In this document: piece after piece, positions 1 through 64,000 of the stretch | How positions within the stretch are numbered: the stretch's first letter is position 1 | How the letters are laid out: each line of letters begins with the position of its first letter | Virus record (IMG/VR): IMGVR_UViG_3300047564_001181 | Coordinates: 31,187 to 95,186 of that record | DNA: 64,000 nucleotides | Strand: one strand, 5' to 3' | Source of the DNA: a virus | Notes under the pieces: generated by a model | The model's database searches: none | Told to the model about the DNA's origin: nothing | The model's input: only the letters and a program-made list of their open reading frames with translations | Position numbers and translations under genes: made by a program

Positions 1-141
1 TGGTAATCCTAAATTAATTAATCTATTATCTCTACCAATATTCATTACTAAATCAACATTTTTTCTACTTTTTACATCCGAGTGCTGTGGCACAAGAAGG
101 ATATCATCGAAGGACAAAGCCTTCTCAATATATTTTTTCAT
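1..141 (-). CDS. IMP dehydrogenase / GMP reductase family protein, N-terminal part (truncated by window edge)
   Basis: Not in the ORF track. Manual translation MKKYIEKALSFDDILLVPQHSDVKSRKNVDL...LGLP matches the 'L(T/S)FDDVLLVP..S...SR..VDL' start of GuaB/GuaC enzymes. Confidence 0.8.
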   Translation of the reverse strand, partial: MKKYIEKALSFDDILLVPQHSDVKSRKNVDLVMNIGRDNRLINLGLP

Positions 142-144
142 TAA

Positions 145-849
145 TTATCTATTCCAACATTCTGTGTTATTAATTGCTAATTCTTTATTAATCCAAATTT
201 GGTCTTCAATATCCCATCCCCATTCGTATGAAATATCGGCAAGATAGAAACCATTATCTTCCATAAATTTTTGGACTTCAAGGTTATTCCTATGGTTGTT
301 ATGTGTTGGCTTCTTTTCTGTTTCTAGGTGTAGTAACTTGACATTACGAAGGTTCTCTTTAAATCCCTGTAAAACTTGCCAACTATATCCTTCGGTATCA
401 ACCTTTACAATGTCAATAATTCCTTCTGTCAATCCAACAGAGTTGAGGAAAAAGTCCATAGTTAAAACAAATACTGGGATTTCTTCAATATGTCCTTGCA
501 AGTCTTGTTGGTTAGCAATCCTAGATGAATATAAAGACGAACACCCCTGATAGTCTTCTCTATCATGATTTACCTTCATGAACATATCTGTACCGTTAAA
601 GTCGGAGATTGCGTTCTGATAAACTTCCATAAAGCCATAAAACTTTTTAGTCTTCTCTACAGCACTAGGATTAGCATCAATTGCAATAAGTCTATTTACT
701 CTATCCTTCCCTAGTTTATTTGATAAATAAGCTAAATCATGACCGTCACGAGTTCCAACATCAATAAGAATCTTTGCACCTTCACCAAAGAACTTTCTAA
801 AGTTAGTTACTACTGGTTCTAATGGATTTACATTAACTAGATGTCCCAC
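145..849 (-). CDS. FkbM-family SAM-dependent methyltransferase
   Basis: IDVG motif I, 'IAIDANP', and 'IDIVKVDTEGYSWQVLQG' (FkbM K.D.EG signature). Confidence 0.85.
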   Translation of the reverse strand: MGHLVNVNPLEPVVTNFRKFFGEGAKILIDVGTRDGHDLAYLSNKLGKDRVNRLIAIDANPSAVEKTKKFYGFMEVYQNAISDFNGTDMFMKVNHDREDYQGCSSLYSSRIANQQDLQGHIEEIPVFVLTMDFFLNSVGLTEGIIDIVKVDTEGYSWQVLQGFKENLRNVKLLHLETEKKPTHNNHRNNLEVQKFMEDNGFYLADISYEWGWDIEDQIWINKELAINNTECWNR

Positions 850-1999
850 TAATACCCCTTAAATAATCTTTCAATGTTTCTGTTGTACCTTTCCAAGTTA
901 ATCTCTCTGAACCTTGTCTATGTATAGTTGGAATTTTAAACCTGCAAGCCTCCGCCACAAACTCTTTGAATTGAGATTCTGAATCTGTAACTCTAACAAA
1001 ATCTGCTAAAGCAAAGTCCTCAAACCCTCTAAATGAAACAGATGTACCCACCACTGGTCTTCCAGATACAAGTGCTTCTGCTGTTTTTAGATTTGAGCCG
1101 CCGCCATATGGAATAGGAAGTGCAATAACATTTGCAGACTCAAGTAGTTGATTTAATTCTTTATCTGTACGCTTTCCAAGAAAACGAATTGTAGTGTCGT
1201 GATACTCGTTTCTTTCTGGACCTAATTTTCCACGAAGACCATCACACATTGTGCCAACAAAGATTAAATCTGTATGGTCTGGTAGCCAATCAACCGCATT
1301 ATAAAGATACTTGATTGAACCTTCAATGTTTGGTGGATGTCCAGAACCTACAACAAGAGCATAGGTATGTGCAGATTTAACATCGCTTAGACTGGCATTA
1401 GTTCCATTATTAACTGCAACTACATTTTTAGCACCATTTTTTCTAAACCATTCAGCATCTCGTTCTGTAACACAAATAACCAAATCTGAATTTTCAGCAA
1501 TTTCAATTTCAGTATCTTCTAGAAAATCAATTGCTGCATTCATATGCTTTGGCTCAAGACCTTCTAATAGTTCTGGCTTTAACATAAACTCGATATTGTG
1601 ACTAGAATGAATAACCTTAACTTCTGGATAACGCTTCTTTAGCTTCTTTACTTCAGTCCACATCCAAGGATGGTCGAATATGATAGCGTCTGGAACTCCA
1701 TTCAAGAATCCCTCTATTCCCATATCCTTAAATAGCATAGCAATATCATCTAATTGAGGATGATTACTCTTCATAAACTCTGGCATAGGAAGCCAGGCAA
1801 AATGCAAATTATTGCAATTAACTACATAGGAATTAGGAAATACTTCCTTGACTGCCTTACTAATTTCTCTAGACCTAATTGCACCACCCCACTCACCATC
1901 TGCAGGAAATGGAGATAGAGATACAATAGTTGCATCTTCTGGAAGACTAAACCCAGAATCTGAGTATGCCCTAATCTTTTTCATTATCAAATCTTTCAT
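833..1999 (-). CDS. GT-B fold glycosyltransferase (GT4-like)
   Basis: 'HSSHNIE', 'VICVTERDA', 'GGGSNLKTAEALVSGRPVVGT' (E..A.G.PVV.T motif). Confidence 0.85.
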   Translation of the reverse strand: MKDLIMKKIRAYSDSGFSLPEDATIVSLSPFPADGEWGGAIRSREISKAVKEVFPNSYVVNCNNLHFAWLPMPEFMKSNHPQLDDIAMLFKDMGIEGFLNGVPDAIIFDHPWMWTEVKKLKKRYPEVKVIHSSHNIEFMLKPELLEGLEPKHMNAAIDFLEDTEIEIAENSDLVICVTERDAEWFRKNGAKNVVAVNNGTNASLSDVKSAHTYALVVGSGHPPNIEGSIKYLYNAVDWLPDHTDLIFVGTMCDGLRGKLGPERNEYHDTTIRFLGKRTDKELNQLLESANVIALPIPYGGGSNLKTAEALVSGRPVVGTSVSFRGFEDFALADFVRVTDSESQFKEFVAEACRFKIPTIHRQGSERLTWKGTTETLKDYLRGISGTSS

Positions 2000-2144
2000 A
2001 CTCTGAAAATTCTGTATGTTCTAAATATTCTTCATGAACAATTCCATCTTTTTCCCAAGTAACAAGCGAGAAAAAAGTACCATGCTGAATAACAGTTCCA
2101 ATACAACTATCATCAAATATCCAGACTTTATCTCCAGAACTCAT
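1971..2144 (-). CDS. hypothetical protein (57 aa)
   Basis: Manual ORF MSSGDKVWIFDDSCIGTVIQHG...; ATGA overlap with the upstream stop; fills the gap in the operon. Confidence 0.6.
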   Translation of the reverse strand: MSSGDKVWIFDDSCIGTVIQHGTFFSLVTWEKDGIVHEEYLEHTEFSEYERFDNEKD

Positions 2145-2410
2145 CTCATTCCCCTTCCAGGTGGGTCTCCAACAGCACCATCAAAGTATACCTTAGTTGC
2201 TCCCATAGACAAAAGAATATTTCTTAACCTATGTAAGTATTCAATGATTGAAACCTTTTGTCCATCCGACAAAGCCATGATTTGATTCTCATATACCCTA
2301 ATGGCAATGTAGTCAGGAAACTCTACGAAATCAACTGCTAATCCAGAATAAGGTGGCTTAACCGTTCTAACGGCAGTCATCATTTCTGGGGTATACTTAT
2401 GCTTCTTCAC
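2141..2410 (-). CDS. hypothetical protein
   Basis: 89-aa ORF tightly packed on the coding strand. Confidence 0.7.
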   Translation of the reverse strand: MKKHKYTPEMMTAVRTVKPPYSGLAVDFVEFPDYIAIRVYENQIMALSDGQKVSIIEYLHRLRNILLSMGATKVYFDGAVGDPPGRGMR

Positions 2411-2699
2411 TCTGTACCGCTGCTAAAATTTCTTCCCATATTTCTTGTGTTTTATGTGCATTGCGAGATTTGCTTATTTCTCCATCAACAAAATACACAC
2501 CGCCAAATACGCCGTTAGCCCGATAAGGCTCTTGCATTTGGGTAGCATACTCAAAGCAGTCTTTAATGACTGGGCAATGTAAGCATACTGTTGTGTCAAT
2601 TGTAAGTGCAAGCTTTGGGTCTTCTTCATATTTTTCAAAAAATAAGTTAACATCTAGACCTGCACATTTAGCTTTTTTTCTCCACTCATCATCGAACAT
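2397..2699 (-). CDS. whiB: WhiB-family Fe-S transcription factor
   Basis: W...A.C ... C-x2-C-x5-C and GVFGG turn. Start moved to MFDDEW (2699) to avoid a long overlap. Confidence 0.9.
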   Translation of the reverse strand: MFDDEWRKKAKCAGLDVNLFFEKYEEDPKLALTIDTTVCLHCPVIKDCFEYATQMQEPYRANGVFGGVYFVDGEISKSRNAHKTQEIWEEILAAVQSEEA

Positions 2700-2898
2700 A
2701 TCTTTGCGGAACCTTCCAGCCATCACTGTCTGGAGAGAATCGCTTTTCAAAACCCCAACGGTTTTTATATCTAACCCCACGCTTATCATATTCTGCGTTG
2801 GCATCAAACTTAAAGTCTACGATATCCCAGCCATCCCAATGCAAGAACTTATTGTTCTTGACAACATTGTGTGCTTGTTCGTAATTAATTGTAATCAT
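2689..2898 (-). CDS. hypothetical protein
   Basis: 69-aa ORF with AGAAAG upstream, directly upstream of whiB. Confidence 0.7.
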   Translation of the reverse strand: MITINYEQAHNVVKNNKFLHWDGWDIVDFKFDANAEYDKRGVRYKNRWGFEKRFSPDSDGWKVPQRYVR

Positions 2899-2910
2899 TT
2901 TATCTTTCTG

Positions 2911-3279
2911 TTAGTATTTATAAATTGCTGTTTTAACGCCGAATCCATCTGCTTTATGAATCAGAGAATCCCAGGACATAATGATATCATCTTTGTTGGC
3001 AAATAACAAGACCTCGTTGATATCATGTTTTTCAAAGTTGCTCATAATATCATTATACGCAACCTTAGAAAACTTAATTTTAATTTTCTTTTGCTTAAAA
3101 TACTGTTGAGTTTTATTACAAAACTCCGCAGTAAAACTATTAACCTTGTACGGACCAGCAGTGAGCAATTCAACTGTTTTAGTTGCATCATTTATTTGAC
3201 TATCAATTGCTACTACTATTCCACGCATGAATGTATTATAGTCATCAAACTTATGACTACCATAAACAAGAATTTTCAC
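2911..3279 (-). CDS. hypothetical protein, possibly SLOG/YspA-like
   Basis: N-terminus 'KILVYGSHKFDDY' resembles the SLOG-family 'lv.GsR.f.Dy' start; remainder weak. Confidence 0.5.
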   Translation of the reverse strand: MKILVYGSHKFDDYNTFMRGIVVAIDSQINDATKTVELLTAGPYKVNSFTAEFCNKTQQYFKQKKIKIKFSKVAYNDIMSNFEKHDINEVLLFANKDDIIMSWDSLIHKADGFGVKTAIYKY

Positions 3280-3304
3280 TTTCTTACCTTTCGATTAGGT
3301 ATAA

Positions 3305-3333
3305 ATTATATCAATTTATAATGATATTGTCAA
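3305..3333 (-). promoter_or_regulatory. sigma70/SigA-type promoter
   Basis: TTGACA-N17-TATAAT, perfect consensus, upstream of 2911..3279. Confidence 0.85.
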
Positions 3334-3509
3334 GGGGTTTCTGGTGCTGACCATACACCATCAATTAAAATCCAGCCGATATTCATACCTTCTGGAGAAG
3401 ATTCATATTCAATTGCAGATAAACCTGTAACTTCTTCTGCAATTTCTTTTGTATCAGCTAGGATGAAGTTCACAATTTGTGAGCCATTAGAAATAAAATA
3501 ACTAGGCAT
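3330..3509 (-). CDS. small protein following Gly-rich adhesin (59 aa)
   Basis: Manual ORF MPSYFISNGSQIVNFILAD...IGWILIDGVWSAPETP; TAATG coupling to the upstream gene. Confidence 0.65.
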   Translation of the reverse strand: MPSYFISNGSQIVNFILADTKEIAEEVTGLSAIEYESSPEGMNIGWILIDGVWSAPETP

Positions 3510-4405
3510 TATACATCTCCTGTGTTAGTAGAAGGATATGCTCTACCAGAACCCCAAATAATTCTAACAGCTCCAGATGCTCCACCTAAAGCACCAGTTG
3601 AAGGGGCAGAATTGTCATCAATAGCACCGCCACCTCCGCCATAGAGACCTCCTCTACCAGAAGTAGTAACAGTCCCACCAAGAGTTCCACTATCACCACC
3701 AGAACCACCTCCGCCACCATTTGCAGTAGTTCCACTTCCAGTGCCAGCAGTTCCAGCAGTTCCTCCAAGACCAGACGAGCCTTCTCCTAAAAGACCGACA
3801 CCACCGCCGCCTCCTGAATCTGCTCCATCTGAACCACCTCCGCCAGCTCCGCCGCCAGAACCAGGGTCTCCATTTACTCCAGTAGTTGATGGTGAAACTC
3901 TACCATTTCCACCATTACCAGAATATCCACCAGCACCTCCACCACCTCCTGGGTTAGTTGTGTCAGCTTCAGAACCGCCACCATTTCCACCACCTATAGT
4001 GCCACCAACAGAAGAGCCAGTTCCACCAGAAATAGTTCCAGAACCAGAGGTTCCTCCAGTTCCGCCACCTGCAGTTAGTAATGGTGTGCCTCCTCTGGAT
4101 ATTGAAGAATCCCCACCAGATGTTGCAACAGAAACGGCTCTTACTCCGCCAGCACCAACAGTAACACTTAAAGATTCTCCAGGAGTTACAGATAAAGATG
4201 TTATATATCTAAGACCTCCACCGCCACCGCCTTTTGCACCTCCAGTGTTATAAACTCCACCTCCACCACCACCTACACATACTGCAGAAATAGATGTTAC
4301 GCCTGTTGGTACAGTAAATGTTCCAGATGTTGTAAATACTTGCTGACCTGATGGACCGCCACCAGACTCAAAGTAGCTAGATGAAATTGTTCCAATAATT
4401 GGCAT
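3509..4405 (-). CDS. glycine-rich tail-tip/adhesin-like protein
   Basis: 'FTTSGTFTVPTGVTSISAVCVGGGGGG' ... 'GASGAVRIIW' Gly-rich domain; start set at MPIIG (TAATG coupling). Confidence 0.75.
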   Translation of the reverse strand: MPIIGTISSSYFESGGGPSGQQVFTTSGTFTVPTGVTSISAVCVGGGGGGVYNTGGAKGGGGGGLRYITSLSVTPGESLSVTVGAGGVRAVSVATSGGDSSISRGGTPLLTAGGGTGGTSGSGTISGGTGSSVGGTIGGGNGGGSEADTTNPGGGGGAGGYSGNGGNGRVSPSTTGVNGDPGSGGGAGGGGSDGADSGGGGGVGLLGEGSSGLGGTAGTAGTGSGTTANGGGGGSGGDSGTLGGTVTTSGRGGLYGGGGGAIDDNSAPSTGALGGASGAVRIIWGSGRAYPSTNTGDV

Positions 4406-5520
4406 TATGCACTCAAATCTCCGAGTAGTAGCCATGAATCAGTTCCGATTTTAACAAGAGTGGCAGATGAATATGCGGCTCTAAAGTTTTTTCCTGGGGT
4501 TGCGTTAACAGTAACACCTACAGATTGTGTAACAGACGCACCAGTAGTTAATGCTACAAGGTTAATCTGTGTGCCAATTGGATATGGAACTACTGAGTTA
4601 AGTGGAACAGTAAAAGCAAAAGCACCGTTCATCTGAACTAAAGTATTTGCATCTGCTGCAGCCAATGTATACGCACCAGTTTTAGCAGTTGTGTTAACTC
4701 TAAATGTTGGAACCAATGTAAGGTTTGTGCCGTCTCCAATATATCCATGATGATATGTTGTATCCCAAGCTATTCTACCGTCAGATGTGCTTGAGGTTGT
4801 GCTTAAAGTTAAAGTTGGGGTAGTAATAGTTGGAGAAGAACCTGTAATATATGCACCACTAACAGCAATTGTAATTGTGTCTGTGCTTGCATCTCCAGTA
4901 ACAGAAATACCAGTTCCACCAGACAATGTTAATGTATCTGTAGAACTCTCTGCCTCAACATTGCTTCCAGAAGAAGGAACAATAATGGTAAATGAGTTTC
5001 CAGAGCCACCAGCACCTGTTGCATCACTTCCATTTATCCAGTTCGTTCCATCATATTTTAATACTTGACCAGAAGCAAGTGTGCCAGATGTGATAACAAC
5101 ATCTGAAAGATTGTCTAAAGTATGAGTGTGAGAAGTTGTAGAATATGATGCAGTGTCTAATTCCCAAGTATCTGCTGCAGTCTTTTTAAGAAAGCCAGAT
5201 GTTCCTGCTAATGCTTCAATTGCTTGAAGGTCTGCACCAGCAGAAAATGTCATTCTCTGATTTCCTTCATCCCATGAAATAACTAATCCAGAGCCTTGTC
5301 TAAACTCAATTGTATCGGTAACAGAATCGCTACCTATTAGTTGTAAGTCAGCACCGCTGGCATTAGTTGCACCTTCTAGATGGTATGTTGTATTAGCGTC
5401 TGTTAATGAATAACTATCAAGTTCTGTATCAATAGCTTCTGCTAGAGCTTGAAAATCCGCAGGAATATTTGGATTGTCAGAACTCGATGGGTACGGAAAC
5501 CCTTTAGTTGTTGTTGGCAT
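4405..5520 (-). CDS. tail fibre-like structural protein
   Basis: 'GFPYPSSSD.PNIPAD.QALA..ID' N-terminus typical of actinophage fibre proteins; Ser/Thr-rich; C-terminal domain shared with 7200..9128. Confidence 0.7.
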   Translation of the reverse strand: MPTTTKGFPYPSSSDNPNIPADFQALAEAIDTELDSYSLTDANTTYHLEGATNASGADLQLIGSDSVTDTIEFRQGSGLVISWDEGNQRMTFSAGADLQAIEALAGTSGFLKKTAADTWELDTASYSTTSHTHTLDNLSDVVITSGTLASGQVLKYDGTNWINGSDATGAGGSGNSFTIIVPSSGSNVEAESSTDTLTLSGGTGISVTGDASTDTITIAVSGAYITGSSPTITTPTLTLSTTSSTSDGRIAWDTTYHHGYIGDGTNLTLVPTFRVNTTAKTGAYTLAAADANTLVQMNGAFAFTVPLNSVVPYPIGTQINLVALTTGASVTQSVGVTVNATPGKNFRAAYSSATLVKIGTDSWLLLGDLSA

Positions 5521-5550
5521 TACTTCTCCTTTTCACCTAATTATACCTTA

Positions 5551-5859
5551 TTATACTACCCGATTCAAGATATACTCGTGATATCCCTGTTCTCCATATA
5601 GGTCAGGAGACCAACCATAATAAATCTCTGGATTCATTTCTTCATCTGGTAGTTGATAATATACTTGATTTACTGAATCCCAGTGCCAACCAAGTCCTGG
5701 CATATATCCTAGATTACAGCAACATTCTACTTTATCTCCTTGCATCATCAATAATAAGTCTTGAAATATTGAGTCATCATGTTCATTAAATGTTCCAGTC
5801 CAAACAACAATGCCATTTTTAATAATAGCGTGTGGGTGACTATCTAAATGCTCTATCAT
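5551..5859 (-). CDS. small protein following Gly-rich adhesin
   Basis: ATGA-coupled to 5856..7187; 'PGLGWHWD' resembles 'IGWIL.DG.W' of 3330..3509. Confidence 0.6.
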   Translation of the reverse strand: MIEHLDSHPHAIIKNGIVVWTGTFNEHDDSIFQDLLLMMQGDKVECCCNLGYMPGLGWHWDSVNQVYYQLPDEEMNPEIYYGWSPDLYGEQGYHEYILNRVV

Positions 5860-7187
5860 ACAGGATACCTCACAATTACCATTCCGCTACCTCCAGTTCC
5901 TCCAGTTCCAGAACTTGAGTTCAATCCAGCACCACCGTTTCCAGTATTTGATGTTCCAGAACCACCTCCAGAGATACTGCCACCAACACCAATTGTTCCA
6001 ACCGTTGTACCAGCAGCCCGATACCAAGTCGTATATGATGAACCAGTTGAGCCAATAGTTCCAGCAGCAATACCTGCACCACCACCAGCACCAGCACCAC
6101 CAGTTGTACCATTACCACCATTACCGCCCTGAGAACCAGTTCCACCACTTACTGTTCCTCCAGAGCTAGCACCAGCACCACCACCACAAGAGCCATTACC
6201 ACCTGCAGTAAAGTAGATTGCACCATAGCCTCCACCAGTTCTAGATGAACCATTAAATGAAGATGTTGAGCCAGCACTTCCGTTAACACCAGCACCACCA
6301 GAACCTCCATTGCCAACCACTACAGTATAGTTTCCAGCAGTTAAGGTTGTAGCGGCAACTGTGATAGAGTCGCTAGCCCCACCACCACCTCCACCACCAC
6401 CTGAACCAGTAGACCTAGCTCCTCCGCCTCCACCGCCAACTATTAGTGCTTCAACATTTGTTTGTGAAGCACCACTGACTGAAAGAGTTCCTCCGTTTGT
6501 AAACACATGATATTTGTATGAACCTTGTGTAAATGTTGAGTTTCCACCAGTAACTGTTGCAACAGGATTTGGTGTCACGGAAGCAGTTGCCGTAGATGCT
6601 GTTCCAGTTCCATTGGCATTAATTGCTGCAAGGGTAAATGTGTATGCAGTATTAGCTGTAAATGTACCAGTTACAGAAATAGGACTTGTAACATCAGTGC
6701 CACTGTAAGATAGCGATATCGATGGACTAGATACAATGTTATATCCAGTAATAGTTTTACCACCTGTATTTGGTGCTCCTGTCCAGGCAACGCTAACTGT
6801 TGTTGAGTTTGTTACAGTTGCAGTAACGCCAGTAGGAGCAGATGGTGTAGATGTAATTAAAACTGAAGATGAAGCAGAAGATGTTCCACTATTTCCAATT
6901 GCATTTGTAGCTCTAACTGTAAAAGTATGGTTTGTTCCAGATGGTGATGTGTCAAGACCTGTTACTGTTGTTGGTGACCCATTTAAATCACTCTGAGAAC
7001 CGCCTGGAGAACCTGTAACTAAATAAGAACTTATTGGAAGTTTTCCATCGAATGGTTCTGTGTATGTTACGGTTGCAGAACCGTTGTCGTATGCTCTATT
7101 TGTTCCAACATCTGTTGCAGATGGAGCAGCTGGTGTATTTGGAACTGTTCTAGTTGAAGAAGGAACTGCTACTACTGGTAAAACCAT
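5856..7187 (-). CDS. fibronectin type III + glycine-rich tail-tip protein
   Basis: Two FN3-like repeats ('FTVRATNAIG', 'YTFTLAAINANG') followed by a Gly-rich domain ending 'GGSGMVIVRYP'. Confidence 0.8.
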   Translation of the reverse strand: MVLPVVAVPSSTRTVPNTPAAPSATDVGTNRAYDNGSATVTYTEPFDGKLPISSYLVTGSPGGSQSDLNGSPTTVTGLDTSPSGTNHTFTVRATNAIGNSGTSSASSSVLITSTPSAPTGVTATVTNSTTVSVAWTGAPNTGGKTITGYNIVSSPSISLSYSGTDVTSPISVTGTFTANTAYTFTLAAINANGTGTASTATASVTPNPVATVTGGNSTFTQGSYKYHVFTNGGTLSVSGASQTNVEALIVGGGGGGARSTGSGGGGGGGGASDSITVAATTLTAGNYTVVVGNGGSGGAGVNGSAGSTSSFNGSSRTGGGYGAIYFTAGGNGSCGGGAGASSGGTVSGGTGSQGGNGGNGTTGGAGAGGGAGIAAGTIGSTGSSYTTWYRAAGTTVGTIGVGGSISGGGSGTSNTGNGGAGLNSSSGTGGTGGSGMVIVRYPV

Positions 7188-7199
7188 AACAAATCACTC

Positions 7200-9128
7200 C
7201 TAAGCACTAATATCACCGACTAGAATCCATTCATCAGTTGCAGCATCTACAATCTTGATTAATGTAGCCATAGAATATCTTGCACGAAGATTTTGACCTG
7301 GTGTTGCATTAACTATAGCAGTTCCGTCAGCAATATTTAAGGCACCTGTTCCCCCACGAACAAAGCTGATTTGAGAGCCAACAGGGATTGTTGTATCGTT
7401 GTTAATTGTAACAGTACATGTACCTGTATTATTTGCATAAATTGTTTTACCAAGATGAGTAGTATCACTAATTGTAAGGGTTGTCGTTCCAGAAGCAATT
7501 GTGGCTGTGTCTAAATTTAATGCAGTAAGTGCGACTGTTCCGCTTGCATCTGGTAGTGTAATAGTTCTATCTGCTGTTGGATTCACTACTGTTAAAGTAG
7601 TTTCATTTGCATCGTCAGATGAGCCTTCAAATACTAAAACATCGGATGTTCCTAAAGTTAGATTTCCATTAAGTTGAATACTATGATTAAATGTTGTAGT
7701 ACCTGTACCAGCACCAATTGAAATTGCAGTAGCAGTACCACCAATGTTTAGGGTAGTAACACCAGTATTTAGTAGGTTAAATGTCGATGAAGCAGAGCCA
7801 ACACTGCTGCCATTAATATTAAAATCTCCGCTGGTATTTAGTGTAGCAGCAGTTATTGAAATTGTTCCACCGCCAACTGAGCCAGTTCCACCAGAAGCAA
7901 GAATTCTAGAGTCATAATCTACTGCAGTTGCTCCAGAGTGGAAGTCTAAAAATGGAGTTGAAGATGTACCATCTGTTCTTCCAATTTCAATGCTATTGTT
8001 GTGAGCACTATCAATTGTAATCTTAGTAGAAAATGTTGGGTTTGTTGCAAAGACAAGAGAGCCTGTTCCAGTTTCATCGGAAACTACTCCTGCTAGTTGT
8101 GAGGATGTGGTAGATGCAAATTGTGCAAGGGTTCCAGATGTTACTGCAAGACCAGCTTCAGATGCGGTTTGATTTTTCCAAAGCCCAGAAGCATCGTCCC
8201 AAGCAAGAACTTCATTATCGGCAATGTCATCATCTGCCTCAATTTGAACTCCATGAAGTTCATTTAGTTCATATCCATTTTGAACACTAACAAAAATTTC
8301 ACCAGCACTAATACTTGCTTTAACTACATACCCAAGAAATACGGAGTGTGCTGGTTCTGCAGGAATAGTTGTTGTATAGCCACCAGCAGTAGATGATAAC
8401 CATAATGCAGCACCTTCTGTAAGTCCGTCAGTATTTACTCCTCGTAATATACCAAATGTCGTAACAAAGCCTTCTGCTGTATCGGCAATTGTTTCCGCTG
8501 TTAATCCTAGTGTTTTAGAAGATGTTGCTTCTGTATCTGCGTCTGACAGTGCAATTGTTGGTCTTTGACCAGCAGCACCGTTAATATAAACAACGCTACC
8601 TTTAGGGATTGATGAACCAGTTGCATTTTTACATAGTGCTACCTGCTCTTGCCCAAGACCAAGCTCAACATTTGCATTTAAAATTACTTTTGGAAGACCA
8701 TCCCCAGAATCCCAAAACATTGTTCCAGTTTCAGTACTAGAAGCCTCTGGTGTGGTATCAAAAGTGATATAGTCTGGGTAAACAATAGAATCTACTGATG
8801 TAAAGTTTCCAGTAGAGTTAATTGTAATTGAATCGGCTGCGGCATTTGTAGTTATAGAAACATTTGTGCCATTTACAAGTGTAAGTGTATCTGTAGATGA
8901 ATCTGCTACAACATTGTCTTGTCCAGATACTGAAATAGTGCTAAAAGAATCTGATGCTGAACCACCACTGCTAGTGGCATTTACCCAACTTGTTCCATTA
9001 TATTGTAAAATTTGATTTGTACTTGGAGATGTTATTACAACATCACTAAGGTCATCTATTGATGTTGTAGATGGTCCAAGAATAGACACCCAAGAAGAAC
9101 CGTCCCAAATATATGCTGGCTTAGCCAT
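7200..9128 (-). CDS. tail fibre-like structural protein
   Basis: Mosaic of fibre modules ('IDDLSDVVIT', 'SDETGTGSLVFAT', 'PTADRTITLPDASGT', 'DFHSG...DYDSRI'). Confidence 0.75.
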   Translation of the reverse strand: MAKPAYIWDGSSWVSILGPSTTSIDDLSDVVITSPSTNQILQYNGTSWVNATSSGGSASDSFSTISVSGQDNVVADSSTDTLTLVNGTNVSITTNAAADSITINSTGNFTSVDSIVYPDYITFDTTPEASSTETGTMFWDSGDGLPKVILNANVELGLGQEQVALCKNATGSSIPKGSVVYINGAAGQRPTIALSDADTEATSSKTLGLTAETIADTAEGFVTTFGILRGVNTDGLTEGAALWLSSTAGGYTTTIPAEPAHSVFLGYVVKASISAGEIFVSVQNGYELNELHGVQIEADDDIADNEVLAWDDASGLWKNQTASEAGLAVTSGTLAQFASTTSSQLAGVVSDETGTGSLVFATNPTFSTKITIDSAHNNSIEIGRTDGTSSTPFLDFHSGATAVDYDSRILASGGTGSVGGGTISITAATLNTSGDFNINGSSVGSASSTFNLLNTGVTTLNIGGTATAISIGAGTGTTTFNHSIQLNGNLTLGTSDVLVFEGSSDDANETTLTVVNPTADRTITLPDASGTVALTALNLDTATIASGTTTLTISDTTHLGKTIYANNTGTCTVTINNDTTIPVGSQISFVRGGTGALNIADGTAIVNATPGQNLRARYSMATLIKIVDAATDEWILVGDISA

Positions 9129-9315
9129 TATTTCCTCCTATTCCTAATGCCTGTTTAATAGCATCCAATGTTTCTTGTGGAAGTTGTGACAATACATCAG
9201 CAATAGCCTGAACATCTGAAACCTGTTCATCTTCAAATTCTATAATCTCTACGATATTATTATTTGGCTTAGATTCATCATACCCGCCAATTCCGTATGT
9301 AACTATTTGAGACAT
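9121..9315 (-). CDS. small hypothetical protein
   Basis: Start set at MSQIVTYG (TAATG-coupled to 9315..10223). Confidence 0.65.
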   Translation of the reverse strand: MSQIVTYGIGGYDESKPNNNIVEIIEFEDEQVSDVQAIADVLSQLPQETLDAIKQALGIGGNNG

Positions 9316-10223
9316 TATTCCTTCCTTAACCAAACTGTAGGCGTGTTATAACTAGCACCGCTAACCGAAGCGGTAGCAAAAGCACCACTTACGCCGCTCT
9401 GAGTCCAACCAATAGCCTGACCACCACCACCAGTATTTGTACCGTGGGCAGTCTGATAATAAGCAGTGATTGAAGTTCTGTAGTTATTTGTTGTAGCGTT
9501 TGTCTGAGATACAAAAGCAAGCCAATAAATACCAGCACTTAAAGTTTGACTGATAGTTATTTCATAAGCAGTGTTAGATGCAGATGTAGCAACAGTTCCA
9601 GCATCTAAAACAACAGTAGAAGGTTGCCCACCTGAGTCATCATAAATACCAAGTCTAACTACCCCACTACCAGAGAATGATGCACCAGTACGAGTAGCGA
9701 TGCGGTCAAAAGTAGTTGTTTCCGCCACTATTAGAGGTAGGAAATAAACCAAGTTCAGTGTTGCTGCAACGCTAGAGTTACTTCCAGGAGCAGTGTAATA
9801 GTAAGTGCTGACCATAGAAAGTGCAGGTGGGATACCATTAACTTCTGCTGTAGACCCATCTGAATCTATCCAAACATCTCCTGTTGATGGTGTAGATGGT
9901 TCTGTAGTTTGATATGAAATCTTATTTGTACCAACACCAGCAACTAATCCTGCTTCTGATGCTGTTTGATTAATCCAAGTAGATGTTCCATTATCATATG
10001 CTAAAACTTCATTGTCTGTAGTAGATGTTATTGTTACATCTGTGAGTCCATCTAGGGTGCTAGAGCCACCACCAGAACCAATAGTTGTCCAAGCACCATT
10101 AGCATAAACTCTTACAACATCATCAGTTGTGTTGTAATAAATATCACCCTCGTCAGCTGATGCTGGGTCAGATGATAAATTTAATAGATTAATTGGTACA
10201 TTAAACTTACGATTACTAGCCAT
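9315..10223 (-). CDS. tail fibre / virion structural protein
   Basis: 'EGDIYYNTT', 'LDGLTDVTIT', 'P.TGDVWID' fibre motifs; beta-rich C-terminal domain. Confidence 0.7.
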   Translation of the reverse strand: MASNRKFNVPINLLNLSSDPASADEGDIYYNTTDDVVRVYANGAWTTIGSGGGSSTLDGLTDVTITSTTDNEVLAYDNGTSTWINQTASEAGLVAGVGTNKISYQTTEPSTPSTGDVWIDSDGSTAEVNGIPPALSMVSTYYYTAPGSNSSVAATLNLVYFLPLIVAETTTFDRIATRTGASFSGSGVVRLGIYDDSGGQPSTVVLDAGTVATSASNTAYEITISQTLSAGIYWLAFVSQTNATTNNYRTSITAYYQTAHGTNTGGGGQAIGWTQSGVSGAFATASVSGASYNTPTVWLRKE

Positions 10224-10295
10224 TAATCTTCACTCCAATGACATTGACATAGACATAATTTAAAAGAATATGTTGAGTTACATAGCTCGTGCATA

Positions 10296-10502
10296 TCACT
10301 CTGACAGCTTAGGCTTTCCTCTTTTTGGAATGATTTTTCCTTGCCAGAGTTTTGATGACTTGTCTGCTTCTGAGGCATAAAGTGCTTGCTGATGGTTGAG
10401 GGCAGAGCCACGAGTACTGTGACACCCAACCACTTCACCATTTTCTTTAACAACAGCATATCCTTTGCACCCACCATAGTTTCTTCTTATGTCCCAAGGC
10501 AT
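10296..10502 (-). CDS. small hypothetical protein, candidate head-associated protein
   Basis: MPW.I......C.GYAVVK..G.VVGCH.T...A..H..ALY; -10-like TAAAAT 6 nt upstream of the ATG. Confidence 0.7.
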   Translation of the reverse strand: MPWDIRRNYGGCKGYAVVKENGEVVGCHSTRGSALNHQQALYASEADKSSKLWQGKIIPKRGKPKLSE

Positions 10503-10514
10503 AATCTTATTTTA

Positions 10515-10799
10515 TCACAAGTCGAGGTCTTTTGCGAGAGCATATTTAGGCTTAGCACCTACGATTTGCTTCAAAACTTGACCATTTTCAACGACCATGA
10601 TTACAGGGATTGAAGAAATACCAAATTCTGTGGCTAGGTCTTGTTGTTCATCCACATTAATCTTAATTAATTCTATATTTGATTCGTCTGCAAGCTCTTG
10701 TAGAACTGGACCTACCATTTTGCATGGTCCACACCACTCAGCCCAGAAATCAACAATTGCTTTACCTTTAATTCCATCAAGGAATTCTTGCTTACTCAT
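10515..10799 (-). CDS. trxA: thioredoxin
   Basis: 'VDFWAEWCGPCK' active site and 'SIP'; GGAGGA RBS before MSKQ. Confidence 0.95.
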   Translation of the reverse strand: MSKQEFLDGIKGKAIVDFWAEWCGPCKMVGPVLQELADESNIELIKINVDEQQDLATEFGISSIPVIMVVENGQVLKQIVGAKPKYALAKDLDL

Positions 10800-10817
10800 A
10801 CTTCCTCCAAGTTTAGT

Positions 10818-10962
10818 GAAAGGGTAGACTAGCAAAATATCCAACTGCACACAATAGCGTAACGGAATTCAGCCTTTTACGCTGTCGCTTATGTCCATAG
10901 ACTCTAGCGAATGTCGGGATATCGGATTGTAACTACACCATCCTAAGATTGTCTACCCTTTC
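10818..10962 (-). ncRNA. putative structured non-coding RNA (unknown family)
   Basis: 12-bp perfect terminal stem GAAAGGGTAGAC/GTCTACCCTTTC plus several internal stems; begins 1 nt after tRNA-Asn. Confidence 0.6.
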
Positions 10963-10963
10963 G

Positions 10964-11035
10964 CTGGAATGATAGGATTCGAACCTATAGCCCGCCGATT
11001 AACAGTCGGCTGCTCTGCCATTGAGCTACACTCCA
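10964..11035 (-). tRNA. tRNA-Asn (GTT)
   Basis: Cloverleaf TGGAGTG/CATTCCA; anticodon arm GCCGA-CTGTTAA-TCGGC; T-loop TTCGAAT; CCA not encoded. Confidence 0.95.
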
Positions 11036-11040
11036 AAAGT

Positions 11041-11202
11041 GGATAGGTGGATTGCTTTTTACCACCACGGATAAGCCAGCAATACATCTAAGTACCGCTT
11101 TCATCCGACCAGACCTTTGTTCCGCTAAGAACAGAGACGCTAATCTCAGACCTGTGCTTTACTCTCCCCTTGCTGGCAAAGAGATTCGTTCAGCCATATC
11201 CC
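11041..11202 (-). ncRNA. structured RNA resembling a minimal GOLLD 3' domain
   Basis: Terminal GGATA/TATCC stem, GCCAGCAA/TTGCTGGC stem, twin UUAGCG-loop hairpins; motifs AUAUGGCUGAA, GCGGUACUUAG and GGUGG...AAUCCACC recalled from GOLLD RNA; flanked by tRNAs. Confidence 0.6.
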
Positions 11203-11227
11203 AAATTCTTCGTCAAGAATTTGTTTG

Positions 11228-11299
11228 AGCCTTCTATCCGATTTGAACGGATGACCCTCGCATTACAAGTGCGATGCTCTACCACTGAGCTAAGAAGGC
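11228..11299 (-). tRNA. tRNA-Thr (TGT)
   Basis: GCCTTCT/AGAAGGC acceptor; TCGCA-CTTGTAA-TGCGA; TTCAAAT T-loop. Confidence 0.95.
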
Positions 11300-11314
11300 G
11301 AACTCCATAAAGCA

Positions 11315-11343
11315 AATATACCCTATGGAGAACGATTTGTCAA
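11315..11343 (-). promoter_or_regulatory. sigma70-type promoter for tRNA-Thr/ncRNA/tRNA-Asn/ncRNA/trxA unit
   Basis: TTGACA-N17-TATATT. Confidence 0.75.
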
Positions 11344-11346
11344 GAG

Positions 11347-12141
11347 TTACTTGACTTTATTTGCAAGTTTTTTAAACTCTGCGAATGTCTTTGGACCAAC
11401 TACAGCATCAGCAGTTCCAAACTTTGGATTTGCTTTTTGCCAAGCAACTACTGCTTTTCTAGTTACAGGACCATACTGACCATCTACTGCTTTACCAGTA
11501 AATCCAAGAGCCTTCTGAATAACCTTAATGTATTCTCCAACCTCGCCTGGCTGAATTGGGTCATTTGGATATGCTGCTGGGTCATGTGGCTTTTCAGCCT
11601 TTGGCTTAATTGCCTTTACTGGACCTGGGAACTTAGGACGACCAAAGCCAACAATGCTGACCTGAACGCCCTTCTTGTTCTTTTTGTATCCACGAATCTT
11701 CTTTAGAACCATACCACCATTTCTTTGGTCTCCAGTAACACCAGCAGTGTTACCTTCAACAGTAGTTACGGTTCCATCGCCATTGTCTTTAATAACAATA
11801 CCGACATGAGAAATCCTCTCAACGCCATCTCCAGGAAAATTGAAATAAGCGACATCTCCTGGTTGTGGCTTTGCATCATCTGCATCAGACCATGCTTTTG
11901 CCTTTTCAAATGCTGCTGCACCGTTAGGAGTATAGATTGTTGCTTTATCTCCAGGAAGTTTAAATCCTGCCTGATTTGCACACCAAATTACGAATGAACC
12001 ACACCATGCAACAAAGTTAGCACCAGTGAATGCACCGTATTTAGTTTGATTATCTTTTGGACCTTCAACAACGCCGACTTCTTTGAGAGCAACCTCAACA
12101 AATTTTTCGGCAGTGCCAAGTTCCGCTGGTTTCTTAGCCAT
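11347..12141 (-). CDS. endolysin (CHAP domain + peptidoglycan-binding domain)
   Basis: 'WCGSFV', 'HVGIV', 'TVEGNT' CHAP residues; C-terminal 'IQKALG...DGQYGPVT..AV..WQ...D.VVGPKT' PG-binding repeat. Start set at MAKK after GAGG. Confidence 0.9.
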   Translation of the reverse strand: MAKKPAELGTAEKFVEVALKEVGVVEGPKDNQTKYGAFTGANFVAWCGSFVIWCANQAGFKLPGDKATIYTPNGAAAFEKAKAWSDADDAKPQPGDVAYFNFPGDGVERISHVGIVIKDNGDGTVTTVEGNTAGVTGDQRNGGMVLKKIRGYKKNKKGVQVSIVGFGRPKFPGPVKAIKPKAEKPHDPAAYPNDPIQPGEVGEYIKVIQKALGFTGKAVDGQYGPVTRKAVVAWQKANPKFGTADAVVGPKTFAEFKKLANKVK

Positions 12142-12186
12142 ATATTTTTTACCTCTTCTAATTAGATTTGATAGCTTGGCTATCAG

Positions 12187-12259
12187 CACCCTATACGAGA
12201 TTCGAACTCGTGGTCTCTTCCGTGAGAGGGAAGCGTCCTTACCGCTAGACCAATAGGGC
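12187..12259 (-). tRNA. tRNA-Glu (CTC)
   Basis: GCCCTAT/ATAGGGT acceptor; CTTCC-CTCTCAC-GGAAG; TTCGAAT T-loop. Confidence 0.93.
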
Positions 12260-12283
12260 TTGGATATAGATTATATCATTTAG

Positions 12284-12541
12284 TGGAGCATATGGGAATT
12301 GAACCCATGTCCAAATAGTTTCTGTCTAAACGGAATTACAGCAATTTGTTTTTATTACGGTTTGTTTTTTCTTTTTGTTTTGCAACTTTCTGTTCCCAAG
12401 GAGTTGCCCCTCGGCACTGCTATGCAGCTAGTGCGAGAGCGTTTTGTGTTACGCCGTTTATTATTTTGTGTCGTTTTAGAAGTCTACACAACTTCTGCTG
12501 CCGTGTTAGATTTCGGCTATCTGTCGAAACCTGTATGCCCC
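12284..12541 (-). ncRNA. ssrA: tmRNA, short form (258 nt)
   Basis: 5' GGGGCAT..GGTTTCGAC and 3' GGACATGGGTTCAATTCCCATATGCTCCA (Ala-type G3:U acceptor); tag ORF GVTQNALALAA* at 12455-12420 after AATAAAC. Confidence 0.93.
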
Positions 12542-12542
12542 G

Positions 12543-12614
12543 CACCCCTGGCAGGATTCGAACCTGCGACCAATAGCTTAGAAGGCTACTGCTCTTCCAC
12601 TGAGCTACAGAGGT
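12543..12614 (-). tRNA. tRNA-Arg (TCT)
   Basis: ACCTCTG/CAGGGGT acceptor; GTAGC-CTTCTAA-GCTAT; TTCGAAT T-loop. Confidence 0.95.
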
Positions 12615-12620
12615 ATTCTA

Positions 12621-12854
12621 TTAATTCGATGCTGGGGAAGGCTTTGAATTAATAAACTCTCTATCGTCAATGATTTCAAATGCATATTCACGAATCTTTG
12701 CTTCGTGTTTGCTAAAGTGATGACCACAAAAATATAGGTCTCCAGTAATTCCATTTACCCATACAAATGCTTCAGCACTGCATGAGTCGCATCTGTCAGA
12801 TGTTTTGGTCTGTCTCTGCTTAACTTCTTCTGTTTCTACTATTTCTGTTGTCAT
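12621..12854 (-). CDS. small Zn-finger protein of a type seen in actinobacteria
   Basis: 'DRCDSC...LYFCGHH..KHE' motif. Confidence 0.7.
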   Translation of the reverse strand: MTTEIVETEEVKQRQTKTSDRCDSCSAEAFVWVNGITGDLYFCGHHFSKHEAKIREYAFEIIDDREFINSKPSPASN

Positions 12855-12860
12855 AGGATA

Positions 12861-12890
12861 ATTATACCCTGTTTACCAGCATATTGTCAA
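12861..12890 (-). promoter_or_regulatory. sigma70-type promoter (leaderless) driving the Zn-finger gene, tRNA-Arg and tmRNA
   Basis: TTGACA-N18-TATAAT, 6 nt upstream of the ATG at 12854. Confidence 0.85.
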
Positions 12891-12894
12891 GAGA

Positions 12895-13575
12895 TTAAAG
12901 AAATTTTTTAAGGTCAAATGGGGAATTGTCCCATTTCTTCATATTTTGAATTTGCTTCCATTTCTTAGTCGACCAAGAAAATCCTGCATCTCCACCCCAT
13001 AAATCCCATGCAACACGACCAGGACTTGGGAAGCCATTTTCTCCAGAGTTAAATCCTTCTGCTTGTTTGTCAACTTCATGACGAGAAAAGAATGAATACA
13101 TTCTTGCAACTGTTGAAGGTGAAAGATTTGTTCCATTTACAATTTGATTAGCACGAGCCAAACCAACTCTAGTTCCTCCACGCTTACCTTCAGACTTCCA
13201 CTGCAAAGCTCTACGGGCTGCAGATTTCATTCCATCTGTTGGTCTTAAATCAATGTCTGCTTTATAAACATTGTCAATCATGTCGTCATCCATATCATCT
13301 TCGTTATCCATAGAGTGACCTTCAAGTGTGTCTAGTCTTTCTGCATCATTATGCATCATACCAATGCTATATGGTGTTGGTAGCCACTGACCGTTTTCCT
13401 CTTCATAGATTCTTACAGACATTGCTGGGTTATCTGGTGGCATAGACTCTAATGCGTACTGGTCTCCTGGAGTTCCAAGAGTTCCACCCTCAATCATAAT
13501 ATGCTCTACACGACCATGAACAATACCAGCAGCAGTTCTGCCCATAACATAGTCGCCTTCTTTAATGTGTGCCAT
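12895..13575 (-). CDS. two-domain phage protein (HVA1-like N-domain + conserved helical domain)
   Basis: N-domain aligns by eye with the insert in the prohead protease; C-domain 'RMYSFFSRHEVDK...GRVAWDLWGGDAG.SW' is recurrent in phage head-associated proteins. Confidence 0.65.
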   Translation of the reverse strand: MAHIKEGDYVMGRTAAGIVHGRVEHIMIEGGTLGTPGDQYALESMPPDNPAMSVRIYEEENGQWLPTPYSIGMMHNDAERLDTLEGHSMDNEDDMDDDMIDNVYKADIDLRPTDGMKSAARRALQWKSEGKRGGTRVGLARANQIVNGTNLSPSTVARMYSFFSRHEVDKQAEGFNSGENGFPSPGRVAWDLWGGDAGFSWSTKKWKQIQNMKKWDNSPFDLKKFL

Positions 13576-13578
13576 ATC

Positions 13579-13944
13579 CTAATTATATCCTTCTTTTGCC
13601 TGTAATTCATTGAACACCTGAATAAACAGAATAAACTCATCTTCCTCAAGCTCTTTTTTGGCTAATTCATGGTTCATACTCTTTTCATTTAGGGCTATAT
13701 TCCAGTCTCCATCTACATTGACAGGGTTCATTTCAATAAATCCCTTGTTCCAAATAGTGAATAAAATATCGTTTGTGATAGACTCGTGAACCTCTATGAA
13801 CTCTGGCATATCCATAAGCTCCTGTGAAAACTTATACAAAGGCTCTCCGTCTTCTGATATCCCCACAATAGTCAAATATCCCTCTTCTAGCATTACCCTT
13901 AAAATTTCTGTAATGTCTTCTGGGGTAATTTCTTCCTCATCCAT
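13579..13944 (-). CDS. hypothetical acidic protein
   Basis: 121-aa ORF with GGAGAAG RBS. Confidence 0.75.
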   Translation of the reverse strand: MDEEEITPEDITEILRVMLEEGYLTIVGISEDGEPLYKFSQELMDMPEFIEVHESITNDILFTIWNKGFIEMNPVNVDGDWNIALNEKSMNHELAKKELEEDEFILFIQVFNELQAKEGYN

Positions 13945-13951
13945 ACTTCTC

Positions 13952-15736
13952 CTAAATCATTCCAATATTAATTAAATAATCTTTCATGTTATCTGGCATA
14001 GTTCTTTTAGGTGCATAAATAACATTATTTTCTTCTTGCTCTAACCTATCTTGTCTACCAAGAGAAGCGTAGGTATGAATTTCAATCTCTCTCAACCCCG
14101 TGTTCTTGGGAGTTCCAGAGATTGCATTATATATAGAACCACACACAGCATCTGAAAGGTCTTTAGAACCTTTGCGTGGATGGTCTACTTTATCTCTAAG
14201 TATACGCAATTGTACCAATTCTTCTTTAAGTAAGTCAATAGAAGGACCGATAATTCTTTCTTCTGATACCAACATTTTCATATCTTCATAGTGCTTTTTA
14301 GCAACGGAAAGGGTCTCAGTATTGATTCCATATGCTCTAAGTTCATTCATAATATCAAATGAATTCCATCGGTCAAAGGTTACTTTCTTTAACTTGAATC
14401 CACGATTTCTTAGTTCAAGGACATAGTTTTTAACATCTGTAAAGTTAACTGCTTTATCTGCTGTTGGTGTCCACCATCTAACAGCATCAACTACAACAAC
14501 TGGAACTACAATATCTACATCGTTAATTGTATGTGTCTTTACCCATTTCTCAACATGTGCAAGAGATACCGCACAGTGGTCGTGTTTTTGTGCAAGGTCA
14601 ACATGTACAAAATAAACCTTATCTTCATCTGGGGTAAACCATTCTGCAAACTGCCCTTTGTCATCTACCGCAAATTGATTTTGATTGAAGCAAATATCAA
14701 TCTTTTCCCTTGAAGGGAAGAATGCATCTACTGCATCTGGTGGCATACAGGCAAAGCGAGATAAAGCGTCTGTAGGGTTTGTTAAAAACTGAATCTTAAA
14801 GTCTGTAATCTTACGAGTAGGGTTAACCTCCCATGTAGGTCTACGCAAAGCAAATACTTTTGGAACCTTGTAAGAAGTAATGTGGTCTTCTTCCCAGTGG
14901 ATACTAAACCTATTCATTTCATCAAAGACATCTCCGTCTTCATCTATTACAAACTCATGCTCTCTAACTACAACATCTTTATCTGCAACAACGGCATTGT
15001 ATCTTTGCTGAATATAGTCATTCTTATATCGGGGAAATGAAAGAAGAATTAGCTTACCAAAGTCTGGGAAACGAGAGTCTACAGATGCACGATACATATC
15101 ATAGATTGCACCTGCTGTTTTAGCTTGGTCATGCCCTGATGTACTGTCAATGGCAAAGCCAGAAATCTCATCGAGAATTACGCAGATAACATTGTAACCT
15201 TCAAATGCTTCTCTTTCTGAGTGACCAGAATAGCAATTTACATACTTGTCAAACTCAATAACATTTTGTTTTGGATTGTATTTTCCAGCAAACCATGGAC
15301 AGTTATCAATACGCTTTTTAAAGTTATCGAAGAATACCCGCTTTGCTTGGTCAGCGTTGATAGCGATGTTGATGATATCAATTGAGTCTCCTGGTGGCTT
15401 TCCAAAGTATTTTGCAGGGTCTTTTAGGCACAGTAATAAATACACAATATAAGCAACAGCAATTGTTGACATATAGTCCTTACCAGAACCCTTGCCTAAT
15501 TGAAGAATTACCTCGTTCATCGTCTGTTTCCAGCGTTTTAATCCAGCTTCTTCTCCATAAAGATGGATTAATGTTTCTTTTTTATAAATCTGAGACATAG
15601 CACGAATAGCCGTATATTGATGTTCTGATAGTGGTGGTAGTCCAAGGTATTCTTTACTGGTTACAAACTCTTCAATAGTTACTGGTCTCTCTTCAAAATC
15701 CTCGCCACCGAGCATATCCAGAATGTCATCAAACAT
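13952..15736 (-). CDS. terminase large subunit
   Basis: Walker A-like 'LGKGSGKD', Walker B 'VILDE', nuclease 'HVDLA..HD' and 'DHP..GSKD..DA'. Confidence 0.92.
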   Translation of the reverse strand: MFDDILDMLGGEDFEERPVTIEEFVTSKEYLGLPPLSEHQYTAIRAMSQIYKKETLIHLYGEEAGLKRWKQTMNEVILQLGKGSGKDYMSTIAVAYIVYLLLCLKDPAKYFGKPPGDSIDIINIAINADQAKRVFFDNFKKRIDNCPWFAGKYNPKQNVIEFDKYVNCYSGHSEREAFEGYNVICVILDEISGFAIDSTSGHDQAKTAGAIYDMYRASVDSRFPDFGKLILLSFPRYKNDYIQQRYNAVVADKDVVVREHEFVIDEDGDVFDEMNRFSIHWEEDHITSYKVPKVFALRRPTWEVNPTRKITDFKIQFLTNPTDALSRFACMPPDAVDAFFPSREKIDICFNQNQFAVDDKGQFAEWFTPDEDKVYFVHVDLAQKHDHCAVSLAHVEKWVKTHTINDVDIVVPVVVVDAVRWWTPTADKAVNFTDVKNYVLELRNRGFKLKKVTFDRWNSFDIMNELRAYGINTETLSVAKKHYEDMKMLVSEERIIGPSIDLLKEELVQLRILRDKVDHPRKGSKDLSDAVCGSIYNAISGTPKNTGLREIEIHTYASLGRQDRLEQEENNVIYAPKRTMPDNMKDYLINIGMI

Positions 15737-16251
15737 TAGAATGCCTCTGCTTTATCTGTCACTTCACTAAGTCTAGCCATAACCTTTGGCTTACAATGCT
15801 CACACTGAGATACAACATCCCTAATAATTGACGCAAGAATCTGTTGCTTTTCTTCTGTAGCAATAATCTTTTCAGCCATCTCATTATTCTCAAGGACACC
15901 AGCCTTTTGAAGCATATCAATTTGTTTTTGCTGAATATCTGCAACAAGTTTAACCGCAGCAGTTCTTTGTGCAAGATTAGATGTATTTGTTGCCTCTTCG
16001 ATGATATCCCATGCCTCTTTAATTAGCATAGAATAGTGTTGGTCTGCTGCACCTAAAGCTTCTCGTGCTCGCATCTGAACTTGTCTGTCAGACTGAACGA
16101 CTCCACGCCACTCATTTAGATACTCAATCACATCTTTACGAGTAAAGCCTGTTATCTTTGCAATCTTTGTAGGGTCAGTATTGCCTTTTAAAAATTCATT
16201 TACGACAATATTAATTCTTGCCCAGTGGTCTGCTAATTCTAAATCAGACAT
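15736..16251 (-). CDS. probable terminase small subunit
   Basis: N-terminal HTH-like segment, helical oligomerisation region, TAATG-coupled to the large subunit. Confidence 0.6.
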   Translation of the reverse strand: MSDLELADHWARINIVVNEFLKGNTDPTKIAKITGFTRKDVIEYLNEWRGVVQSDRQVQMRAREALGAADQHYSMLIKEAWDIIEEATNTSNLAQRTAAVKLVADIQQKQIDMLQKAGVLENNEMAEKIIATEEKQQILASIIRDVVSQCEHCKPKVMARLSEVTDKAEAF

Positions 16252-16522
16252 TCTTTTTCACATACTTTCTCTTTGGTTTTACAAGACACTTAAGTCTATC
16301 GATATAAAATGCCCGATATCCAGAGCGACTATAGCAATCAACCCACATAACATCTTTTTCTTTATGATGAACTACACGCTGGAAAATAAATTCCCCATGT
16401 TCACTTTTAATCTTAATCTTCATTCCTGGCTTAATTAAATCTTTTCCATGTTGATACTCATAAGATATTTCCCAGTTTGGATTAACATAAGGTTCTTTAG
16501 TGAACTTTTTCCTTCTAGACAT
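16244..16522 (-). CDS. hypothetical protein
   Basis: 92-aa basic ORF within the operon. Confidence 0.7.
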   Translation of the reverse strand: MSRRKKFTKEPYVNPNWEISYEYQHGKDLIKPGMKIKIKSEHGEFIFQRVVHHKEKDVMWVDCYSRSGYRAFYIDRLKCLVKPKRKYVKKNV

Positions 16523-16698
16523 TATCCACCCGTACTATAAAATCCAGACCCCTTGAACTGAATTTGTGGAGCAGCAAAAGACCTGCTCATGGTATATCCA
16601 CATTTTTCACAAATGACAACATCGTCTCTTTCTTCTACAGTTCTCGATAAGTCTCTAGATAAATCACATTCTATACATGTATACTGGTAAGTAGGCAT
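16522..16698 (-). CDS. FmdB-family zinc-ribbon protein
   Basis: Manual ORF MPTYQYTCIEC...CEKCG..M.R......FKGSGFYST, classic FmdB pattern; below the ORF-track cutoff. Confidence 0.88.
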   Translation of the reverse strand: MPTYQYTCIECDLSRDLSRTVEERDDVVICEKCGYTMSRSFAAPQIQFKGSGFYSTGG

Positions 16699-16710
16699 AA
16701 GATTATTATA

Positions 16711-16992
16711 TCAGTAGTTCCCTTCAAGACGCTTAATTTCGTCCTGAATGTAGAAGATAGCCTTTTTTAAGTCTTCAATATGTTTTTCTTCATTTTTTAG
16801 ACCAGCTCTCCAAAGATATTTGATTGCATTTCCAATGTTGTAGTTTCGATGCCTCACAACTTGGATACATTCAATGCCACTTGGGTCACTTGTATAGTGC
16901 TGCGGATGGTTTACCATGTCTGACACATACACTTCTGTGTATCTTTCTGGCTCAGCACCCTTCTGTGAATACCAATTTTTATATTCTTCCAT
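16711..16992 (-). CDS. DUF3310-family protein
   Basis: 'VNHPQHY....IECI......GNAIKYLWRAGLK....EDLKKA.FY'. Confidence 0.88.
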   Translation of the reverse strand: MEEYKNWYSQKGAEPERYTEVYVSDMVNHPQHYTSDPSGIECIQVVRHRNYNIGNAIKYLWRAGLKNEEKHIEDLKKAIFYIQDEIKRLEGNY

Positions 16993-18020
16993 TATATTTT
17001 CCCTTCAATTTCTTTAAGTCTAGGTAGAGCGTACTTGGCAATAACATCTTCCCAATTCCACTCTTTGTGTATTTTGATTGCTTTTGTAGCAGATTCTTTA
17101 AACTCTTCTTCGTGGTTTTGATAAACCTCACGCATTAGTTTTTTAATAGAGTCTTTTCTAGCCATATAAACCTCGCCAAGATATGACTCTTTTAGGTATG
17201 ATGGAATTCGTTCTGGAACTGGAACTAGGTCACTATCAATCTTATGTTTGATATCATCCTTGTACTCAGCCCATTCCCAAGTAGAGATTACTGGCATACC
17301 GCTTGCCATAGCTTCTAATGGCATCATTCCAAATCCTTCGCCCCATGATGGGTAAACTAGGCAGTGTGTATTGTGTAACATCTTAAGATAATCACTAAAT
17401 GACAATGACTCTCTAATTGTAATAATATTCTTGTATAAAGTTTCTGGAGCAACTAAATTTCCATCTTTATCTGGAATTCTAATTGTGTGTCCCTGCGGAT
17501 ATGATTTAATCAGAAGTAGCACATCTTCGTTATCACCAAACTCTTCAATAAATGCTTCTACAGTTACTTGTCCACCTTTACGAATATAGGGTTCTCCTAA
17601 GTGTAGGAAAATAAACTTTCCGTCCTGAAGTTTTCTTTTTGCAGGAATAAACTTTCCAGATACTCCATGCGGAACTACATAAACAGGATTGTTTACTTTA
17701 GCCCTATATACATCTGCAATCCAAGATGATGTTGCCCAAACCTCATCACCTTTATCTAAGCACTTAGCCCATCTCTCACAAAGCTCTGTAGTTTCATGTG
17801 CGGAGTACAAAACATTGTAGGCATTTGCTAACAATATATGATGTTGAGGAACTGCAAATGAAATATTGATTACAGATTCTTGGCTTAATTTTTGAACATC
17901 GTATCCAGCTTCATACAGTTGATTGTATATACTATTACTTGCTGTAGCATAGCCACTATCATTAGTTGAATAGTCAGAGTACATGGTTGCACCAGTGACA
18001 TTAATCTTTACTTTTTCCAT
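16992..18020 (-). CDS. GT-B glycosyltransferase (GT4-like)
   Basis: 'RKG', 'YPSWGEGFGMMPLEAMASGMPVI' (EX7E motif). Confidence 0.9.
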   Translation of the reverse strand: MEKVKINVTGATMYSDYSTNDSGYATASNSIYNQLYEAGYDVQKLSQESVINISFAVPQHHILLANAYNVLYSAHETTELCERWAKCLDKGDEVWATSSWIADVYRAKVNNPVYVVPHGVSGKFIPAKRKLQDGKFIFLHLGEPYIRKGGQVTVEAFIEEFGDNEDVLLLIKSYPQGHTIRIPDKDGNLVAPETLYKNIITIRESLSFSDYLKMLHNTHCLVYPSWGEGFGMMPLEAMASGMPVISTWEWAEYKDDIKHKIDSDLVPVPERIPSYLKESYLGEVYMARKDSIKKLMREVYQNHEEEFKESATKAIKIHKEWNWEDVIAKYALPRLKEIEGKI

Positions 18021-18169
18021 GACCGTTGATTCCTAATCAATCCGTGCTTTTCGAGTGCTCTTTGGATAGTCATGTGACTAACACCAGCCTCTTCAGCCAT
18101 CTCTTTGATGTTCTTTCTTTCGACTACATATCTTTTTTGTAGCCAAACTTTTGACTCATAAAGTTTCAC
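18008..18169 (-). CDS. small HTH protein (53 aa)
   Basis: Manual ORF with GTG start: KLYESKVWL.KRY...KNIKEMAEEAGVSHMTIQRALEKHGL. Confidence 0.7.
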   Translation of the reverse strand: MKLYESKVWLQKRYVVERKNIKEMAEEAGVSHMTIQRALEKHGLIRNQRSWKK

Positions 18170-18729
18170 TATTTTACCCTATTCTTATATACATAATAGG
18201 CAATACCACAAGCATCTCCAACATCGTTATCATCAATATCAATATCATACTTCTTAAAGAAATCCATAGTCTTTTGCTTTCTAATATCTCTAATGCGAGC
18301 TTTAATAAAAGCTTCACCTTTCCCTGGATATTGAGACTTTACTTCTTCCTTCATTGCCTTTGTAAAGTTATTATTTCCAATATATGATTGCCATTGAATT
18401 GGAGTTATTGTAACTACCTCTGTCTTCTTATCTAGTAGATTAGTAAGTAGAGCACCAACTACCATTGCAATCTTTAGACCTGCATCCGCAGATTTTACCA
18501 TAATAGCCTGTTCGATTGCAACATAATCGGGAGAAGTTATTTTTTTTAATGCTTTTGCTTTAGTTCCAGCATCTTTAATCTTGTCATAAATAGTCATTCC
18601 AACAACTGGAAGCTTACCTATTTTAGTAATCTTTCCATCTTCAATCAGACAAAATGCTACTGATGCTGTTGAAGCGTCAATTCCTAGAACTCTTTTTGCG
18701 TTTGTTCTTTTCAATTCCGCTAATGACAT
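18169..18729 (-). CDS. RuvC-like Holliday junction resolvase
   Basis: 'VLGIDAS', 'VAIE', 'DNDVGDA.GIA' acidic RNase H-fold residues. Confidence 0.85.
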   Translation of the reverse strand: MSLAELKRTNAKRVLGIDASTASVAFCLIEDGKITKIGKLPVVGMTIYDKIKDAGTKAKALKKITSPDYVAIEQAIMVKSADAGLKIAMVVGALLTNLLDKKTEVVTITPIQWQSYIGNNNFTKAMKEEVKSQYPGKGEAFIKARIRDIRKQKTMDFFKKYDIDIDDNDVGDACGIAYYVYKNRVK

Positions 18730-18994
18730 TTCTTATATCTCCAATTACTTTTACTGTATCATTTTTTGTATTCTTTGATTCACACCAAGCACAAACCTCT
18801 GACGGGTTATGTTTGCTTAAAATGGTATCGCATTGAATGCATACCCTGTGTTTACCAGCAAGTCTTTCTCTTTTTTCATAGTACTTCTGCATAATCCTTT
18901 TATTAGTTGCAACCCTGCAACATTGATTAGAGCAATACTTTTGATTATGAGTTTTAAACTCAAATTCTTTTCCACACTCTGCACAGATTTTCAT
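18677..18994 (-). CDS. Zn-finger hypothetical protein
   Basis: CxxC...YCSxxC and further CxxC pairs. Confidence 0.7.
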   Translation of the reverse strand: MKICAECGKEFEFKTHNQKYCSNQCCRVATNKRIMQKYYEKRERLAGKHRVCIQCDTILSKHNPSEVCAWCESKNTKNDTVKVIGDIRNVISGIEKNKRKKSSRN

Positions 18995-19779
18995 AGCTTC
19001 CTGACCTGTAGTGGTTCAATCTTGGTACGACCATCTGGAGCCTCCTGACACGCATCAAAAATAGGACAGTACTTACATTGGTAAGAACTCTTTGTATATC
19101 CACGCTTTACATTTTTCTTTTCTTCCCAAGCCTGACGAACTTCACGCATCCAGTCAAAGATGTAGTCTGCATATTCTTGATTGTCTTCTGTCATAAGAAT
19201 TGGGAATGTAGAAATCTCATGTGTGTTTTTATTTTCATAAAGGAAGAAGCCTTCTTGTGCTCCTGTACCCTTCATATAAATAAGAATTTGAACTAGATGT
19301 GACTCGGATGGTGTCTGTGTCATTTTACGAATGTCGTACTGTTCAGACTTAATGGTTTTAATTTCGCCAATGATTTCTTCTCCGTCAACATCCATTACGA
19401 CATCGATAAAGCCACGAATAGGTGGGTCAGAAAGTTTTAATTCTCTTTCTACCTCTTTAACTGTAGCAACCTGAGTTACTTTCTTTAAAGCTTTTTGAAT
19501 GCGGTCATGGCTTGCTGTGCCATTTTCCATAGCAGCCATACCCTCTGCGGTGAATGAGTCTTTCATCACTACACCATTAAATGCAAATTGCCAATATCTA
19601 GGGCAAGTTCCAAAACCATATCCTACTGTAGATGGTGAAAATGAATATTTGGTTTGAACACCATCTCTTTGCTTTCCTTCTAGACTTGCTACCTTTAATT
19701 CTTTTTGTAGCTTCTTATGGTCTATCTTTGTTTCTCTCTTGCGATTCTTTAACGCACTAATATGGTTAGTTGGTGACAT
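18991..19779 (-). CDS. Cas4-like / PD-(D/E)XK exonuclease
   Basis: 'CPR', 'G..H', 'GFID', 'EIKT', 'Q..IY' and C-terminal CxxC-x5-C. Confidence 0.85.
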   Translation of the reverse strand: MSPTNHISALKNRKRETKIDHKKLQKELKVASLEGKQRDGVQTKYSFSPSTVGYGFGTCPRYWQFAFNGVVMKDSFTAEGMAAMENGTASHDRIQKALKKVTQVATVKEVERELKLSDPPIRGFIDVVMDVDGEEIIGEIKTIKSEQYDIRKMTQTPSESHLVQILIYMKGTGAQEGFFLYENKNTHEISTFPILMTEDNQEYADYIFDWMREVRQAWEEKKNVKRGYTKSSYQCKYCPIFDACQEAPDGRTKIEPLQVRKL

Positions 19780-19787
19780 TTCTTCTC

Positions 19788-20114
19788 CTAGTAAATCTTT
19801 GTCGTGTATTTCAATGCTCCTACAAGCTTGTCTATTGTATCAGACATTGTGTAGTAAACATTCTTTTTGGTATGATTTACCGACCCACTTGGACCTTTAG
19901 CCACTGTAGTATACCAAGTCGCTAGAATCTGGAACTTAGCAGACATAGCCTGAAGCTTTGTAATTAATGCAATCGCTTGCATTGCTGGCACATCTGGCTT
20001 TACGAGTAATTTTACAATAATACCCAACGCCTCATCTAAATCCTCATCCTTCATAAACTCATGAAGGTCATTAAACTCTGTAATCTTATTAATCTGGTCA
20101 AGAGTTGTTTCCAT
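19788..20114 (-). CDS. hypothetical protein
   Basis: 108-aa helical ORF in the recombination operon. Confidence 0.7.
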   Translation of the reverse strand: METTLDQINKITEFNDLHEFMKDEDLDEALGIIVKLLVKPDVPAMQAIALITKLQAMSAKFQILATWYTTVAKGPSGSVNHTKKNVYYTMSDTIDKLVGALKYTTKIY

Positions 20115-20403
20115 TTGCTCTCCTTACTAAATCCTCTAACATAGCCCACTCAATTACGGCTAATCTTGTTTTATATTTGTCTCCCAATACAACCATAAGT
20201 GCTGGAGACTTTTCTTTATCTGTTCTAAGGGCATCGGTTACAATCTTTGCCCAATTGTCTTGTGATATAGAATATGACTTTTCATACTCTTTAATATCTA
20301 TTACAAACTCTTCCCAGCTTGCATCACCCTTTTGGTACTGTCCACGCCCAGAGTTCTTATGTGCCTTAGCACCAATCTTTTTAATCTCTCCACGCTCACT
20401 CAT
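20098..20403 (-). CDS. small PD-(D/E)XK nuclease (Hjc-like resolvase)
   Basis: 'SE..E......NSG.....KGD......DIKE' pattern; start set at MSER. Confidence 0.65.
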   Translation of the reverse strand: MSERGEIKKIGAKAHKNSGRGQYQKGDASWEEFVIDIKEYEKSYSISQDNWAKIVTDALRTDKEKSPALMVVLGDKYKTRLAVIEWAMLEDLVRRANGNNS

Positions 20404-20588
20404 AACTTTCCTTCCGATTGATGATTGCTGCTGCACTTCCAAATAAGTTTTCTTTTTTCTTCATTTAATCTAGCAGACTTTACAGTTTCAGAGCATTCCT
20501 GACACATGAATGTTCCAGAGATTTCAATATACTCCTCAACATCCTCTTCTGTATTTTCTTTATTAAGAAAATCTTTAGGGTTTATCAT
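20400..20588 (-). CDS. small Zn-ribbon protein
   Basis: CQEC ... WKCSSNH. Confidence 0.65.
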   Translation of the reverse strand: MINPKDFLNKENTEEDVEEYIEISGTFMCQECSETVKSARLNEEKRKLIWKCSSNHQSEGKL

Positions 20589-21592
20589 ACCTTTTCGTAT
20601 ACCAAAATCTTTAGTTTGTCAAACATTTCTTTGTTTTCACGAACCATATCTACTACCTTAGCACGACCCTGAACACGCTCTCCTAGAACTGTGTACCAAG
20701 CTCCACCTCGTTCGATTACACCCATCATTTCAGCTGTATCTACTAGGTCTGCAACCTCGTCTACACCAACATGCTCACCCTGGAAGTAGAAGTCGTACGA
20801 GCCTGTAATAAATTGTGGACCAGTCTTGTTATAGTCAATTGTCCAGTTTACAGGACGACCAACCTTTTGCTCAATTAACTTATCACCGACTGCAACTTTA
20901 TCCTTGATAGAGTTTGCCTCAGCTTCTGATGACCAGAGCTTTACAATTGTTGAGCTAAAGAACTTAACAGCCATACCACCTGTTGGGATATGAGTAGCAT
21001 GCATAGAGCCAAACTGGTTACGCTGCTGTGAGATAAGAACCAACAATGTATTCTTATTTGCATAGTTAAGCATCTTAACTGCGTGAGTCATATCTTTTGC
21101 TTCTGCACCAATCTGCTTTGTGTCTTGAAGGTGCTTTAGTTCTTCTCCATCTTTTTCAAAATAGATTGCGGGTAGCAATGCTGAGATTGAGTCAACTACT
21201 ATTAAGTCGACTCCTGCGTTCATAAGTTGAACACCAATATCAACCATGTCGTTGATAGTCTTAACTGGAGAATAGATTAGCTTAGATGAATCTACACCTA
21301 GTTTTTCTGCCCACTCCTGTGAGTAAGACTGCTCAGCGTCAATCCAAGCACATACCTTACCTAACTTCTGTGCCTCAGCAATCATCTGAAGACAGAAGGA
21401 TGACTTACCTGCTGATTTATTTCCCCAGATAAGAACCTGTCGCCCATAGGCGAATCCACCTTTTAGTCCAACATTTAGACTAAGGCTTGGCGTTGCCTGT
21501 TTTTCGATTTCGACCTCTGTTGCCGACTGAACCCTTTGTCTTGTCTTTGGGTCTAGTCTGGACAGGATGTCCTCTATAGTTATCTCGCTCAT
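20585..21592 (-). CDS. recA: RecA-like recombinase
   Basis: 'GNKSAGKS', 'WIDAE', 'IVVDSISAL', 'TGG.AVKF.S', 'GAWY....QG'. Confidence 0.95.
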   Translation of the reverse strand: MSEITIEDILSRLDPKTRQRVQSATEVEIEKQATPSLSLNVGLKGGFAYGRQVLIWGNKSAGKSSFCLQMIAEAQKLGKVCAWIDAEQSYSQEWAEKLGVDSSKLIYSPVKTINDMVDIGVQLMNAGVDLIVVDSISALLPAIYFEKDGEELKHLQDTKQIGAEAKDMTHAVKMLNYANKNTLLVLISQQRNQFGSMHATHIPTGGMAVKFFSSTIVKLWSSEAEANSIKDKVAVGDKLIEQKVGRPVNWTIDYNKTGPQFITGSYDFYFQGEHVGVDEVADLVDTAEMMGVIERGGAWYTVLGERVQGRAKVVDMVRENKEMFDKLKILVYEKV

Positions 21593-21764
21593 AAAAGTGA
21601 TTCTCCAATATTTCTGCTAATTGCCGTATGTCATCATTTCTCATTGATGAAAGTTTTTTAATTATTGAGAAGATTAAATCTTCATCGTGGCTCTTGATTA
21701 CCATTAGGTATTCTCCCTCTGAGCCTTCTAGGAAATACCCAGAGATATTATCCTTTGACACCAT
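21480..21764 (-). CDS. hypothetical protein
   Basis: Fills the mazG-recA gap; the 3' part overlaps the recA start. Confidence 0.55.
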   Translation of the reverse strand: MVSKDNISGYFLEGSEGEYLMVIKSHDEDLIFSIIKKLSSMRNDDIRQLAEILENHFYERDNYRGHPVQTRPKDKTKGSVGNRGRNRKTGNAKP

Positions 21765-22092
21765 GGAGATATGGTCTTTCTCTATTCTTGTTTATCTTTT
21801 CTACAAAGACTTCCTCAAGAGAAGATGTAGTTACTCCATTTGCATCGAGTCCAGCCCATAGGTCAAGAACACGGACAAGAATGTCTGCTAGTTCTTCAAC
21901 TACTTCTCTTTCTCCCTTGTCCTTGCGAAGTGCTTCTAATACCTCTGTGGCTTCTGAGTGAATCATTGCAATTTGCTTTGCATAAAATACAAAGGCATCC
22001 TGCTCTTGAATTCTTTTAGTTGGTTCCCAAAAACCTTTATCTTGTGCTGTTCTGTGTAAATCTTTTGCGAGTAAGTCAAAACTTACATTCAT
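21748..22092 (-). CDS. MazG-like nucleotide pyrophosphohydrolase
   Basis: 'HSEATEVLEA.RK......EELAD...R..D' and 'KN.ER...HG'. Confidence 0.88.
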   Translation of the reverse strand: MNVSFDLLAKDLHRTAQDKGFWEPTKRIQEQDAFVFYAKQIAMIHSEATEVLEALRKDKGEREVVEELADILVRVLDLWAGLDANGVTTSSLEEVFVEKINKNRERPYLHGVKG

Positions 22093-25000
22093 CGTACAAA
22101 CTCCTTAATTGTTAGTGTTCCAGTTCTAGTTTCTTGCAATACTGGCTTACAGCGAGTTCCTGGCTTGGCATTTACCAAAGCATTTGAATACATACCAGAG
22201 AACACAGTAGTTGCAAATAATTCTTTATCATTATTAGCGAAGATGATATTTCCCATCTTATCGCCTTTCTTTGTTTTTCTACCAGAGAATGATACCACAT
22301 ACATTTCATCATCGATTAAATTAAGATTCTTCGCTGCAAGGAACTTGGTAAACGGAGTATCCGCTTTCTTAATTTCATCTGTGGTTGCATACTCTGCAAT
22401 TCTATTATCTCCTACTAGAATAAGATACTGCTTACCTGTTTCAATTTCAGTATCTTGCTTATCAAAGACACCGACAGCACCAGTCTTATCTACTAGCTCA
22501 ACACGAGACCATCCATCTCCACGCTTAATTGACTTAACCATAGCCATAACTAAGAATGAACCTATTTCTTCATATTCTTCTAATGGCTTAATAAAGGCTT
22601 CCATCCATCTAGGCAAATCATTAACAAACTCTGGAATGTTTAACATCTCATAGTAGTTCTCCGACTCTTTTCCTGTTCGCTGATTATCATCAAACGCTGC
22701 ACCACCAATCTTATTTAGTGATTCAACTGCACGAGCATTGATGCCAGAACCCTTCTCACGAGTTACCTTACGGAAGTGTTCATATGAAATATATGGTCTA
22801 CGCTTAATAATTGCATTAGCAATGTTTTCAGAAATATACTTAACATTTCCAAGACCAAATCTAATAGCATCACCTTCAAGAGTGAAGTCAATTCCGCCTT
22901 CATTAATGTGTGGCAAGCGAATCTTGATACCCATACGCTTTGCTTCGATTAGATATTCTGTACGAGTATCTTTATCTTTTTCGTTGCGTAAAAGAGAGTA
23001 CATAAACTCTACAGGATAGTAACGCTTGAGCCAAGCGGTCCAGTAAGAAAGCATAGAGTAAGCAACTGCATGTGACTTATTAAATGAATAACCTGCGTGT
23101 GCTTCGAAGTCGTGCCAGAGCTTTTGAGCATCGTGAGCATCGATATGCTTACTTGCACCCTTGATGAACTCATCCTTGTACTTATCAAATTCACGAGCAT
23201 CTTTTTTCTTACCAATAATCTTACGAACTTTATCTGCTTCTGCCATTGTCATTCCACCTAGCTTTACGCAAGCGAGCATAACTTGTTCTTGATACAGAAT
23301 ACATCCATAAGTATCTTTAGTAAACTCTTCAACAATTGGGTGAACATAGTTAACCTTTTGCTTACCCTTTTTACGCTTAATATAATCAGCACCAATGGTA
23401 TTCATAGCACCAGGTCGAACAAGGGCGTTAGAGGCTGCCAATTCGTTAAAGTTGCTTACCCCCATCTTTATCAGCAGGTTAGTGTACGGCACTGTTTCCG
23501 CTTGGAATACACCCTTTGTGTGTCCAGCCGTTAGGTCTAGATACACCTCTGGGTCGGCTAAATCCAATTCTGAGAGGTCAATCTCCTTGTTGTGGCGTAA
23601 TTTAATGCTGTCCAGAGTGTCGTGGATTACAGCAAGGGTTTTAAGCCCTAGAGCATCAATCTTAATGAGACCAATCTCTGCAGCCTTTTCCATATCTACA
23701 GCCACTACAGGAATACGGTCATCCCCTTGGGTATCCTTACGAGTCTCCATTGGGGCAAACTTGTAAATGTCATCCTTAGCAGTTACGATACCTGCGGCAT
23801 GCATACCAGTGCCACGAATACGACCACGAAGGCGGTCTGCATAGAAAACAATCTCTGGATACTTCTGCCTAAATTCTGCCGTATTTTTACTTGTAATAAA
23901 GTCTTCCCAAGTCTCAACTTGCTTGAGTGCTTTGTTTACTTCTGATAATGGAACATGGAACGCACGAGCAACATCTCGAACAACACCTTTGTCCTTGAAT
24001 GTAAGAAATGTAGCAATTGAGGCAACATGTCCATACTTGCTAGTTAAATATTCTTTAACCTCACTTCTTCGGCGGTCTTCATAGTCTGTATCAATATCGG
24101 GAAAGTCGTTACGCTCAGGGTTAATGAATCGGAAGAATAGTAATCCATATTTAATTGGGTCTACTTCTGTAATTCCCAACGCATAACAAACCAAAGAGCC
24201 AGCAGCAGAACCACGACCAGGACCAACAAGAATTTGATTACTCTTAGACCAGTTAATCATGTCTGCAACAACAAGGAAGTATGAACTAAAGTTTTTGTCT
24301 TTAATAATTTCTAACTCATCATACAGACGCTTTTTGTATTCTTCATTTACTGCCAGACCTTTTCTTACAAGCCCAGAGTATGCGAGTTTTTCCAGCTCTG
24401 CATGTGGGTCGCTATATTGGGCTGGTAGAAGGTCTAGGTCTTTCTTTTCTGTGTACGAGCCAATCTTGTCACTAATTGCAACAGAGTTTTCGTATAGGTC
24501 TGGTCTATCAATTCCCTGCTCCTCCATTTTGGATTTAACATCATTGATACCAGAAAGATAAATATCTAGTTCTGAGAACGACATCTGACGGTCTCCATAT
24601 AGGTAGTCGAGCCTCTGCATAACATCTTTAATCTTGGTGCTTCCATCGTAAGTTGCTTCCTTACGAATGTTTGGGTGTGTACCCAAGATAAGCATGATTT
24701 CTTCTGCTACTCTATCCTTTGGGTCTGCGTAGTGGCAGTCAAGAGTTACTGTGCTCTTTACACCCATCTCATCTGCTAACTTAAGCAATGAGTGATTAAG
24801 CTCGGCAGGATTGTGTGGCTGAAGTTCCATATAGAAGTCATCGCCAAAAACTTGTTTAAACCAATCGGTATACGATTTAGCAGCAGACATATTGCCATTC
24901 TCAATAGCCTTTGCAATAATACCGTTCATACATCCAGATAGCACAACAAGACCACTTGAGTGCTTTTCTAGGATATCAAAGTCCATACGAGGCTTCATGA

Positions 25001-25349
25001 AGAATCCATCGTTCCAAGCACTTTCCGACAACTTGCCAAGGTTTTCTAGCCCCTTATCGTCTTTTGCAAGAACAATTAAGTGGTTATAAATTTGGTCTTC
25101 TGCTTGTCGGTCTTTCTTTGCTCGCTTATCAAATCTATCATTTGTAAAGTATGCCTCAATACCGAGGATTGGCTTTACTCCTGTTTCTTTTGCTGCAGCA
25201 AGCATATCCATATGACCAGATAGAGTTCCGTGGTCGGTAATAGACAACGCAGTCATATCTAGCTCTTTTGCTCGTTGCATTAACTCTAGTGGCGATGAAA
25301 AGCCATCTAGTAAACTGTAATAAGAATGTGAATGGTGGTTATGAAACAT
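22089..25349 (-). CDS. dnaE: DNA polymerase III alpha subunit
   Basis: PHP domain 'H.HS.YSLLDG' and 'TDHG'; 'GPGRGSAAGSL'; 'PDIDTD'; 'Y.FNKSHA.AY'. Confidence 0.97.
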   Translation of the reverse strand: MFHNHHSHSYYSLLDGFSSPLELMQRAKELDMTALSITDHGTLSGHMDMLAAAKETGVKPILGIEAYFTNDRFDKRAKKDRQAEDQIYNHLIVLAKDDKGLENLGKLSESAWNDGFFMKPRMDFDILEKHSSGLVVLSGCMNGIIAKAIENGNMSAAKSYTDWFKQVFGDDFYMELQPHNPAELNHSLLKLADEMGVKSTVTLDCHYADPKDRVAEEIMLILGTHPNIRKEATYDGSTKIKDVMQRLDYLYGDRQMSFSELDIYLSGINDVKSKMEEQGIDRPDLYENSVAISDKIGSYTEKKDLDLLPAQYSDPHAELEKLAYSGLVRKGLAVNEEYKKRLYDELEIIKDKNFSSYFLVVADMINWSKSNQILVGPGRGSAAGSLVCYALGITEVDPIKYGLLFFRFINPERNDFPDIDTDYEDRRRSEVKEYLTSKYGHVASIATFLTFKDKGVVRDVARAFHVPLSEVNKALKQVETWEDFITSKNTAEFRQKYPEIVFYADRLRGRIRGTGMHAAGIVTAKDDIYKFAPMETRKDTQGDDRIPVVAVDMEKAAEIGLIKIDALGLKTLAVIHDTLDSIKLRHNKEIDLSELDLADPEVYLDLTAGHTKGVFQAETVPYTNLLIKMGVSNFNELAASNALVRPGAMNTIGADYIKRKKGKQKVNYVHPIVEEFTKDTYGCILYQEQVMLACVKLGGMTMAEADKVRKIIGKKKDAREFDKYKDEFIKGASKHIDAHDAQKLWHDFEAHAGYSFNKSHAVAYSMLSYWTAWLKRYYPVEFMYSLLRNEKDKDTRTEYLIEAKRMGIKIRLPHINEGGIDFTLEGDAIRFGLGNVKYISENIANAIIKRRPYISYEHFRKVTREKGSGINARAVESLNKIGGAAFDDNQRTGKESENYYEMLNIPEFVNDLPRWMEAFIKPLEEYEEIGSFLVMAMVKSIKRGDGWSRVELVDKTGAVGVFDKQDTEIETGKQYLILVGDNRIAEYATTDEIKKADTPFTKFLAAKNLNLIDDEMYVVSFSGRKTKKGDKMGNIIFANNDKELFATTVFSGMYSNALVNAKPGTRCKPVLQETRTGTLTIKEFVR

Positions 25350-25365
25350 TTTTCTCCAATAATAT

Positions 25366-25410
25366 GTAAGGACAGTAGGAATTATATCCTACTGCCCCTA
25401 CCTTTGTCAA
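25366..25410 (-). promoter_or_regulatory. dnaE promoter embedded in a hairpin downstream of the SSB gene
   Basis: TTGACA-N18-TATAAT; the TATAAT is the loop of a 15-bp stem (25366-25401). Confidence 0.8.
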
Positions 25411-26061
25411 TTACCAATCCAAAGAAGTTGAGGCAGAGGAATCGACATCTAGACCCATGTAAAAATTCTCTTGGTCTGTGTATGCAACCTGACGAGTAGC
25501 AACCTTCATCAAATCAAATGGTTCAACACCACTGAAGTCGAAAGCGTTTTCATCAATAGCACCTGGAATCAAAACATAGTTTGTTTGTGTTCCAGTTCCA
25601 TTACGGCGAAGTGACCAAACAAGATTGGTAATAGAACCAGTCTCATCATCGTAGTCACTGATAGTGTTTGTTGTAGTTGACTTTGGACCAACTCCCTGTG
25701 ACCAGATTGCCACATAATTTTCTTCATTGTCATATACATAGACATTGGTGTAGAAACGGAGCTTAGCCTTCCAGCCAGCCTTTGGGTCTTTACGATTTTG
25801 TTCGCAGCCATAGCAACGACCTTCATCATCCATAGAGCACAATGCTTTACGGCGATAATCTTTAGGGTTGGTATGTTCTGCAACTACGATAGCCTGACCT
25901 AGCTTCTCGTTATAGTTCTTTGAATCGGCACTAAGTTCGTTTACAAAACGAAGTTTGACCTTTTGTCCATCGTCTAGTTTTAGCCAACGACCTTTTGGAC
26001 CTTCTGATGCTCTAGCATCAATTTCATTTTTTGCTTGCTTAAGCGATTTGACAATTGCCAT
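25411..26061 (-). CDS. single-stranded DNA-binding protein (gp32-like)
   Basis: 'WLKL.DG....LRF', H...C...CxxC Zn site, 'R.G.G..T.Y', acidic tail ending in W; lies between primase and polymerase. Confidence 0.75.
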   Translation of the reverse strand: MAIVKSLKQAKNEIDARASEGPKGRWLKLDDGQKVKLRFVNELSADSKNYNEKLGQAIVVAEHTNPKDYRRKALCSMDDEGRCYGCEQNRKDPKAGWKAKLRFYTNVYVYDNEENYVAIWSQGVGPKSTTTNTISDYDDETGSITNLVWSLRRNGTGTQTNYVLIPGAIDENAFDFSGVEPFDLMKVATRQVAYTDQENFYMGLDVDSSASTSLDW

Positions 26062-26118
26062 TATATTTCTTCTTTCTAAATAGTTGAACCTATAGGTGGT
26101 TCGTGTAGGATAAGTATA

Positions 26119-27069
26119 TCAGAGTTGGAACAATAAGTCAAGTGTTTTATTGTCCATAGCATCAAGGATTTCTTGCTTGGTCATGTCCCCAATGTCTTTC
26201 TTGCCTTCTGGAATATTAATTAAACTAATATCTCTAGACTTAATGTTGTCCATAATTTTCTTTACGAAGGTCTGCCCAGCATCATCGGAATCTGGGGCAA
26301 GGATAATTTTAGTTGCATACTTTTCAAGTAACTTAATCTGCTCTCTGCTTACATTAGCACCTAAAGTTGCAACAGCATTTAAGCCCATTTGATGTAACTT
26401 AATTGCATCGAATGATGATTCTACAACTATAATCTCTTCAAACTTGCATCTGTTGAGATTAAACAAAACTTTAGAGCGTGGCATATTAGTAGAGTTTTTA
26501 AATGATTTGCCTTCCACAGAACGAGCAACAAATCCAACATACATTCCGTTATCTGCCTGAACAGGAACAGTAACCATATCTTGATTTGTAGAATATCCAA
26601 GTTTAAATGTTTCTACAGACTCCGCAGTAATTCCACGACCTTGCCAATACTCTTTTGCTCTTTCAGAAGATGTACATTCGCTGTGTAATTTTTTAATTAA
26701 CTCTATATCGAATGGTTCTATCTCTTTGCTATTACTAATAGTATTAACAATTTGGTCGGTAAAGTTTATTTCTTTTGCAGCATTACTAATAATTCTGCTT
26801 GCTTCAAAGTATGAACGCTTTGTTGTTTTCATCACAAAGTCCAATAGAGTGCCATTCTCCTGACATGAAAAACAAATAAAGAGTCCTTTCTCTTTATCTA
26901 CTTCACAGGCTGGGGTATTTCTATTATTGTGAAATGGGCAGAAAATTAGGAAGTGGCTGTCTAGCTCTGACCCGATTGTGATGCCACACTGGGCGAGGAT
27001 TTCTTTGACTTGCCCTGCTGAGTAGGACTCATTAGTATCAGCTTTGTTCCAATTACGGCTTGATAACAT
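26119..27069 (-). CDS. DNA primase (CHC2 Zn finger + TOPRIM)
   Basis: 'CPFH...TP......CFSC', 'VES.FD', 'DSDDAG'. Confidence 0.92.
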   Translation of the reverse strand: MLSSRNWNKADTNESYSAGQVKEILAQCGITIGSELDSHFLIFCPFHNNRNTPACEVDKEKGLFICFSCQENGTLLDFVMKTTKRSYFEASRIISNAAKEINFTDQIVNTISNSKEIEPFDIELIKKLHSECTSSERAKEYWQGRGITAESVETFKLGYSTNQDMVTVPVQADNGMYVGFVARSVEGKSFKNSTNMPRSKVLFNLNRCKFEEIIVVESSFDAIKLHQMGLNAVATLGANVSREQIKLLEKYATKIILAPDSDDAGQTFVKKIMDNIKSRDISLINIPEGKKDIGDMTKQEILDAMDNKTLDLLFQL

Positions 27070-27308
27070 CTTGATTTTGCCTTTCCAACATATATTCCAT
27101 ATCTTGTGTACTTAAAATTATATCCGTGAGTAGTATACTCTATTGTAAAGATTGGGTCAAGGTCGTAGTGTGGAATATATCCTTTATTTCGCATATATTC
27201 TTCTGCAATCTGTTCATATCTCTCTCTGAGACGGATAATGTCTTTATCGTCATTAATCACACCAGAGAAGTCGAAGTTGTGAATCTTCTTATGAATAGCG
27301 TATTCCAC
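26961..27308 (-). CDS. hypothetical protein
   Basis: ORF between helicase and primase; start moved to the GTG 6 nt after a TATAAT. Confidence 0.65.
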   Translation of the reverse strand: MEYAIHKKIHNFDFSGVINDDKDIIRLRERYEQIAEEYMRNKGYIPHYDLDPIFTIEYTTHGYNFKYTRYGIYVGKAKSRCYQAVIGTKLILMSPTQQGKSKKSSPSVASQSGQS

Positions 27309-27332
27309 ATATTCATTATACCCCAAATCTGA

Positions 27333-28556
27333 CTAGAAATTAGGGTCTGAAATCTCTTGAAATTGACCTTTATCAAAGTCTGCAAACATTACGAAGTCAC
27401 CTAAAAACCCATGGCGATTCTTACGAAATGCACACTCTAGAGCATCCGTATTTTGCTTACGACCAAGTGCTAATACCCAGTCAGCATCGTACGCAATCTG
27501 ACGAGACCATGCTACCTGTCCCAATTGTGGAACAGATTCTAAGTCTGTGGCATCATCTGGCGTAGCAGATGCAATTGCAATAACTGGAATTTGCTCTGCA
27601 ATAGCCAATAACTTTAGCTCACGAGATAGGTTCTTAATCTTTACTGTCTCATTTGCATTTGTATTAGAGTTGTCAGTCATCAACTGTAGGTAGTCAATAA
27701 TAACTAGGTCTGGTTTATATTGGTCAATCTTGGCTCTAATAACGCTTGGCGTTACTGCTCCTTCTCCATCACCAGAGATAATTTTGAATGGTGCTTTACC
27801 AACAACATTGTCTTCAGCCCATTCTTTAAAATCATTCTCATCTACTTTTCCAGAAGACATAACTCTATGACTAAACTTTCCATCGCCAATAACTGTAAAG
27901 ATACGATTACGAACTTCATTCTCAGTCATTTCAAGCGATAGAATCATTGGCACACGACCTGCTTTCCAAGCCTGTACTGCAAAATACAATGCAAGCCAAG
28001 ATTTACCAATAGCAGGGTATGCAAGAAGGATACCTAGTTGTCCTTTGGAGATTCCCATTGGGAGGCAGACATCGAATGATGGGATATTGGTCCTGATTCC
28101 AATGTCCCCATTTTTAGCAGCCTCACGAGTCTTTTCAAAGTACGCCAGAGCATCATCAATGTCTGTAACTTCAACATCTCTCACCTTTGCTGTAATTCTA
28201 GACAGGTTAGATACAGAGCCATTTACAAAATCAAGTGCTTTGCTTGTTTCTCCATTTTGCAGTAGCTCTGCAGACTGTCTAAGTGTTTTTCTAAGAGATT
28301 CATCCAGAAAGGCTTCTTTTAGTTTATTTACATGATAAACGGTAGGACCAACCTCTACTGAATCAAAATCTCTAAATCTAGTTTCAAGTAGTTCAGCGTT
28401 TGGGATTTGTTTTGTATCATTGTAGTATTCTTTAATAAAGTCCCAAATGTCACCACAAGTAGTCATCATTGGGTCTACACCATTCTCAAATAGAATGTGG
28501 ATATCTTTATTTTTACATACGGCAGAGATTACCTCTACTTCTTCCTTCATACTCAT
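27333..28556 (-). CDS. dnaB: DnaB-like replicative helicase
   Basis: 'AYPAIGKS', 'SLEM', 'IIDYLQLM', 'SRELKLLA', 'DAD', 'KNRHG'. Confidence 0.93.
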   Translation of the reverse strand: MSMKEEVEVISAVCKNKDIHILFENGVDPMMTTCGDIWDFIKEYYNDTKQIPNAELLETRFRDFDSVEVGPTVYHVNKLKEAFLDESLRKTLRQSAELLQNGETSKALDFVNGSVSNLSRITAKVRDVEVTDIDDALAYFEKTREAAKNGDIGIRTNIPSFDVCLPMGISKGQLGILLAYPAIGKSWLALYFAVQAWKAGRVPMILSLEMTENEVRNRIFTVIGDGKFSHRVMSSGKVDENDFKEWAEDNVVGKAPFKIISGDGEGAVTPSVIRAKIDQYKPDLVIIDYLQLMTDNSNTNANETVKIKNLSRELKLLAIAEQIPVIAIASATPDDATDLESVPQLGQVAWSRQIAYDADWVLALGRKQNTDALECAFRKNRHGFLGDFVMFADFDKGQFQEISDPNF

Positions 28557-28879
28557 TTATTCATTTCCTTAACAATCTGCTGAGTCATTACTCTTCTTTC
28601 GGCTCTAAGTCTATCATCTCGTTCTTTGTCTGTCAATGACTTAATCAAAGATTCGCAGTTATTGTAGAACCAATTTAGGGGATGACCTTCTTTATGAAGT
28701 GTAAAATAGTAGTCTATTGCTTTTTCTATATTTTCTTCTGAGAAATCATCAATGATTTGGGACATAGCCCATTTTTCTTTATACTTATTAATTGGTAGTG
28801 GCTTGCCATATCTATTCTTATACTTATTAGCATAATATGCAAGCATTCCAAATGCTGCACTAGATTGGTCTTTAGTCAC
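28553..28879 (-). CDS. hypothetical protein (upstream of helicase, possible loader)
   Basis: Overlaps the helicase start; function suggested by position only. Confidence 0.6.
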   Translation of the reverse strand: MTKDQSSAAFGMLAYYANKYKNRYGKPLPINKYKEKWAMSQIIDDFSEENIEKAIDYYFTLHKEGHPLNWFYNNCESLIKSLTDKERDDRLRAERRVMTQQIVKEMNK

Positions 28880-29069
28880 CCAATTCCTCCGTAATTTCGT
28901 TTACTTTTTCTTTTAACTTAGTTTCAACAAACTTATAGACTCGTTCAGTTGCTTGGTCTACAGTCTCGCCTTGTCTTACATAATCTTCAACGCCTATGTC
29001 TACATGTAGGCTTTCGTAATTACCAAGATTACGAACAAACTTTAGACCGACCTTAACTGTGGTACTCAT
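28872..29069 (-). CDS. hypothetical protein
   Basis: 'NLGNYESL..D.G' motif seen in small phage replication-region proteins. Confidence 0.7.
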   Translation of the reverse strand: MSTTVKVGLKFVRNLGNYESLHVDIGVEDYVRQGETVDQATERVYKFVETKLKEKVNEITEELGD

Positions 29070-29307
29070 CCTTATCCTCTACTTCTCTAGTAAACCCAAT
29101 TGGGAGCTTAACATCTTCTTCCCTCTCAAGAATCCTTCCAAGCATGGACCATCTATCAGAGATGGCTACAATTGCATCTAGGTCACGATTAAACCTAGCA
29201 ATCTTATAAGCTTCTTTCAAGGCTGCTGCACTATTTTCAAATGCAATGACCGAGGATACCATGTTATAGTCAACCTTGTCAAGTTCTTTTCTTTTCTTTT
29301 TAATCAT
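29053..29307 (-). CDS. hypothetical protein
   Basis: 84-aa ORF, translationally coupled. Confidence 0.65.
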   Translation of the reverse strand: MIKKKRKELDKVDYNMVSSVIAFENSAAALKEAYKIARFNRDLDAIVAISDRWSMLGRILEREEDVKLPIGFTREVEDKDEYHS

Positions 29308-29843
29308 TAAAAATCAACTCTTTTCCAAATTGGGACAAAGTTACCCTTTTTGTCCTTTACATATACCATTTCACGCTTTCCTAGAAGGGCATCTAGTTCT
29401 TCAATTGAAGGAACATTGTAGGATGTAATTGTTCCATCTGCTCTTGGTCTTCCTTTATGAATGTTAGCAAAGTAATCTCTTATCTCATAAATATTATCTT
29501 CAGAGAAGTAATAAATACCAGCTCTACCTACTGCAAACTTTCCTTTTCCAGCTTCTTTTCTGATTGGAAGCATAAATGGCTTTGTTACTTTACCAGCATT
29601 AATTGCTTTCCAAACTGCCGTAATGTCTCTACCAACAAAATAAGATACATGTTTGATTGTATAAGCTTGCTGCTTAAACTTTTTGTAGTCTGCAATGCTG
29701 TATGCAGAAACATTATTTGTCGAATAGTTGTATGCACGAATCATACCTGCAGCACGATTTGTGTTTACAATCTCATGAAACTCTCCGTTAAGGAAGAATC
29801 TCTTTTTATTAATTCTTAATGGTTTGTCGTCCACTCGACCCAC
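29307..29843 (-). CDS. putative DNA-binding protein (MerR/Xis-like HTH)
   Basis: 'YTIKHVS..VGR....V.K.I..G.V..P' and 'YFSEDNI...RD'. Confidence 0.55.
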   Translation of the reverse strand: MGRVDDKPLRINKKRFFLNGEFHEIVNTNRAAGMIRAYNYSTNNVSAYSIADYKKFKQQAYTIKHVSYFVGRDITAVWKAINAGKVTKPFMLPIRKEAGKGKFAVGRAGIYYFSEDNIYEIRDYFANIHKGRPRADGTITSYNVPSIEELDALLGKREMVYVKDKKGNFVPIWKRVDF

Positions 29844-30043
29844 TCCATTTCAACCTTGTGAAGCCATATAATAAAATCCCCGTGTTGACTAGGATAATGA
29901 TAAATCCATAGTTTTCCACAAGATAAACAAGATAGCTCTAAGTGAATTTCTGAAAGGTATTGTCTTTCTGACATAACCCTGCCACCACACTTGTCGCAAA
30001 ACAAGTTCATCCCGTTGTTTACAGATACTTTTGGAACTTTCAT
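29816..30043 (-). CDS. small Zn-ribbon protein
   Basis: CDKCGG ... CLSCG. Confidence 0.65.
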   Translation of the reverse strand: MKVPKVSVNNGMNLFCDKCGGRVMSERQYLSEIHLELSCLSCGKLWIYHYPSQHGDFIIWLHKVEMEWVEWTTNH

Positions 30044-30852
30044 TAGGCACTAAACTTCTTTCCATCAACATAACATGTGTAGTCTGGGCTAACATGAATT
30101 AGGTCGATGTGAGGGTATTCTCCGTTCTCAATATGTGCAATAGCAAATGCTTTTTGCCAGTTGTGTACATTTGTATAAGCCATACCACTAGACCTTTCGT
30201 CAGCCATATGACCAATTTCGTAACCACGAAGAATTTCTCCCTTGCCATCATTACGAAGTTCGTATGTTTGAAACATAGCACCAGCACGATGTGAGTGACC
30301 ACGAATAATTGAAACGCCAAAGTTTTCAACATCCTTCTTTACAGATTCACCTGCATTTTGAGAAATAGCCACACCGTGATGGACATGGATATCTCCAAAT
30401 CGTTTCTTTGGTAATTCATTATAATAAATATAATCATATCCAAGAGAATCTAATCTCCAGAGTGCTTCTGGAGTTACAGTCTCTATATAGTCTGGAAGCT
30501 TTGCATCTACATAATCAAAGATACGGATATCGTGATTTCCTAGTGCCGAAAACAGCTGTGCCTTTGGAGCAAGCTTACGAGTACGCTCATAAAATTCTCT
30601 AGCACCCTTTGCTTCGTGTTGCATTAAAGGTACAATTTCATTTCCTAATTCATCTTTATGCATTTTTAGGAATTCTGCTGAACGACCTTCTGTATACTTA
30701 CTGTAACATGCTTGGTCATCTGTATCACCAAGATAATCGACAACATGTGGCTTAAACCACTGCATAACCTTGAACCAAAGTTCAATCATTCTATCATCTT
30801 GATAGGGGAATTGCTGGTCGGATGACAGCATCCACCGTAAATCATTTGACAT
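30043..30852 (-). CDS. calcineurin-like metallophosphoesterase
   Basis: 'SD.Q', 'GD..D', 'GNHD', 'HG', 'GHSH'. Confidence 0.88.
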   Translation of the reverse strand: MSNDLRWMLSSDQQFPYQDDRMIELWFKVMQWFKPHVVDYLGDTDDQACYSKYTEGRSAEFLKMHKDELGNEIVPLMQHEAKGAREFYERTRKLAPKAQLFSALGNHDIRIFDYVDAKLPDYIETVTPEALWRLDSLGYDYIYYNELPKKRFGDIHVHHGVAISQNAGESVKKDVENFGVSIIRGHSHRAGAMFQTYELRNDGKGEILRGYEIGHMADERSSGMAYTNVHNWQKAFAIAHIENGEYPHIDLIHVSPDYTCYVDGKKFSA

Positions 30853-30863
30853 TTTTAGCCTTT

Positions 30864-31349
30864 CTAAGCTGCTTTTTTTGCTCTTAATCTACATATTTTA
30901 GAGCAGTACTTATAATGCTTTTCTGCGTGTATAGGTACAGAGTACGAATTGTAGCAGAACAAACATTCTTTTTCAACCATTTTTTGCAATCTACATTGTG
31001 AATTGCACTTTTTCTTACGCTTTACAATATGTGGTGGTCCAAAGAACTCTCTCCCACATGTACTACAAAGCCTACTAATCCATTTAGGATGTAATTTTGT
31101 AAAGGATACATTCCTCATATTATGAGCTTTATCGTGTTCCCTGCGAGAACAGACAAATAAGTTTTCAATTCTATTGTCATTCTTTATTTCATTAATATGA
31201 TGAACTGTTTCCCAGTCTTTTAGAGGTCTACCCAGATGTGATTCAGCGGTTAGTATGTGTTCAAAATACCAACCGCCAAAAGCCTTGGGATGCTTGGATG
31301 GAACCAAGACATACCCATTTAAATATCTATACGATAGCTCTCTTTCCAA
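30864..31349 (-). CDS. HNH endonuclease with C-terminal Zn fingers
   Basis: 'EH....E..LGR.L...E.VHHIN..K.DNRIENL......H...H'. Confidence 0.88.
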   Translation of the reverse strand: MERELSYRYLNGYVLVPSKHPKAFGGWYFEHILTAESHLGRPLKDWETVHHINEIKNDNRIENLFVCSRREHDKAHNMRNVSFTKLHPKWISRLCSTCGREFFGPPHIVKRKKKCNSQCRLQKMVEKECLFCYNSYSVPIHAEKHYKYCSKICRLRAKKAA

Positions 31350-31767
31350 TTGCTATGTATTTCACCTCAAACTTTTCATTCTTGATGTCGTTGTCGGCAT
31401 CAAATACTTGAACTGTTGCATTGAATTTGGTAGCAGTAATTCCATCAACTGATACCGCTGCTGGATTTGGCTTTGTGCTTCCAGTTACAGAGTGTGTGAC
31501 CATTGCAACAACCACAACCTCTGAATCTTTAAACGATACTGGGAACTTAATGTTTTCTCTTCTAACCTGAATACCCTTTTTATTTGCAGAGATAGAAATA
31601 TCAATTTTTCCAGTAACTACCTGAACATCTACATCCTTAACATATCCAGAAACAAGAATGTTGGAGTTGTTCTTATTGTCAACCTCAAGGGCATTGATAG
31701 CGTTAGCAACGCTATTTAACCATTCAAATGTTAGTGGCGTTCCATCGCTAAGGATTGGTACGGGCAT
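31327..31767 (-). CDS. minor tail / H-type-lectin-like protein
   Basis: 'IKFP.SF....VVVA', 'IT.T.F', 'YIAIG' beta-sandwich pattern. Confidence 0.55.
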   Translation of the reverse strand: MPVPILSDGTPLTFEWLNSVANAINALEVDNKNNSNILVSGYVKDVDVQVVTGKIDISISANKKGIQVRRENIKFPVSFKDSEVVVVAMVTHSVTGSTKPNPAAVSVDGITATKFNATVQVFDADNDIKNEKFEVKYIAIGKRAIV

Positions 31768-31952
31768 TAGTCTTTCTTACCTTTCGCTGGCTCTGTTTGT
31801 AAAGCCTTTAGTTCTTGAATTTCGGCATCTTTAGCAGCAAGTGCTTCAGTAGCCTGAGCCTTCAGTACGGCTAGTTGTGTTTCGTAGTTACTTGTAATTT
31901 GACCAATTCTATTCTGAAGTTCCTGAACTACGAGTTCTAGTGTTGTTGCCAT
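31767..31952 (-). CDS. small coiled-coil protein
   Basis: Heptad-rich 61-aa ORF with AGGAGA RBS. Confidence 0.7.
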   Translation of the reverse strand: MATTLELVVQELQNRIGQITSNYETQLAVLKAQATEALAAKDAEIQELKALQTEPAKGKKD

Positions 31953-31987
31953 TTATTCTCCTATTTTCTCTTGGGTAAAGTATAGCA

Positions 31988-33613
31988 TTATCCTTCTAAA
32001 ATTGCAAGCCTATTTTCAAGTTCTATGACTTTATTATTTAACTCTTGAATAGCTTTAATTGATGGAGCAATTAACTCTTCATATGCTAATGCCTGTGTTG
32101 AATCTAAATCATATTTATCTATTAAATTCCATATTGATGTATCAATTCCATAAACATCTAAAATAGACTTAATTTCTTGAGCAATAAACCCATAATGCCA
32201 TCTTGTTCCAGGCATATTTTCTATTACATTGCCTTCTTCATCCAATTCTTTTTTGTTTCCATTATTAAATTTAAACTTAACTGGTCTAATAGAATTAATA
32301 AACCCTAGCCCTAAATCTGAATCCGAAATTGAATTTTTTAGTCTTTCATCTGATGTAGTAACAGAAGCACCACCTTTATATAATTGAGAAAACCATCCCT
32401 GATATATATATTTTGAATTATCACCAATCATTCCATAAAGTCCAGATGCTGGATATGTTAATTTTGGCTCTACACCATCTGCTATGATTCTAAAAGATGT
32501 TGATGCGTCTAGTGGTCTAAAAGTTATATGTCCACCAGAAGTGGCTTGAAAAAGAAAAGTATTTCCATTCCAGGTGTCAGAAGTGTCAGACCTGAGATAT
32601 TGAGAAGATGTAAATCCTCCTAGTCTTTCAGAACTTAGGTTTGTTACTGTTGTTGTTGAAGATACTGTTAGTGGTGCTGTGCCTGTAGCTACAACACTAT
32701 TAAATCTATTAGCTTGAACTGTACCATTAACTTCTAAAGCATAGGTTAGCCCACCAGAACCCCTAATGTACAAGTCTCCATAAAGATTGGTATCAGACTC
32801 AGTACCAGAATCACCAATTTGAAGCCCGCCGCCAAGTCGTTGAATTCTTAATAATGCCGTATTAGTACTAGCAAAAGAAAATGTTTGAATATCATTAGCA
32901 TCAAATGCTGTTTGAAAGCTTGTCCCAATGGCATTCAAGACCCCTGTGTTATTGGATGATGAAATTTGTGGATTAGAGCCATAAATTGCCACACCTACTC
33001 CATCCGAGTTTGTTCCAACTAAAGAACCACCAAAAGATAAGTCTCCAGATATATCCCCAGACTGTGCAACAATAGTTCCTCTTACTAAAACATTGCTAAA
33101 AATAGCATTCCCATCTGAGGTTAATATCCAGCCATTTGTTCCAGCATCCCACTCAGCTGGGCTGGAGTTACCGATAATTGTTACTGTAGTTCCTCCAGTA
33201 GCAGATACTCGTACAGACTCATCTTCATCTTGAAGGTATAGATACCTTGTTGCAGTCGTGGAGTTTCCATCTGGGTCGTTGACATCATCATATTCTATAT
33301 CCAATACTAAATATAAATTAGAATCATATGTTGTTTCAGAGCCGTCATCTTCTCCATCAACATCTGCACCGATAGATACAGTCATGGGAGTATTTGTAGA
33401 TATGTTCCAAAATACATAATTCCCAGGCACAACATTTCTTATCTGAGTATTTGTTGGTTGTGCCTTTGGGATACCACCATCAAAATTTGTTGAGGATATT
33501 TGGTCTCCAGAAAAAGAAATTCCAGAGCCATCAACATCGATGTATGCGTCTAAACCACCAGACTCTTGGTTGTCGCCATCATCTTCTTCTAGCCAATCAA
33601 ATGTTACTGTCAT
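31988..33613 (-). CDS. tail fibre/spike with C-terminal intramolecular chaperone (peptidase S74)
   Basis: 'TSDERLK..I', 'GFIAQE', 'Y.ELIAP.IKAIQEL'. Confidence 0.85.
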   Translation of the reverse strand: MTVTFDWLEEDDGDNQESGGLDAYIDVDGSGISFSGDQISSTNFDGGIPKAQPTNTQIRNVVPGNYVFWNISTNTPMTVSIGADVDGEDDGSETTYDSNLYLVLDIEYDDVNDPDGNSTTATRYLYLQDEDESVRVSATGGTTVTIIGNSSPAEWDAGTNGWILTSDGNAIFSNVLVRGTIVAQSGDISGDLSFGGSLVGTNSDGVGVAIYGSNPQISSSNNTGVLNAIGTSFQTAFDANDIQTFSFASTNTALLRIQRLGGGLQIGDSGTESDTNLYGDLYIRGSGGLTYALEVNGTVQANRFNSVVATGTAPLTVSSTTTVTNLSSERLGGFTSSQYLRSDTSDTWNGNTFLFQATSGGHITFRPLDASTSFRIIADGVEPKLTYPASGLYGMIGDNSKYIYQGWFSQLYKGGASVTTSDERLKNSISDSDLGLGFINSIRPVKFKFNNGNKKELDEEGNVIENMPGTRWHYGFIAQEIKSILDVYGIDTSIWNLIDKYDLDSTQALAYEELIAPSIKAIQELNNKVIELENRLAILEG

Positions 33614-34593
33614 TGTCCCTTCCATCCAGATGGTCTTGATAATTTCTTGTCAAATGGTGTATTTTGCTCAATCCAGTCTCCAGTCCAAGCAGTATATGTT
33701 CCATCTGCATTTTTAAACCTAGTATATCTAGCAACTGCAAAATCGAACTGATAGTATTTTTTATCTAATATTTGTTTTGAAAAAACTGGTGGGTGTCCAT
33801 TCGGAAAAGTGTCTTCTACATCAAACCCACTGACACCATCTTGTATTGGGGATGTTCTATCTAAATCTACATCATTAATTAAGTATTTTCTTTTACCAGA
33901 GACGGTTGCCTTTGTTGAACCAGTTTTGTAAAAAATATGAACAAAGTCTCTAACTGTATCATTCCACATAAGGTTTTGATATATTGGCTTTGGAATTCTA
34001 ATTCTTAAGTTAGGAATCTTTTTTGTAATAGCAGCACCTCCACCAACATGGGTTACTGGATAGTTAGCAATTGTATTGCTATCGTCAGTAGTGTATGTTA
34101 CCCACGATGCAGCAGCGGTAGTATTTGTTGGGTGTAAATACTTAATTCTATTTTTAGGAGTATTATCTCTATTTTTAGCCAGCACTACTCCAGTTGGCAA
34201 TGCGGTTCCACCTGGAGGAGTTACGGTGAATGAAGTAGTTGCAATTCCCGAGGGAGCAGAAACTCTAATTCTATCCCCACCTTTAATTTTGTTTCTCTTA
34301 AAAGTTCCATTACCAGTGATTATAACTACAACGGCTCTAGTGTTAGTATCATTTTGCTCAATCTTGTACTTATAAATCTTAAATTTTCTATTTTTATAAC
34401 CAGTAATTACAGTCTTTGGTCTATTCTTAATTTCAAGCCTGTGATTCCTGGCTCTTGGTGGAGCTTCAGGGACAATGAAGTCAATAGTCGGTAGTGCTCT
34501 TAACTTTCCATATGGAGTTTCTGGATGAATAACAATTTTATATCTTTTGCCAGGAGTTAAACCCCTAAAATCTATCTTAGCCACCGAAACCAA
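33610..34593 (-). CDS. minor tail region protein (basic)
   Basis: Position in the tail module. Confidence 0.55.
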   Translation of the reverse strand: MVSVAKIDFRGLTPGKRYKIVIHPETPYGKLRALPTIDFIVPEAPPRARNHRLEIKNRPKTVITGYKNRKFKIYKYKIEQNDTNTRAVVVIITGNGTFKRNKIKGGDRIRVSAPSGIATTSFTVTPPGGTALPTGVVLAKNRDNTPKNRIKYLHPTNTTAAASWVTYTTDDSNTIANYPVTHVGGGAAITKKIPNLRIRIPKPIYQNLMWNDTVRDFVHIFYKTGSTKATVSGKRKYLINDVDLDRTSPIQDGVSGFDVEDTFPNGHPPVFSKQILDKKYYQFDFAVARYTRFKNADGTYTAWTGDWIEQNTPFDKKLSRPSGWKGQ

Positions 34594-35551
34594 TCCTTAA
34601 GGTATATTCAATATCGATTGGGATATTTGCAAGCTTAACGATTGGGGTAGGAAGAACTGCTCTAGAAATCATTCCTCTATTTGTATCAAGTTGATTAACA
34701 TTCTCGAATCTAAGTGCGTCTAGAATTACTGTTGCAGCACTTGATGCAACGCCTACTCTGGTAATGTTTGACCAGTCAAGCGTCCCAGCTGATGCTTGTG
34801 GGGTAGATGAGATTTGTTTAGTTATAACATTATAGCCTATTGCTGTAGATGTAAATCTATAGGTTCTGTATGTACCAGTTCCACCGCCAGAATAAAATGT
34901 GACATCCACATTTCTTCCAACTGCACTAGCATAAAAGCCTAAGATTATTTCATCTGTTTCGTCATATTGGTCAAGACCATTGAAACTATTTTCAGTATAG
35001 ATTTGCTGTGTGCCTCCAAGTAAAAGGGCTTTTCTACCAGTTCTAAACTGTGTGCCGTATGTAACATCTGTTCTATCTACCATTCTGTAGGTAGTATTAG
35101 TGTAATCATCTTCATTTAAATACTGACTTAATGATGAGTTATAAAAGTTATCAGCATTTTCAAAACCTAAAATAAGTTCTTGTTTATAACCTGTAGAACC
35201 TGAAAGTAACGGGTCAGAGAACAGACCCACCTCGTGAATTCTATAGTAGAGTGGGTCAGATATTCTACCCTTAAATAGAATTGCGTCATAGGTCGTATCT
35301 GAGTCAATATTACTTCCAATTACTGGGCAGGTAGCAACCTTTAATCCTAGTTTGTAGTCTGGAATTAAGTTATTGGTAGCCGCACCGTTTGCAGTAGAAC
35401 TAACACCAATACCTAAAGATGTAGCAAAGTTTGGAATAGCCCCCATAAGAGTTTTAACAGATAAAATTCTTCCGATTTCGGTCATGCTATTTTCAGCTTC
35501 TCCGATTAGTTCACCATTTTGATAAAATTTATATATTCCAGACATCTTCAT
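34577..35551 (-). CDS. minor tail protein
   Basis: 'EN.MT..GR', 'I.EVGLF', 'K......IEY.L' fibre-base-like pattern. Confidence 0.65.
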   Translation of the reverse strand: MKMSGIYKFYQNGELIGEAENSMTEIGRILSVKTLMGAIPNFATSLGIGVSSTANGAATNNLIPDYKLGLKVATCPVIGSNIDSDTTYDAILFKGRISDPLYYRIHEVGLFSDPLLSGSTGYKQELILGFENADNFYNSSLSQYLNEDDYTNTTYRMVDRTDVTYGTQFRTGRKALLLGGTQQIYTENSFNGLDQYDETDEIILGFYASAVGRNVDVTFYSGGGTGTYRTYRFTSTAIGYNVITKQISSTPQASAGTLDWSNITRVGVASSAATVILDALRFENVNQLDTNRGMISRAVLPTPIVKLANIPIDIEYTLRIGFGG

Positions 35552-35553
35552 CT

Positions 35554-36708
35554 TTAAATTATACCATCCTCTTCGACCAAATATACAGTATACCCTAAAA
35601 CTTCTTCTGCGTCAACAAATTCTAGCTCTAGGTCATAACGGGGCTGACCATTAGATGTGTAAGACGGAAAGAGTGGAGTGATTTCCGCTCTAGCCGATTT
35701 ATGAAATCCAAAGTTTGACAAAACTGTACTATCCTCAGAACGATAATTATTTAATGATACATGAATTGGCACAAGATTATCTTGTATTTTATACACAAGG
35801 TTTGCAGCCTGTGGAGAGATTGAAGACTGAATTTTTGTCTCTGGCTCAAAGTATTGCTCATAGATAATTTCATTATCTTCATAAAATGTGCTTCCAGAAG
35901 AATCTTGTAAAGAATCAATAGTTTCCCAGTCATAGTTTGCTAAAACCATGTCTGGAATATTTAAAAGTTCTAATACCTGCTTTTGAATTTCTCCGTCATA
36001 TAGCCTCTTATAGTCGGCTGAATACCAAACCTTTACATATTTTGCTGGAGTCGTCTTTCCCTGAGTTCCAGTTGTTCCATTAAATTGAAAACCATTGATG
36101 TTGTTGCTAGTGGTTGTTGGGTCATTTCTAACAATTTCTGCTAACTTTTGATATCTGGCTAATGGATTTGAAAATGTTGTAGAGGCAGAATCATATCTCT
36201 GAATATCTTTTACAACATAGTAGTATGATGTTTCTCCAGTTGAATAGTCTTGGTATTTATAAACATCTTGACCAGATTTAAATCCAGACTCTTTACCAAC
36301 TTTTGTCAGAAGACCAGTAGTTCCCTGTGACGATACTTGTGGTCTTGGCAGCTCATCTTTGCTGGTAACAAAATTAACATTTGCAGAGGTTTCAGACATC
36401 TGTTCCATAAATCTGTCCATGGAATTATTACCCCCACCAAAAGCATTAACTCCATACTTTCTTAAAAAGTCTCTTTCTTCAGCGGTTAACTGTGATGCAT
36501 CTTTTTTCTTTAGGACAGCAAAGTTTTGTTTTACCTTAAGTACATTGTAGTCATTCTTTTGTGATTTTGATAGGGTGTTAAAGTTGTCTCTCAGCCACAT
36601 GAAATATGTTGCTAGTTTTTTCTCTTGTTCTGGATTTTGACTAAACACAGCGTTTCCATAGTTCTGGAATAGATTATCCATTGCGTTTGGACTTGACGGC
36701 ATTACCAT
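35554..36708 (-). CDS. hypothetical tail-region protein
   Basis: 384-aa ORF in the tail module. Confidence 0.6.
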   Translation of the reverse strand: MVMPSSPNAMDNLFQNYGNAVFSQNPEQEKKLATYFMWLRDNFNTLSKSQKNDYNVLKVKQNFAVLKKKDASQLTAEERDFLRKYGVNAFGGGNNSMDRFMEQMSETSANVNFVTSKDELPRPQVSSQGTTGLLTKVGKESGFKSGQDVYKYQDYSTGETSYYYVVKDIQRYDSASTTFSNPLARYQKLAEIVRNDPTTTSNNINGFQFNGTTGTQGKTTPAKYVKVWYSADYKRLYDGEIQKQVLELLNIPDMVLANYDWETIDSLQDSSGSTFYEDNEIIYEQYFEPETKIQSSISPQAANLVYKIQDNLVPIHVSLNNYRSEDSTVLSNFGFHKSARAEITPLFPSYTSNGQPRYDLELEFVDAEEVLGYTVYLVEEDGII

Positions 36709-36710
36709 GC

Positions 36711-39700
36711 TTATACCTCCCTAACTGACATGTTCATTTTTGGACCATTTCCATCTACTGAGTAAGAAATTGAATGGACATAGTATACCTTATCGTTTTG
36801 ATTAGAGATATTGTACTGCATTTCTGGATAGAATACTCTTACCTTATCACCAATTTCAAGAAGAGGGTTGGGGAATATTTCAACATTTAAAACATTTTTT
36901 GTAGTAGAAGAATTTTCAACAACCCATTGTAGCAGACTGTCGGCTTGAGAAACTGAGTTTAGATATTCTCCAGAGATAGAAACATTGTTATTTCCGTATT
37001 TAGCTCTATTTCTTTCAATCAAGCTCTTTCTTTCGCTATCATCTCCGAGCCTTCTCGAAACATAGTCGCTAAGAGTAATTTCTCCAGAATTAAGTCTATT
37101 AATTGCTACACCAGAAATGATTAATGGCATATTAGTTTCCCCACCTAAATTAATGGTTGACCTTGATGTATTAAATACCCAAAAATCTGCAGTGTAAGAT
37201 GATGCTGAAAAATCTGCTACATAGTAATCTTTGTTTAATTCTTTGAGTGATATTAGTTGAGCGTATACTGCTGGTGTAGTAAACTTAACACTAAACTTTC
37301 CAGCCTCTCTCAACTGTCTTCCAAAGTCTTCATAGTATATTTTAGCATTGTCACCCTTTACTATCATATCAGATACTCCTCCTGGGAGTAATCCTCTTTC
37401 TGTTGCCTCTTCTAATTTCATAAAGCTGCTTCCTTTACCAAAAAATGTTGAGACTGGATAGTTTGCATTTTTATTTGTAGATGCTGCCATGAGATATTCA
37501 AACATGGCTTCTGAGTCGCTTCTACCAAACATACAGATAGTATTACTTTTCTTATTAATTGACTTTGTTATTGGCTCTTTAACTTGTAAAACTTTCTGAG
37601 CTTCCCAATATACACGATAAATATTGTTTTGACCAGATGTTTCAACGGTTACTGATAGGTCAGATGTGCCTGTGTATGAGTATCCATTGTTATTGAAGGC
37701 TTCTCCTAAGTCGATTGTTTCGTATGCAACTGCTGAAACATTTACAAAAGCACTACCTAGAAGTGTTGGTTTGAACTTACCGCCAGAGTCTTTTTTAACT
37801 CTATATAGTCTAAGATTGTGAAATTCTTTATTTAAAATCTGACTTTGTTGAATATTGCCAACTTCTTCTATCTCAAGGAAGTATCCCTCTGTTCCGTCTG
37901 ATGAGTACTTTAATTTAAATCCTATACCAGCAATGCCACGATTATTAAATACATTTTCTACATCTTGTTGTTTTTTAGGCTTTTCAAGAAGTCTCATTCT
38001 AGTTGAAATTCTTTGTGGCTGAAAGTCTAATGTTTTATAAAAACCAGAAATAAATCTTTCTCCAAAGTTATCGATAGGGATGCCCGTTTCATCTACACCA
38101 GTTTTTGCTGCAACATTTTTATCAAATACGCCTTTAGGACCACTATATTTTAAGTATCCAGGGTAAGAAACTCTTTTATCCTCTTGTTTTTCATACATCT
38201 TAGGGTCTTTAAGTTTTATAGACTTATTAACCATAGTGCCAGAAGGTTTTAATGATTTATTGTATGTAGTATCATAGAGTTTTGTTACAAATTTGTTATC
38301 AATCAGGTCTGTTTCTGTTTGACCGTTATGTGCTCTAACTTCTGTTCCTTTATATCCTCTTCCAGATGAAATATAGATATAGTCTTTATTTCCAGAGGCT
38401 AATGCATTTTCTACATCCTGTACTTCAAAGTTTAAGTCTACTAGAAGACCACGGCATAGAATTGATGAGCCAGAAGAAATGTCTGACCTAATCTCTGCAT
38501 ACTCGCTTTCGGTAAATACAATACCTTTGCCAGAGTTTTGTGGAGATTTATCATCGAATATGTCTACTATCAGACCACGATATTTTATTAATTCTGAATC
38601 AACTAAGACATAGCCAGAGAACTTATTTTTTGTAAGAAACTGAGTGCCAAATTCTTTATCTACAAGAATTCTAAAATATGATTTTTCTGTGTCTGTTGCA
38701 TTAGAGTAAACATTCCTAATAACATCATTTTCGTCAATTCCAGAAATTGGGGTGTCTTTGGCATTGTCTAAAATTGCTGGAATACCATTTGAGCCAGTGA
38801 AAGAATCTGGTCCAAGAATATCTGAAATGTATGATAAAGCAATTAGACTTTCTTGTCCTGTACCCTGCCCAGACTCTATCGACCATAGCTCTGTAACGCC
38901 ATAGGAAAGGTCTCTAGAGGCTAAAGAAGCGTTGTATAGTAAATTCTGCTCATCCTCATCCTGAACCCCTGCCTGTGCTCTTAAAATTGATTTTGGCTCC
39001 TTTACTATCCCGTTTCCAGAATACCCTACGGTTGCCTCAGTAATTGGCTGTGCTGTTTCTTCGGATAAACTAATGATGTTGGAGATATATTCTCCATTAA
39101 GATATGGCTCTTCATCATCTGCTCCTGTCCAGGATTCAGAGCCTACTAGCCAAAAGTCGGTGTCGTTTGCACTTACTAGGTTTGAGAAAGCCTCTTTGGT
39201 AACAGCCTGAATTATGTTATTGGCATCTACATAAATAGCATATTGTGCTGAATTAGCAATTTGCTCTAGAACTTGACTAACTGTAGAAGAATTATCTGAA
39301 TAGAAAAAGTCCATAACAAAGTCATCTTTTACAGAGTCTGAAGACCTTCTTCTAAAATTATAGTTTGTTACACCAACATTATCAAATAGCATCAGTAGAG
39401 CTACAGATGTTTCCACACCACTAATATTTGCAATAACAATATCTGGTGCTTTTATAGACTTTAAAAAGAAGAAGTAGTCTTCAAGTTCTATGTCTGTTGA
39501 AAAATCATTGTTTTCATTCCAGTCAATTGCGTAAAGTACGGCGACTGGAATTTCTTCCTCATCTACAATCTGTTTAAAAATAAACTTTGTTCCTTGATAT
39601 AACATGTTAGACAAGATAGAGTTGCTATTTCTAGTAGAAAATATTCTGTCAACATTTGATATCTTGATGCCGCCAGTTGTAGAAACAACTCCAGCAACTG

Positions 39701-40832
39701 GAATTCCATAACTTGTATTATTAAGAGTAGTCGTTTTATCAAATGACATTACATAAGAAGTGATATCTGCATTTAATCTAGGTGATACTTCTATTACCTC
39801 TAAAGGAATAAAGTTTTCAGACATTTTAGTAACTGAGAATCTAATACCTTCTACTTCTATGGCTTGAGATGTAGGTGCAGTAAAATCTGTGACATACTGT
39901 GGGGTTGTTCCCCAAGAAGTTGTAGATGGATTATAGTAAATCTCTAAAATACCATCTGAGAGTATGCTAGTGTTATTTGTTATTGAATAAATAGAAACCC
40001 ACTGTGCAGAACTATTTAAAATCTCAACATTAAATGATACTGGATATCCAGCATACTTCTGGGTTTTAATAACAATTTTATTTGTGTAAAAAGAATCTGT
40101 ATATACAGCAAATGGTGCTGCATAAGTAATTACTCCAGAGCTGTTTGAGATACCAACTGTTTTTATTAAAGCGTTTTCTTTTATCTTTCTAATTGAATTC
40201 CAGTATCTATATCCTGCATTTTTGTATATTGGATACACTCGGTCATCTCTTGTTTGACCAGTGATGTCTCCAAAGTTAGATACTGTTAGTTTTTCAATAT
40301 CAATAATTGGGTTTGGGTTTCTAACATTTCCCATCAGATGAACAATTCCAGGGTCTGGTCTATTAGGCTCAAAAACTGACAATAGCGGGCTGTACTTTAA
40401 CCTGTCTTTATTATCTTGTTCAACATATGAATAAAAATAAAAGTCTTCTGCGGATGCAAAGGCTGTTGTTAATCCACTACTTAAAGTTGCTTGAGTAGAT
40501 GTAACAGAAGACACATAAGTATTTGCTGGAAGATATCTTGATTGAACTCTCATATATTGAGTTACTCCATGACCAGAGCCAAGAGTAAATTGAGTTTGAC
40601 CTTGTGTTCCACTAGCAATCGTAAACTGTTTAGTTTCTCCGTCAAAGAAAATACTGGACTTTCCTGCGTCATATCCAGAGCCTACAGAGTATGATGAAGA
40701 GTATGTTGTTGTATAGCAACCGTAGTCTTCGATTGGCATAAAGTCGTTCATGTTCCACTCGGCATAGACCTTGTGCTCGGATTGAATTGTTGTTTGGTCT
40801 TTAAACTTACTTAGGTTAGACGAGGTTAACAC
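36711..40832 (-). CDS. large minor tail (tail tip/hub) protein
   Basis: 1373 aa, downstream of the TMP; C-terminal 'NPLLEIGD.V.......YYV.SI.Y' hub-like motif. Confidence 0.75.
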   Translation of the reverse strand: MLTSSNLSKFKDQTTIQSEHKVYAEWNMNDFMPIEDYGCYTTTYSSSYSVGSGYDAGKSSIFFDGETKQFTIASGTQGQTQFTLGSGHGVTQYMRVQSRYLPANTYVSSVTSTQATLSSGLTTAFASAEDFYFYSYVEQDNKDRLKYSPLLSVFEPNRPDPGIVHLMGNVRNPNPIIDIEKLTVSNFGDITGQTRDDRVYPIYKNAGYRYWNSIRKIKENALIKTVGISNSSGVITYAAPFAVYTDSFYTNKIVIKTQKYAGYPVSFNVEILNSSAQWVSIYSITNNTSILSDGILEIYYNPSTTSWGTTPQYVTDFTAPTSQAIEVEGIRFSVTKMSENFIPLEVIEVSPRLNADITSYVMSFDKTTTLNNTSYGIPVAGVVSTTGGIKISNVDRIFSTRNSNSILSNMLYQGTKFIFKQIVDEEEIPVAVLYAIDWNENNDFSTDIELEDYFFFLKSIKAPDIVIANISGVETSVALLMLFDNVGVTNYNFRRRSSDSVKDDFVMDFFYSDNSSTVSQVLEQIANSAQYAIYVDANNIIQAVTKEAFSNLVSANDTDFWLVGSESWTGADDEEPYLNGEYISNIISLSEETAQPITEATVGYSGNGIVKEPKSILRAQAGVQDEDEQNLLYNASLASRDLSYGVTELWSIESGQGTGQESLIALSYISDILGPDSFTGSNGIPAILDNAKDTPISGIDENDVIRNVYSNATDTEKSYFRILVDKEFGTQFLTKNKFSGYVLVDSELIKYRGLIVDIFDDKSPQNSGKGIVFTESEYAEIRSDISSGSSILCRGLLVDLNFEVQDVENALASGNKDYIYISSGRGYKGTEVRAHNGQTETDLIDNKFVTKLYDTTYNKSLKPSGTMVNKSIKLKDPKMYEKQEDKRVSYPGYLKYSGPKGVFDKNVAAKTGVDETGIPIDNFGERFISGFYKTLDFQPQRISTRMRLLEKPKKQQDVENVFNNRGIAGIGFKLKYSSDGTEGYFLEIEEVGNIQQSQILNKEFHNLRLYRVKKDSGGKFKPTLLGSAFVNVSAVAYETIDLGEAFNNNGYSYTGTSDLSVTVETSGQNNIYRVYWEAQKVLQVKEPITKSINKKSNTICMFGRSDSEAMFEYLMAASTNKNANYPVSTFFGKGSSFMKLEEATERGLLPGGVSDMIVKGDNAKIYYEDFGRQLREAGKFSVKFTTPAVYAQLISLKELNKDYYVADFSASSYTADFWVFNTSRSTINLGGETNMPLIISGVAINRLNSGEITLSDYVSRRLGDDSERKSLIERNRAKYGNNNVSISGEYLNSVSQADSLLQWVVENSSTTKNVLNVEIFPNPLLEIGDKVRVFYPEMQYNISNQNDKVYYVHSISYSVDGNGPKMNMSVREV

Positions 40833-41578
40833 TAGACCTCCACCAAGTTAATTGATACATTCCAAAGGTCATTATATTGACCTCTTTTTACAATGTCGTA
40901 GCTAAAGTCATCAAACATAACATTATAAACCTCTACTTGTGAGGATGCGGAAGCTGTATTGTCTCCTCCATCATATACTAAAATCATCCAGAAGTCGCCA
41001 GTGTATGTTTCATACCAATCTTTAATATCTTGACCAGCACCGTAAGCGTCTGAAGTAATACTTGTTCCTCCAGGAGATACTAAAGCTCTTGAAGGTAAAT
41101 CACTCCAGCTAGTGCTAAATGTATTTTTATCTGTAACATAGTATGAACGCATGCGACCATTTAACATACGCTGTTTGTATTCAATTCTATTTGGAGATAC
41201 TGCAACTGGTTCTCTGCCGTCATCTGTTAGGTATAGGTAGTTTGTTCCAAGTTCCCATTTTGTCATATTCGTTGCAGTGGCAGCACCAGATGTTCCACTA
41301 TTTGCACTTGCAATTTTGAATGTATGGGGGCTAGTTGTAGTAACATCCGTAATAAGTTGTGGTACTGAAAAACCAAAGTTTCCAATTGTTGCACCAGCAA
41401 TTGTCACATAATCTCCAACACTAAAACCATGGGCAGAGGAAGTTGTATATTGAATCTTTGTGTTAGTATCTGTTTTTGAAATACTGGTTACTGAAGCGGT
41501 AAGTCGGATAGGCTCATTTTGAGTCAGAATAACCATTGAAGGTCTTAGATACTTTTTATTTAGTGCAGCGTATGCCAT
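40832..41578 (-). CDS. distal tail protein (Dit-like)
   Basis: First gene after the TMP; 'RMLNG.MRSY', 'SW..LP', C-terminal 'VSINL.EV'. Confidence 0.65.
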   Translation of the reverse strand: MAYAALNKKYLRPSMVILTQNEPIRLTASVTSISKTDTNTKIQYTTSSAHGFSVGDYVTIAGATIGNFGFSVPQLITDVTTTSPHTFKIASANSGTSGAATATNMTKWELGTNYLYLTDDGREPVAVSPNRIEYKQRMLNGRMRSYYVTDKNTFSTSWSDLPSRALVSPGGTSITSDAYGAGQDIKDWYETYTGDFWMILVYDGGDNTASASSQVEVYNVMFDDFSYDIVKRGQYNDLWNVSINLVEV

Positions 41579-41580
41579 AA

Positions 41581-44500
41581 TTAACTCCTAAACCTATTTT
41601 CCATAGAGCGTTGTACTCTTCTAAATTCTTTAACAACAAGATTTGCTGCTTGTTGTGGGTCATTGGAAGTAACAGAGATATTAACAGGCATATTAAGATT
41701 GTTGTTCTTAACCTTTGTTGTAGAAGTCATTACAGATGTTACTCTAGCACTATTTGACTCAGGCATGCTGTATTCTGGAACCTTTCCGCCCATTTGCATA
41801 CCAATTCTTCCGCCAACCATTCCTCCCATATTATACCCTACTCTTCCTCCAGAGTTCATTGCCTGAAGTGTTGAAAGGTTTGCAGCGGTTGCTTTTTTAT
41901 TTACAACAAACTCTCCTGGGGTAAGCATGGCTGGAACAGTATCTGTATTTCCAACCCCTGGAACAATTGAGCCTTTATTAAATCTCATCACCATTCCACC
42001 TTTATTGAGGAACTGCATAGAGCTTAAGGGAATTCCATTCCAACTATCTCCAGTAATTCCACTTGCAACCATCTTGCCATTGCTATTGTAAATACTATAA
42101 GTAGATGAGGTTGGATTAAACTGTTTCTTAAACTTAGAAGTTTGTTGACCTGTAACCTGACCATTTTGTGCTTGATACTGCTTAACGCTTCCAATGCCAC
42201 TTACTGTAATAGTGGTTGTACCAAATCCTGGAGGAAGTATACCTTGAGCATTTGAGCCAGCACCAGAGGTTGCTGTAAATCCACCAATAACAGCAGCGTA
42301 TAGTTTTTGAGCTGCAGCTTGGTCTAGTCCGTATGCGTCAGCAAGTGCTGTTGCTGCATTTTTAATTGCTGTGTCAAACCCTTCTACCAGTCCTTTTGAT
42401 GAAGCATTAACAGACTCTTTAACCTTTGGAGGTACAATTTCTGCAACCTCAATTGCTGCGTCTTCAAGTTTTTGAAGGTCGGTAGCAGTTACTTCTCCAA
42501 CCTCCATATCAATGATTTCTTGAGATTTATCAATTAGACCCTGTAGCCCACGCAAAGACTTATTACGACCAATATTAATCTTTTCAATCTTTTTATCAAT
42601 GTTGTCCATCTGTGCGTCAGCGGCTTCACCTGCGGCATTTGCAGCTTTTTGATTTGCCTTAAGTTGAGCATCAATGCCCTTGATTGCGTTATCTCTAGTA
42701 TCTTCAATTTGGTTAATAGCTTCTTCTCTACCAAACTGTTGAGCATCTGAAGCTTGTTGAATTTGAGATTGAACAAATCCAAAAAGGTCTCCCTTAGCAA
42801 GAGATGAAAGTCCGTCTATAGATGTTTGTCTTTGGTTGTTATAAAATTCTTCTGCCTTGTATTCTTTTTCAAGAAGTTTAATGTACTCGTCTGTATTGTC
42901 ATTAATAAGGTCTGCTCTATCTTGAAGAGCCTCAGCTTCTGCATCCAGTTGTTTCATTCTGGATTCGTGTGCATCTGCTAAAGCACCCTTTTCTTTTTCA
43001 AGAGCAGCAATTCTTCCATTTGCAATGTCATTTACTTTTTCCATTGCATCTTCTTGTGTCTTAATATAATCTCTTAATTGATTATCTAAGTCAATTTTTG
43101 CCTGACGAGATGCCTCATTAAAGTTAACTTTTGCTTCAAGCTCAATAGGTGGTAGATTTAAATCTTTAGGGTCGATTCCAGCTGCGAGTGCTCTCATAAA
43201 TAGTTGAGCAGATTCTCTACCAGATTCTGTTGCTAGGTTTAGATTTGCAAATGCATCGGCAGCAGCTGACTCTGGACCATATCCCATATTTCCAAGAGAT
43301 TGCTCAATGCCCATTCTAAGTGATTGTGGGTCAAGATTCTGACTATTAATTAGTTGTGCTGTTTGAACTCCAAACTCAATTGGATTATCAGCAGATTGTC
43401 TTAGTAAGTTTTCGTATGCACCAACGAAGGCAGTTGCTTTCTCTTCAGCAGTTCCAAGATTTTTAATTGTTGCCTGAACAGATGTAACAAGAACTCCCAT
43501 AGCATCTTCTGCGTTTTTAATTCCTTTTAATGTAGTATTCCATGCTGAGTTAAATGCTTCAGTTGCCATAGATTGTCTAGCAATTTCTGCAGTAATTTCT
43601 TTTGCTTGTGTTGTATCAAAACCTTGTGTTAGGAGCGATGTGTATACTTCAGTTAAAGTATTTGCCTTTTCCTGTTCAGTTCCCAGACCCTTAATTCTTT
43701 CAATTGCATCACCATAATCTTGTGTAACTGCAGCGGCATAATCTTTTTCAATCTGACCACGACCAACAATTGCAGCAGCCATACCCATAGAACGAGTTTG
43801 CTTTTCATTTTCTTTAAGGGCAGCACCTGTCTTTTTAAGTTCGATGTTGTATACCTTAGCCATTTCAGTGGCTTCTCCGTACACATCTCTAATCTGATTT
43901 ACCCACTGCTCAACCTTCATGTCACGGATAAAGTTTCCAATTTCATAGATAGTTGCTAGTGTTCCTACAACTGGAATTGCTTTAAGACCAACTCTTGCAA
44001 TTCCCTTTAAGATTCCTCCACCAAGCATTTTTTGTGCGAGTGCTCCACCAGCTCCACCGCCACCCTTTAGCATAGCTTGTTTTTGCATTTGTCTTTGTAT
44101 TGCATCCTGACCCATGCCTTTTGCCATCATTGCTTTTTGAGCTTTTTGAGCTGCAGAAATACCTCTTCCAGCTTTCAAACCGCCCATTAAGTTTAGACCA
44201 CCAGCACCAACACCTTGCTTAAGCCCAACTAAATTTAATCCCAACATTAATGCTGACATTGGGTCTAGACCAGTTGTCATTATGCCTTCAATAATTGATG
44301 GTAATGTAGCTGCTGATATAGCTCCAAAACCAATCATCATGGCTTTACTTCCAGTAAGTCCTGCAAAAAGTTTTGCTAATCCTCCAACTGCAAATTTTCC
44401 ATATCCCTGTGTATTTCCCATTCCACCATTAATTTGTGCAAGTAGTCCAAGATTATTCTTTGTAGCATCTTTATTGATAACAAATTCGCCTGGTTCTAGT

Positions 44501-47500
44501 AAGGCTGGAACCTTGTCTCCACCTCCAAATCCAGGAAGTTTTCCGCCATTAGCATATTTAAGAACTGGTCCACCCATATTAAATTTTTGTGCTCCAATAA
44601 GTTCACCCTCAAGTACGCTAAATCCATTAGGGTCTGTAGACTTTCCAGTCACTCTAATTCTTGAGTTTGTCAGCAAGTGCTCTGCTTCTGACATTACACC
44701 CATGCCTTCAATAAATCTCTTATCTCCAGCAATATCTGTGAGAGGCAAGGTCATTGTTCCTCTAGGAGTTTTAATGCTAATAATTAAAGGTTCTCTATTT
44801 TGAAGGAATCTAGATTTTGCTCTTTCCGCTTGATTTCTTTCAATACTATAATCCATAGAGCCTCTAGCATTTCTAATTTTTCTATCAAATTCGTCTAGGG
44901 CTTCCTTACGCTTTTTAACTTCATATGGGAATGGTTCTAATTGTTTGCCAAATAAAGTTCCTTCTTGAGATGGGAATAGTGCATCTTCTAGTTCTTGTCT
45001 TTGTCTCTGTAAGTCTGCTAATTGTCTTCTTGAACTTAGATACTGTCTAGCATGGAAAACCCGATTGCTTCGCATAATTAATTGCTCTTCGGCTGGTGTT
45101 GTTGCAACCCTAGTTCCCCAGTTTGCCGCACCGACATCTCCCATACCAAGTTCTTCCATTAAACCTTTTTGTCCGTATGTATATCGTCTTTCAGCACCTA
45201 TTCTATGCATGCTAGCAAAAGTTGTTGCTGTACCCTGACTTGCAGAGAAAGAAGATGTGCCAGGAACTTCAAAAATATCTCCAGGCTTTAATGCCTGTAA
45301 TTCTGCGGAGTCAATCGATGTTCCTCTAAATAGCTGGGTGTCGTGCATAGTCCCTGTTTGTTTCTTTCTAAGAGCATCTATATAGAGTTCTATATCACTT
45401 TTTGGAACTGTCTGTGTAGATAACTTGCCAATAGGGACTGAATCTGCATCTAACTTAATTTTCTTCATCCAGTCATTAATATTAAATCCTTTTTGCAAAA
45501 GTTCTGTTGCTTCTGGAAGGGCTTTTTGTTCTGACCTAGAAAGAATTTGCATAAGCCCACCAACTAAACCGCCGTTTTTCATTCCAGGAATTTTAGCTCT
45601 AATAATTGACCTTATTATTGGCAAAACTTTTTCGCTAAGTGAGAATAAATATTGTTTTTGACTACCTCTAGCAGCTGCATATTCTGCCCTAACAACTGTA
45701 TCTACACCCTTTTGAAGCGTACTTTGACCTACATATCTAATTTCATCTAATTGACCTAAGTCTCTAAGACCAACCCTACCTAAATTTCTCTTTCTTTCTT
45801 CAGTAAGCCAATCATCATATGATAGATTTGGATTTCTTCCCTGTGCCGCTGCAAACTTAGCTTGTCTTTCTTGTAATTTTTGAACTGCTACCGATGAACC
45901 ATATTTTTGTCTTAATTCATTTTCGCTATAAAATATATCTTCCAGTGCCTGAAGACCTTTGCCGTATATAAGTTTTCTTCCAGTTAGAGGCTCAACAATT
46001 TTAGCAATTAATGACTTTTGTTTTTGACCTAGTGGTCCTCTTTCAAGGACGCTGCCTATCTGAGTTGCACCTTTTCTAATATCTTCTGCCGCAGCTGAAA
46101 TTTCAGCCTGGTGTGCAGCACTAATTAGCTGACCATTTAAAAGGCTTTTAGGGTTGGTTCCGCTAACTCTTCCATCAATAATATCTTTTGTTTGTTCAAA
46201 AGTTACTAATGCTCCAGATAGTTGCCCAATATTTTTTCTATTATTTGTTAATGCGTTTAATAAATTATCATCTGTTCTAGAAAGCAAACTTTCAGAGATG
46301 TCTTGAAAAAGGGATTGTAGTTCTTTATTTACAACCAATGGTCTGGTGTCACGAATAATTCGTCTTATTGAATTTGCATCATATGATTTCCCTGTACTCC
46401 TATTTAATTCATCTGCAATAGTTCTAAATGTATCGTCTGATGATGCACCTAAGCTTTCAACTAGCTGATTTAGTCCACCACCTTCAGCAGATGTGATTAA
46501 TGCGTAGTCATTTAAGAAAGCCATTCCTGGAAGGTGTGCATCGGCTGTAAATCCTGAAGCTGTAAGTTGCCTTTGATATCCAGCCTGTGTTGGAGTTGGT
46601 GATGATGGAAGCTGTGCTGAAAAATCTAAAGCATTTTTACCAGCCATAAAGTGTGCTCTGTGAACACCAACTCCATGTCTTACTTCACCATCTGATAATC
46701 CTAATTTGTATCTATCACTTACTGATTGTGTTTTTGCACTATCTGGATAAACATGGCTAAGGGCTGTAATTTCATCTTGATTAAGAAGACCTCTTCTTGA
46801 TAAATCTGCAAATACCTGTTCATATGATTTTGGAGCAGAGCTAACTTTTGCCTTTAGACCTTTCTTTGCGTATTCTTCTTGGAACACTCTTCTTTCTTCT
46901 TCGGTTCCAGTTAATCTTTCTGTTAAGCCATTTGAATATTGACCATATGTTCCATCATTAATAGAGCGAAGAATTGGAGCAAATCTTCTAGATGATTCTT
47001 TATTAATAACAAACTCTCCCTTTTCAAGAAGGGCTGGAACCTTGTCTCCTCCACCATAACCATTAATTTTTCCTCCAGTATCTACTCCGTTTTCGGCATA
47101 GATTACTCCGCCGTCTTTTCTTCTAATAGGTCTTGGACCTCTAGAAGAAGGCATAACTGCTCCTGGTGGAGCAACTGTAGCGGCATTTCTTAAGTTTGCA
47201 ATATAGGTTGAAAGTGATTTATTTAGAAGGTCAACAGATGTCTTTTGTCTATTGTACGCACCTGTTAATTGGTCTGCAGCTATTTTTGCTGCTAATTCTT
47301 CGTCAGTAAGAATTTGTAATTGTTGTACTGGACTTCCAGTAATTCTCTTAAAGAGATTGATAATACTCATGCCGAACTTCATTGCGTTACCAATCAAGTT
47401 ACCAAAAATACCAGCAAGCATAAGAATTGGACCAGATACTGCTGCTACTCCAGCTAGAATCTTAGCAAAGTTTTTAATTGGTGTAGGTAAGTTATTAAAT

Positions 47501-49086
47501 CCATCTACAACCTTTTGTAGAATGTCAAGAGCCTTCTGCATAATTGGTAGCAATGTTTCAGCTAGGTCAGCACCGACACGAATTAATTGTTCTTGTAATT
47601 GTTGTTGTGCTGCTGCAAGTCTTGTTGATGGTGCTCGCTCTTGAGCTTTTAATTCCGAATAAGCTTTCTTTGCAAGTTCATCTGCAGATGCATTCATAAG
47701 TTTTACCATGCCAATTGTCTGAGAGCCTTGCTGATTTAAGTTATCGAATAATGCAGAAATACGAGCAAACTGATACTTACCAAAGATTTGTTCAATAATT
47801 TTTGCTTTACCAAAATCATCTAGTCCTCGTAACTGGTCTTGGAAATCTAGAAGCATAGGCATAAGCTGACCTCTGTTTCGGTCAACTACTCCCTGTAGGT
47901 CAATGCCGAACTGTCTTGCCACCTCAATTGCTTGTTTTGTTGGAGATATAAGAGATGCCATACCAGACTTGATTGCGTTAGCACCTTCACCTGCTGCAAT
48001 ACCACCCTCACGCATTGCCGTCATAAGAATTGAAAGGTCTTTAATGTCACCACCTAGTGCCTGAATAACAGGACCAGTTTTAGGAATTGCTTCTACTAAA
48101 TCTTGTAGCGATGCAGATGTTTGGTTTTCAACTGCGTTTAAAAAGTCGATTGACTGAGCAAGTTCTCTTGAGCTTTGATTGAATGCTGTCTGAATAGATA
48201 GAGTTGCTTTCATAGCCTCTTGTCTATCAACTTCACCGAGAACCATCATACGAGTTGTTTGTGTGACGGCTGATGCAAGTTTTTGACCTTCTAGACCAGT
48301 TGCTGCTAAGTCTGCAGCAAGTGCCATAGTTTCTGAAGATGCAATACCATATTGCTTTGCAAACTCTGAGCCAAGAGTTCTAATTTGACCAATCATTTCA
48401 TCTGTGGCATTACCAACAGTTCCAGTTAGGTCAGAGCCGTATACTTTACGGAATCTTGTAATCTGTCTATCTACTTCAGAGAATGCTTTTAATGCCTGTG
48501 TAGAGAAAATAGCCATTGGAACGGTAAGACCAACAGTTAGCTGACGACCAGCCCATTGAGTATTTTTACCCCAGTTTACAAGTTCTGTTGCTCCACGATT
48601 TACAAGGTGGTTAAAAACCTCATATTGTTTATTTAATACTGCAATATTATTTGCAGCATTTCTCATATCTAATGCGTCTGGAGTAAGAAGAATACCTTTT
48701 CTTCTTCCTCCAACATCACCCATGCCAACTACGGCAGACTGTGCTCTTCTAACTTCTCTTTCAGCCAAGATTCTAGCTTTTGAATCTTTTCTATATGCTA
48801 CTGCTGCTTCTCTAAAGTACTCACGCATTGTGAGTTTGTTTTTCATTAACTGCTGACCGAAGCCTTCGGTTGCACCCGTTAGGTCAACAATTTGTGCTTT
48901 AAAACCAGCAAAGCCAGCTTGGGACGCAAATGTTGAGGCTGCGTCCATCTTAATGCTGGCTGCTGTTTTATTTAATTGTGCAAATGCTGAGTTTGCAGCA
49001 GTTGCTTCACGAACAAGGTTTTTAATGTCCTTTGTTACTTTGCTAAAATCACTGTCGTACCTAAATGTGGACCTGATATCAGCCAT
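41581..49086 (-). CDS. tape measure protein (TP901-type core) with internal effector-like insert
   Basis: Follows the tail chaperones; TMP core at about aa 170-600 ('LTVP', 'GEGANAIKS'), hydrophobic segments, coiled coils; ART-like insert at about aa 1175-1495. Confidence 0.92.
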   Translation of the reverse strand: MADIRSTFRYDSDFSKVTKDIKNLVREATAANSAFAQLNKTAASIKMDAASTFASQAGFAGFKAQIVDLTGATEGFGQQLMKNKLTMREYFREAAVAYRKDSKARILAEREVRRAQSAVVGMGDVGGRRKGILLTPDALDMRNAANNIAVLNKQYEVFNHLVNRGATELVNWGKNTQWAGRQLTVGLTVPMAIFSTQALKAFSEVDRQITRFRKVYGSDLTGTVGNATDEMIGQIRTLGSEFAKQYGIASSETMALAADLAATGLEGQKLASAVTQTTRMMVLGEVDRQEAMKATLSIQTAFNQSSRELAQSIDFLNAVENQTSASLQDLVEAIPKTGPVIQALGGDIKDLSILMTAMREGGIAAGEGANAIKSGMASLISPTKQAIEVARQFGIDLQGVVDRNRGQLMPMLLDFQDQLRGLDDFGKAKIIEQIFGKYQFARISALFDNLNQQGSQTIGMVKLMNASADELAKKAYSELKAQERAPSTRLAAAQQQLQEQLIRVGADLAETLLPIMQKALDILQKVVDGFNNLPTPIKNFAKILAGVAAVSGPILMLAGIFGNLIGNAMKFGMSIINLFKRITGSPVQQLQILTDEELAAKIAADQLTGAYNRQKTSVDLLNKSLSTYIANLRNAATVAPPGAVMPSSRGPRPIRRKDGGVIYAENGVDTGGKINGYGGGDKVPALLEKGEFVINKESSRRFAPILRSINDGTYGQYSNGLTERLTGTEEERRVFQEEYAKKGLKAKVSSAPKSYEQVFADLSRRGLLNQDEITALSHVYPDSAKTQSVSDRYKLGLSDGEVRHGVGVHRAHFMAGKNALDFSAQLPSSPTPTQAGYQRQLTASGFTADAHLPGMAFLNDYALITSAEGGGLNQLVESLGASSDDTFRTIADELNRSTGKSYDANSIRRIIRDTRPLVVNKELQSLFQDISESLLSRTDDNLLNALTNNRKNIGQLSGALVTFEQTKDIIDGRVSGTNPKSLLNGQLISAAHQAEISAAAEDIRKGATQIGSVLERGPLGQKQKSLIAKIVEPLTGRKLIYGKGLQALEDIFYSENELRQKYGSSVAVQKLQERQAKFAAAQGRNPNLSYDDWLTEERKRNLGRVGLRDLGQLDEIRYVGQSTLQKGVDTVVRAEYAAARGSQKQYLFSLSEKVLPIIRSIIRAKIPGMKNGGLVGGLMQILSRSEQKALPEATELLQKGFNINDWMKKIKLDADSVPIGKLSTQTVPKSDIELYIDALRKKQTGTMHDTQLFRGTSIDSAELQALKPGDIFEVPGTSSFSASQGTATTFASMHRIGAERRYTYGQKGLMEELGMGDVGAANWGTRVATTPAEEQLIMRSNRVFHARQYLSSRRQLADLQRQRQELEDALFPSQEGTLFGKQLEPFPYEVKKRKEALDEFDRKIRNARGSMDYSIERNQAERAKSRFLQNREPLIISIKTPRGTMTLPLTDIAGDKRFIEGMGVMSEAEHLLTNSRIRVTGKSTDPNGFSVLEGELIGAQKFNMGGPVLKYANGGKLPGFGGGDKVPALLEPGEFVINKDATKNNLGLLAQINGGMGNTQGYGKFAVGGLAKLFAGLTGSKAMMIGFGAISAATLPSIIEGIMTTGLDPMSALMLGLNLVGLKQGVGAGGLNLMGGLKAGRGISAAQKAQKAMMAKGMGQDAIQRQMQKQAMLKGGGGAGGALAQKMLGGGILKGIARVGLKAIPVVGTLATIYEIGNFIRDMKVEQWVNQIRDVYGEATEMAKVYNIELKKTGAALKENEKQTRSMGMAAAIVGRGQIEKDYAAAVTQDYGDAIERIKGLGTEQEKANTLTEVYTSLLTQGFDTTQAKEITAEIARQSMATEAFNSAWNTTLKGIKNAEDAMGVLVTSVQATIKNLGTAEEKATAFVGAYENLLRQSADNPIEFGVQTAQLINSQNLDPQSLRMGIEQSLGNMGYGPESAAADAFANLNLATESGRESAQLFMRALAAGIDPKDLNLPPIELEAKVNFNEASRQAKIDLDNQLRDYIKTQEDAMEKVNDIANGRIAALEKEKGALADAHESRMKQLDAEAEALQDRADLINDNTDEYIKLLEKEYKAEEFYNNQRQTSIDGLSSLAKGDLFGFVQSQIQQASDAQQFGREEAINQIEDTRDNAIKGIDAQLKANQKAANAAGEAADAQMDNIDKKIEKINIGRNKSLRGLQGLIDKSQEIIDMEVGEVTATDLQKLEDAAIEVAEIVPPKVKESVNASSKGLVEGFDTAIKNAATALADAYGLDQAAAQKLYAAVIGGFTATSGAGSNAQGILPPGFGTTTITVSGIGSVKQYQAQNGQVTGQQTSKFKKQFNPTSSTYSIYNSNGKMVASGITGDSWNGIPLSSMQFLNKGGMVMRFNKGSIVPGVGNTDTVPAMLTPGEFVVNKKATAANLSTLQAMNSGGRVGYNMGGMVGGRIGMQMGGKVPEYSMPESNSARVTSVMTSTTKVKNNNLNMPVNISVTSNDPQQAANLVVKEFRRVQRSMENRFRS

Positions 49087-49457
49087 TATGCACCAATAAG
49101 ACTATAGCCAGTTCCATCTATTTTGTCAAATCCAAACAGTGCAGCATTAGCAGCCTCCTGGTTTCCAGTGGCTTTTGCAATCGCTCTTGATTTAACTTCT
49201 TCAAATGTCACGGCTTTGTCTTGTTCTCCTTTATCATCTTTGTCGATGTCTACCCCTTGTAGAGCAGCCATAAACTTTTGTTGCCTATGCTCTTTCTTAT
49301 GAATAGCACTTAGCGTTGCCATAAGTTCTTGCATTGACAAACTTTCTTCCAGTTGTTCGTAGTCCTTCCAGTGTCCTAAAAGGAATACTTCGGATTCGTA
49401 GGTGGCTAGGTCTAGCTCAGACCAGCTTGTTCCAGAGCCACCTGAAGTTGGTTTGGG
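49086..49457 (-). CDS. tail assembly chaperone gpT moiety (expressed by -1 frameshift)
   Basis: The -1 frame is open from the CCCAAAC slippery site (49451-49457) through 'GSGTSWSELDLA..ESEVFLLGHWKDY..LE' to the stop at 49086. Confidence 0.8.
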   Translation of the reverse strand, partial: PKPTSGGSGTSWSELDLATYESEVFLLGHWKDYEQLEESLSMQELMATLSAIHKKEHRQQKFMAALQGVDIDKDDKGEQDKAVTFEEVKSRAIAKATGNQEAANAALFGFDKIDGTGYSLIGA

Positions 49458-49747
49458 TCATTCAGCTTAATATCCGCCCCCACCTCCAGAATCTTGTACA
49501 TGGTCTGAAGGTCTACAGAGTCTTCAAGAGTCTCTCTATCTTCAGAAAGTTTCGGTGCATACTGCTTCATAGCAATCTGCGTACATTCGACAAGAATCTC
49601 AAGGAATTCATCCTCATTAGAGATATCTTGAGTTTTTGACCAAGCTTTCATAACTTCTCTTAAGTTTTTAATGCTTAGTGGTTTTACTTCAATTGATGTG
49701 CCATCGAGCAGTTCTAGCTCAACGGACTCGTAGATTTTTGTTGCCAA
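49412..49747 (-). CDS. tail assembly chaperone gpG
   Basis: Between major tail and TMP genes; ends just past the slippery heptamer. Confidence 0.85.
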   Translation of the reverse strand: MATKIYESVELELLDGTSIEVKPLSIKNLREVMKAWSKTQDISNEDEFLEILVECTQIAMKQYAPKLSEDRETLEDSVDLQTMYKILEVGADIKLNDPNQLQVALEQAGLS

Positions 49748-49797
49748 AATTCCTCCTGTGTTATGTCTTAATTATAGCGTATTTTGTATATAAATGA

Positions 49798-49823
49798 GCA
49801 TAGCGGGCTGTTGCCCGCTATGC
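49798..49823 (-). terminator. intrinsic terminator-like hairpin after the major tail gene
   Basis: GCATAGCGGGC-AACA-GCCCGCTATGC (11-bp stem) followed by TCATTTAT. Confidence 0.75.
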
Positions 49824-49845
49824 CTATTAAGTTTTTATAGATTGA

Positions 49846-50553
49846 TTAAGCAGTGTAAACTCTGTCGATAATCTTTCCGTAGATTGCGTTACCATCGGTA
49901 GCTGTCTTAGAGCTTGATGGAAGAAGTCGGAAGCTAACTGGGAATACAGTAGCAGAATCTCTCTTAATACCAACACCTACAGTGTCCATTGAAAGAGCAC
50001 GGTAGCCGATGTAAAGACGCTCTGCTGCCTTTCCTGTTTCAGCAACTGTTAGTTGCTCTGGAGCTGGACCTGCAACAAGAATTGAACGCTCAATTGGAGT
50101 GTACCCTAGAGCACCACCGTTAATATTGAGTTCTTGAATTCTGTTACCGCTTGAAGCTGGTGTAGCAGCCTCCAAGTCAGTTGTTTTACCACCAATTGCG
50201 ATAAGCAGGTTTTCAAGTGTACCTTCAGTGAATGATGTGTTCAACATAACTCTCTGACCTTGCTTGAAAATACGAGCCACATCCAAAAGTTGGTCAACCT
50301 GTACTTCACCATATTCTGGTTCGAATGAAAGGTCTACACCTTCGGATGTGTATCCAACTGACTCCCAGTTGTCTCCGTTAACATAAGTACCAATTGTTGC
50401 TGAACCTTTATCTCCTGCTGAAGCAAGAGCTGTTGAAGCACCTGCCTGACCAGAAGTAGCGAAAATTGTATCTTCGTCTTTTTCAACATTGGTGGTAGCA
50501 CCTAGATATACAGCACCAGCACCAACGATAATATTTTTTGCATTATAAGCCAT
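49846..50553 (-). CDS. major tail protein
   Basis: 'NIIVGAG.VY', 'GYTS.G......P....V.VDQ'; position in module; strong AGGAGG RBS. Confidence 0.85.
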   Translation of the reverse strand: MAYNAKNIIVGAGAVYLGATTNVEKDEDTIFATSGQAGASTALASAGDKGSATIGTYVNGDNWESVGYTSEGVDLSFEPEYGEVQVDQLLDVARIFKQGQRVMLNTSFTEGTLENLLIAIGGKTTDLEAATPASSGNRIQELNINGGALGYTPIERSILVAGPAPEQLTVAETGKAAERLYIGYRALSMDTVGVGIKRDSATVFPVSFRLLPSSSKTATDGNAIYGKIIDRVYTA

Positions 50554-50627
50554 TTTGTTTTTTGCACCTCCTTCGTGCGTGAAATGTAAAGCGTTTCCTC
50601 ATCATAATGGTATCACGGATAGTCTTA

Positions 50628-51128
50628 TTATGAACGGGTGTAGTCGTAGCTCAGAACTAGGGTTGAGGCAAATCTAGGTGCAAATGACCGTTCTGTTTGC
50701 TTTAACTCCTGCATAACAAATAGGTCTTGAGAGCACTTTACGAACTTAAACTTAATTGAGTCATTGTTAATATGGCTATTTATTCCTCTGGCAGAGGTGT
50801 CAAATTTGTTAAGGTGGTCTTGAAGGAAGTTTTTAATAGCATAAAGTTTGTCTGGAGAGGGGGCTATAATGGTATAAATTGCCTTCTCACATTTGACCTC
50901 CCACATTTTCCCATAAGACTCTTCAAATAGGTAGTCGTATATGATAAAGGTCTTTCCTGTGTCTTCGCCTTGATTTTCATGAATAGGAAAGATTGGAATA
51001 TTGTCATAGTCATCTGGGTTAATAATACTGGTTGGCAAACCTGCAACTCCAGCAACATCTCCAGAGATTAAGTCCCATACATATTCATTAATCAAATTGA
51101 TTGGTAATACCCTATAATCTATTGGCAT
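50628..51128 (-). CDS. tail terminator-like protein
   Basis: Position immediately before the major tail gene; size. Confidence 0.55.
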   Translation of the reverse strand: MPIDYRVLPINLINEYVWDLISGDVAGVAGLPTSIINPDDYDNIPIFPIHENQGEDTGKTFIIYDYLFEESYGKMWEVKCEKAIYTIIAPSPDKLYAIKNFLQDHLNKFDTSARGINSHINNDSIKFKFVKCSQDLFVMQELKQTERSFAPRFASTLVLSYDYTRS

Positions 51129-51810
51129 TGCTTTCTACCTTTCCAGCTATTCCATATGCAGCCTGTGCAGCTTGTTGAGCATGTTGATTCACAGCACCAG
51201 CACTAATTCTTGAAGAAACCTTCATAGTCTCCTCTGAAATACCTTGTTCAATTGTATCATAAAAGCCTGAGTCTCTAAGTGCATTGTTTGGAAGTCTAGA
51301 CTTAAAGTATTCTTCAAATACTGCTCTAAATGAACCAGCAACATATGGACCTCCTGGGTTTTGTACATATGTAGACCTAGCAAAAATTTGTTCTCCATCA
51401 ATTTCAAACGCTAAGAACTCTGAACTTTTAGGAGTAATTACTAATGGCTGACCAGACTCCATTATGAATGCTTTCTTAACAAATACTTGTCCATTTTCAT
51501 TGGGAACTTTTGAGTCTGTAAAAGAATAAGAAATTGAGCCACCTTTAACCGTAGATTTAAATAATCTTCCAGACTTATTTCCAGTCATTCCAAATTCGTA
51601 TACATGGTGGTATCTATATGGGTCTATTTTTGATACTGCATCTAAATAAGACTCAAAGTATCTAGCAACTATTCTTGCACCAGATTCTTTTATTCTTCCA
51701 CCGACAATTCCTTCTTCAGAAATGTTTGTTAGTAAGCTTCCATGAAACTTAGCAAGAGCCATCATTTTTTCTGGCATAAGGTCTAATTGCCAACCTACCT
51801 TTTTTGCCAT
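51112..51810 (-). CDS. neck/tail-completion protein (putative)
   Basis: 'HHVYE.G..G...RLF', 'F..KA.IME.G', 'V.NPGG'; position in the head-tail region. Confidence 0.55.
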   Translation of the reverse strand: MAKKVGWQLDLMPEKMMALAKFHGSLLTNISEEGIVGGRIKESGARIVARYFESYLDAVSKIDPYRYHHVYEFGMTGNKSGRLFKSTVKGGSISYSFTDSKVPNENGQVFVKKAFIMESGQPLVITPKSSEFLAFEIDGEQIFARSTYVQNPGGPYVAGSFRAVFEEYFKSRLPNNALRDSGFYDTIEQGISEETMKVSSRISAGAVNQHAQQAAQAAYGIAGKVESNANRL

Positions 51811-52253
51811 TAGTCTACCTCAAGCGACTGAATCTCTTGTCTCTCCAACATTGTTTCATATTCAAGAACTCTTCCTGTGTGGTCAGTAATTGGTGTGCTA
51901 CCTCTTGGCTCAAAGATGGTTGCCCCGTTTAACCCTCCGTTTAGTTCTCCATATTGATTCTCTTGATAGATAACTTGAGAGTCATTACGAATAGCAACTA
52001 CTCTCATGTTTACATCAATTGGGTCTTTTGACTTAAGCTTAATTGTATTTTCTGGATAGTTGACATATTTGCTAGTAACAAAGTTAGCAGAGTTTGAGCC
52101 TGTAGATGTAGTAACAATACCACGAGCAAGGCAGTCAATTGTTTTGAGCTTTGTCCAAGTCTTCTCAACCGAATTTGTATATTCATTTCTGGTTGTAGTG
52201 GCTTGATAAATATCTGCCTTCATCACATATTTAGATGATGTTACGCAGGTCAT
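51810..52253 (-). CDS. head-to-tail stopper (putative)
   Basis: Size, position, beta-rich composition. Confidence 0.6.
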   Translation of the reverse strand: MTCVTSSKYVMKADIYQATTTRNEYTNSVEKTWTKLKTIDCLARGIVTTSTGSNSANFVTSKYVNYPENTIKLKSKDPIDVNMRVVAIRNDSQVIYQENQYGELNGGLNGATIFEPRGSTPITDHTGRVLEYETMLERQEIQSLEVD

Positions 52254-53215
52254 TAGATAGCGAACATCCTTATCGATTTAAACTCTGATATTAGAGAGTC
52301 AACTAAAAGGTTTCCAGTTCCAGAGAAAATAACATCATTAAATTCGATGTCAAATGAATCATTCTTTATGGACTTAAGACCTTTATTTCGGTATGACCAA
52401 TCATTGCACCTCATATCGTCTACAAGGATGATTGTAGCCTCTCTAATGGATTCTGGTACATTCTTCCACCCGTACTCTCCACGGACGCTGTAGATGCTTC
52501 CACGCTCGAAATAGCCAGGGTCTGCAAGGGCTGACATAGCTTTGCCTTCATCAAGGTTGTATCCTGGAAGTGATGGCTTAAGCTGAAGCTTGCTTTTTGT
52601 GACAACTAAAGTATAGTTAAGTAGGTCAATATCCTCTTGAGAGTCATAAACCACTTCGTCATCTTTTACAATCTTGTCATATGATTCAATTCTATACCCA
52701 TCTAGGTATAGTACATCTGTGTCTTCCCCAACTACTGAGATTGTCTTGTATTGAAGTCTAATCTTTTCATCAATCTTTGAATTAATGAACATTCTTGCTT
52801 GGCGTTCCCAACGCTCAAGAGTTGTACGCTTAACTTCTGAAGTAGTTGCTGGTGTTCCAGAAACAATCGTTAGTCCTAGTTCTTCTGCTAATTCGTCAGC
52901 AGTAACATATGGTCTTACTAAAGATATGTCTAAAAAGTCTGTTGTGTATGAGCCGTTAGAACCAACGCTAGAAACGCCACTTGGAGTTCCATAGTCTAGG
53001 ATTTCAATTCCAATTCTAAGTTTTCTATCGTATTTGCAAATGTCTGAAGAAAGTTCAAATGTCCAAGTATTTCCAGCAGCATCTGTTGCTTCATCAGCAA
53101 ACAATACTTCGTCTAGGTCGAGGTCGGTAATTGTATAGACAACAGAGTCTGTCGTTGCTGGTGCAGTATAGGTAATGATAAGTCCATCACCCTCGGTTGT
53201 CAAATACTCTTTCAT
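52253..53215 (-). CDS. head-to-tail adaptor
   Basis: 'YVT..EL', 'A...I', 'G.YGW..VP..I..A...L' adaptor pattern. Confidence 0.75.
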   Translation of the reverse strand: MKEYLTTEGDGLIITYTAPATTDSVVYTITDLDLDEVLFADEATDAAGNTWTFELSSDICKYDRKLRIGIEILDYGTPSGVSSVGSNGSYTTDFLDISLVRPYVTADELAEELGLTIVSGTPATTSEVKRTTLERWERQARMFINSKIDEKIRLQYKTISVVGEDTDVLYLDGYRIESYDKIVKDDEVVYDSQEDIDLLNYTLVVTKSKLQLKPSLPGYNLDEGKAMSALADPGYFERGSIYSVRGEYGWKNVPESIREATIILVDDMRCNDWSYRNKGLKSIKNDSFDIEFNDVIFSGTGNLLVDSLISEFKSIRMFAI

Positions 53216-53218
53216 GTC

Positions 53219-53623
53219 TTATACCTTGTAAAACGACTTCACTTCTTCTGGTGTAGCCACTCTTACTTCGTCCTTTCCTAGTCTTAAAATTTCTTCGGCT
53301 TTTTCTTTTGTAAAAACCATAAACGGTTCTTCCATTGTGAAATATGCCTTATTTGAGATGTTAAGTGCAGACCTTGGGTAAACCATCTTCAGAATAACTG
53401 ACTCTGCCTTTGTCTCATTTTTTACTTCTACTGGCTCTACTTTAGCAGATTCTGCTTCTTCATAGCCAAACTCGGTTTGTGTTGCCTTTTCATAATCTTC
53501 GTATGTAAATCCTGAATCATTGATTAAACTAATAATATCTGCTTTTTTGGTTGTGGTTTTTAAATCGATGTGTAAAATCTTACAAACAACTTTTAGTTCG
53601 TTAACTGTCATATTTTCAAACAT
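53219..53623 (-). CDS. hypothetical protein with Rho-N/HeH-like N-terminus
   Basis: 'MTV.ELK.......I......KKADII..I'. Confidence 0.6.
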   Translation of the reverse strand: MFENMTVNELKVVCKILHIDLKTTTKKADIISLINDSGFTYEDYEKATQTEFGYEEAESAKVEPVEVKNETKAESVILKMVYPRSALNISNKAYFTMEEPFMVFTKEKAEEILRLGKDEVRVATPEEVKSFYKV

Positions 53624-53667
53624 ATTTCCTCCTACCTAATTGTACTACAAAATGAAACAAAAACAGA

Positions 53668-53693
53668 GAGGGGCTACCAAATGGTAGCCCCTC
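53668..53693 (-). terminator. rho-independent terminator after the major capsid gene
   Basis: GAGGGGCTACC/GGTAGCCCCTC stem followed by TCTGTTTTTGTTT. Confidence 0.85.
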
Positions 53694-53709
53694 AAGTTTA
53701 CGCTTAAGA

Positions 53710-54759
53710 TTAAGCAGTAGGAACGCCGTATGCAATTGCAGATTTCTCTTCAAGTGCAACGCCCATACGAACGAATACAGTGTATTCTACTGTATCTTTC
53801 TTAGGCTTGAATTCACGGTGTACTGTGACATCTCTTTGGAAGCCCCAAATACGGTTCGAAGGAACTGTAAGGTCAACAAAGTTGTCTGGATACAATGGAA
53901 CTTCCAATACTGGAAGACCGAAGACCAGGTACTGAGCACCTGCAGGTCCACCAATTTGTGGGAGCTGACCATCGATTACACGCTGTGCAACAGCCTCTGG
54001 AACAGAGTTCATGTTGCGTAGGTCTTGTAGCAACTCTTGTAGGTGCTTGGAGTTCATGTAGAACTTCAAGTCCTGACGGCGAGCCTTGAATTTACGAGGC
54101 AATGCGTTGTAAATTGCTTCAAGAGCATCAAGTGTAAGTTTATCAGAGGAGTTATCTCCAGAGTCTGGAGTAGCTTCCCAAATGTCAGTCATTGTTGCAG
54201 CAGCAGCTGCAGCTTCGTGAGCACCTGTTACTGTTGCATCTTTTACCTGACGCACAAAACCTGCGAGTGTATTATCGTATGTACCGTTGCCTGAAGTCGC
54301 TGGGCGACCATTGATAGCAATGTCTTCCAAGTCGTTACCGAACTGGGTAGCCATGAGACGGACGATATGGTCCTCAAGGTTCTGTCCCTCAATGTTATCC
54401 TCAAGGGATTCAGTTGAGATTTCGTAGTCTAGTCGGAACTTAGTTGTTGTAAGTTCGACTTTAGTAAATGCTGGAGCTGAGTTTGAACCAGTATCTTCTG
54501 CCTGTGTAGCCTTTGCAACCAAACGGGAACCAACACGAACTTTATCAAGTTCCATTGTATTACCACGCATTGTTACACGGCGACCATCATTAGCCAATAC
54601 CATTTCATCAAAAATGTAATCAATGAACTGGCGTGATTGCTCTGGATTCAGAACACCACCAGCGTCATTAGAATTACCTTCTGCTGTCATAGCACCTGGG
54701 CTAGTAAGCGGAGAAAGAACTGTGCCACTAGCGGCAGCTTTTTCTAGAATATCGCTCAT
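53710..54759 (-). CDS. major capsid protein (HK97 fold)
   Basis: 'GG.LNPEQS..FID', 'E.LEDNIE', 'DLED.AING', 'G.PV..VP'; follows protease/scaffold; strong terminator after. Confidence 0.92.
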   Translation of the reverse strand: MSDILEKAAASGTVLSPLTSPGAMTAEGNSNDAGGVLNPEQSRQFIDYIFDEMVLANDGRRVTMRGNTMELDKVRVGSRLVAKATQAEDTGSNSAPAFTKVELTTTKFRLDYEISTESLEDNIEGQNLEDHIVRLMATQFGNDLEDIAINGRPATSGNGTYDNTLAGFVRQVKDATVTGAHEAAAAAATMTDIWEATPDSGDNSSDKLTLDALEAIYNALPRKFKARRQDLKFYMNSKHLQELLQDLRNMNSVPEAVAQRVIDGQLPQIGGPAGAQYLVFGLPVLEVPLYPDNFVDLTVPSNRIWGFQRDVTVHREFKPKKDTVEYTVFVRMGVALEEKSAIAYGVPTA

Positions 54760-54782
54760 TTTTATTTTTTCACCTCTCTTTT

Positions 54783-56531
54783 CTATTCAAAGATTTCTGC
54801 GGAACCGAGGAAACGCCCGCCCCACAACGATTTTCTCATTGTGGTAGTCTGTTTTGCTTCTGGAAGATTTTCAATCTCACCAGATTTGCGTACTGCTGTG
54901 TCATTCTCAACGGATTCCACTCTTCCGTTAAGGGCATCTAATGCTGCCTGTACTTCAGCTAACGCTTTGTTTAGTTGTTCGTGCTTTTCAGCTGTTGCTT
55001 TTGCAATGTCTGCTACTGATGTAGCGACTGTTGCAATTGCAATGTTATTAGCTTCTGCACTCTTTTCAAAAGACTCTGTGATAAATGTTTTAACACCCTC
55101 TAGTGCTTTTTCAACATCAACTCCAGCTGCCTCACCGTCTTCGGTGGAAGCGTCTGCAGGAACTTCGACAACCTCTTCGGCTGCTTCTTCTACAGCGTCT
55201 TCAGCTTCTTCAACAACTTCGTCAACAGTTTCAACAATTTCATCAGACTTTTCTACTGTCTCTTCTACTGCTTCTGCTTCTTCTACAACTTCAACCTCAA
55301 CTTGTGGGGTTTCAACTGCTTCTGTATTCTCTGTGTTTTCAGCCACTTCAACACCTCCTTTAATAAGTGGTTTGGCAACCTGAGTTGCCTTATCTGTCTC
55401 TTCGACAGAAACTTGTGTAAGAGACTTGACAACTTTTGCCGTCCATGCTCTTAATGTTTTCATTTTATGACCCACTCTTACTCCCGATGGTCTCCATTGT
55501 CCTTTGCTATCTTGTCGATATACTTCAATAACAACCGCAGGGTCTTCCTCTGTTCCAGTTACAGTTACGGAGGAGTTCGGTACATTAATTTTACCACGAG
55601 TTACTACTCTGGTCACCTTGCCTCTTGCGGTTCCACCAGATGAGTTCCATTGTACAAAATCTCCAGATGAAAATGCTGCTTTATTTAGTGGTTTTTCAAT
55701 AATTTTTGGAGATTCTTCTAAATCCTCTGTTTCAATTGTTCCAGGCATTGGCTTTGGGTATTTAGTTGGAGTATCTTCATTTGTGACTACTCCATCAGCC
55801 TTAGTAATATGACCATTAATCATTTTCCACATAGCCTTATCCATGTCTTCGCCTTCAACGATATCTAGCCAACCAATTGGAGATAGGTCTTTTTCACAAA
55901 CTAAGCAATCTCTTGTTTCAGAAAAATCTGTGTAGGCAAGTTGGTCAGTTTCGCACCAGAATACATTCTGAATGTCTGACTTATTAAAAATTGAAGAAGC
56001 AACACCATCTTTGTCCATTTTTTCAACGGAGAAAATGTTTGCTAGTTGGTTTGCTGGTGAATCTACCAAAGAAAGTTCTACAAGGTCATAATCTTTAATT
56101 ACTCTAACTGTTGAGTCGGATGTTGCATCGTAAGCCTTTTCAAAGTCTTTTACTGCTCCACCGATAGAAAATCCAGTTAGAGTGCCGTCAAGAACCATTT
56201 CCCACACCTCTTGAGCACCCTTTGAAATATAAGTATCAACATACACGCCACGATATTGCTTATTTGTGTTTTTATCGAAGAAAGTATCTGTTCTGAAATT
56301 AACCATTTTACCAGCTGGAATTGGCTGGTGCATTAATCTAACATTTCCACGAAAACGCTCGAAGGCTTTTTGTGAAGCTTCGGATGTAACAATATCACCT
56401 TGTCGGTCAACATTGTCAAGAGTTGCAAACCCTGAAACAAGTCGTTTTTCAGCATCCACCTTGGAGATAGGCATTGTCAGGGTGACATGGTTGCCGTCTG
56501 TTGCGAGATGTGCTTTGTTGATATCAATCAT
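54783..56531 (-). CDS. prohead protease-scaffold fusion with inserted HVA1-like domain
   Basis: 'V.GFAT....D...D', 'MH', 'GFSIGG', 'ELSLVD.PAN' (HK97-type protease); acidic coiled-coil scaffold at the C-terminus. Start may be 56531 or 56549. Confidence 0.9.
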   Translation of the reverse strand: MIDINKAHLATDGNHVTLTMPISKVDAEKRLVSGFATLDNVDRQGDIVTSEASQKAFERFRGNVRLMHQPIPAGKMVNFRTDTFFDKNTNKQYRGVYVDTYISKGAQEVWEMVLDGTLTGFSIGGAVKDFEKAYDATSDSTVRVIKDYDLVELSLVDSPANQLANIFSVEKMDKDGVASSIFNKSDIQNVFWCETDQLAYTDFSETRDCLVCEKDLSPIGWLDIVEGEDMDKAMWKMINGHITKADGVVTNEDTPTKYPKPMPGTIETEDLEESPKIIEKPLNKAAFSSGDFVQWNSSGGTARGKVTRVVTRGKINVPNSSVTVTGTEEDPAVVIEVYRQDSKGQWRPSGVRVGHKMKTLRAWTAKVVKSLTQVSVEETDKATQVAKPLIKGGVEVAENTENTEAVETPQVEVEVVEEAEAVEETVEKSDEIVETVDEVVEEAEDAVEEAAEEVVEVPADASTEDGEAAGVDVEKALEGVKTFITESFEKSAEANNIAIATVATSVADIAKATAEKHEQLNKALAEVQAALDALNGRVESVENDTAVRKSGEIENLPEAKQTTTMRKSLWGGRFLGSAEIFE

Positions 56532-56564
56532 TGCAGTTTTATTATACACCCTTATTATTTATTA

Positions 56565-58130
56565 TCATGCTTGCTGTCTTCCAGCACCTTGTTCATTACG
56601 AACTCCAGTGTTAGAATCTCCAGCATTTGCAGACCTTTCTTGGTCTCTTCTTCTATTTCCAGTAGCCTGAGCAGTTTGTTCAGAGGCTTGCTGACCAGTC
56701 ATTTGAACTGGTGTATCTCCACCATCCATCTGCGGAAGTCCAAGTCTTGGTCTAATTTCATTAGGAACAATAACCTTCATTCTTAGATATCTTTCATCAA
56801 TCTTAGACTGTGTATCTTCGTCAGTAAGTGTAAGCTCGTTGAAGTGTAACTTAAATGAGTCTGTTTTTTCGCCAATAATTCTATTAATTTTCTTTTCAAG
56901 CATATCTTGAATTGGTCTACATACCTGCTCTTTAAAGGTTCTATCGAATTCTTTAGCAGCAGCAATTGAAACATTTCCAATGGATGCAACCTTCGAGATA
57001 GGAACTCTGTGAGCCATGAGGATATCCTCAAGTGTGCTTCTTCTGTAGTTGTTGAATGAAGAATCCTGAATACCATTTTCAATAGCTTCTAGCTTAAGCT
57101 CTACCTTGCCGTTTCCGTCATCTGGTGGCAACGGTACAACTACTGTTCTGTGAGATTGTCCCTTTAGCTTATTCTGGAAAAACTCAAATATTTGAGCTTC
57201 TGATTCACGGCTAAGCTTTGCACCCTTAACGATGACCATGTATCTTGGAACTGCTTTGTTTTCAAAATATTCAAGGTTATAGCGTGATGCAAACTCCTGA
57301 CCAGCAATTGAGTTCTTTGCAGGAACTGCTGCTGGAATTCCATAGTAAGTATTTGTTGGTGTGTAATTCTTTAGATGAATAATTTCATTTGGGCGAGGGT
57401 CTGTTCCAATTGGGTTTGGTTGATTAACATCTTGGAAGTTTCTAAAGAATACAGCCTTTCCCTGTTGAATTTGAACAAACCCATCACGAAGTCTACGGAC
57501 ACGAACATTTTGACATGGGATATGACCAATGTATCCAATTTCTCCAGTCGTCTTTCGTCCAATCTCAAGGTATCCGTTACCAGTTGCTTCAAGGTCAATG
57601 AATACTTTTGTAAGAATTGATGTAAAAGTTTCTTCATCATTTCTTGATTCTAGCCACTCTGTAACCTCTTGTTTTTGACGCTCAATCTTTTTACGAGCAC
57701 GAGAAAGTTGTTCTGGTTCATTTATATCTTCAAGTCTTTGCGTAACAGAAAGTGATGGCTCAAGTGTGTATCCAAGACCTACAATGTTTGCTGCTTTAGC
57801 ATTAATTGCCGCATAGTTTGCTGGAGATACTTCATAAATTCTTGCAAGGGCAACCATGTTGTATGGAGGCTCGACAACATCGAATAGTCCATACCCATAC
57901 TTATCTGGAATAATTTGAGAGGTTTCTGCACCATCTCCAGACTGCTCGTTATTGTCAGCCTTCTTTAATTTTCTTTGTGCCTGACGGCGGAAATTGTGAG
58001 AAAGCCCACCAAGTTTAAGATATGAATCTATGGACTTGGAAAACTCGTCAGCAGCTTGAACTAGCGGCTCTCCGTCCGATAATACATCTGTTCTAACATT
58101 GGTGATAAATACTTCGCTATTTTCTTGCAT
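56565..58130 (-). CDS. portal protein
   Basis: 'TGNGYLE', 'NEIIH......YYGIP', 'YFEN.AVP', 'HRVP', 'PNE.R..LGLP...GGD'. Start set at MQEN. Confidence 0.92.
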   Translation of the reverse strand: MQENSEVFITNVRTDVLSDGEPLVQAADEFSKSIDSYLKLGGLSHNFRRQAQRKLKKADNNEQSGDGAETSQIIPDKYGYGLFDVVEPPYNMVALARIYEVSPANYAAINAKAANIVGLGYTLEPSLSVTQRLEDINEPEQLSRARKKIERQKQEVTEWLESRNDEETFTSILTKVFIDLEATGNGYLEIGRKTTGEIGYIGHIPCQNVRVRRLRDGFVQIQQGKAVFFRNFQDVNQPNPIGTDPRPNEIIHLKNYTPTNTYYGIPAAVPAKNSIAGQEFASRYNLEYFENKAVPRYMVIVKGAKLSRESEAQIFEFFQNKLKGQSHRTVVVPLPPDDGNGKVELKLEAIENGIQDSSFNNYRRSTLEDILMAHRVPISKVASIGNVSIAAAKEFDRTFKEQVCRPIQDMLEKKINRIIGEKTDSFKLHFNELTLTDEDTQSKIDERYLRMKVIVPNEIRPRLGLPQMDGGDTPVQMTGQQASEQTAQATGNRRRDQERSANAGDSNTGVRNEQGAGRQQA

Positions 58131-58449
58131 TTTGGAAAAGTTCTCTCCAGTTTCCTGTGTCACCATACGGGGTGTATCCACTTGCCATCCTCTCTACATC
58201 TTCTTTATACTGAGTTTCAGTTGCTCTACCAACTCCAGGCATAAACATAGCCTGTCCGTCTGGTTTTCCGTAATAAGCAGCCGCATCAGCAAGTGCTTTC
58301 ATTTTTTTAATATCATATTGCATTGAGGGAACATTTAGTGTGTTACCTTGGTCGTCCATAAAAGGCTCTCCATTTGGGAGAATCCAGACATAAATACCAT
58401 AATTGGCACTGTTCTGTACCACCTGTATTTTATTTTCTCTTTTTGCCAT
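58117..58449 (-). CDS. hypothetical protein upstream of portal
   Basis: 110-aa ORF; TGGTAGAAT -10 box 6 nt upstream. Confidence 0.75.
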   Translation of the reverse strand: MAKRENKIQVVQNSANYGIYVWILPNGEPFMDDQGNTLNVPSMQYDIKKMKALADAAAYYGKPDGQAMFMPGVGRATETQYKEDVERMASGYTPYGDTGNWRELFQNARK

Positions 58450-58464
58450 GCCACTATTCTACCA

Positions 58465-61400
58465 TTAAATTGTTATTGTTGCTTTAGCAACTAGGTCTGT
58501 TTTCTCTTTTACACCTTCAAAGGTATAGGCATCTACCTTTTTTAGATATGGAGACTCTGCCCATACAAGGTGGGTGCTTGTACTAACCCAGTGAGTTCCT
58601 TTATTTGTTACCCCGTCTTTTACATACACAACACTGCCGACAGAAGGATTGGTCTGTCTTGTAAGGGTTAAGGTTGTAATCTTAGACGGATTATTTGCAT
58701 CTCCATATGTAAATCCTACAATGAATATGCCGTTTTGAGAAGAGGTTGATTGATTTTTCAAAAGAACCCTGTCTCCGTCTTGAATATAGGTTCCATCAAT
58801 TAACAGTTGATTTGTCGTGGGGTCAGTTATTGTAAGATTTCCCGTTGTCCCCGTGAATGGCTCATTGATTCTCGAAGCTAGGTCAACATCTACAAGCAAA
58901 GCAGTCTGAGTGGTTGGAACAGACATTGGCTGATATATCTCTGTATTATTTGATATCTCAGAATCATAGAATATGATTTCGTTGGAGCCTGACGGGTCTA
59001 CAGCAAGCTTATACGCACCCTTATATAGATTATTTATCATTGTAACTTCGGTTAAGGTGATATCTCCAACAGCCCCATCTAAGGTTAGAATCTCGTCTAG
59101 ATAGAAGTCTGATTTATTGGTTGCATGTCCAAAAACAATATCTACATTTGTAGATTCTGCAACTATCATTCTAGCATTAAAGGCAACAACGATATGTGTC
59201 CAAACACCAGCAGTAAAGCTATTTGAAGTGCTTCCATTTACCCAAGCAGTTCCTCCTCCAGAAAGCGTTATGGTTGAGCCACTTGATGTCATTGTTCTAG
59301 TATTTGTCCCATCAGTAACAGTAAATAATGTTCTTGTGTCAGAATCTGGGATGTTAACAAAGAAACTTAATCCTAGTAAGCCAGATGTTGAATCGTCTCC
59401 ACTTGTTGTTCCAAGGTCATAGTTAATTTTTGCAGTTCTTCCAACTCTTAATCCACCAACTTCTTCTGTCCAAAAGAATGGTGTTTCTCTATAGTCTGGT
59501 AAGTGTAAATCTTTTTTGGAGTCAGTAAATGTAAGCTCAACATCTGGACCATTACATGTAATTGTAGATGTGTAAACCCCAGAAGATTCTTCTACCTCTA
59601 AAGATGATAATCTAAAGTATGAAACGGTAGTTGGGTTTTCTTCAACATCATTGGAGTTGAATGTCATTGTAATTAGCAACGCTCTTGTCTCTCCAGAGCT
59701 TTTACCCATAATATTTTTGATATGAGTTCTGTTGGTTATAGTCTCAGATGTAAACCATGTGTCATCAGCCTCTTGATATATTTGATTAAATGATGAATAG
59801 TCTGTATCTAATTGGGAGTAAGAAGAGTATTCCGTATCAAGTGCTGAGTAGTCTGCGTATGGCTCTATTACCGTATTTCCAATTGGAGTGGCTGTAACCG
59901 TTAGTTCTGCACTATCGTGTCCCCATTCAACTCTATTTGGTCCAATAATTCCATTTACGCCGTCTAGTCTTTTAGCATCAATTTTAAACTTTATCCAACC
60001 AGTTGATTTAACCACAAATCTTTTTTGTGTTGAGTTAAATTCTGCAGTATATTTATTAATTCTGGTATTTGCATCAGTATATATTCCAGAGCTGGTAGAT
60101 GTTATGTTTGTATCTAGTTGAACTACTTTTTGTAGACCGCCATTAAATCTTTCTATTTCTGAGTCCGTCAGGTCTGCAATGTTTTCTTTTTCGTCAAAAA
60201 TATTGTTAGACATAAATCTTAAGTTTGCGGAATACGCAATTGGGAATAGTCCAGGATTTTCAAATGTTGTTTGTGCTCCAGTTCCACCACTAACCTGTTG
60301 AAATATTGTAATTTCATTAGATGTTGAATTAAAGAAATATCCAACCGAAAAGCTTCCATTGATTCCACCAGAAATTGTAGAGCCAATTTTTGTTCCACCA
60401 TCATTATTGATTTGATAGTAGATTCCTTCACCGCTTGCTTCTTTAAGAATGTATATTTTTAAGAAGTATTCATCATTTATTGGGTCTTGTAAAACCATTA
60501 AGGTTTTAACATCTCCAGTTGTTGGCGAAGTTTGTGCCGTTGTCTTGTGGAATACCCCAGCAAAACCACTTCCATTTGGTGTAGAATCTGAAGAACTTGT
60601 TTTTACATAACTTCCATACCTTTGTGGATTAATCTCAACAAGCCCACCGACATCCATTCTTAGTCCTTGTGTTCCGTCCCATGAGAATACGCTAGATGTT
60701 TTATCTTCTGTGTATTTCATTGATGGCTGTTCAAAGTTATTAATTCTTAGGTGGTCTTTTTCAATAACTAAATTGTTTGACTCTGTGTTGTTCATCCAAG
60801 AAGAACCATTGTATTTTTGAATAACTCCAGCAAACTTTGATTGTGCTAGAGAAAGATTATATCTGTATCCACCAAAATTGCCAGCTAGTGATTCTGGAAC
60901 TTCATATCCTAGTCCGTATACCATGTGTCTTCTTGCCGTAAGAGTAGTCATTGCATATGCATAAATAGCAATATCGTCTAAAGCATAATCTAATCCAAAG
61001 TGGAAAAATCTAAATACATCACTTGCTAACACATAAGATGTAGACAAAATGTTATTTTTAAATTGAACTGTTTTTCCTATCCCGTTTACAATCAGGGATA
61101 CTGAGTCTTCTTTATAGACAAATGCAACATGAAATGGCTTAGACATATTTTCAACTGGAACTACTACTTTTGTTACATTCCCAGCGGTATCTCCAACAAT
61201 GCCAATAAAGGAAGAGTTATGAACATATACGCCAGTCTGGGAACTATCCTTTCCTACAATCTTTTGCATTGTAGATGTTGATAAAGTCGTTTTAGGTTTT
61301 ATCCAAAACTCTAGAGTCATTGGGTCTGCTTTATATCTGGTTGTAGCAAATCCCATTGCTGGAATCTGTACTGCACCCAATGTAGCCGTAGCATTATTTT

Positions 61401-61650
61401 GAGTAATATAAATTGACCTTGACTGGGTTTCAGCAGATGTTCTTCTTCTATAGCTGGTTGAACTATTTATGATTGGAAAGCTTTTTGCTGTGCAGGTTGC
61501 CCTATATGTTCCATTTGTAGATGTGCTTGAGTTTGGAAACTCTAATAGGTATCCGTCCTGATAAATTGTATTCCCAGAAGAAATGCCAGAATCATCAAGC
61601 TTCCAAGTGATTAAAGGCAAATCTTTTTGAATATTAAAGGAATAGGACAT
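58465..61650 (-). CDS. large LamG/concanavalin-like virion protein
   Basis: 'W.LDD', 'TLEFWIK', 'HVAFVY....SLIVNG', 'DDIAIY'; second 'WTHIVV' domain; C-terminal 'GDRVLLKNQ....NGI' fibre motif. Confidence 0.7.
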   Translation of the reverse strand: MSYSFNIQKDLPLITWKLDDSGISSGNTIYQDGYLLEFPNSSTSTNGTYRATCTAKSFPIINSSTSYRRRTSAETQSRSIYITQNNATATLGAVQIPAMGFATTRYKADPMTLEFWIKPKTTLSTSTMQKIVGKDSSQTGVYVHNSSFIGIVGDTAGNVTKVVVPVENMSKPFHVAFVYKEDSVSLIVNGIGKTVQFKNNILSTSYVLASDVFRFFHFGLDYALDDIAIYAYAMTTLTARRHMVYGLGYEVPESLAGNFGGYRYNLSLAQSKFAGVIQKYNGSSWMNNTESNNLVIEKDHLRINNFEQPSMKYTEDKTSSVFSWDGTQGLRMDVGGLVEINPQRYGSYVKTSSSDSTPNGSGFAGVFHKTTAQTSPTTGDVKTLMVLQDPINDEYFLKIYILKEASGEGIYYQINNDGGTKIGSTISGGINGSFSVGYFFNSTSNEITIFQQVSGGTGAQTTFENPGLFPIAYSANLRFMSNNIFDEKENIADLTDSEIERFNGGLQKVVQLDTNITSTSSGIYTDANTRINKYTAEFNSTQKRFVVKSTGWIKFKIDAKRLDGVNGIIGPNRVEWGHDSAELTVTATPIGNTVIEPYADYSALDTEYSSYSQLDTDYSSFNQIYQEADDTWFTSETITNRTHIKNIMGKSSGETRALLITMTFNSNDVEENPTTVSYFRLSSLEVEESSGVYTSTITCNGPDVELTFTDSKKDLHLPDYRETPFFWTEEVGGLRVGRTAKINYDLGTTSGDDSTSGLLGLSFFVNIPDSDTRTLFTVTDGTNTRTMTSSGSTITLSGGGTAWVNGSTSNSFTAGVWTHIVVAFNARMIVAESTNVDIVFGHATNKSDFYLDEILTLDGAVGDITLTEVTMINNLYKGAYKLAVDPSGSNEIIFYDSEISNNTEIYQPMSVPTTQTALLVDVDLASRINEPFTGTTGNLTITDPTTNQLLIDGTYIQDGDRVLLKNQSTSSQNGIFIVGFTYGDANNPSKITTLTLTRQTNPSVGSVVYVKDGVTNKGTHWVSTSTHLVWAESPYLKKVDAYTFEGVKEKTDLVAKATITI

Positions 61651-61668
61651 ATTACCTATTATACCTCA

Positions 61669-63606
61669 TTATACAGATGTAATCTCGCAAGAGCCAGCAA
61701 CGCAAGCAAGTTCTTGAGAGCCAGTTGTCATGTCTTCTGTCTCATAAAGTTTTAGCCAATCCCAATCAAGATTCTGTGGAGTAGTTGAAAGTAGTGCTTC
61801 GTACTCTTCTTTTGTAATCTCAGTATATGGGGCTTGCTGATATGTATGCTCTGAATATGGCAAGAACGATACCCCAGACATTTCATCGATATGCTTATAT
61901 ACCCAAGCACCAACTTCCATCCACTCATGTTCTTTTACAGAAACAGTAATGGAAGGCTTATGCTCTGTCCAGTGTCTTTGATATGTTAACCAAAGTTCTA
62001 GATGCTGAATAGCCGATAGATTCTCACGAAGCAGAGCACCTTCTGGAGCAGCAATTGGGAATGTGAATACCATTGTTGCCGATGGGTTCATAACATCTCT
62101 TTCGGACTTAACTCCCATGTCGTTTAGCAACGCTGTAACAGGGTCTTTGATATCTCCACGAATTGTTCTAGCGTAATATTGTGAGTGCCACGGATGCATA
62201 CCAGAAGATGCATTTGTCAACTGAGATACAGTTCCAGATGGCTTAACGCAAGTGATGGCTGCTGCAGGATTAATTCCAAGTTTTTCAGCCCACTCTGCAT
62301 TTACCTTAACTGAGTGTTCTCTAAGTTCATCTAGCCATTGTGCCAATTTATCGAATCCTTCAGAACCATTAAGAACCTTGTGTGAGAGTTGACCAGTCAG
62401 AGAAACGCCAAGCAATCTTTCTTCTTCACAATTCTTTTGCCATTGCTTACGAAGATACTTAAATCTAGTAAATGTAGACTGAACAGTTCCAAGAATTGTA
62501 GCCAGTTCAGTTTTACGCAATAGGTCTTCCAGCGTGTCAGTATCACGGACAATAACTTCTGTTAGGTTACAGAATTCATACGGACGAAGAATAATCTCTG
62601 AACATGGGTTGGTTCCAAAATCGGATATTTCACGGCGACCATTTTTAGATGCAATCTTTTGTGCGGCTTCACGAGAGAAGATACCACGCTCTCCAGACTT
62701 TGAATCATATAGGGATTTCCATTCAGCCATGAATACTTCCATGGTTGGCTTTTGATTGTACACGGCAGAGTTATTTGCTAGTGCTCTCTGTCCGTTGTAT
62801 TCCCACCAAGCACCAGCTTTTGCTGCTGCCATATTTCTGTCTTCTAGGTCTGACAAAGAAATCATTGCAGAGCGGCGAACGCCACCAACGACAACAACTT
62901 CTGCAATTTTACACATAAGGTCATGTGCTTCTAATGGAGTAATCTTTCTACCAGCCGCACCCTTGATTGTATCAACTGAAAACTTAAATAGTTTTACCAA
63001 AGGTTCTGGTCCACTTGCACGACCACCAAAAGTCTTTAGACGAGCACCAGATGGGCGAACGCCAGAAACATCCCATGTAGGGATTTGACCCTGCCATAGA
63101 AGTGCCAGAAGCTCTCTAAGAGCCTTTGCCCATCCAGCCTTCGAGTCTTCTACGACAATTGTGGTATTTGTTTTTTCAAAGTGCTCATTGACTGCTGGAA
63201 GTTGATTAACATATCTTGTTTCAACAGAGTATCCGACTCCCGTACCACACATCAAAATATACATGGCTTCGTCAAATGAACGAAGTGAGTCTACAGGAAG
63301 ATATGAGCAATTATAAAGACAGGTGTTGTCTCTTTCTAGTGCTGGACCAGCGGTCATTAGACCACGCATCGATGGCATAACTTTTGTATCCAAAATTGCC
63401 TCTCGGATATCTTTAACTACCTCCGAACTGAATTCATATTCGTTATATCGCTTTACAGCATCAAAAATATAATCGACATATCGGTCTACCGTTTCGTCCC
63501 AATTTTCACGGCGACCTTGTTCTTCAATCCATCTTGCATAGCGTGTCTTGTGGATAACTTCCTGATACGCAGTAGGTAGCTTTTTAGCCATATTTTTCAT
63601 CTCCAT
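61669..63606 (-). CDS. nrdJ: class II (adenosylcobalamin-dependent) ribonucleotide reductase
   Basis: 'NCS', 'GGVRRSA', 'TNPCSEI', 'KPSGTVS', C-terminal 'C..GSC'; no beta-subunit gene adjacent. Confidence 0.92.
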   Translation of the reverse strand: MEMKNMAKKLPTAYQEVIHKTRYARWIEEQGRRENWDETVDRYVDYIFDAVKRYNEYEFSSEVVKDIREAILDTKVMPSMRGLMTAGPALERDNTCLYNCSYLPVDSLRSFDEAMYILMCGTGVGYSVETRYVNQLPAVNEHFEKTNTTIVVEDSKAGWAKALRELLALLWQGQIPTWDVSGVRPSGARLKTFGGRASGPEPLVKLFKFSVDTIKGAAGRKITPLEAHDLMCKIAEVVVVGGVRRSAMISLSDLEDRNMAAAKAGAWWEYNGQRALANNSAVYNQKPTMEVFMAEWKSLYDSKSGERGIFSREAAQKIASKNGRREISDFGTNPCSEIILRPYEFCNLTEVIVRDTDTLEDLLRKTELATILGTVQSTFTRFKYLRKQWQKNCEEERLLGVSLTGQLSHKVLNGSEGFDKLAQWLDELREHSVKVNAEWAEKLGINPAAAITCVKPSGTVSQLTNASSGMHPWHSQYYARTIRGDIKDPVTALLNDMGVKSERDVMNPSATMVFTFPIAAPEGALLRENLSAIQHLELWLTYQRHWTEHKPSITVSVKEHEWMEVGAWVYKHIDEMSGVSFLPYSEHTYQQAPYTEITKEEYEALLSTTPQNLDWDWLKLYETEDMTTGSQELACVAGSCEITSV

Positions 63607-63657
63607 AATTCTTCTATTAGAAAACTCAAGCCACCATTCGGTGGCGAGCAGAACCTA

Positions 63658-63686
63658 ATTGTAGCAGAATAAAAGTTAGTGGGCAA
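63658..63686 (-). promoter_or_regulatory. nrdJ promoter
   Basis: TTGCCC-N17-TACAAT with extended TG; followed by a GC-rich leader hairpin at 63630-63645. Confidence 0.6.
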
Positions 63687-63726
63687 GGGTATTGTCAAAA
63701 TAATTTTTGTGTGATAAACTTCTCAA

Positions 63727-63951
63727 GTGGAAATAACAATTCAGGAACTACACAAGTATAACTCTCTAGTTGAGGTCGGAGTTGTTCCAGCGATTCCTTG
63801 TCCCAAAGACTCAACACACATGAGAACACTACCTTGGTTAGATGAAAACGAAAAGGTCTGTCAGAAATGTTTTGCTTGCAACACAAAACTATTTTTAGGT
63901 CAGGATAAAGTAAAAGTAATTAAATACTTAGTCAGAAAGAAAAACTCGTAA
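63727..63951 (+). CDS. small Zn-binding hypothetical protein (only plausible plus-strand gene)
   Basis: CP...H ... C..C; lies in otherwise free space, divergent from nrdJ. Confidence 0.55.
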   Translation: MEITIQELHKYNSLVEVGVVPAIPCPKDSTHMRTLPWLDENEKVCQKCFACNTKLFLGQDKVKVIKYLVRKKNS

Positions 63952-64000
63952 TAATTATTAATATTAATAAATATAATAATTATTATTAATATATTTATAT
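63949..64000. other. pure A/T low-complexity palindromic tract
   Basis: 52 consecutive A/T bases containing TAATAATTATTA palindromes; runs off the window end. Confidence 0.7.

Follow-up and report, generated by a model that had tools for sequence, protein, structure and literature searches.

A structured RNA family with two natural circular permutations in the tRNA operons of uncultured phages

The segment from 10818 to 10962 on the minus strand of a 64,000-nucleotide stretch of phage DNA (the window) encodes a real, evolutionarily maintained structured RNA of a previously uncatalogued family. This 145-nt RNA, referred to here as X, has about 45 distinct family members on about 90 uncultured phage and metagenome contigs, which come in two circularly permuted forms that share the same core and range in overall size from 79 to 145 nt. 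X belongs to a known kind, the small stable RNAs that are housed in phage tRNA operons. The original prediction of a novel phage non-coding RNA stands insofar as X is conserved and structured, lies outside Rfam and resides in tRNA operons, but the more specific options offered with it, a Y-like RNA, a 6S-like RNA or a trxA leader, are not supported.

The sequence of X agrees with its earlier description, and its minimum free energy fold lies at -48 kcal/mol, compared with -32.9 ± 3.6 kcal/mol for 200 dinucleotide shuffles (z = -4.23), none of which folds as well. The two ends are joined by P1, a perfect 12-bp clamp helix of GAAAGGGUAGAC (10951 to 10962) and GUCUACCCUUUC (10818 to 10829), the latter followed by the tail ACUA; P1 is supported by the fold, by compensatory changes and by a wobble test. 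At the inner end of P1 lies the 19-mer CUUAGGAUGGUGUAGUUAC (10929 to 10947), which stands out by its near-invariance across the family. Its GGAU (10940 to 10943) pairs with AUCC (10924 to 10927) in P2, leaving GGUGUAGUUACA as a 12-nt loop. Next follows P3 (10836 to 10923), in which the strands of the GAUAUCC/GGAUAUU helix occupy 10917 to 10923 and 10836 to 10842 and which contains the hairpins P4 (10885 to 10910) and P5 (10856 to 10883), as well as a GUGCAG block (10845 to 10850) recognized by family comparison. P2 to P5 are found in the fold and in a consensus fold, and the inner hairpins UCGCU/AGCGA and AGCGUAA/UUACGCU are also backed by the consensus fold of four close relatives. The terminal and inner helices that had been proposed from the letters of the window alone are all present in these folds. 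A covariance model matches X over its full length at 156.5 bits, together with the relatives L002/L003, L004 and L005.

The surroundings of X in the window, all on the minus strand, are consistent with a single transcription unit. A putative sigma-70-like promoter, TTGACA-17-TATATT (11315 to 11343, 11 of 12 consensus positions), sits just 5' of tRNA-Thr(UGU) (11227 to 11299), the first gene of the unit, and is likely to start a transcript that runs through tRNA-Thr, a manA RNA (RF01745; 11036 to 11220; 82.4 bits, gathering score 55.2), tRNA-Asn(GUU) (10963 to 11035), X and the thioredoxin gene trx (10515 to 10799; Pfam PF00085, E = 3.7e-26); no terminator-like site was found on the minus strand between the promoter-like site and trx. 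Upstream of this unit are a CHAP/PG-binding endolysin gene (11347 to 12189), a tRNA-Glu between this gene and the tmRNA (12283 to 12541), and tRNA-Arg (12542 or 12543 to 12614). None of the tRNAs of the window, tRNA-Asn included, has an encoded CCA. According to Rfam, tRNA-Asn ends with its discriminator G at 10964, and a single C (10963) is the sole spacer before P1, bearing out both the 1-nt distance that had been claimed and its equality with the distance between tRNA-Arg and the tmRNA, which ends at 12541. On the other side, the helix of X ends at 10818 and 9 nt, where about 10 had been estimated, lead on to UGGAGGAAGU-AUG, with the Shine-Dalgarno sequence GGAGGA at 10803 to 10808 and the trx ATG at 10799 to 10797.

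Homologues of X were collected by scanning IMG/VR with a conserved 17-mer, which gave 63 contigs, and by a search with the 19-mer, which gave 28 metagenome contigs; L002 to L005 were reached through the endolysin. A scan with the first 14 bases only gave many chance matches inside open reading frames; every one of its matches that adjoined a tRNA had the complete 19-mer. Two loci (L208 and L212) were left out, as they carry the 19-mer by chance within an open reading frame, with neither the helix nor a tRNA. A helix search that needs no alignment and takes the motif as its anchor yielded 42 distinct elements. Beyond these contigs, blastn of types A, B and C (see below) against 50,697 GenBank phage records gave no true match, the exact 19-mer has no match in 185,579 prokaryote genomes, and a full-text literature search for the motif returned only two unrelated human-genetics matches. 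The statement that the family was not recognizable also withstood a search of Rfam 15 (4227 models), in which the window and representatives of all subtypes matched only tRNAs, tmRNA and manA and no model coincided with X, whether the cut-off was the gathering score or E ≤ 10. The X family is a ready candidate for a new Rfam entry.

The evidence that these elements are maintained as RNA comes largely from P1. A perfect P1 of 12 to 15 bp is present in 42 of 42 distinct members, compared with 22 of 2100 trials (1%) in which the same helix search found 12 bp or more in shuffled flanks, and at least 12 unrelated P1 sequences occur across the family. In a model-fitted alignment of 28 distinct sequences of the standard form, 12 of 12 P1 pairs show compensatory changes, single positions have as many as five pair types, and 98% of cells are paired; these changes and the homologues themselves uphold the claim that the segment is a structured phage RNA. 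The standard-type structure as a whole is 89% paired versus 34 to 44% in slid-partner controls, and the P3-equivalent helix has both-sided changes at 5 of 7 pairs, with inner hairpins that differ by subtype. Even among the four type-A sequences, eight pairs have double changes, and the terminal helix GAGGGUGGCGGAU/AUCCGUCACCCUC of L002 replaces the GAAAGGGUAGAC/GUCUACCCUUUC helix of the window. P1 of the permuted form, for which the alignment of 14 members was made with MAFFT only, is 100% paired with compensatory changes at 7 of 13 pairs. Counting G-U as a pair, 42 of 42 members have a full-length P1; the number is 26 with Watson-Crick pairs only and 27 when A-C pairs, the wobble of the opposite strand, are admitted instead. 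G-U is thus needed for a complete P1 in 16 of 42 members and A-C rescues a single one, indicating that the helix is selected in an RNA of the tRNA-sense strand.

The 19-mer differs from P1 in that its sequence itself is kept. It is nearly invariant among members whose large terminases share only 60 to 70% amino-acid identity between subtypes and whose X sequences outside the 19-mer have diverged, between subtypes, past recognition by blastn; the shorter YGUGC block is likewise found in nearly all members. Independently of the motif, X was sought within 4.5 kb of the terminase gene in a sample of 80 terminase relatives, and was found in 6 and absent from the other 74. All six are genuine permuted elements, and their 19-mers are exact in one, carry A4G in three and G12A in one, and have three changes (GGUUAUGUUAC) in one, demonstrating that the 19-mer is nearly but not absolutely invariant. 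The 19-mer thus appears to be under strong sequence selection. A covarying partner for it was sought by means of three motif variants, among which there is too little variation. Several readings of the motif as a sequence that pairs elsewhere have also been considered. Near-complements of the motif number 18 in the window where 3.7 are expected, and an antisense target was nevertheless rejected as a composition artefact, because most of them are the sense-strand GAT-GGT-GTA (Asp-Gly-Val) of minus-strand open reading frames, whose codon usage is not preserved by dinucleotide shuffles. Shine-Dalgarno mimicry, in which AGGA(U)GGUG could presumably form 8 bp, interrupted by one bulge, with the 3' tail of 16S, and a possible T-box-like pairing of the motif UGGU with an NCCA end are kept as leads; both involve a motif whose GGAU is paired in the model. 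A mini-ORF, AUG-GUG-UAG, within the motif lacks a spaced Shine-Dalgarno sequence and was set aside.

The two circular permutations delimit the core more closely. Standard members, comprising types A (which includes the window), B and C, are 108 to 145 nt long and consist of the P1 5' strand, 0 to 5 nt, CUUAGGAUGGUGUAGUUAC, a variable domain extending to YGUGC...GGAU(U/A)U, and the P1 3' strand. Permuted members (type P) are 79 to 103 nt long and are ordered as the P1 5' strand, A-AUYY, a hairpin (for example UUUUCAGUAC-GUCAUU-GUGCAGAAAA), 2 to 9 nt, CUUAGGAUGGUGUAGUUAC, 1 to 2 nt and the P1 3' strand, the YGUGC/GUGCAG block lying 2 to 9 nt upstream of the 19-mer. P1 opens beside CUUA in one permutation and after UUAC in the other. 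In types A and B, the motif pairs through its GGAU with an AUCC immediately downstream and GGUGUAGUUACN forms a 12-nt loop, whereas in the permuted form the AUYY partner (AUCC, AUUC, AUCU or AUUU) is upstream of the motif and these 12 nt form an internal loop on one side only, beside P1; the U or C opposite G in permuted members indicates that P2 is maintained there by wobble pairing. Common to both forms is that no gap separates the AUYY strand from the helix that follows, and that the 19-mer borders directly on the inner end of P1. Both forms are thus one core opened at two places, which makes P1 a movable clamp outside the core, and it is these two natural permutations that pin down the functional core. 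Type C seems to use CUUA/UAAG in place of GGAU/AUCC, and one member, L229, has a wholly unrelated 15-bp P1 and carries GUGCAG on the opposite side of its hairpin. Beyond P1, the model of a structure shared by all subtypes is a partial one. By eye, the long permuted members could form a pseudoknot.

The close association with tRNA genes holds throughout the family: a tRNA gene lies within 0 to 4 nt of X in 39 of 42 distinct members, and X is always oriented as the tRNAs are. Among standard members, 25 of 28 begin 0 to 2 nt past a tRNA (Asn, Gly, Ile-UAU or Met) and 13 of 28 have a tRNA 1 to 4 nt downstream. Permuted members begin about 4 nt past the stop codon of a conserved open reading frame, and 11 of 14 are then followed by tRNA-Gln, tRNA-Pro or tRNA-Asn after 3 to 4 nt. 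L229 lies between two open reading frames with no nearby tRNA. The tails that follow P1 are CCA, CUA, UCA, UUA, ACCA, ACUU and ACUA. The genes next to X vary. In L002/L003 the order is tRNA-Asn, X, trx, with manA also kept, but tRNA-Leu intervenes between X and trx in L004 (tRNA-Asn, X, tRNA-Leu, trx) and tRNA-Asn does so in L005 (tRNA-Gly, X, tRNA-Asn, trx), so that X directly precedes trx in only two of the four type-A sequence variants. All 11 distinct type-B members, as well as L004 and L005, have tRNAs on both sides of X. When X is followed by something other than a tRNA, the gene in question is trx in type A and a lysin-like open reading frame in type C. Types B, C and P are followed by tRNA-Pro, by this open reading frame, or by tRNA-Gln, tRNA-Pro or tRNA-Asn, and over the family the downstream neighbours are trx, the lysin-like open reading frame, and tRNA-Leu, tRNA-Asn, tRNA-Pro and tRNA-Gln. 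The question that accompanied the original prediction, whether the downstream gene is always trx or variable, is therefore answered in favour of variability, and X is not tied in cis to trx.

On a larger scale, X always lies about 0.1 to 3 kb downstream of the large terminase gene, the shared large gene of its neighbourhood. Among small proteins, only one of the DUF7455 type recurs near X; no RNA-binding role is known for it, and the idea of a conserved neighbouring RNA-binding protein was dropped. Syntenic relatives that lack X have an unrelated, promoter-like spacer at the site of the permuted form. The absence of X from such syntenic sites and from most terminase relatives indicates that X is optional and that its role is dispensable. 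The phage of the window is a 95-kb IMG/VR record with an estimated completeness of 87%. Its two WhiB genes, its DUF7455 protein and CHAP/PG-binding lysin, a major capsid protein 42% identical to that of 130-kb Streptomyces phages, a G+C content of about 40 to 45% and the origin of the carrier contigs mostly from lakes point to a freshwater actinobacterium as the probable host.

The reading that best accommodates these observations, to be held with slightly better than even confidence, is that X may be a stand-alone stable RNA that is co-transcribed with tRNAs, excised by the enzymes that process them, and equipped with a core that binds a partner. Under this proposal, a clade of freshwater, probably actinobacterial, phages would carry X as optional cassettes of their tRNA operons, and in the window X would be made from the promoter at 11343 to 11315 along with tRNA-Thr, the manA RNA, tRNA-Asn and trx. 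The acceptor-plus-T stack of a tRNA serves as the ruler for RNase P, RNase Z and the CCA-adding enzyme, and P1, with its 12 to 15 bp of the same length as that stack and its short CCA-like tail, could act as the handle at whose base host RNase Z and RNase P would cut X from its neighbours. The P1 helix would then guard both ends of X. The freed RNA would be a self-contained unit that presents a compact core, CUUAGGAUGGUGUAGUUAC together with YGUGC, at the inner end of P1, where it may bind a conserved partner, which could be a protein of the host or the phage or an RNA that belongs to the tRNA and translation machinery. The persistence of the core through permutation and change of neighbours argues for a self-contained function of this sort, be it the binding of a protein, an RNA or a ligand, or catalysis, and a role as a protein decoy is possible. 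Release by tRNA processing is suggested by the layout of the genes, and we likewise infer the transcription unit, the stability of X, its action in trans and the nature of its partner. Against the proposal, X is optional, permuted members follow a stop codon and not a tRNA, and L229, which has no tRNA nearby, indicates that tRNA processing cannot be the sole route to the ends of X.

It further counts against this proposal that a simple clamp helix would equally suit the protection of mRNA ends in cis. X might then be an insulator, a clamp left on the adjacent mRNA after tRNA excision that resists RNase J, RNase E and 3' exonucleases, acting as a 5' cap for trx in the window or the lysin-like open reading frame in type C, and as a 3' cap for the upstream open reading frame in permuted members. 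X does sit at a tRNA/mRNA boundary in the window, in L002 and in all type-C and all permuted members, no terminator separates X from trx, whose Shine-Dalgarno sequence is just 9 nt past P1, and L229 lies between two open reading frames. This explanation is nonetheless unlikely, as in the 11 type-B members, L004 and L005 a tRNA stands on either side of X, leaving no mRNA end to protect, and as a plain hairpin would do for the purpose, leaving the 19-mer, YGUGC and a core that survives permutation unexplained. The narrower idea that X controls trx, as a riboswitch or as the structured 5' leader suggested at the outset, would fit the window and L002/L003, where X ends 9 to 13 nt before the trx Shine-Dalgarno sequence and appears to be co-transcribed with the gene. 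It is hardly credible as a general role, since the downstream gene varies: a tRNA separates X from trx in L004 and L005, and types B, C and P have different neighbours altogether. In addition, P1 closes before the Shine-Dalgarno sequence, and no alternative pairing that would sequester the latter was seen.

Nor do several other readings fare well. Natural circular permutation is a hallmark of the hammerhead and twister ribozymes, and X, being permuted in nature, having a compact core with near-invariant unpaired nucleotides and directly abutting tRNAs, might be a new small self-cleaving ribozyme or other catalytic RNA for tRNA-operon maturation, comparable to the theta ribozymes; tRNA-associated ribozymes of phages indeed have precedent (PMC10879173). 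It is improbable, however, because no known ribozyme family of Rfam matches at E ≤ 10, an HDV-like topology is excluded by the covarying pairing of the 5' end with the 3' end, and for spacers of 0 to 4 nt host RNase P and RNase Z are already enough. Moreover, the tRNA junction is placed differently relative to the core in the two permutations, so a single cleavage site cannot serve both. Quite improbable, too, is a self-assembling scaffold or cage RNA, an idea drawn purely by analogy from manA and from the phage, tRNA-associated RNAs GOLLD and ROOL. The operon shared with manA, the report in a 2026 preprint of RNA-only cages or oligomers for RNAs below 200 nt, manA included (10.64898/2026.07.01.735769), and the invariant exposed 12-nt loop, which could be an intermolecular contact, speak for this idea; against it, X has no similarity to the models of those RNAs, and none of its conserved loops is self-complementary; the P5 loop of the window does contain the palindrome GAAUUC, but L002, L004 and L005 have not kept it. 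A very improbable explanation places the function in the DNA, as a packaging or recombination site near the terminase or as a miniature inverted-repeat mobile element. The position 0.1 to 3 kb from the terminase gene, the 12- to 15-bp terminal inverted repeat, the invariant 19-bp core and the presence/absence polymorphism at syntenic sites would all suit such an element. But the inverted repeats vary by compensation where a site for a transposase or terminase would keep its sequence, G-U wobble is tolerated on the tRNA-sense strand only, the orientation always follows that of the tRNAs at a spacing of 0 to 4 nt, and no target-site duplications were noticed in the flanks that were read. A transposon end or MITE was rejected specifically because the terminal repeats are not conserved in sequence.

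The core persists through circular permutation and always lies exactly one acceptor-plus-T stack (12 to 15 bp) away from the presumed processed ends. It is decidedly unlikely, if worth naming, that X is a new functional class of RNA, either catalytic and small or built to imitate the tRNA 'elbow' and so dock on a tRNA-recognizing host factor; the target of such a mimic could be RNase P, RNase Z, the CCA-adding enzyme or a tRNA-targeting defence nuclease. If this were true, the phage could steer or shield tRNA metabolism while infecting freshwater Actinobacteria. The carriers are abundant, uncultured freshwater phages whose hosts, probably Actinobacteria, are not known to have Hfq, ProQ or CsrA, so RNA-based manipulation of the host would be new ground there. 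Whatever its role, X is a clean and well-delimited case, with a minimal form of 79 nt, very strong covariation and a near-invariant 19-nt element, and the smallest permuted version lends itself by its length to direct biochemistry.

X was also compared with known RNAs. It is not itself a tRNA, as ARAGORN and RF00005 call the flanking tRNAs but never X, in which there is no arm of the GGUUCGAAUCC type. By inspection, its segment GUG-UA-GUUA is only loosely like a tRNA 5' strand followed by U8-A9 and a D-stem. 6S RNA, one of the kin originally suggested, is about 180 nt long with a long irregular helix and a big central bubble, whereas X is a multi-helix junction or bulged hairpin of 79 to 145 nt; X lacks the central-bubble architecture and has no match to RF00013. 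The suggested likeness to Y RNAs is closer in that these have a similar size (80 to 130 nt), a long stem formed by both ends and large internal loops. YrlA is found beside Ro60/Rsr and has T-arm- and D-arm-like stem-loops with a GNCGAAN0-1G motif, and the Y RNAs of bacteria and phages include substrates of RNase P and CCA addition as well as phage-encoded examples (PMC4201824). A Y RNA was rejected, as no Ro/TROVE gene (PF05731) was found in the 95-kb phage record, and X has neither a T-arm, nor GNCGAAN0-1G at family-conserved positions, nor a Y RNA match in Rfam.

Two further groups share the setting of X. The HDV-like theta ribozymes of gut phages lie within about 5 nt of tRNA genes and have been proposed to process tRNA 3' trailers (PMC10879173), and like X they are non-tRNA RNA elements that closely adjoin phage tRNA genes. 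They differ in their nested HDV double pseudoknot and 5'-end cleavage, whereas the 5' end of X pairs with its 3' end; X has no HDV-like match in Rfam, and permuted X lies upstream, not downstream, of the tRNA. Like X, manA (RF01745), GOLLD and ROOL are structured phage RNAs, and a copy of manA lies 73 nt upstream of X, but X matches none of their models at E ≤ 10. manA has been catalogued as a cis-regulatory candidate (PMC2864571) and reported as a 60-mer cage (10.64898/2026.07.01.735769). In the window it sits between two tRNAs and not in a 5' UTR, a placement that bears on whether manA is truly a cis-regulator.

The closest analogue of X in layout appears to be the pair rnaC and rnaD of phage T4. 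The presence of extra stable RNAs in phage tRNA clusters is an old observation, of which these two, co-processed with the tRNAs, are the classic examples. Homology can be set aside, for there is no match in sequence or structure. The X covariance model R1, run with filters off, gives only noise on rnaC and rnaD (3.3 bits at most), rnaC has a tRNA-like T-arm, GGGUUCGAAUCCC, where X has none, the folds differ, and the T4 RNAs have neither a perfect 12-bp clamp nor the 19-mer and come from another phage lineage and host phylum. In the T4 genome (NC_000866), rnaD (species 2, 119 nt) starts 1 nt past tRNA-Arg within the tRNA cluster and rnaC (species 1, 139 nt) follows 6 nt after rnaD; X is likewise a non-tRNA RNA of similar size (145 nt in the window), situated 1 nt past the tRNA-Asn discriminator in a phage tRNA operon.

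The genome carries two WhiB-family genes, one at window 2496-2684 on the minus strand and the other outside the window (G000:C1:13212-13370), and from these we infer a phage of Actinobacteria despite a G+C content of about 40-45%. For an actinobacterial phage, this base composition indicates that the host is probably to be sought among freshwater lineages of the phylum. The large terminase (594 aa, window 13952-15736, minus strand) shows weak PHROG similarity, and the matches listed in IMG/VR include more than 514 relatives. These relatives constitute a large phage clade, mostly freshwater, across which the tRNA arrays directly 3' of the terminase gene are variable.

Reshuffling is also apparent around the endolysin, where the lysins are 85-93% identical among phages that differ in tRNA and ncRNA content at this position. 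In L004, a close relative with a type-A X, the lysin is surrounded by 11 tRNA genes (3115-6175), versus four plus a tmRNA in the window. Upstream of X lies a full-length manA RNA (window 11036-11220, minus strand; RF01745, 82 bits), which is retained in L002/L003 (55.9 bits) and lost from L004 and L005, all of them loci with a type-A X. For this interval, manA is a better reading than "GOLLD-like". This RNA is flanked by tRNA-Thr and tRNA-Asn with spacers of 0-6 nt and does not lie in a 5' UTR, a context that argues against a cis-regulatory role for manA here. According to a 2026 preprint (10.64898/2026.07.01.735769), manA RNAs form 60-mer cages.

Standard-type X members contain a second GGAU a few nucleotides 3' of the conserved YGUGC block, in the 3' part of the RNA (window 10836-10850), and in the circularly permuted members the GGAU at the matching distance from YGUGC is that within the near-invariant 19-mer. 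Circular permutation usually arises when a tandem duplication is later truncated, and the second GGAU of the standard members looks like a vestige of such an event. By eye, a possible H-type pseudoknot is predicted in the long permuted members L124, L203, L216 and L253, in which UUUGA..CGCA, 5' of the CCAGUAU/GUGCAGG hairpin, complements UGCG-UCAAA in the loop of that hairpin.

Across the whole window, 12-mers within two mismatches of the motif complement number 18, five times the 3.7 found in dinucleotide shuffles, which do not preserve codon usage. Most of them are the sense word GAT-GGT-GTA-G inside minus-strand ORFs, and the excess is probably a matter of codon or peptide composition. A DUF7455 protein of 77 aa (window 12621-12854, minus strand) is also encoded near X in 20 related loci, within 2 kb and on the same strand, and recurs with types A, B and P; we know of no RNA-binding domain in DUF7455.

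The phage tmRNA (259 nt, tag GVTQNALALAA; window 12283-12614 with tRNA-Arg, minus strand) is absent between tRNA-Arg and tRNA-Glu in L002/L003. It begins immediately 3' of tRNA-Arg, with a spacing identical to that between tRNA-Asn and X, and both RNAs have an ACUA-type sequence at their 3' side in place of an encoded CCA.

Follow-up and report, generated by a model that had tools for sequence, protein, structure and literature searches.

Pre-made enzymes are injected from the phage head in the cases of T4 Alt, the N4 RNA polymerase and the MuF toxins. Enzymes fused to the tape measure protein (TMP) of the tail have also been published. The TMP of Thermus phage P23-45, gp96, includes a virion RNA polymerase that is functional (PMC10770324) and acts in the cytoplasm before phage gene expression, and in T5 pb2 the enzymatic domain is released by cleavage after R1127 (PMC10038345). 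In lambda, gpH undergoes cleavage within the Gly-rich C-terminal region, and the product, gpH*, is a trans-envelope channel (PMC12617516). T4 Alt and the MuF-ART fusions are virion-packaged ADP-ribosyltransferases (ARTs) carried in the head (PMC7824862, PMC7302621).

The window analysed here, 64,000 nucleotides of viral DNA (IMGVR_UViG_3300047564_001181:31187-95186), encodes a TMP in which one module of a variable central region, module B, is predicted to adopt an R-S-E ART fold. It resembles gp96 as a giant siphophage TMP with an enzyme, but in P23-45 the enzyme, an RNA polymerase, is N-terminal and demonstrated experimentally, whereas here it is an internal, predicted ART-fold module in a variable region. 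An enzyme domain within the TMP is also the arrangement in T5 pb2 and in TMPs with peptidoglycan-hydrolase domains. In pb2, cleavage beside a hydrophobic stretch parts the enzyme from the ruler, whereas here cleavage is something that we infer; enzymes of the pb2 type target the cell wall, whereas module B, as predicted, requires NAD+. With lambda gpH the protein shares a Gly-rich/GEFV-KEAT element (gpH aa 735–765), but gpH has one copy and no enzyme, and the present TMP has three copies, the first two of which enclose approximately 800 aa of cargo. T4 Alt and the MuF-ART fusions likewise represent a ready-made R-S-E ART in the virion and belong to the structural neighbours found for module B in BFVD; they are, however, borne in the head rather than in the tail lumen, and no sequence-level family match to module B goes beyond the weak one to phrog_832, 'RNA polymerase ADP-ribosylase' (E 0.076).

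Polymorphic toxin systems (PMC3482391) similarly combine a conserved delivery scaffold with a module region that differs between relatives. Here, however, the variable part is internal rather than C-terminal, the modules are mostly homologous across relatives, and the genes downstream of the TMP, which encode minor tail proteins, include no immunity-like gene. The likeness to a polymorphic-toxin cassette drawn in an earlier, sequence-only reading of this DNA is therefore loose, there being neither an adjacent immunity gene nor a C-terminal toxin layout.

The tape measure gene and its tail module

The TMP gene lies on the minus strand within a recognizable tail gene cluster:

41581–49086, minus strand: TMP gene (P0001), 2501 aa; stop-free translation, PF10145, PHROG TMP families and tail-module synteny
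49412–49747 and 49086–49340 (span 49086–49747), minus strand: two small ORFs upstream of the TMP, in the tail assembly chaperone position; phrog_10504 and phrog_10474, with a chaperone annotated at the same position in Annadreamy
36711–41578, minus strand: minor tail proteins of 248 aa and 1373 aa, downstream of the TMP; phrog_10359 minor tail protein

The identification of a 2501-residue TMP made in the sequence-only reading holds: the ORF is uninterrupted, and domain matches and synteny agree. P0001 matches the Pfam family PF10145 (PhageMin_Tail) with 87.4 bits (cut-off 33.2) over aa 241–436, as do all 23 relatives scanned, and PHROG TMP families match it on aa 12–638 and aa 2369–2470 only. 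The gene order runs from the major tail protein through the two chaperone-like ORFs to the TMP and then the minor tail proteins; this position of the TMP, between tail chaperones and distal tail proteins, is the same as in the annotated Streptomyces phage Annadreamy. The gene has no megablast match among cultured phages, and Annadreamy, a cultured relative, is without clear motif copies and without the two central modules described below.

Conserved flanks and a variable centre

From its N terminus to its C terminus, the protein is divided as follows:

47122–49086, minus strand: conserved N-terminal TMP module, aa 1–655, including PhageMin_Tail (aa 241–436); 72–88% identity to nine relatives, invariant columns dense
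47389–47472, minus strand: hydrophobic helix within the N-terminal module, aa 539–566; hydropathy scan
46927–47121, minus strand: motif element copy 1, aa 656–720, of the form GG..., GYGGGD-VPALLE-GEFVINK..., IN-G; motif match and DNA repeat D1
45583–46926, minus strand: module A, aa 721–1168, a hypervariable or replaced block; 13–32% identity to P0002/P0003, flanks approximately 90%
44551–45582, minus strand: module B, aa 1169–1512, predicted R-S-E ART fold; AF2 model, Foldseek, VIA, BFVD and residue conservation
44377–44586, minus strand: motif element copy 2, aa 1501–1570, preceded by FNMGG and YANGG micro-motifs; motif match and DNA repeat
43927–44376, minus strand: Gly-rich hydrophobic segment, aa 1571–1720, with a hydrophobic core at aa 1581–1603; hydropathy, 21–25 Gly per 100 aa
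42022–43926, minus strand: C-terminal TMP module, aa 1721–2355, of constant length in relatives; 30–68% identity to relatives
41584–42021, minus strand: motif element copy 3 and C-terminal tail, aa 2356–2501, in the canonical position seen in lambda gpH; PHROG and motif matches

The region singled out in the sequence-only reading (44460–47080) corresponds to aa 669–1543. The TMP contains exactly three copies of the motif VPA.L..GEFV.NK, at aa 683–696, 1526–1539 and 2384–2397 (46999–47040, 44470–44511 and 41896–41937 in the window, for copies 1, 2 and 3). The surrounding element, Gly-rich, approximately 55–70 residues long and of the 'D-VPA-L-PGEFV-NK' type, sits at module junctions. Its DNA forms the largest direct-repeat family of the gene, three copies of 84 nt. 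The repeats proposed at the outset are real; as DNA they are similar rather than near-identical, the outer copies having 79% and 68% identity to the middle one, and a role as near-identical DNA recombination substrates was rejected on these values.

A hidden Markov model built from 24 copies of the element matches lambda gpH at aa 735–765 (E 3.6e-4, single-sequence search), and by tblastn it is present in annotated TMPs from 118 cultured-phage records; PF09718 matches neither the element nor the phage record. Its presence in gpH and in these records identifies it as a generic TMP element rather than a dedicated cassette boundary, contrary to the initial view of the repeats as cassette borders. 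Individual module borders are marked by [FYM]xxGG micro-motifs, of which there are 10 (2.0 ± 1.4 in shuffled sequences). One such border had been drawn correctly from the start: 'MKNGGLVGG' at aa 1169, taken to divide the insert into two domains, is a true module boundary, at which homology to relatives resumes.

Copy 1 keeps its place in nine near relatives (aa 676–687), whereas the position of copy 2 shifts from aa 1147 to 2235, giving an interval of 455–1544 aa between the two; the distance from copy 2 to the C terminus is 936–988 aa in all nine. With copy 1 fixed, copy 2 mobile and the C-terminal part constant, the interval between copies 1 and 2 is a length-variable mosaic. Invariant alignment columns are dense in aa 1–712 and from aa 1514 onwards, with nearly none between. 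In this giant siphophage TMP, conserved N- and C-terminal modules thus enclose a variable central region. An empty-site relative, with the C-terminal module directly after the first motif, was not found among 107 loci.

Module A is the most variable part. Compared with P0002 and P0003 it has 13–32% identity in 60-aa windows, with sharp bounds, whereas the rest of these proteins is approximately 90% identical. Diverged homologues (24–31%) are present in P0012, P0011, P0007, P0003 and P0002, with RAH/N/NQ positions conserved. Module A belongs to no recognizable family: it has no match in Pfam (to E 10), the PDB, PHROG or the Atlas, and no recognizable fold or catalytic motif. Judged by its sequence, module A has been swapped or has rapidly diverged between close relatives. 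That modules between the motifs differ among near-identical phages would point to an arms-race hotspot within a structural gene.

The proposal that the central domains are swappable therefore stands in part. Aligned TMPs of relatives do have conserved flanks, between which length and module content vary, but most relatives share diverged A and B homologues rather than unrelated domains. One relative, P0011, carries a HAD phosphatase domain (Acid_phosphat_B, 35.5 bits, cut-off 27) in the variable region, bordered by FAMGG (aa 1676) and FGKGG (aa 1852), and M23, CHAP, lysozyme, LysM and OmpA domains are present in TMPs of the wider family.

Predicted ADP-ribosyltransferase fold of module B

The insert gave nothing significant in a phmmer search of the PDB or with a full-TMP profile against the PDB. 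An AF2 model of module B built from a 12-row alignment has a pLDDT of 74.3, with 85–95 in its core (44 for a single-sequence prediction), and predicts an R-S-E mono-ADP-ribosyltransferase with a helical hairpin interrupting its core:

45325–45327, minus strand: candidate catalytic R1254; 11 of 12 alignment rows
45250–45252, minus strand: candidate catalytic S1279; invariant
44797–45102, minus strand: helical hairpin of approximately 100 residues, aa 1329–1430, inserted in the ART core after the S-x-S strand and before the ExE strand; model helices 163–200 and 219–260
44686–44688, minus strand: candidate catalytic E1467; ExE in all 8 covering rows
44680–44682, minus strand: candidate catalytic E1469; ExE in all 8 covering rows

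Nearly all top Foldseek matches in the PDB are R-S-E ARTs; the match to Vis has E 9e-5 and a probability of 1.0. In an unbiased VIA search of 48,161 chains, Vis ranked first (Z 9.8, r.m.s.d. 3.3, 105 aligned residues, 21% identity), followed by Tre1 (Z 9.7, 23% identity); all matches covering model residues 76–330 are ARTs, and the Z score to Vis barely exceeds those of coiled-coil matches to the hairpin. The hairpin range itself matches only coiled-coil hairpins in structure searches and is kept in all module B homologues. In BFVD, the structural matches are phage ARTs, namely Alt, ModB, VIP2 and MuF-ART fusions. As a weak pointer from sequence, the Atlas returned ADPrib_exo_Tox clusters at 0.81.

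The candidate catalytic arginine lies in an aromatic-R-G context on strand 1, LFR1254G, and is replaced by S in one homologue, P0010. In a weak profile match to Vis (E 0.96), this RG and the S-x-S at the S-T-S motif position on strand 2 (S1279-F-S1281) align with the YRG and STS of Vis. E1467-A-E1469 is followed by a strand and preceded by a loop with pLDDT below 50, in the ARTT-loop region (model residues 275–299). The best structural matches, the arginine-specific Vis (PDB 4XZJ) and Tre1 (PDB 6DRH), share R and S-x-S with module B, which also has a candidate ExE; unlike them, module B has the hairpin in its core, lies within a structural protein and goes undetected by PF03496. Module B matches neither PF03496 (ADPrib_exo_Tox), which has no hit elsewhere in the phage record either, nor any other Pfam ART family at a cut-off as loose as E 10, and the structural model accordingly places it in the ART fold class, outside that family. 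The suggestion that the insert might contain an enzyme-like fold is upheld by this prediction, an ART β-core with an apparently intact candidate R-S-E triad.

The module B family is rare: 1.8 billion representative proteins contain 11 matches, and all occurrences seen are in TMPs or in fragments from short contigs. When longer or free-standing forms were sought by word index, only three short proteins from contigs of approximately 1 kb came up, which are probably TMP fragments, and a single-sequence search of IMG/VR returned no module B loci. The phage record encodes no ADP-ribosylhydrolase or macrodomain.

Might the central region be no more than rapidly evolving TMP filler that determines tail length, with the ART-like module structural or vestigial and non-catalytic? 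TMPs are variable in general, module A and the hairpin appear mostly helical, and the wide range of insert lengths is as expected with varying tail length; the missing Pfam ART match and the diverged A/B homologues of relatives, in place of unrelated cargo, fit this explanation as well. We nevertheless regard it as unlikely, because retention of the R, S-x-S and ExE positions at 27–30% overall identity is unexpected for a vestigial domain, the confidently modelled β-core matches ARTs only, and relatives carry genuine enzyme domains.

Proposed delivery into the host

We lean towards the view that the variable middle of this TMP carries a host-modifying ART, delivered by the tail, that would ADP-ribosylate a host protein before phage gene expression. 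The enzyme would probably enter the cell ready-made, carried in by the tail. The TMP would exit the tail first at infection, and the hydrophobic segments that flank the cargo (aa 539–566 and 1581–1603) would enter the membrane. The ART module would then gain access to cytoplasmic NAD+ and could modify its host protein ahead of all phage gene expression, for host take-over or counter-defence; the ExE motif suggests arginine as the likely target residue. Cleavage at the Gly-rich motifs may separate the modules, as in lambda gpH and T5 pb2. If true, an ART built into a TMP would widen the tail-delivery route to host-modifying enzymes, and makes the role of the hypervariable module A and the use of Gly-rich TMP motifs as processing sites testable hypotheses.

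More tentatively, and with some doubt, the protein might be a slot-based multi-effector polyprotein, in which [FYM]xxGG and PGEFV would be processing or exchange points, module A a fast-swapping specificity or anti-defence module, and the ART would be freed into the cytoplasm from a membrane-anchored loop between the two flanking hydrophobic segments. Were this so, it would constitute a general, programmable tail route for enzyme injection in long-tailed phages of freshwater, probably actinobacterial, hosts.

An ART active inside the cell that makes the virions, or on the virion itself, modifying for example tail or host proteins late in infection without being injected, seems improbable to us. 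The module would be synthesized late, together with the structural proteins, while NAD+ is available; its fusion to the one protein ejected before the DNA and its position between two hydrophobic segments nevertheless favour delivery, and the TMP-fused enzyme of P23-45 acts after ejection (PMC10770324). Action of the central modules on the envelope, in the manner of the peptidoglycan-hydrolase domains of other TMPs, is the least probable explanation, suggested by the M23, CHAP, lysozyme, LysM and OmpA domains in the wider family and by the proposed periplasmic action of T5 pb2C (PMC10038345), but at odds with the established need of ARTs for NAD+, which is intracellular, and with modules A and B matching no wall-acting family.

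A point against the proposed delivery is storage of the module before infection: a folded domain of approximately 25 kDa, in several copies, is hard to house in the lumen of the tail tube, so the domain would need to be stored unfolded or in a staggered arrangement.

The tape measure protein and its glycine-rich element

The source virus record of the window is a 95-kb IMG/VR entry, in which one long ORF carries the repeated motif and the variable stretch that it borders:

41581–49086, minus strand: tape measure protein (TMP), 2501 aa

Residues 241–436 match PF10145 in Pfam (87.4 bits), and PHROG TMP families match residues 12–638 and 2369–2470, leaving the middle of the protein without a match. 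The surrounding genes comprise a portal, a protease, a capsid protein, an Ig-bearing major tail protein, two ORFs in the chaperone position and minor tail proteins. Their order agrees with that of Streptomyces phage Annadreamy, the TMP of which is approximately 30% identical to the window TMP over the conserved N-terminal part (N-module); an actinobacterial host is no more than a guess based on the closest relatives in culture. Three copies of VPA.L..GEFV.NK, at residues 683, 1526 and 2384, correspond at the DNA level to the gene's largest direct-repeat family (84 nt, 79% and 68% identity). Given the TMP matches, the synteny and these copies, the sequence-only reading was correct in describing a TMP with a repeated motif.

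The consensus of the element, drawn from an alignment of 24 copies from nine relatives, spans 55–70 residues: xxGGxV, GG, G-x-G-G-G-D-x-VPA-x-LEPGEFVINK, about 10 further residues and LL-x-x-IN-G. The same pattern is carried by residues 735–765 of lambda gpH (E = 3.6e-4, single-sequence search), within gpHC, the C-terminal fragment cut from gpH inside a glycine-rich region (PMC12617516). By tblastn, 118 cultured-phage records, those of Gordonia, Nodularia, Burkholderia and Ralstonia phages among them, have the element in an annotated TMP. Its position near the C-terminus of lambda gpH and its presence in annotated TMPs argue that copy 3 stands at the usual TMP site, copies 1 and 2 being additional internal copies. 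Across 107 related loci, the count is 0–5 per TMP. Shorter [FYM]xxGG micro-motifs (10 observed, against 2.0 ± 1.4 in shuffles) are located at module borders, including both flanks of a HAD domain in the relative P0011.

The variable central region

The insert, which lies between copies 1 and 2 and is made up of module A (residues 721–1168) and module B (residues 1169–1512), retrieved only 11 relatives from 1.8 billion representative proteins. In all nine full-length TMP relatives (2110–3193 aa, N-module identity 72–88%), copy 1 is found at residues 676–687, copy 2 ranges from residue 1147 to 2235, and 936–988 aa separate copy 2 from the C-terminus. Invariant columns in the alignment of relatives are dense at residues 1–712 and from residue 1514, with nearly none between. 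The expected pattern of conserved flanks enclosing unrelated domains holds for the flanks and the varying insert but not for the unrelated domains: the inserts are mosaics of 455–1544 aa, in which a diverged module A and module B each occur in most relatives (B is missing from P0012 and only partial in P0011) and other modules are common to subsets. No empty-site relative was found among the related loci. In P0011 (3193 aa), a HAD-superfamily acid phosphatase domain (PF03767, residues 1693–1828, 35.5 bits; Pfam cut-off 27 bits) lies in the same variable region, between FAMGG and FGKGG micro-motifs.

Identity to the closest relatives is 90–95% over residues 1–600, 13–32% over residues 721–1140, 45–88% over module B and mostly 70–95% thereafter. 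With such low identity amid highly similar flanks, module A is a sharply bounded block, either replaced or diversifying very rapidly. Searches of Pfam, PDB, PHROG and Atlas gave no family, fold or catalytic motif for it, and, when six homologues are aligned locally, long indels and a handful of conserved positions ((D/H)RAH-F, N, TT...NQ and PL..N.E) are evident.

A large family of freshwater-metagenome TMPs (1825–4289 aa) sharing this N-module (L037, positions 2564–15430, and other loci within L029–L108) has embedded OmpA, LysM, CHAP, Phage_lysozyme2, Peptidase_M23, SLT_3 and DUF2786 domains, and 0–5 element copies in each member.

A predicted ADP-ribosyltransferase fold in module B

Module B contains LFR1254G, PGTS-S1279-F-S1281 and S-E1467-A-E1469-HLL. 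Across the 12 rows of an alignment that extends down to approximately 30% identity, arginine occupies the R1254 position in 11, S1279 never varies, and each of the eight rows reaching the ExE site retains that motif. Arginine-specific ADP-ribosyltransferases (ARTs) typically have the ExE form. An AlphaFold2 model built on this shallow alignment has a pLDDT of 74.3 (85–95 in the β-core), with the ARTT loop poorly modelled. Foldseek against the PDB matched it almost exclusively to R-S-E ARTs, led by Vis (E = 9e-5) and followed by CDTa, C3larvin, ExoS, C3bot and iota Ia. An independent VIA-align search of 48,161 representative chains again placed Vis at the top (Z 9.8, rmsd 3.3, 105 aligned, 21% identity), followed by Tre1 (Z 9.7, 23% identity); matches covering model residues 76–330 are all ARTs, and residues 161–262 match helical hairpins only. 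Among viral models, the phage ARTs Alt, ModB, VIP2 and MuF–ART fusions were matched.

The sequence signals are weak and agree with the fold: a Vis profile match (E = 0.96) aligning RG and S-x-S with the YRG and STS of Vis, phrog_832 (E = 0.076) and an Atlas lead (0.81). Pfam PF03496 did not match module B, which is filed as a predicted ART-fold domain with an R-S-E signature outside that family. Since module A also occurs where module B is missing, in P0012, it is not simply an ART accessory. No description of an ART within a TMP was found in the literature searched; TMP-fused enzymes and virion-carried ARTs are each known already, but separately.

PARP_reg (PF02877) gives weak matches below threshold (E = 0.029–0.2, and 0.006 in one relative), which may be chance, in the helical stretch that directly precedes the ART core (window 45208–45483, minus strand; TMP residues 1202–1228).

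Possible delivery, and other features of the window

The cargo is flanked by two hydrophobic segments, residues 539–566 and 1581–1603, the latter set in a region of 21–25% glycine. A link between TMP glycine-zipper segments and membrane translocation has been described (PMC10240207). In lambda, gpH* makes up the trans-envelope channel (PMC12617516); in T5, pb2 is cleaved after R1127, between a hydrophobic stretch and the enzymatic domain (PMC10038345); and in P23-45, the TMP bears a functional virion RNA polymerase (PMC10770324). If the present TMP behaves like these systems, it would be the first to be expelled, would anchor in the membrane and would expose the putative ART to cytoplasmic NAD+; it may also be cut at the Gly-rich motifs. 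Finding room for a folded domain stored in the tail lumen is a difficulty for this proposal.

The head maturation protease ORF (54783–56549, minus strand) is unusually long at 588 aa and may be a protease–scaffold fusion, since protease homology is confined to its first ~250 residues. Between ribonucleotide reductase and portal, the sole match of a 1061-aa ORF (58465–61650, minus strand) is a C-terminal Ig-like 'head decoration' domain at residues 935–1026. Genes for tRNA-Asn, tRNA-Thr, tRNA-Glu and tRNA-Arg are clustered at 10963–12614 (minus strand), where a phage tmRNA of 259 nt with the tag GVTQNALALAA immediately adjoins tRNA-Arg.

Follow-up and report, generated by a model that had tools for sequence, protein, structure and literature searches.

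A divergent candidate R-S-E ADP-ribosyltransferase domain within a phage tape measure protein

The window analyzed here, a 64,000-nucleotide stretch of DNA from an uncultured freshwater phage, carries on its minus strand the gene for a siphovirus-type tape measure protein (TMP) of 2,501 residues (P0001; 41581..49086, -). The frame runs without an internal stop, and its product matches PF10145 (PhageMin_Tail, E 1.6e-24) and the TMP families of PHROGs (PHROG 10030 at E 1.5e-102 and eight others at E < 1e-20); synteny agrees, the genes being ordered portal, protease, capsid, adaptor, major tail, small gene, TMP, distal tail and minor tail. Three copies of a bracket repeat of ~65 residues, recognized by pattern and by HMM, punctuate the protein: copy 1 spans aa 654-721 (46924..47127, -) and includes GGGDKVPALLEKGEFVINK, copy 2 spans aa 1496-1564 (44395..44601, -), directly after the core of the ADP-ribosyltransferase (ART) domain described below, and copy 3 spans aa 2354-2422 (41821..42027, -), near the C-terminus. 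The slot that opens after copy 1 begins with a hypervariable part, aa 722-1142 (45661..46923, -), where identity to P0002 and P0003 drops to 8-32% against 54-100% in the flanks; it belongs to no known family, with no match in Pfam or NCBIfam and no usable match in the Atlas to aa 720-1169, and positions 45615-46945 were left uncovered by runs X5 and X6 at a likeness of at least 90%. Only 2 of 80 related TMPs have the ART domain and 78 lack it. The domain stands out as a separate, conserved block within a variable TMP slot, between repeat copies, and is flanked by two hydrophobic segments of the TMP (aa 539-567 and ~1581-1604). Pfam and NCBIfam reveal no second recognizable effector domain in the protein, the TMP matches include none of the MuF-type Pfam families, and in nine related TMPs a Pfam search of the corresponding slots turned up no credible domain. 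The genome encodes neither an ARH nor a macro domain, and no immunity gene adjoins the ART. An antisense ORF at 44282-44803 (+) has no family match and is taken as a chance frame. Two WhiB genes are found in the phage genome, and the phage is present in freshwater metagenomes; no RNA datasets are listed among the sequencing runs that hold its sequence.

The ART cassette, aa 1170-1505 (44572..45579, -), comprises N-terminal helices, a split ART core and an insertion, as delineated by AF2, Foldseek, VIA-align and BFVD. A sequence-only reading of this DNA had picked out R-S-E motifs in the order expected of ARTs, and the TMP translation holds them at just those residues. R1254 (codon 45325..45327, -) lies in TQLFRGT, and its LFRG is assigned to strand β1 from model strand 81-90 and from alignment with the corresponding Arg of Vis, ModA and ModB. 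S1278-S1279-F1280-S1281 falls within LKPGDIFEVPGTSSFSASQGTATTFA; alignment with the same three proteins makes S1279-F1280-S1281 (45244..45252, -) the likely equivalent of S-T-S at the end of β2, ahead of a helix. LIISIKTPRG (aa 1434-1443; 44758..44787, -) corresponds to model strand 262-271, the strand that follows the insertion, and SEAEHLLTNSRIRVTG contains E1467 and E1469, so placed in the model and in the relatives that E1467-A-E1469 (44680..44688, -) would form the E-x-E at the end of an ARTT-type loop and the start of the next strand. One pattern that combines all four motifs occurs once in the TMP and in none of 5,000 shuffles, a figure that is illustrative only, the pattern having been devised post hoc.

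Between the S-x-S motif and the next strand, the same reading had noted an insertion of about 140 residues, partly coiled-coil in character. From S1281 to L1434 the gap is 152 residues, as compared with roughly 11-25 residues in C3 or iota-type ARTs, and the insertion is therefore correctly described; the AF2 model and the relatives set its length at 138 residues (aa 1293-1430; 44797..45210, -), from the helix after S-x-S to β3. Its core, aa 1331-1428 (44803-45096, -), is modeled as a helical hairpin formed by helices 162-199 and 218-259, a block with a pLDDT of 83-96, and the VIA matches to model residues 160-260 are the coiled-coil hairpins of LipC, CT398, IpaB and HlyD, in keeping with the coiled-coil character first suspected. 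The hairpin is inserted where C3-like ARTs have a short loop after S-T-S.

Modeled by AF2 from a 14-sequence alignment of relatives, the domain reached a pLDDT of 81.5 and a pTM of 0.66; the single-sequence model was poor (pLDDT 42). Confidence in the predicted ART fold is good, and comparison of the domain with known ART folds by Foldseek, the check proposed at the outset, recovered it: against the PDB, the Vis toxin came first (E 3.7e-6, probability 1.00, TM 0.50 on target), with C3bot1, CDTa, iota Ia and Certhrax next, and all of the ~50 matches listed, C3larvin and an ART-ARH effector among them, are toxins or effectors of the R-S-E type. VIA-align against 48,161 PDB representatives likewise returned R-S-E ARTs at ranks 1-12 (Z 9.5-11.4, 106-172 aligned residues), with Vis the best at Z 11.4 over 172 residues and with Certhrax, C3bot2, HopU1, VIP2 and SpvB also present; these alignments cover model residues 5-330 and cross the insertion, and identity to the ART toxins over aligned residues is 9-19%. 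The best matches in BFVD are phage ARTs, VIP2-like toxins, fusions to MuF or minor-capsid proteins and Alt-type ribosylases. The model places the Arg, S-x-S and E-x-E motifs on canonical secondary-structure elements of ARTs: R1254 (L-F-R-G) lies within strand 81-90, S1279-F-S1281 closes strand 102-112 and is followed by helix 115-123, and E1469, model residue 300, is the first residue of strand 300-315, the loop before E-x-E being of low confidence (pLDDT 55-59). The fold searches, together with the TMP family matches, bear out the proposal of an R-S-E fold of the VIP2/C3/Alt type inside a genuine TMP.

Sequence comparison reaches the same class from a greater distance. A profile built from the relatives found one sequence match in the PDB, Vis (E 0.035), with exact pairing of R and S-x-S. 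R1254 pairs with the Arg of Vis AYRG, ModA LWRG and ModB LYRG, and S-F-S pairs with S-T-S of Vis, S-A-S of ModA and S-F-T of ModB; local hhalign of the family profile gave P 4e-4 for ModA and P 6e-4 for ModB, pairing R72/R73 and S-A-S/S-F-T. The Alt comparison pairs E-x-E only, with E-M-E of T4 Alt, and does so weakly (P 0.07-0.25). Alt itself is weakly related to the domain; the family profile pairs better with T4 ModA and ModB, and the structural match is better with Vis, C3 and Certhrax. PHROG 832, "RNA polymerase ADP-ribosylase", matched the candidate at E 0.06-0.08, and phage ADPrib_exo_Tox clusters headed the ESM Atlas results at 0.82, a lead only. PF03496 went unmatched even at E 10 by the domain, the whole TMP, 13 relatives and the six-frame translated genome. 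Pfam, NCBIfam and single-sequence PDB searches with the domain returned coiled-coil noise (occludin, PARP_reg, DUF2458) and no ART, a Pfam search of the domain of L004 gave no ART match, a tblastn search of 50,697 phage records with the domain found nothing, and a four-sequence, domain-only profile had no ART match in the PDB. A profile of the C-terminal half had no significant ART match in the PDB either, and because that half on its own has no significant match to an ART sequence, E-x-E is assigned from the model, from its position and from conservation. The domain is outside Pfam family PF03496 as now modeled and, by fold and motifs, within the wider R-S-E class.

The putative catalytic residues are conserved across a small family. 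At 24-72% identity, 12 of 15 relatives keep the Arg and all 15 keep S-x-S/T, whose middle residue is mostly aromatic or Val rather than Thr; E-x-E is retained in every relative that covers the site (11/11). The hhhhxhxTPxG pattern of the LIISIKTPRG strand is conserved as well, and the insertion is found in every full-length relative, being ~20 residues shorter in the fragment P0009. In three relatives the Arg is replaced, by Ser in P0010 and by Gly in P0012 and P0013, so that not every member of the family can be a standard enzyme. The coding sequence shows purifying selection among natural variants: most of the differences listed for contigs from other samples are synonymous (22 of 27 and 8 of 11), and no listed difference falls in the triad. 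Scans of IMG/VR with the domain recovered two known relatives only, a JGI metagenome scan recovered none, and searches of protein indexes for further relatives added P0014 alone.

We think it probable, with some reserve, that aa ~1170-1505 constitute a highly divergent R-S-E mono-ART that is likely active and arginine-specific, is delivered by the TMP and modifies host proteins early. Since the catalytic residues are kept, the tail probably serves this phage as the route by which an enzyme that modifies the host enters the cell. ARTs with E-x-E, as opposed to Q-x-E, usually modify arginine in proteins; the predicted enzyme would bind NAD+ and transfer ADP-ribose, most likely, given its E-x-E, to arginine. 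We posit that the domain is stored with the TMP in the tail lumen, probably incompletely folded; storage in such a form and later refolding are assumed because three folded cores of ~200 residues should not fit the lumen of the tail tube. At infection, by analogy with T5 pb2, the domain would be expelled before the DNA. NAD+ is cytoplasmic, and ART activity needs the domain to reach the cytoplasm; it could refold, flanked by the two hydrophobic segments of the TMP, either at the cytoplasmic membrane or on its far side. The enzyme might then modify one or more host proteins early, serving takeover or counter-defense like the head-borne Alt of T4. The dose would presumably be small, about three TMP copies per virion if T5 is a guide, far below the copy number of Alt in T4. 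As for the helical hairpin, its most likely role is that of an arm for binding a target or partner, or of an element that packs against the TMP coiled coil.

Other readings of the same locus have to be weighed against this one. Similarity to ARTs could be a chance product of motifs in a mostly helical, low-complexity protein, as the blank single-sequence searches and the pLDDT of 42 for the single-sequence model might suggest; yet ARTs, and ARTs alone, exceed the helical-hairpin background in the fold searches, the motifs are conserved family-wide, and profile alignments pair the catalytic residues. The AF2 model and the PDB fold searches effectively refute chance resemblance, which we regard as hardly credible. 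A genuine ART fold could still be non-enzymatic, a structural part or spacer of the TMP, for example a plug, a length determinant or a unit of folding, in which the motifs were retained by descent. Purifying selection is equally expected of a purely structural role, no curated ART HMM recognizes the domain, and P0010, P0012 and P0013 have lost the Arg. Set against these points, E-x-E (11/11), S-x-S/T (15/15) and Arg (12/15) are kept at 24-30% identity while little else is invariant, and the absence of the module from most related TMPs (78/80) makes it dispensable for tail building. On balance, we consider a non-enzymatic module unlikely.

Were the domain an active, NAD+-using enzyme, its substrate could be something other than arginine of a host protein: it might hydrolyze NAD+ or act on a nucleic acid or a small molecule, effecting counter-defense or metabolic shut-off. 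Some R-S-E relatives, such as pierisin and ScARP, modify guanine; the fold and triad would be the same as those of an arginine-specific enzyme, and the large hairpin insertion by the NAD+ site is unlike what is found in protein-targeting relatives. That the domain has E-x-E, not Q-x-E, nevertheless goes with arginine-specific protein ARTs, as do the nearest structures (Vis, Certhrax, HopU1, VIP2 and SpvB), which are mostly protein-arginine ARTs, and a substrate of another kind seems to us improbable. The target could also lie outside the bacterium. VIP2-like ARTs are encoded by freshwater phages, some of which have been assigned to Actinobacteria, and have been interpreted as "Trojan horse" toxins against eukaryotic grazers, freed when infected cells are eaten (PMC6802176), and the present phage, with its two WhiB genes, comes from freshwater metagenomes. 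Its domain, however, is internal to a 2,501-residue structural protein that leaves the virion while the bacterium is being infected, no signal sequence and no binding or translocation component is seen, and the actin-targeting toxins are no closer to it than other ARTs, all having Z scores of 9.5-11.4; a role as grazer toxin is, in our opinion, very unlikely.

The preferred reading, a TMP-delivered mono-ART acting on host proteins, admits an extension that we advance tentatively, as possible but short of probable: the TMP would be a modular delivery platform whose repeat-bounded slot accepts exchangeable cargo, represented here by a previously unmodeled family of hairpin-armed R-S-E ARTs that would thread through the tail before the DNA, regain its fold on the cytoplasmic side and attach ADP-ribose to a host protein, so promoting takeover or disarming defense. 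If this is true, phages of freshwater Actinobacteria would have in their tails an equivalent of T4 Alt. Phage enzymes that are injected and rewire the host within seconds of the onset of infection are known mainly from T4, in the head-borne Alt, and from a few fusions to head proteins, and in the literature searched we found no description of an ART within a TMP. An intact ART in a TMP would mean that the tail lumen, too, carries catalytic effectors that need the cytoplasm, and it bears on the depth to which TMPs enter the cell. At the usual thresholds the candidate family escapes Pfam, NCBIfam and PHROGs, so that standard annotation of phages overlooks cargo of this kind; to judge by the variable slot with its bounding repeats, related TMPs with slots likewise devoid of Pfam matches may conceal other enzymes. 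The conserved hairpin by the NAD+ site offers a defined candidate feature for target choice.

Known systems share individual traits with the TMP domain. Polyvalent proteins are large, multidomain and predicted to be co-injected with DNA, and ART is their commonest protein-modifying domain (Iyer et al. 2017; PMC5512222), yet these ARTs are of the H-Y-D (Tox-ART-HYD2) type, whereas the triad here is R-S-E, and polyvalent proteins combine disparate effector domains, whereas the TMP shows no second recognizable one. The Sle1-type effectors of actinobacterial contractile injection systems have a TMP-like helical N-terminus and exchangeable variable domains (PMC13277306), which are comparable to the variable slot of the TMP; they differ in being cargo of intracellular phage-tail-like particles with C-terminal functional domains, and ART is not among the domains reported in the section of that source considered. 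The best structural matches, for both halves of the core, are the C3/VIP2-like toxins (Vis 4xzj/4y1w, C3bot, Certhrax, HopU1, VIP2, iota Ia/CDTa, SpvB and the 6drh ART toxin/immunity pair), which have the same R / S-T-S / E-x-E layout. These toxins are secreted or injected bacterial proteins, whereas the TMP domain is built into a structural protein of a phage, bears an additional helical hairpin behind its S-x-S helix and lacks a binding or translocation component and an adjacent immunity gene.

The nearest parallels come from phages. Alt of T4 is a virion component, an injected R-S-E ART that accompanies the DNA into the cell, where it modifies host proteins (PMC5512222); Alt, ModA and ModB are phage R-S-E mono-ARTs, the class to which the TMP domain is assigned, and S-F-T of ModB is close to its S-F-S. 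Alt, however, is a separate protein of the head, whereas the TMP domain lies inside the tape measure, and the T4 enzymes, whose sequence kinship to the TMP domain is marginal, lack the 138-residue, hairpin-bearing insertion. In MuF-VIP2 fusions of actinobacteriophages (for example, Microbacterium phages Percival and Goodman), a predicted virion component (PMC7302621), a VIP2-type ART is joined to a virion protein, as in the TMP; there the carrier is the head protein MuF and the ART is terminal and recognizable by Pfam, whereas here the carrier is the TMP and the ART is internal. [quoted passage not shown] The pb2C domain is a C-terminal muralytic metallopeptidase that is cleaved off in assembly and acts in the periplasm, whereas the candidate ART is internal, has no known cleavage site and would depend on NAD+ in the cytoplasm.

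A discrete cassette in a genuine tape measure protein (TMP), under selection and with an ADP-ribosyltransferase (ART) fold that carries a conserved R-S-E-x-E set, is well supported. All ART motifs reside in a single minus-strand ORF of 2,501 codons (41581..49086) whose TMP identity is given by PF10145 (E 1.6e-24), PHROG 10030 (E 1.5e-102) and eight more TMP PHROGs (E <1e-20). The gene is part of a siphovirus-type late module with standard layout, preceded by genes for portal, protease, major capsid, adaptor and a major-tail-like protein and by a small gene, and followed by a 248-aa gene and a minor tail protein of 1,373 aa. Translation places every motif string quoted in the sequence-only reading at its claimed residue: R1254 within TQLFRGT, S1278-S1279-F1280-S1281 within PGTSSFS, LIISIKTPRG at aa 1434-1443 and E1467/E1469 within SEAEHLL. 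The same reading's insertion of about 140 aa is borne out, as 152 residues separate S-x-S from the next core strand, an excess of ~138 aa (aa 1293-1430) over canonical ARTs.

An exhaustive phmmer search of 1.84 billion cluster representatives returned just 11 proteins at E <= 1e-3, all of them giant TMPs or contig-end fragments of such TMPs; counting two further proteins (P0002, P0014) and locus L004, the family comprises 15 known sequences, and the relatives align with the domain at 24-72% identity. S-x-S/T is present in all 15 (SFS, SWS, SYS, SVS, SFT, STT) and E-x-E in each of the 11 relatives that cover the site (EAE, EFE, EME, EKE, ERE, EQE). The aromatic-R-G motif occurs in 12 of the 15; the arginine is replaced by Ser in P0010 and by Gly in P0012 and P0013. 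These three members lack the beta1 Arg yet keep S-x-S/T and E-x-E, and may be decayed or use another residue.

The curated Pfam model does not recognise the domain: single-sequence searches of Pfam, NCBIfam and the PDB found no ART, returning only coiled-coil noise from the insertion, and the sole ART hint from a single sequence was PHROG 832, "RNA polymerase ADP-ribosylase" (E 0.06-0.08). When a profile of the relatives was compared with the PDB, the Vis toxin was the one family matched outside coiled coils (E 0.035), with LFRG opposite AYRG and S-F-S opposite S-T-S. In a local comparison, a domain-only family profile matched T4 ModA (P 4e-4) and ModB (P 6e-4), both taken from NC_000866, aligning the family Arg and S-x-S with LWRG/SAS and LYRG/SFT, respectively. 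The E-x-E aligns weakly with E-M-E of T4 Alt, and a sequence search with the C-terminal half alone found no ART. Thanks to the Vis, ModA and ModB pairings, the N-terminal half is covered by sequence evidence; for the C-terminal half, the support comes from the model, position and conservation.

AlphaFold failed on the single sequence (pLDDT 42); given the 14-sequence family alignment, it produced a model of aa 1170-1505 with pLDDT 81.5 and pTM 0.66. R1254 (model residue 85) falls in strand 81-90, S1279 and S1281 (110 and 112) end strand 102-112, ahead of helix 115-123, LIISIK lies in strand 262-271, and E1469 (300) starts strand 300-315. By secondary-structure position, this predicted placement of R, S-x-S and E-x-E is the canonical R-S-E layout, and the low confidence of the loop preceding E1469 (pLDDT 55-59) fits a flexible ARTT-type loop. 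Vis headed the Foldseek results against the PDB (E 3.7e-6, prob 1.00); next came C3bot1, CDTa, iota Ia, Certhrax, C3larvin and an ART-ARH effector. An independent VIA-align search of 48,161 PDB representatives placed R-S-E ARTs at ranks 1-12, Vis again leading (Z 11.4, 172 aligned residues) and 8za7, Certhrax, C3bot2, HopU1, VIP2, CPILE-a, C3stau2, 6drh, C2-I, SpvB and XopAI following; these alignments span model residues ~5 to ~330 and flank the insertion on both sides, and non-ART matches are confined to the helical hairpin (~160-260). Among predicted viral structures, the best matches were Gordonia phage ARTs, VIP2-like toxins, MuF/minor-capsid fusions and Alt-type ribosylases. Fold, as modeled, and motifs thus strongly support the ART assignment.

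The insertion follows the helix after S-x-S, at a site occupied by a short loop in C3 and iota toxins. In the model, a small irregular part comes first, then two long antiparallel helices (162-199 and 218-259; block pLDDT 83-96). Its presence in all full-length members makes it a family trait, not a peculiarity of this phage. In a structure search it resembles hairpins of the coiled-coil type from membrane-fusion and secretion proteins, a common arrangement that is uninformative on function.

The core of the ART cassette (44572-45579, minus strand) directly abuts the second copy of a ~65-residue TMP repeat with the core G-x-G-x-x-D-x-V-P-A-x-L-x-P-G-E-F-V-x-N-K, which occurs, on the minus strand, at 46924-47127 (aa 654-721), 44395-44601 (aa 1496-1564) and 41821-42027 (aa 2354-2422). 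No Pfam family covers the repeat, which may be a marker of module borders or a site of processing or docking. Many related TMPs carry one to three copies, and the slot from the first copy to the second spans 250-1,900 aa; a Pfam search of the slots of nine relatives gave no credible domain. Extra sequence separates the ART from repeat 2 in P0005, P0007, P0008, P0010 and L004. Repeat 2 and the C-terminal half of the ART are overlapped by an antisense ORF of 173 codons (44282-44803, plus strand), which had no match in a family search and probably arose by chance. Along the TMP, identity to its two closest relatives (P0002, P0003) varies sharply: ~90% for aa 1-600, 8-32% for aa 700-1150, 54-90% for aa 1151-1550 and ~80% once more beyond aa 1700. 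Upstream of the ART, a hypervariable stretch at aa 722-1142 (45661-46923, minus strand), between flanks 54-100% identical, had no match in Pfam, NCBIfam or Atlas and could be a second cargo module of unrecognised type. IMG/VR has >598 loci whose TMP is related in its N-terminal part; of the 80 examined, only two (L003, which is P0002, and L004) carry the ART.

Two freshwater studies each contain one contig that spans 43800-47400 with zero differences from the window and may be the source of the IMG/VR record. In a different, unrelated metagenome sample, X5, the ART stretch recurs at ~96% nucleotide identity, and the contig stops following the window precisely at 45578/45579, where the cassette as delimited here has its first codon; this suggests a recombination joint at the cassette edge. 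Synonymous changes make up 22 of the 27 listed differences in X5 and 8 of 11 in a second sample, X6, the nonsynonymous ones being conservative and off the triad; both contigs are of low depth, with eight further differences outside the listed set. This pattern indicates purifying selection on the cassette.

The underlying record (95,186 bp, completeness estimate 87%, GC content 35-43%) has two WhiB-family genes, at 2496-2684 (minus strand) in the window and at 13212-13370 of the full record, outside it. Because WhiB is an actinobacterial family, Corynebacterium was the sole control genome with a match and freshwater metagenome runs contain the ART stretch, the host is probably a freshwater actinobacterium. 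The phage also has its own replicase, of the DNA polymerase III alpha type, and its own DnaB-type helicase (22089-25349, 27333-28556, minus strand). Between the portal gene and a class II ribonucleotide reductase-like gene (61669-63606) lies a gene (58465-61650, minus strand) for a protein of 1,061 aa with a concanavalin-like domain, Laminin_G_3; this is an unusual site for so large a gene.

Activity, target and delivery, like the part played by the hairpin, are matters that we infer. By analogy with its class, the ART domain would bind NAD+ and transfer ADP-ribose, with arginine, given the E-x-E, the most likely acceptor. The T5 TMP, pb2, sits in the tube as a metastable trimer and is expelled at infection, and its enzyme part may need refolding (PMC10038345); the present TMP could behave likewise, its ART refolding after expulsion. 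The ART is located between hydrophobic stretches at aa 539-567 and ~1581-1604, which would permit its exposure on one or the other side of the membrane; the enzyme would need cytoplasmic NAD+. Early modification of host proteins by T4 Alt aids takeover (PMC5512222), and the ART might help in the same way. A search of the phage genome found no ARH or macro domain.

In the literature searched, ARTs joined to virion proteins are T4 Alt and the MuF-VIP2 fusions of actinobacteriophages (PMC7302621), and searches on tape measures with ARTs or effectors gave no description of an ART inside a TMP. Polyvalent proteins carry ARTs that are H-Y-D and explicitly not R-S-E, in contrast to the domain in this TMP, and their description leaves tape measures unmentioned (PMC5512222). 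VIP2-like genes of freshwater phages have been interpreted as anti-grazer "Trojan horses" (PMC6802176), and actinobacterial contractile injection systems are reported to have TMP-like carriers with exchangeable functional domains (PMC13277306). Set beside these systems, the cassette would be a virion-borne and presumably injected R-S-E ART whose carrier (the TMP), sequence family and insertion are all new.
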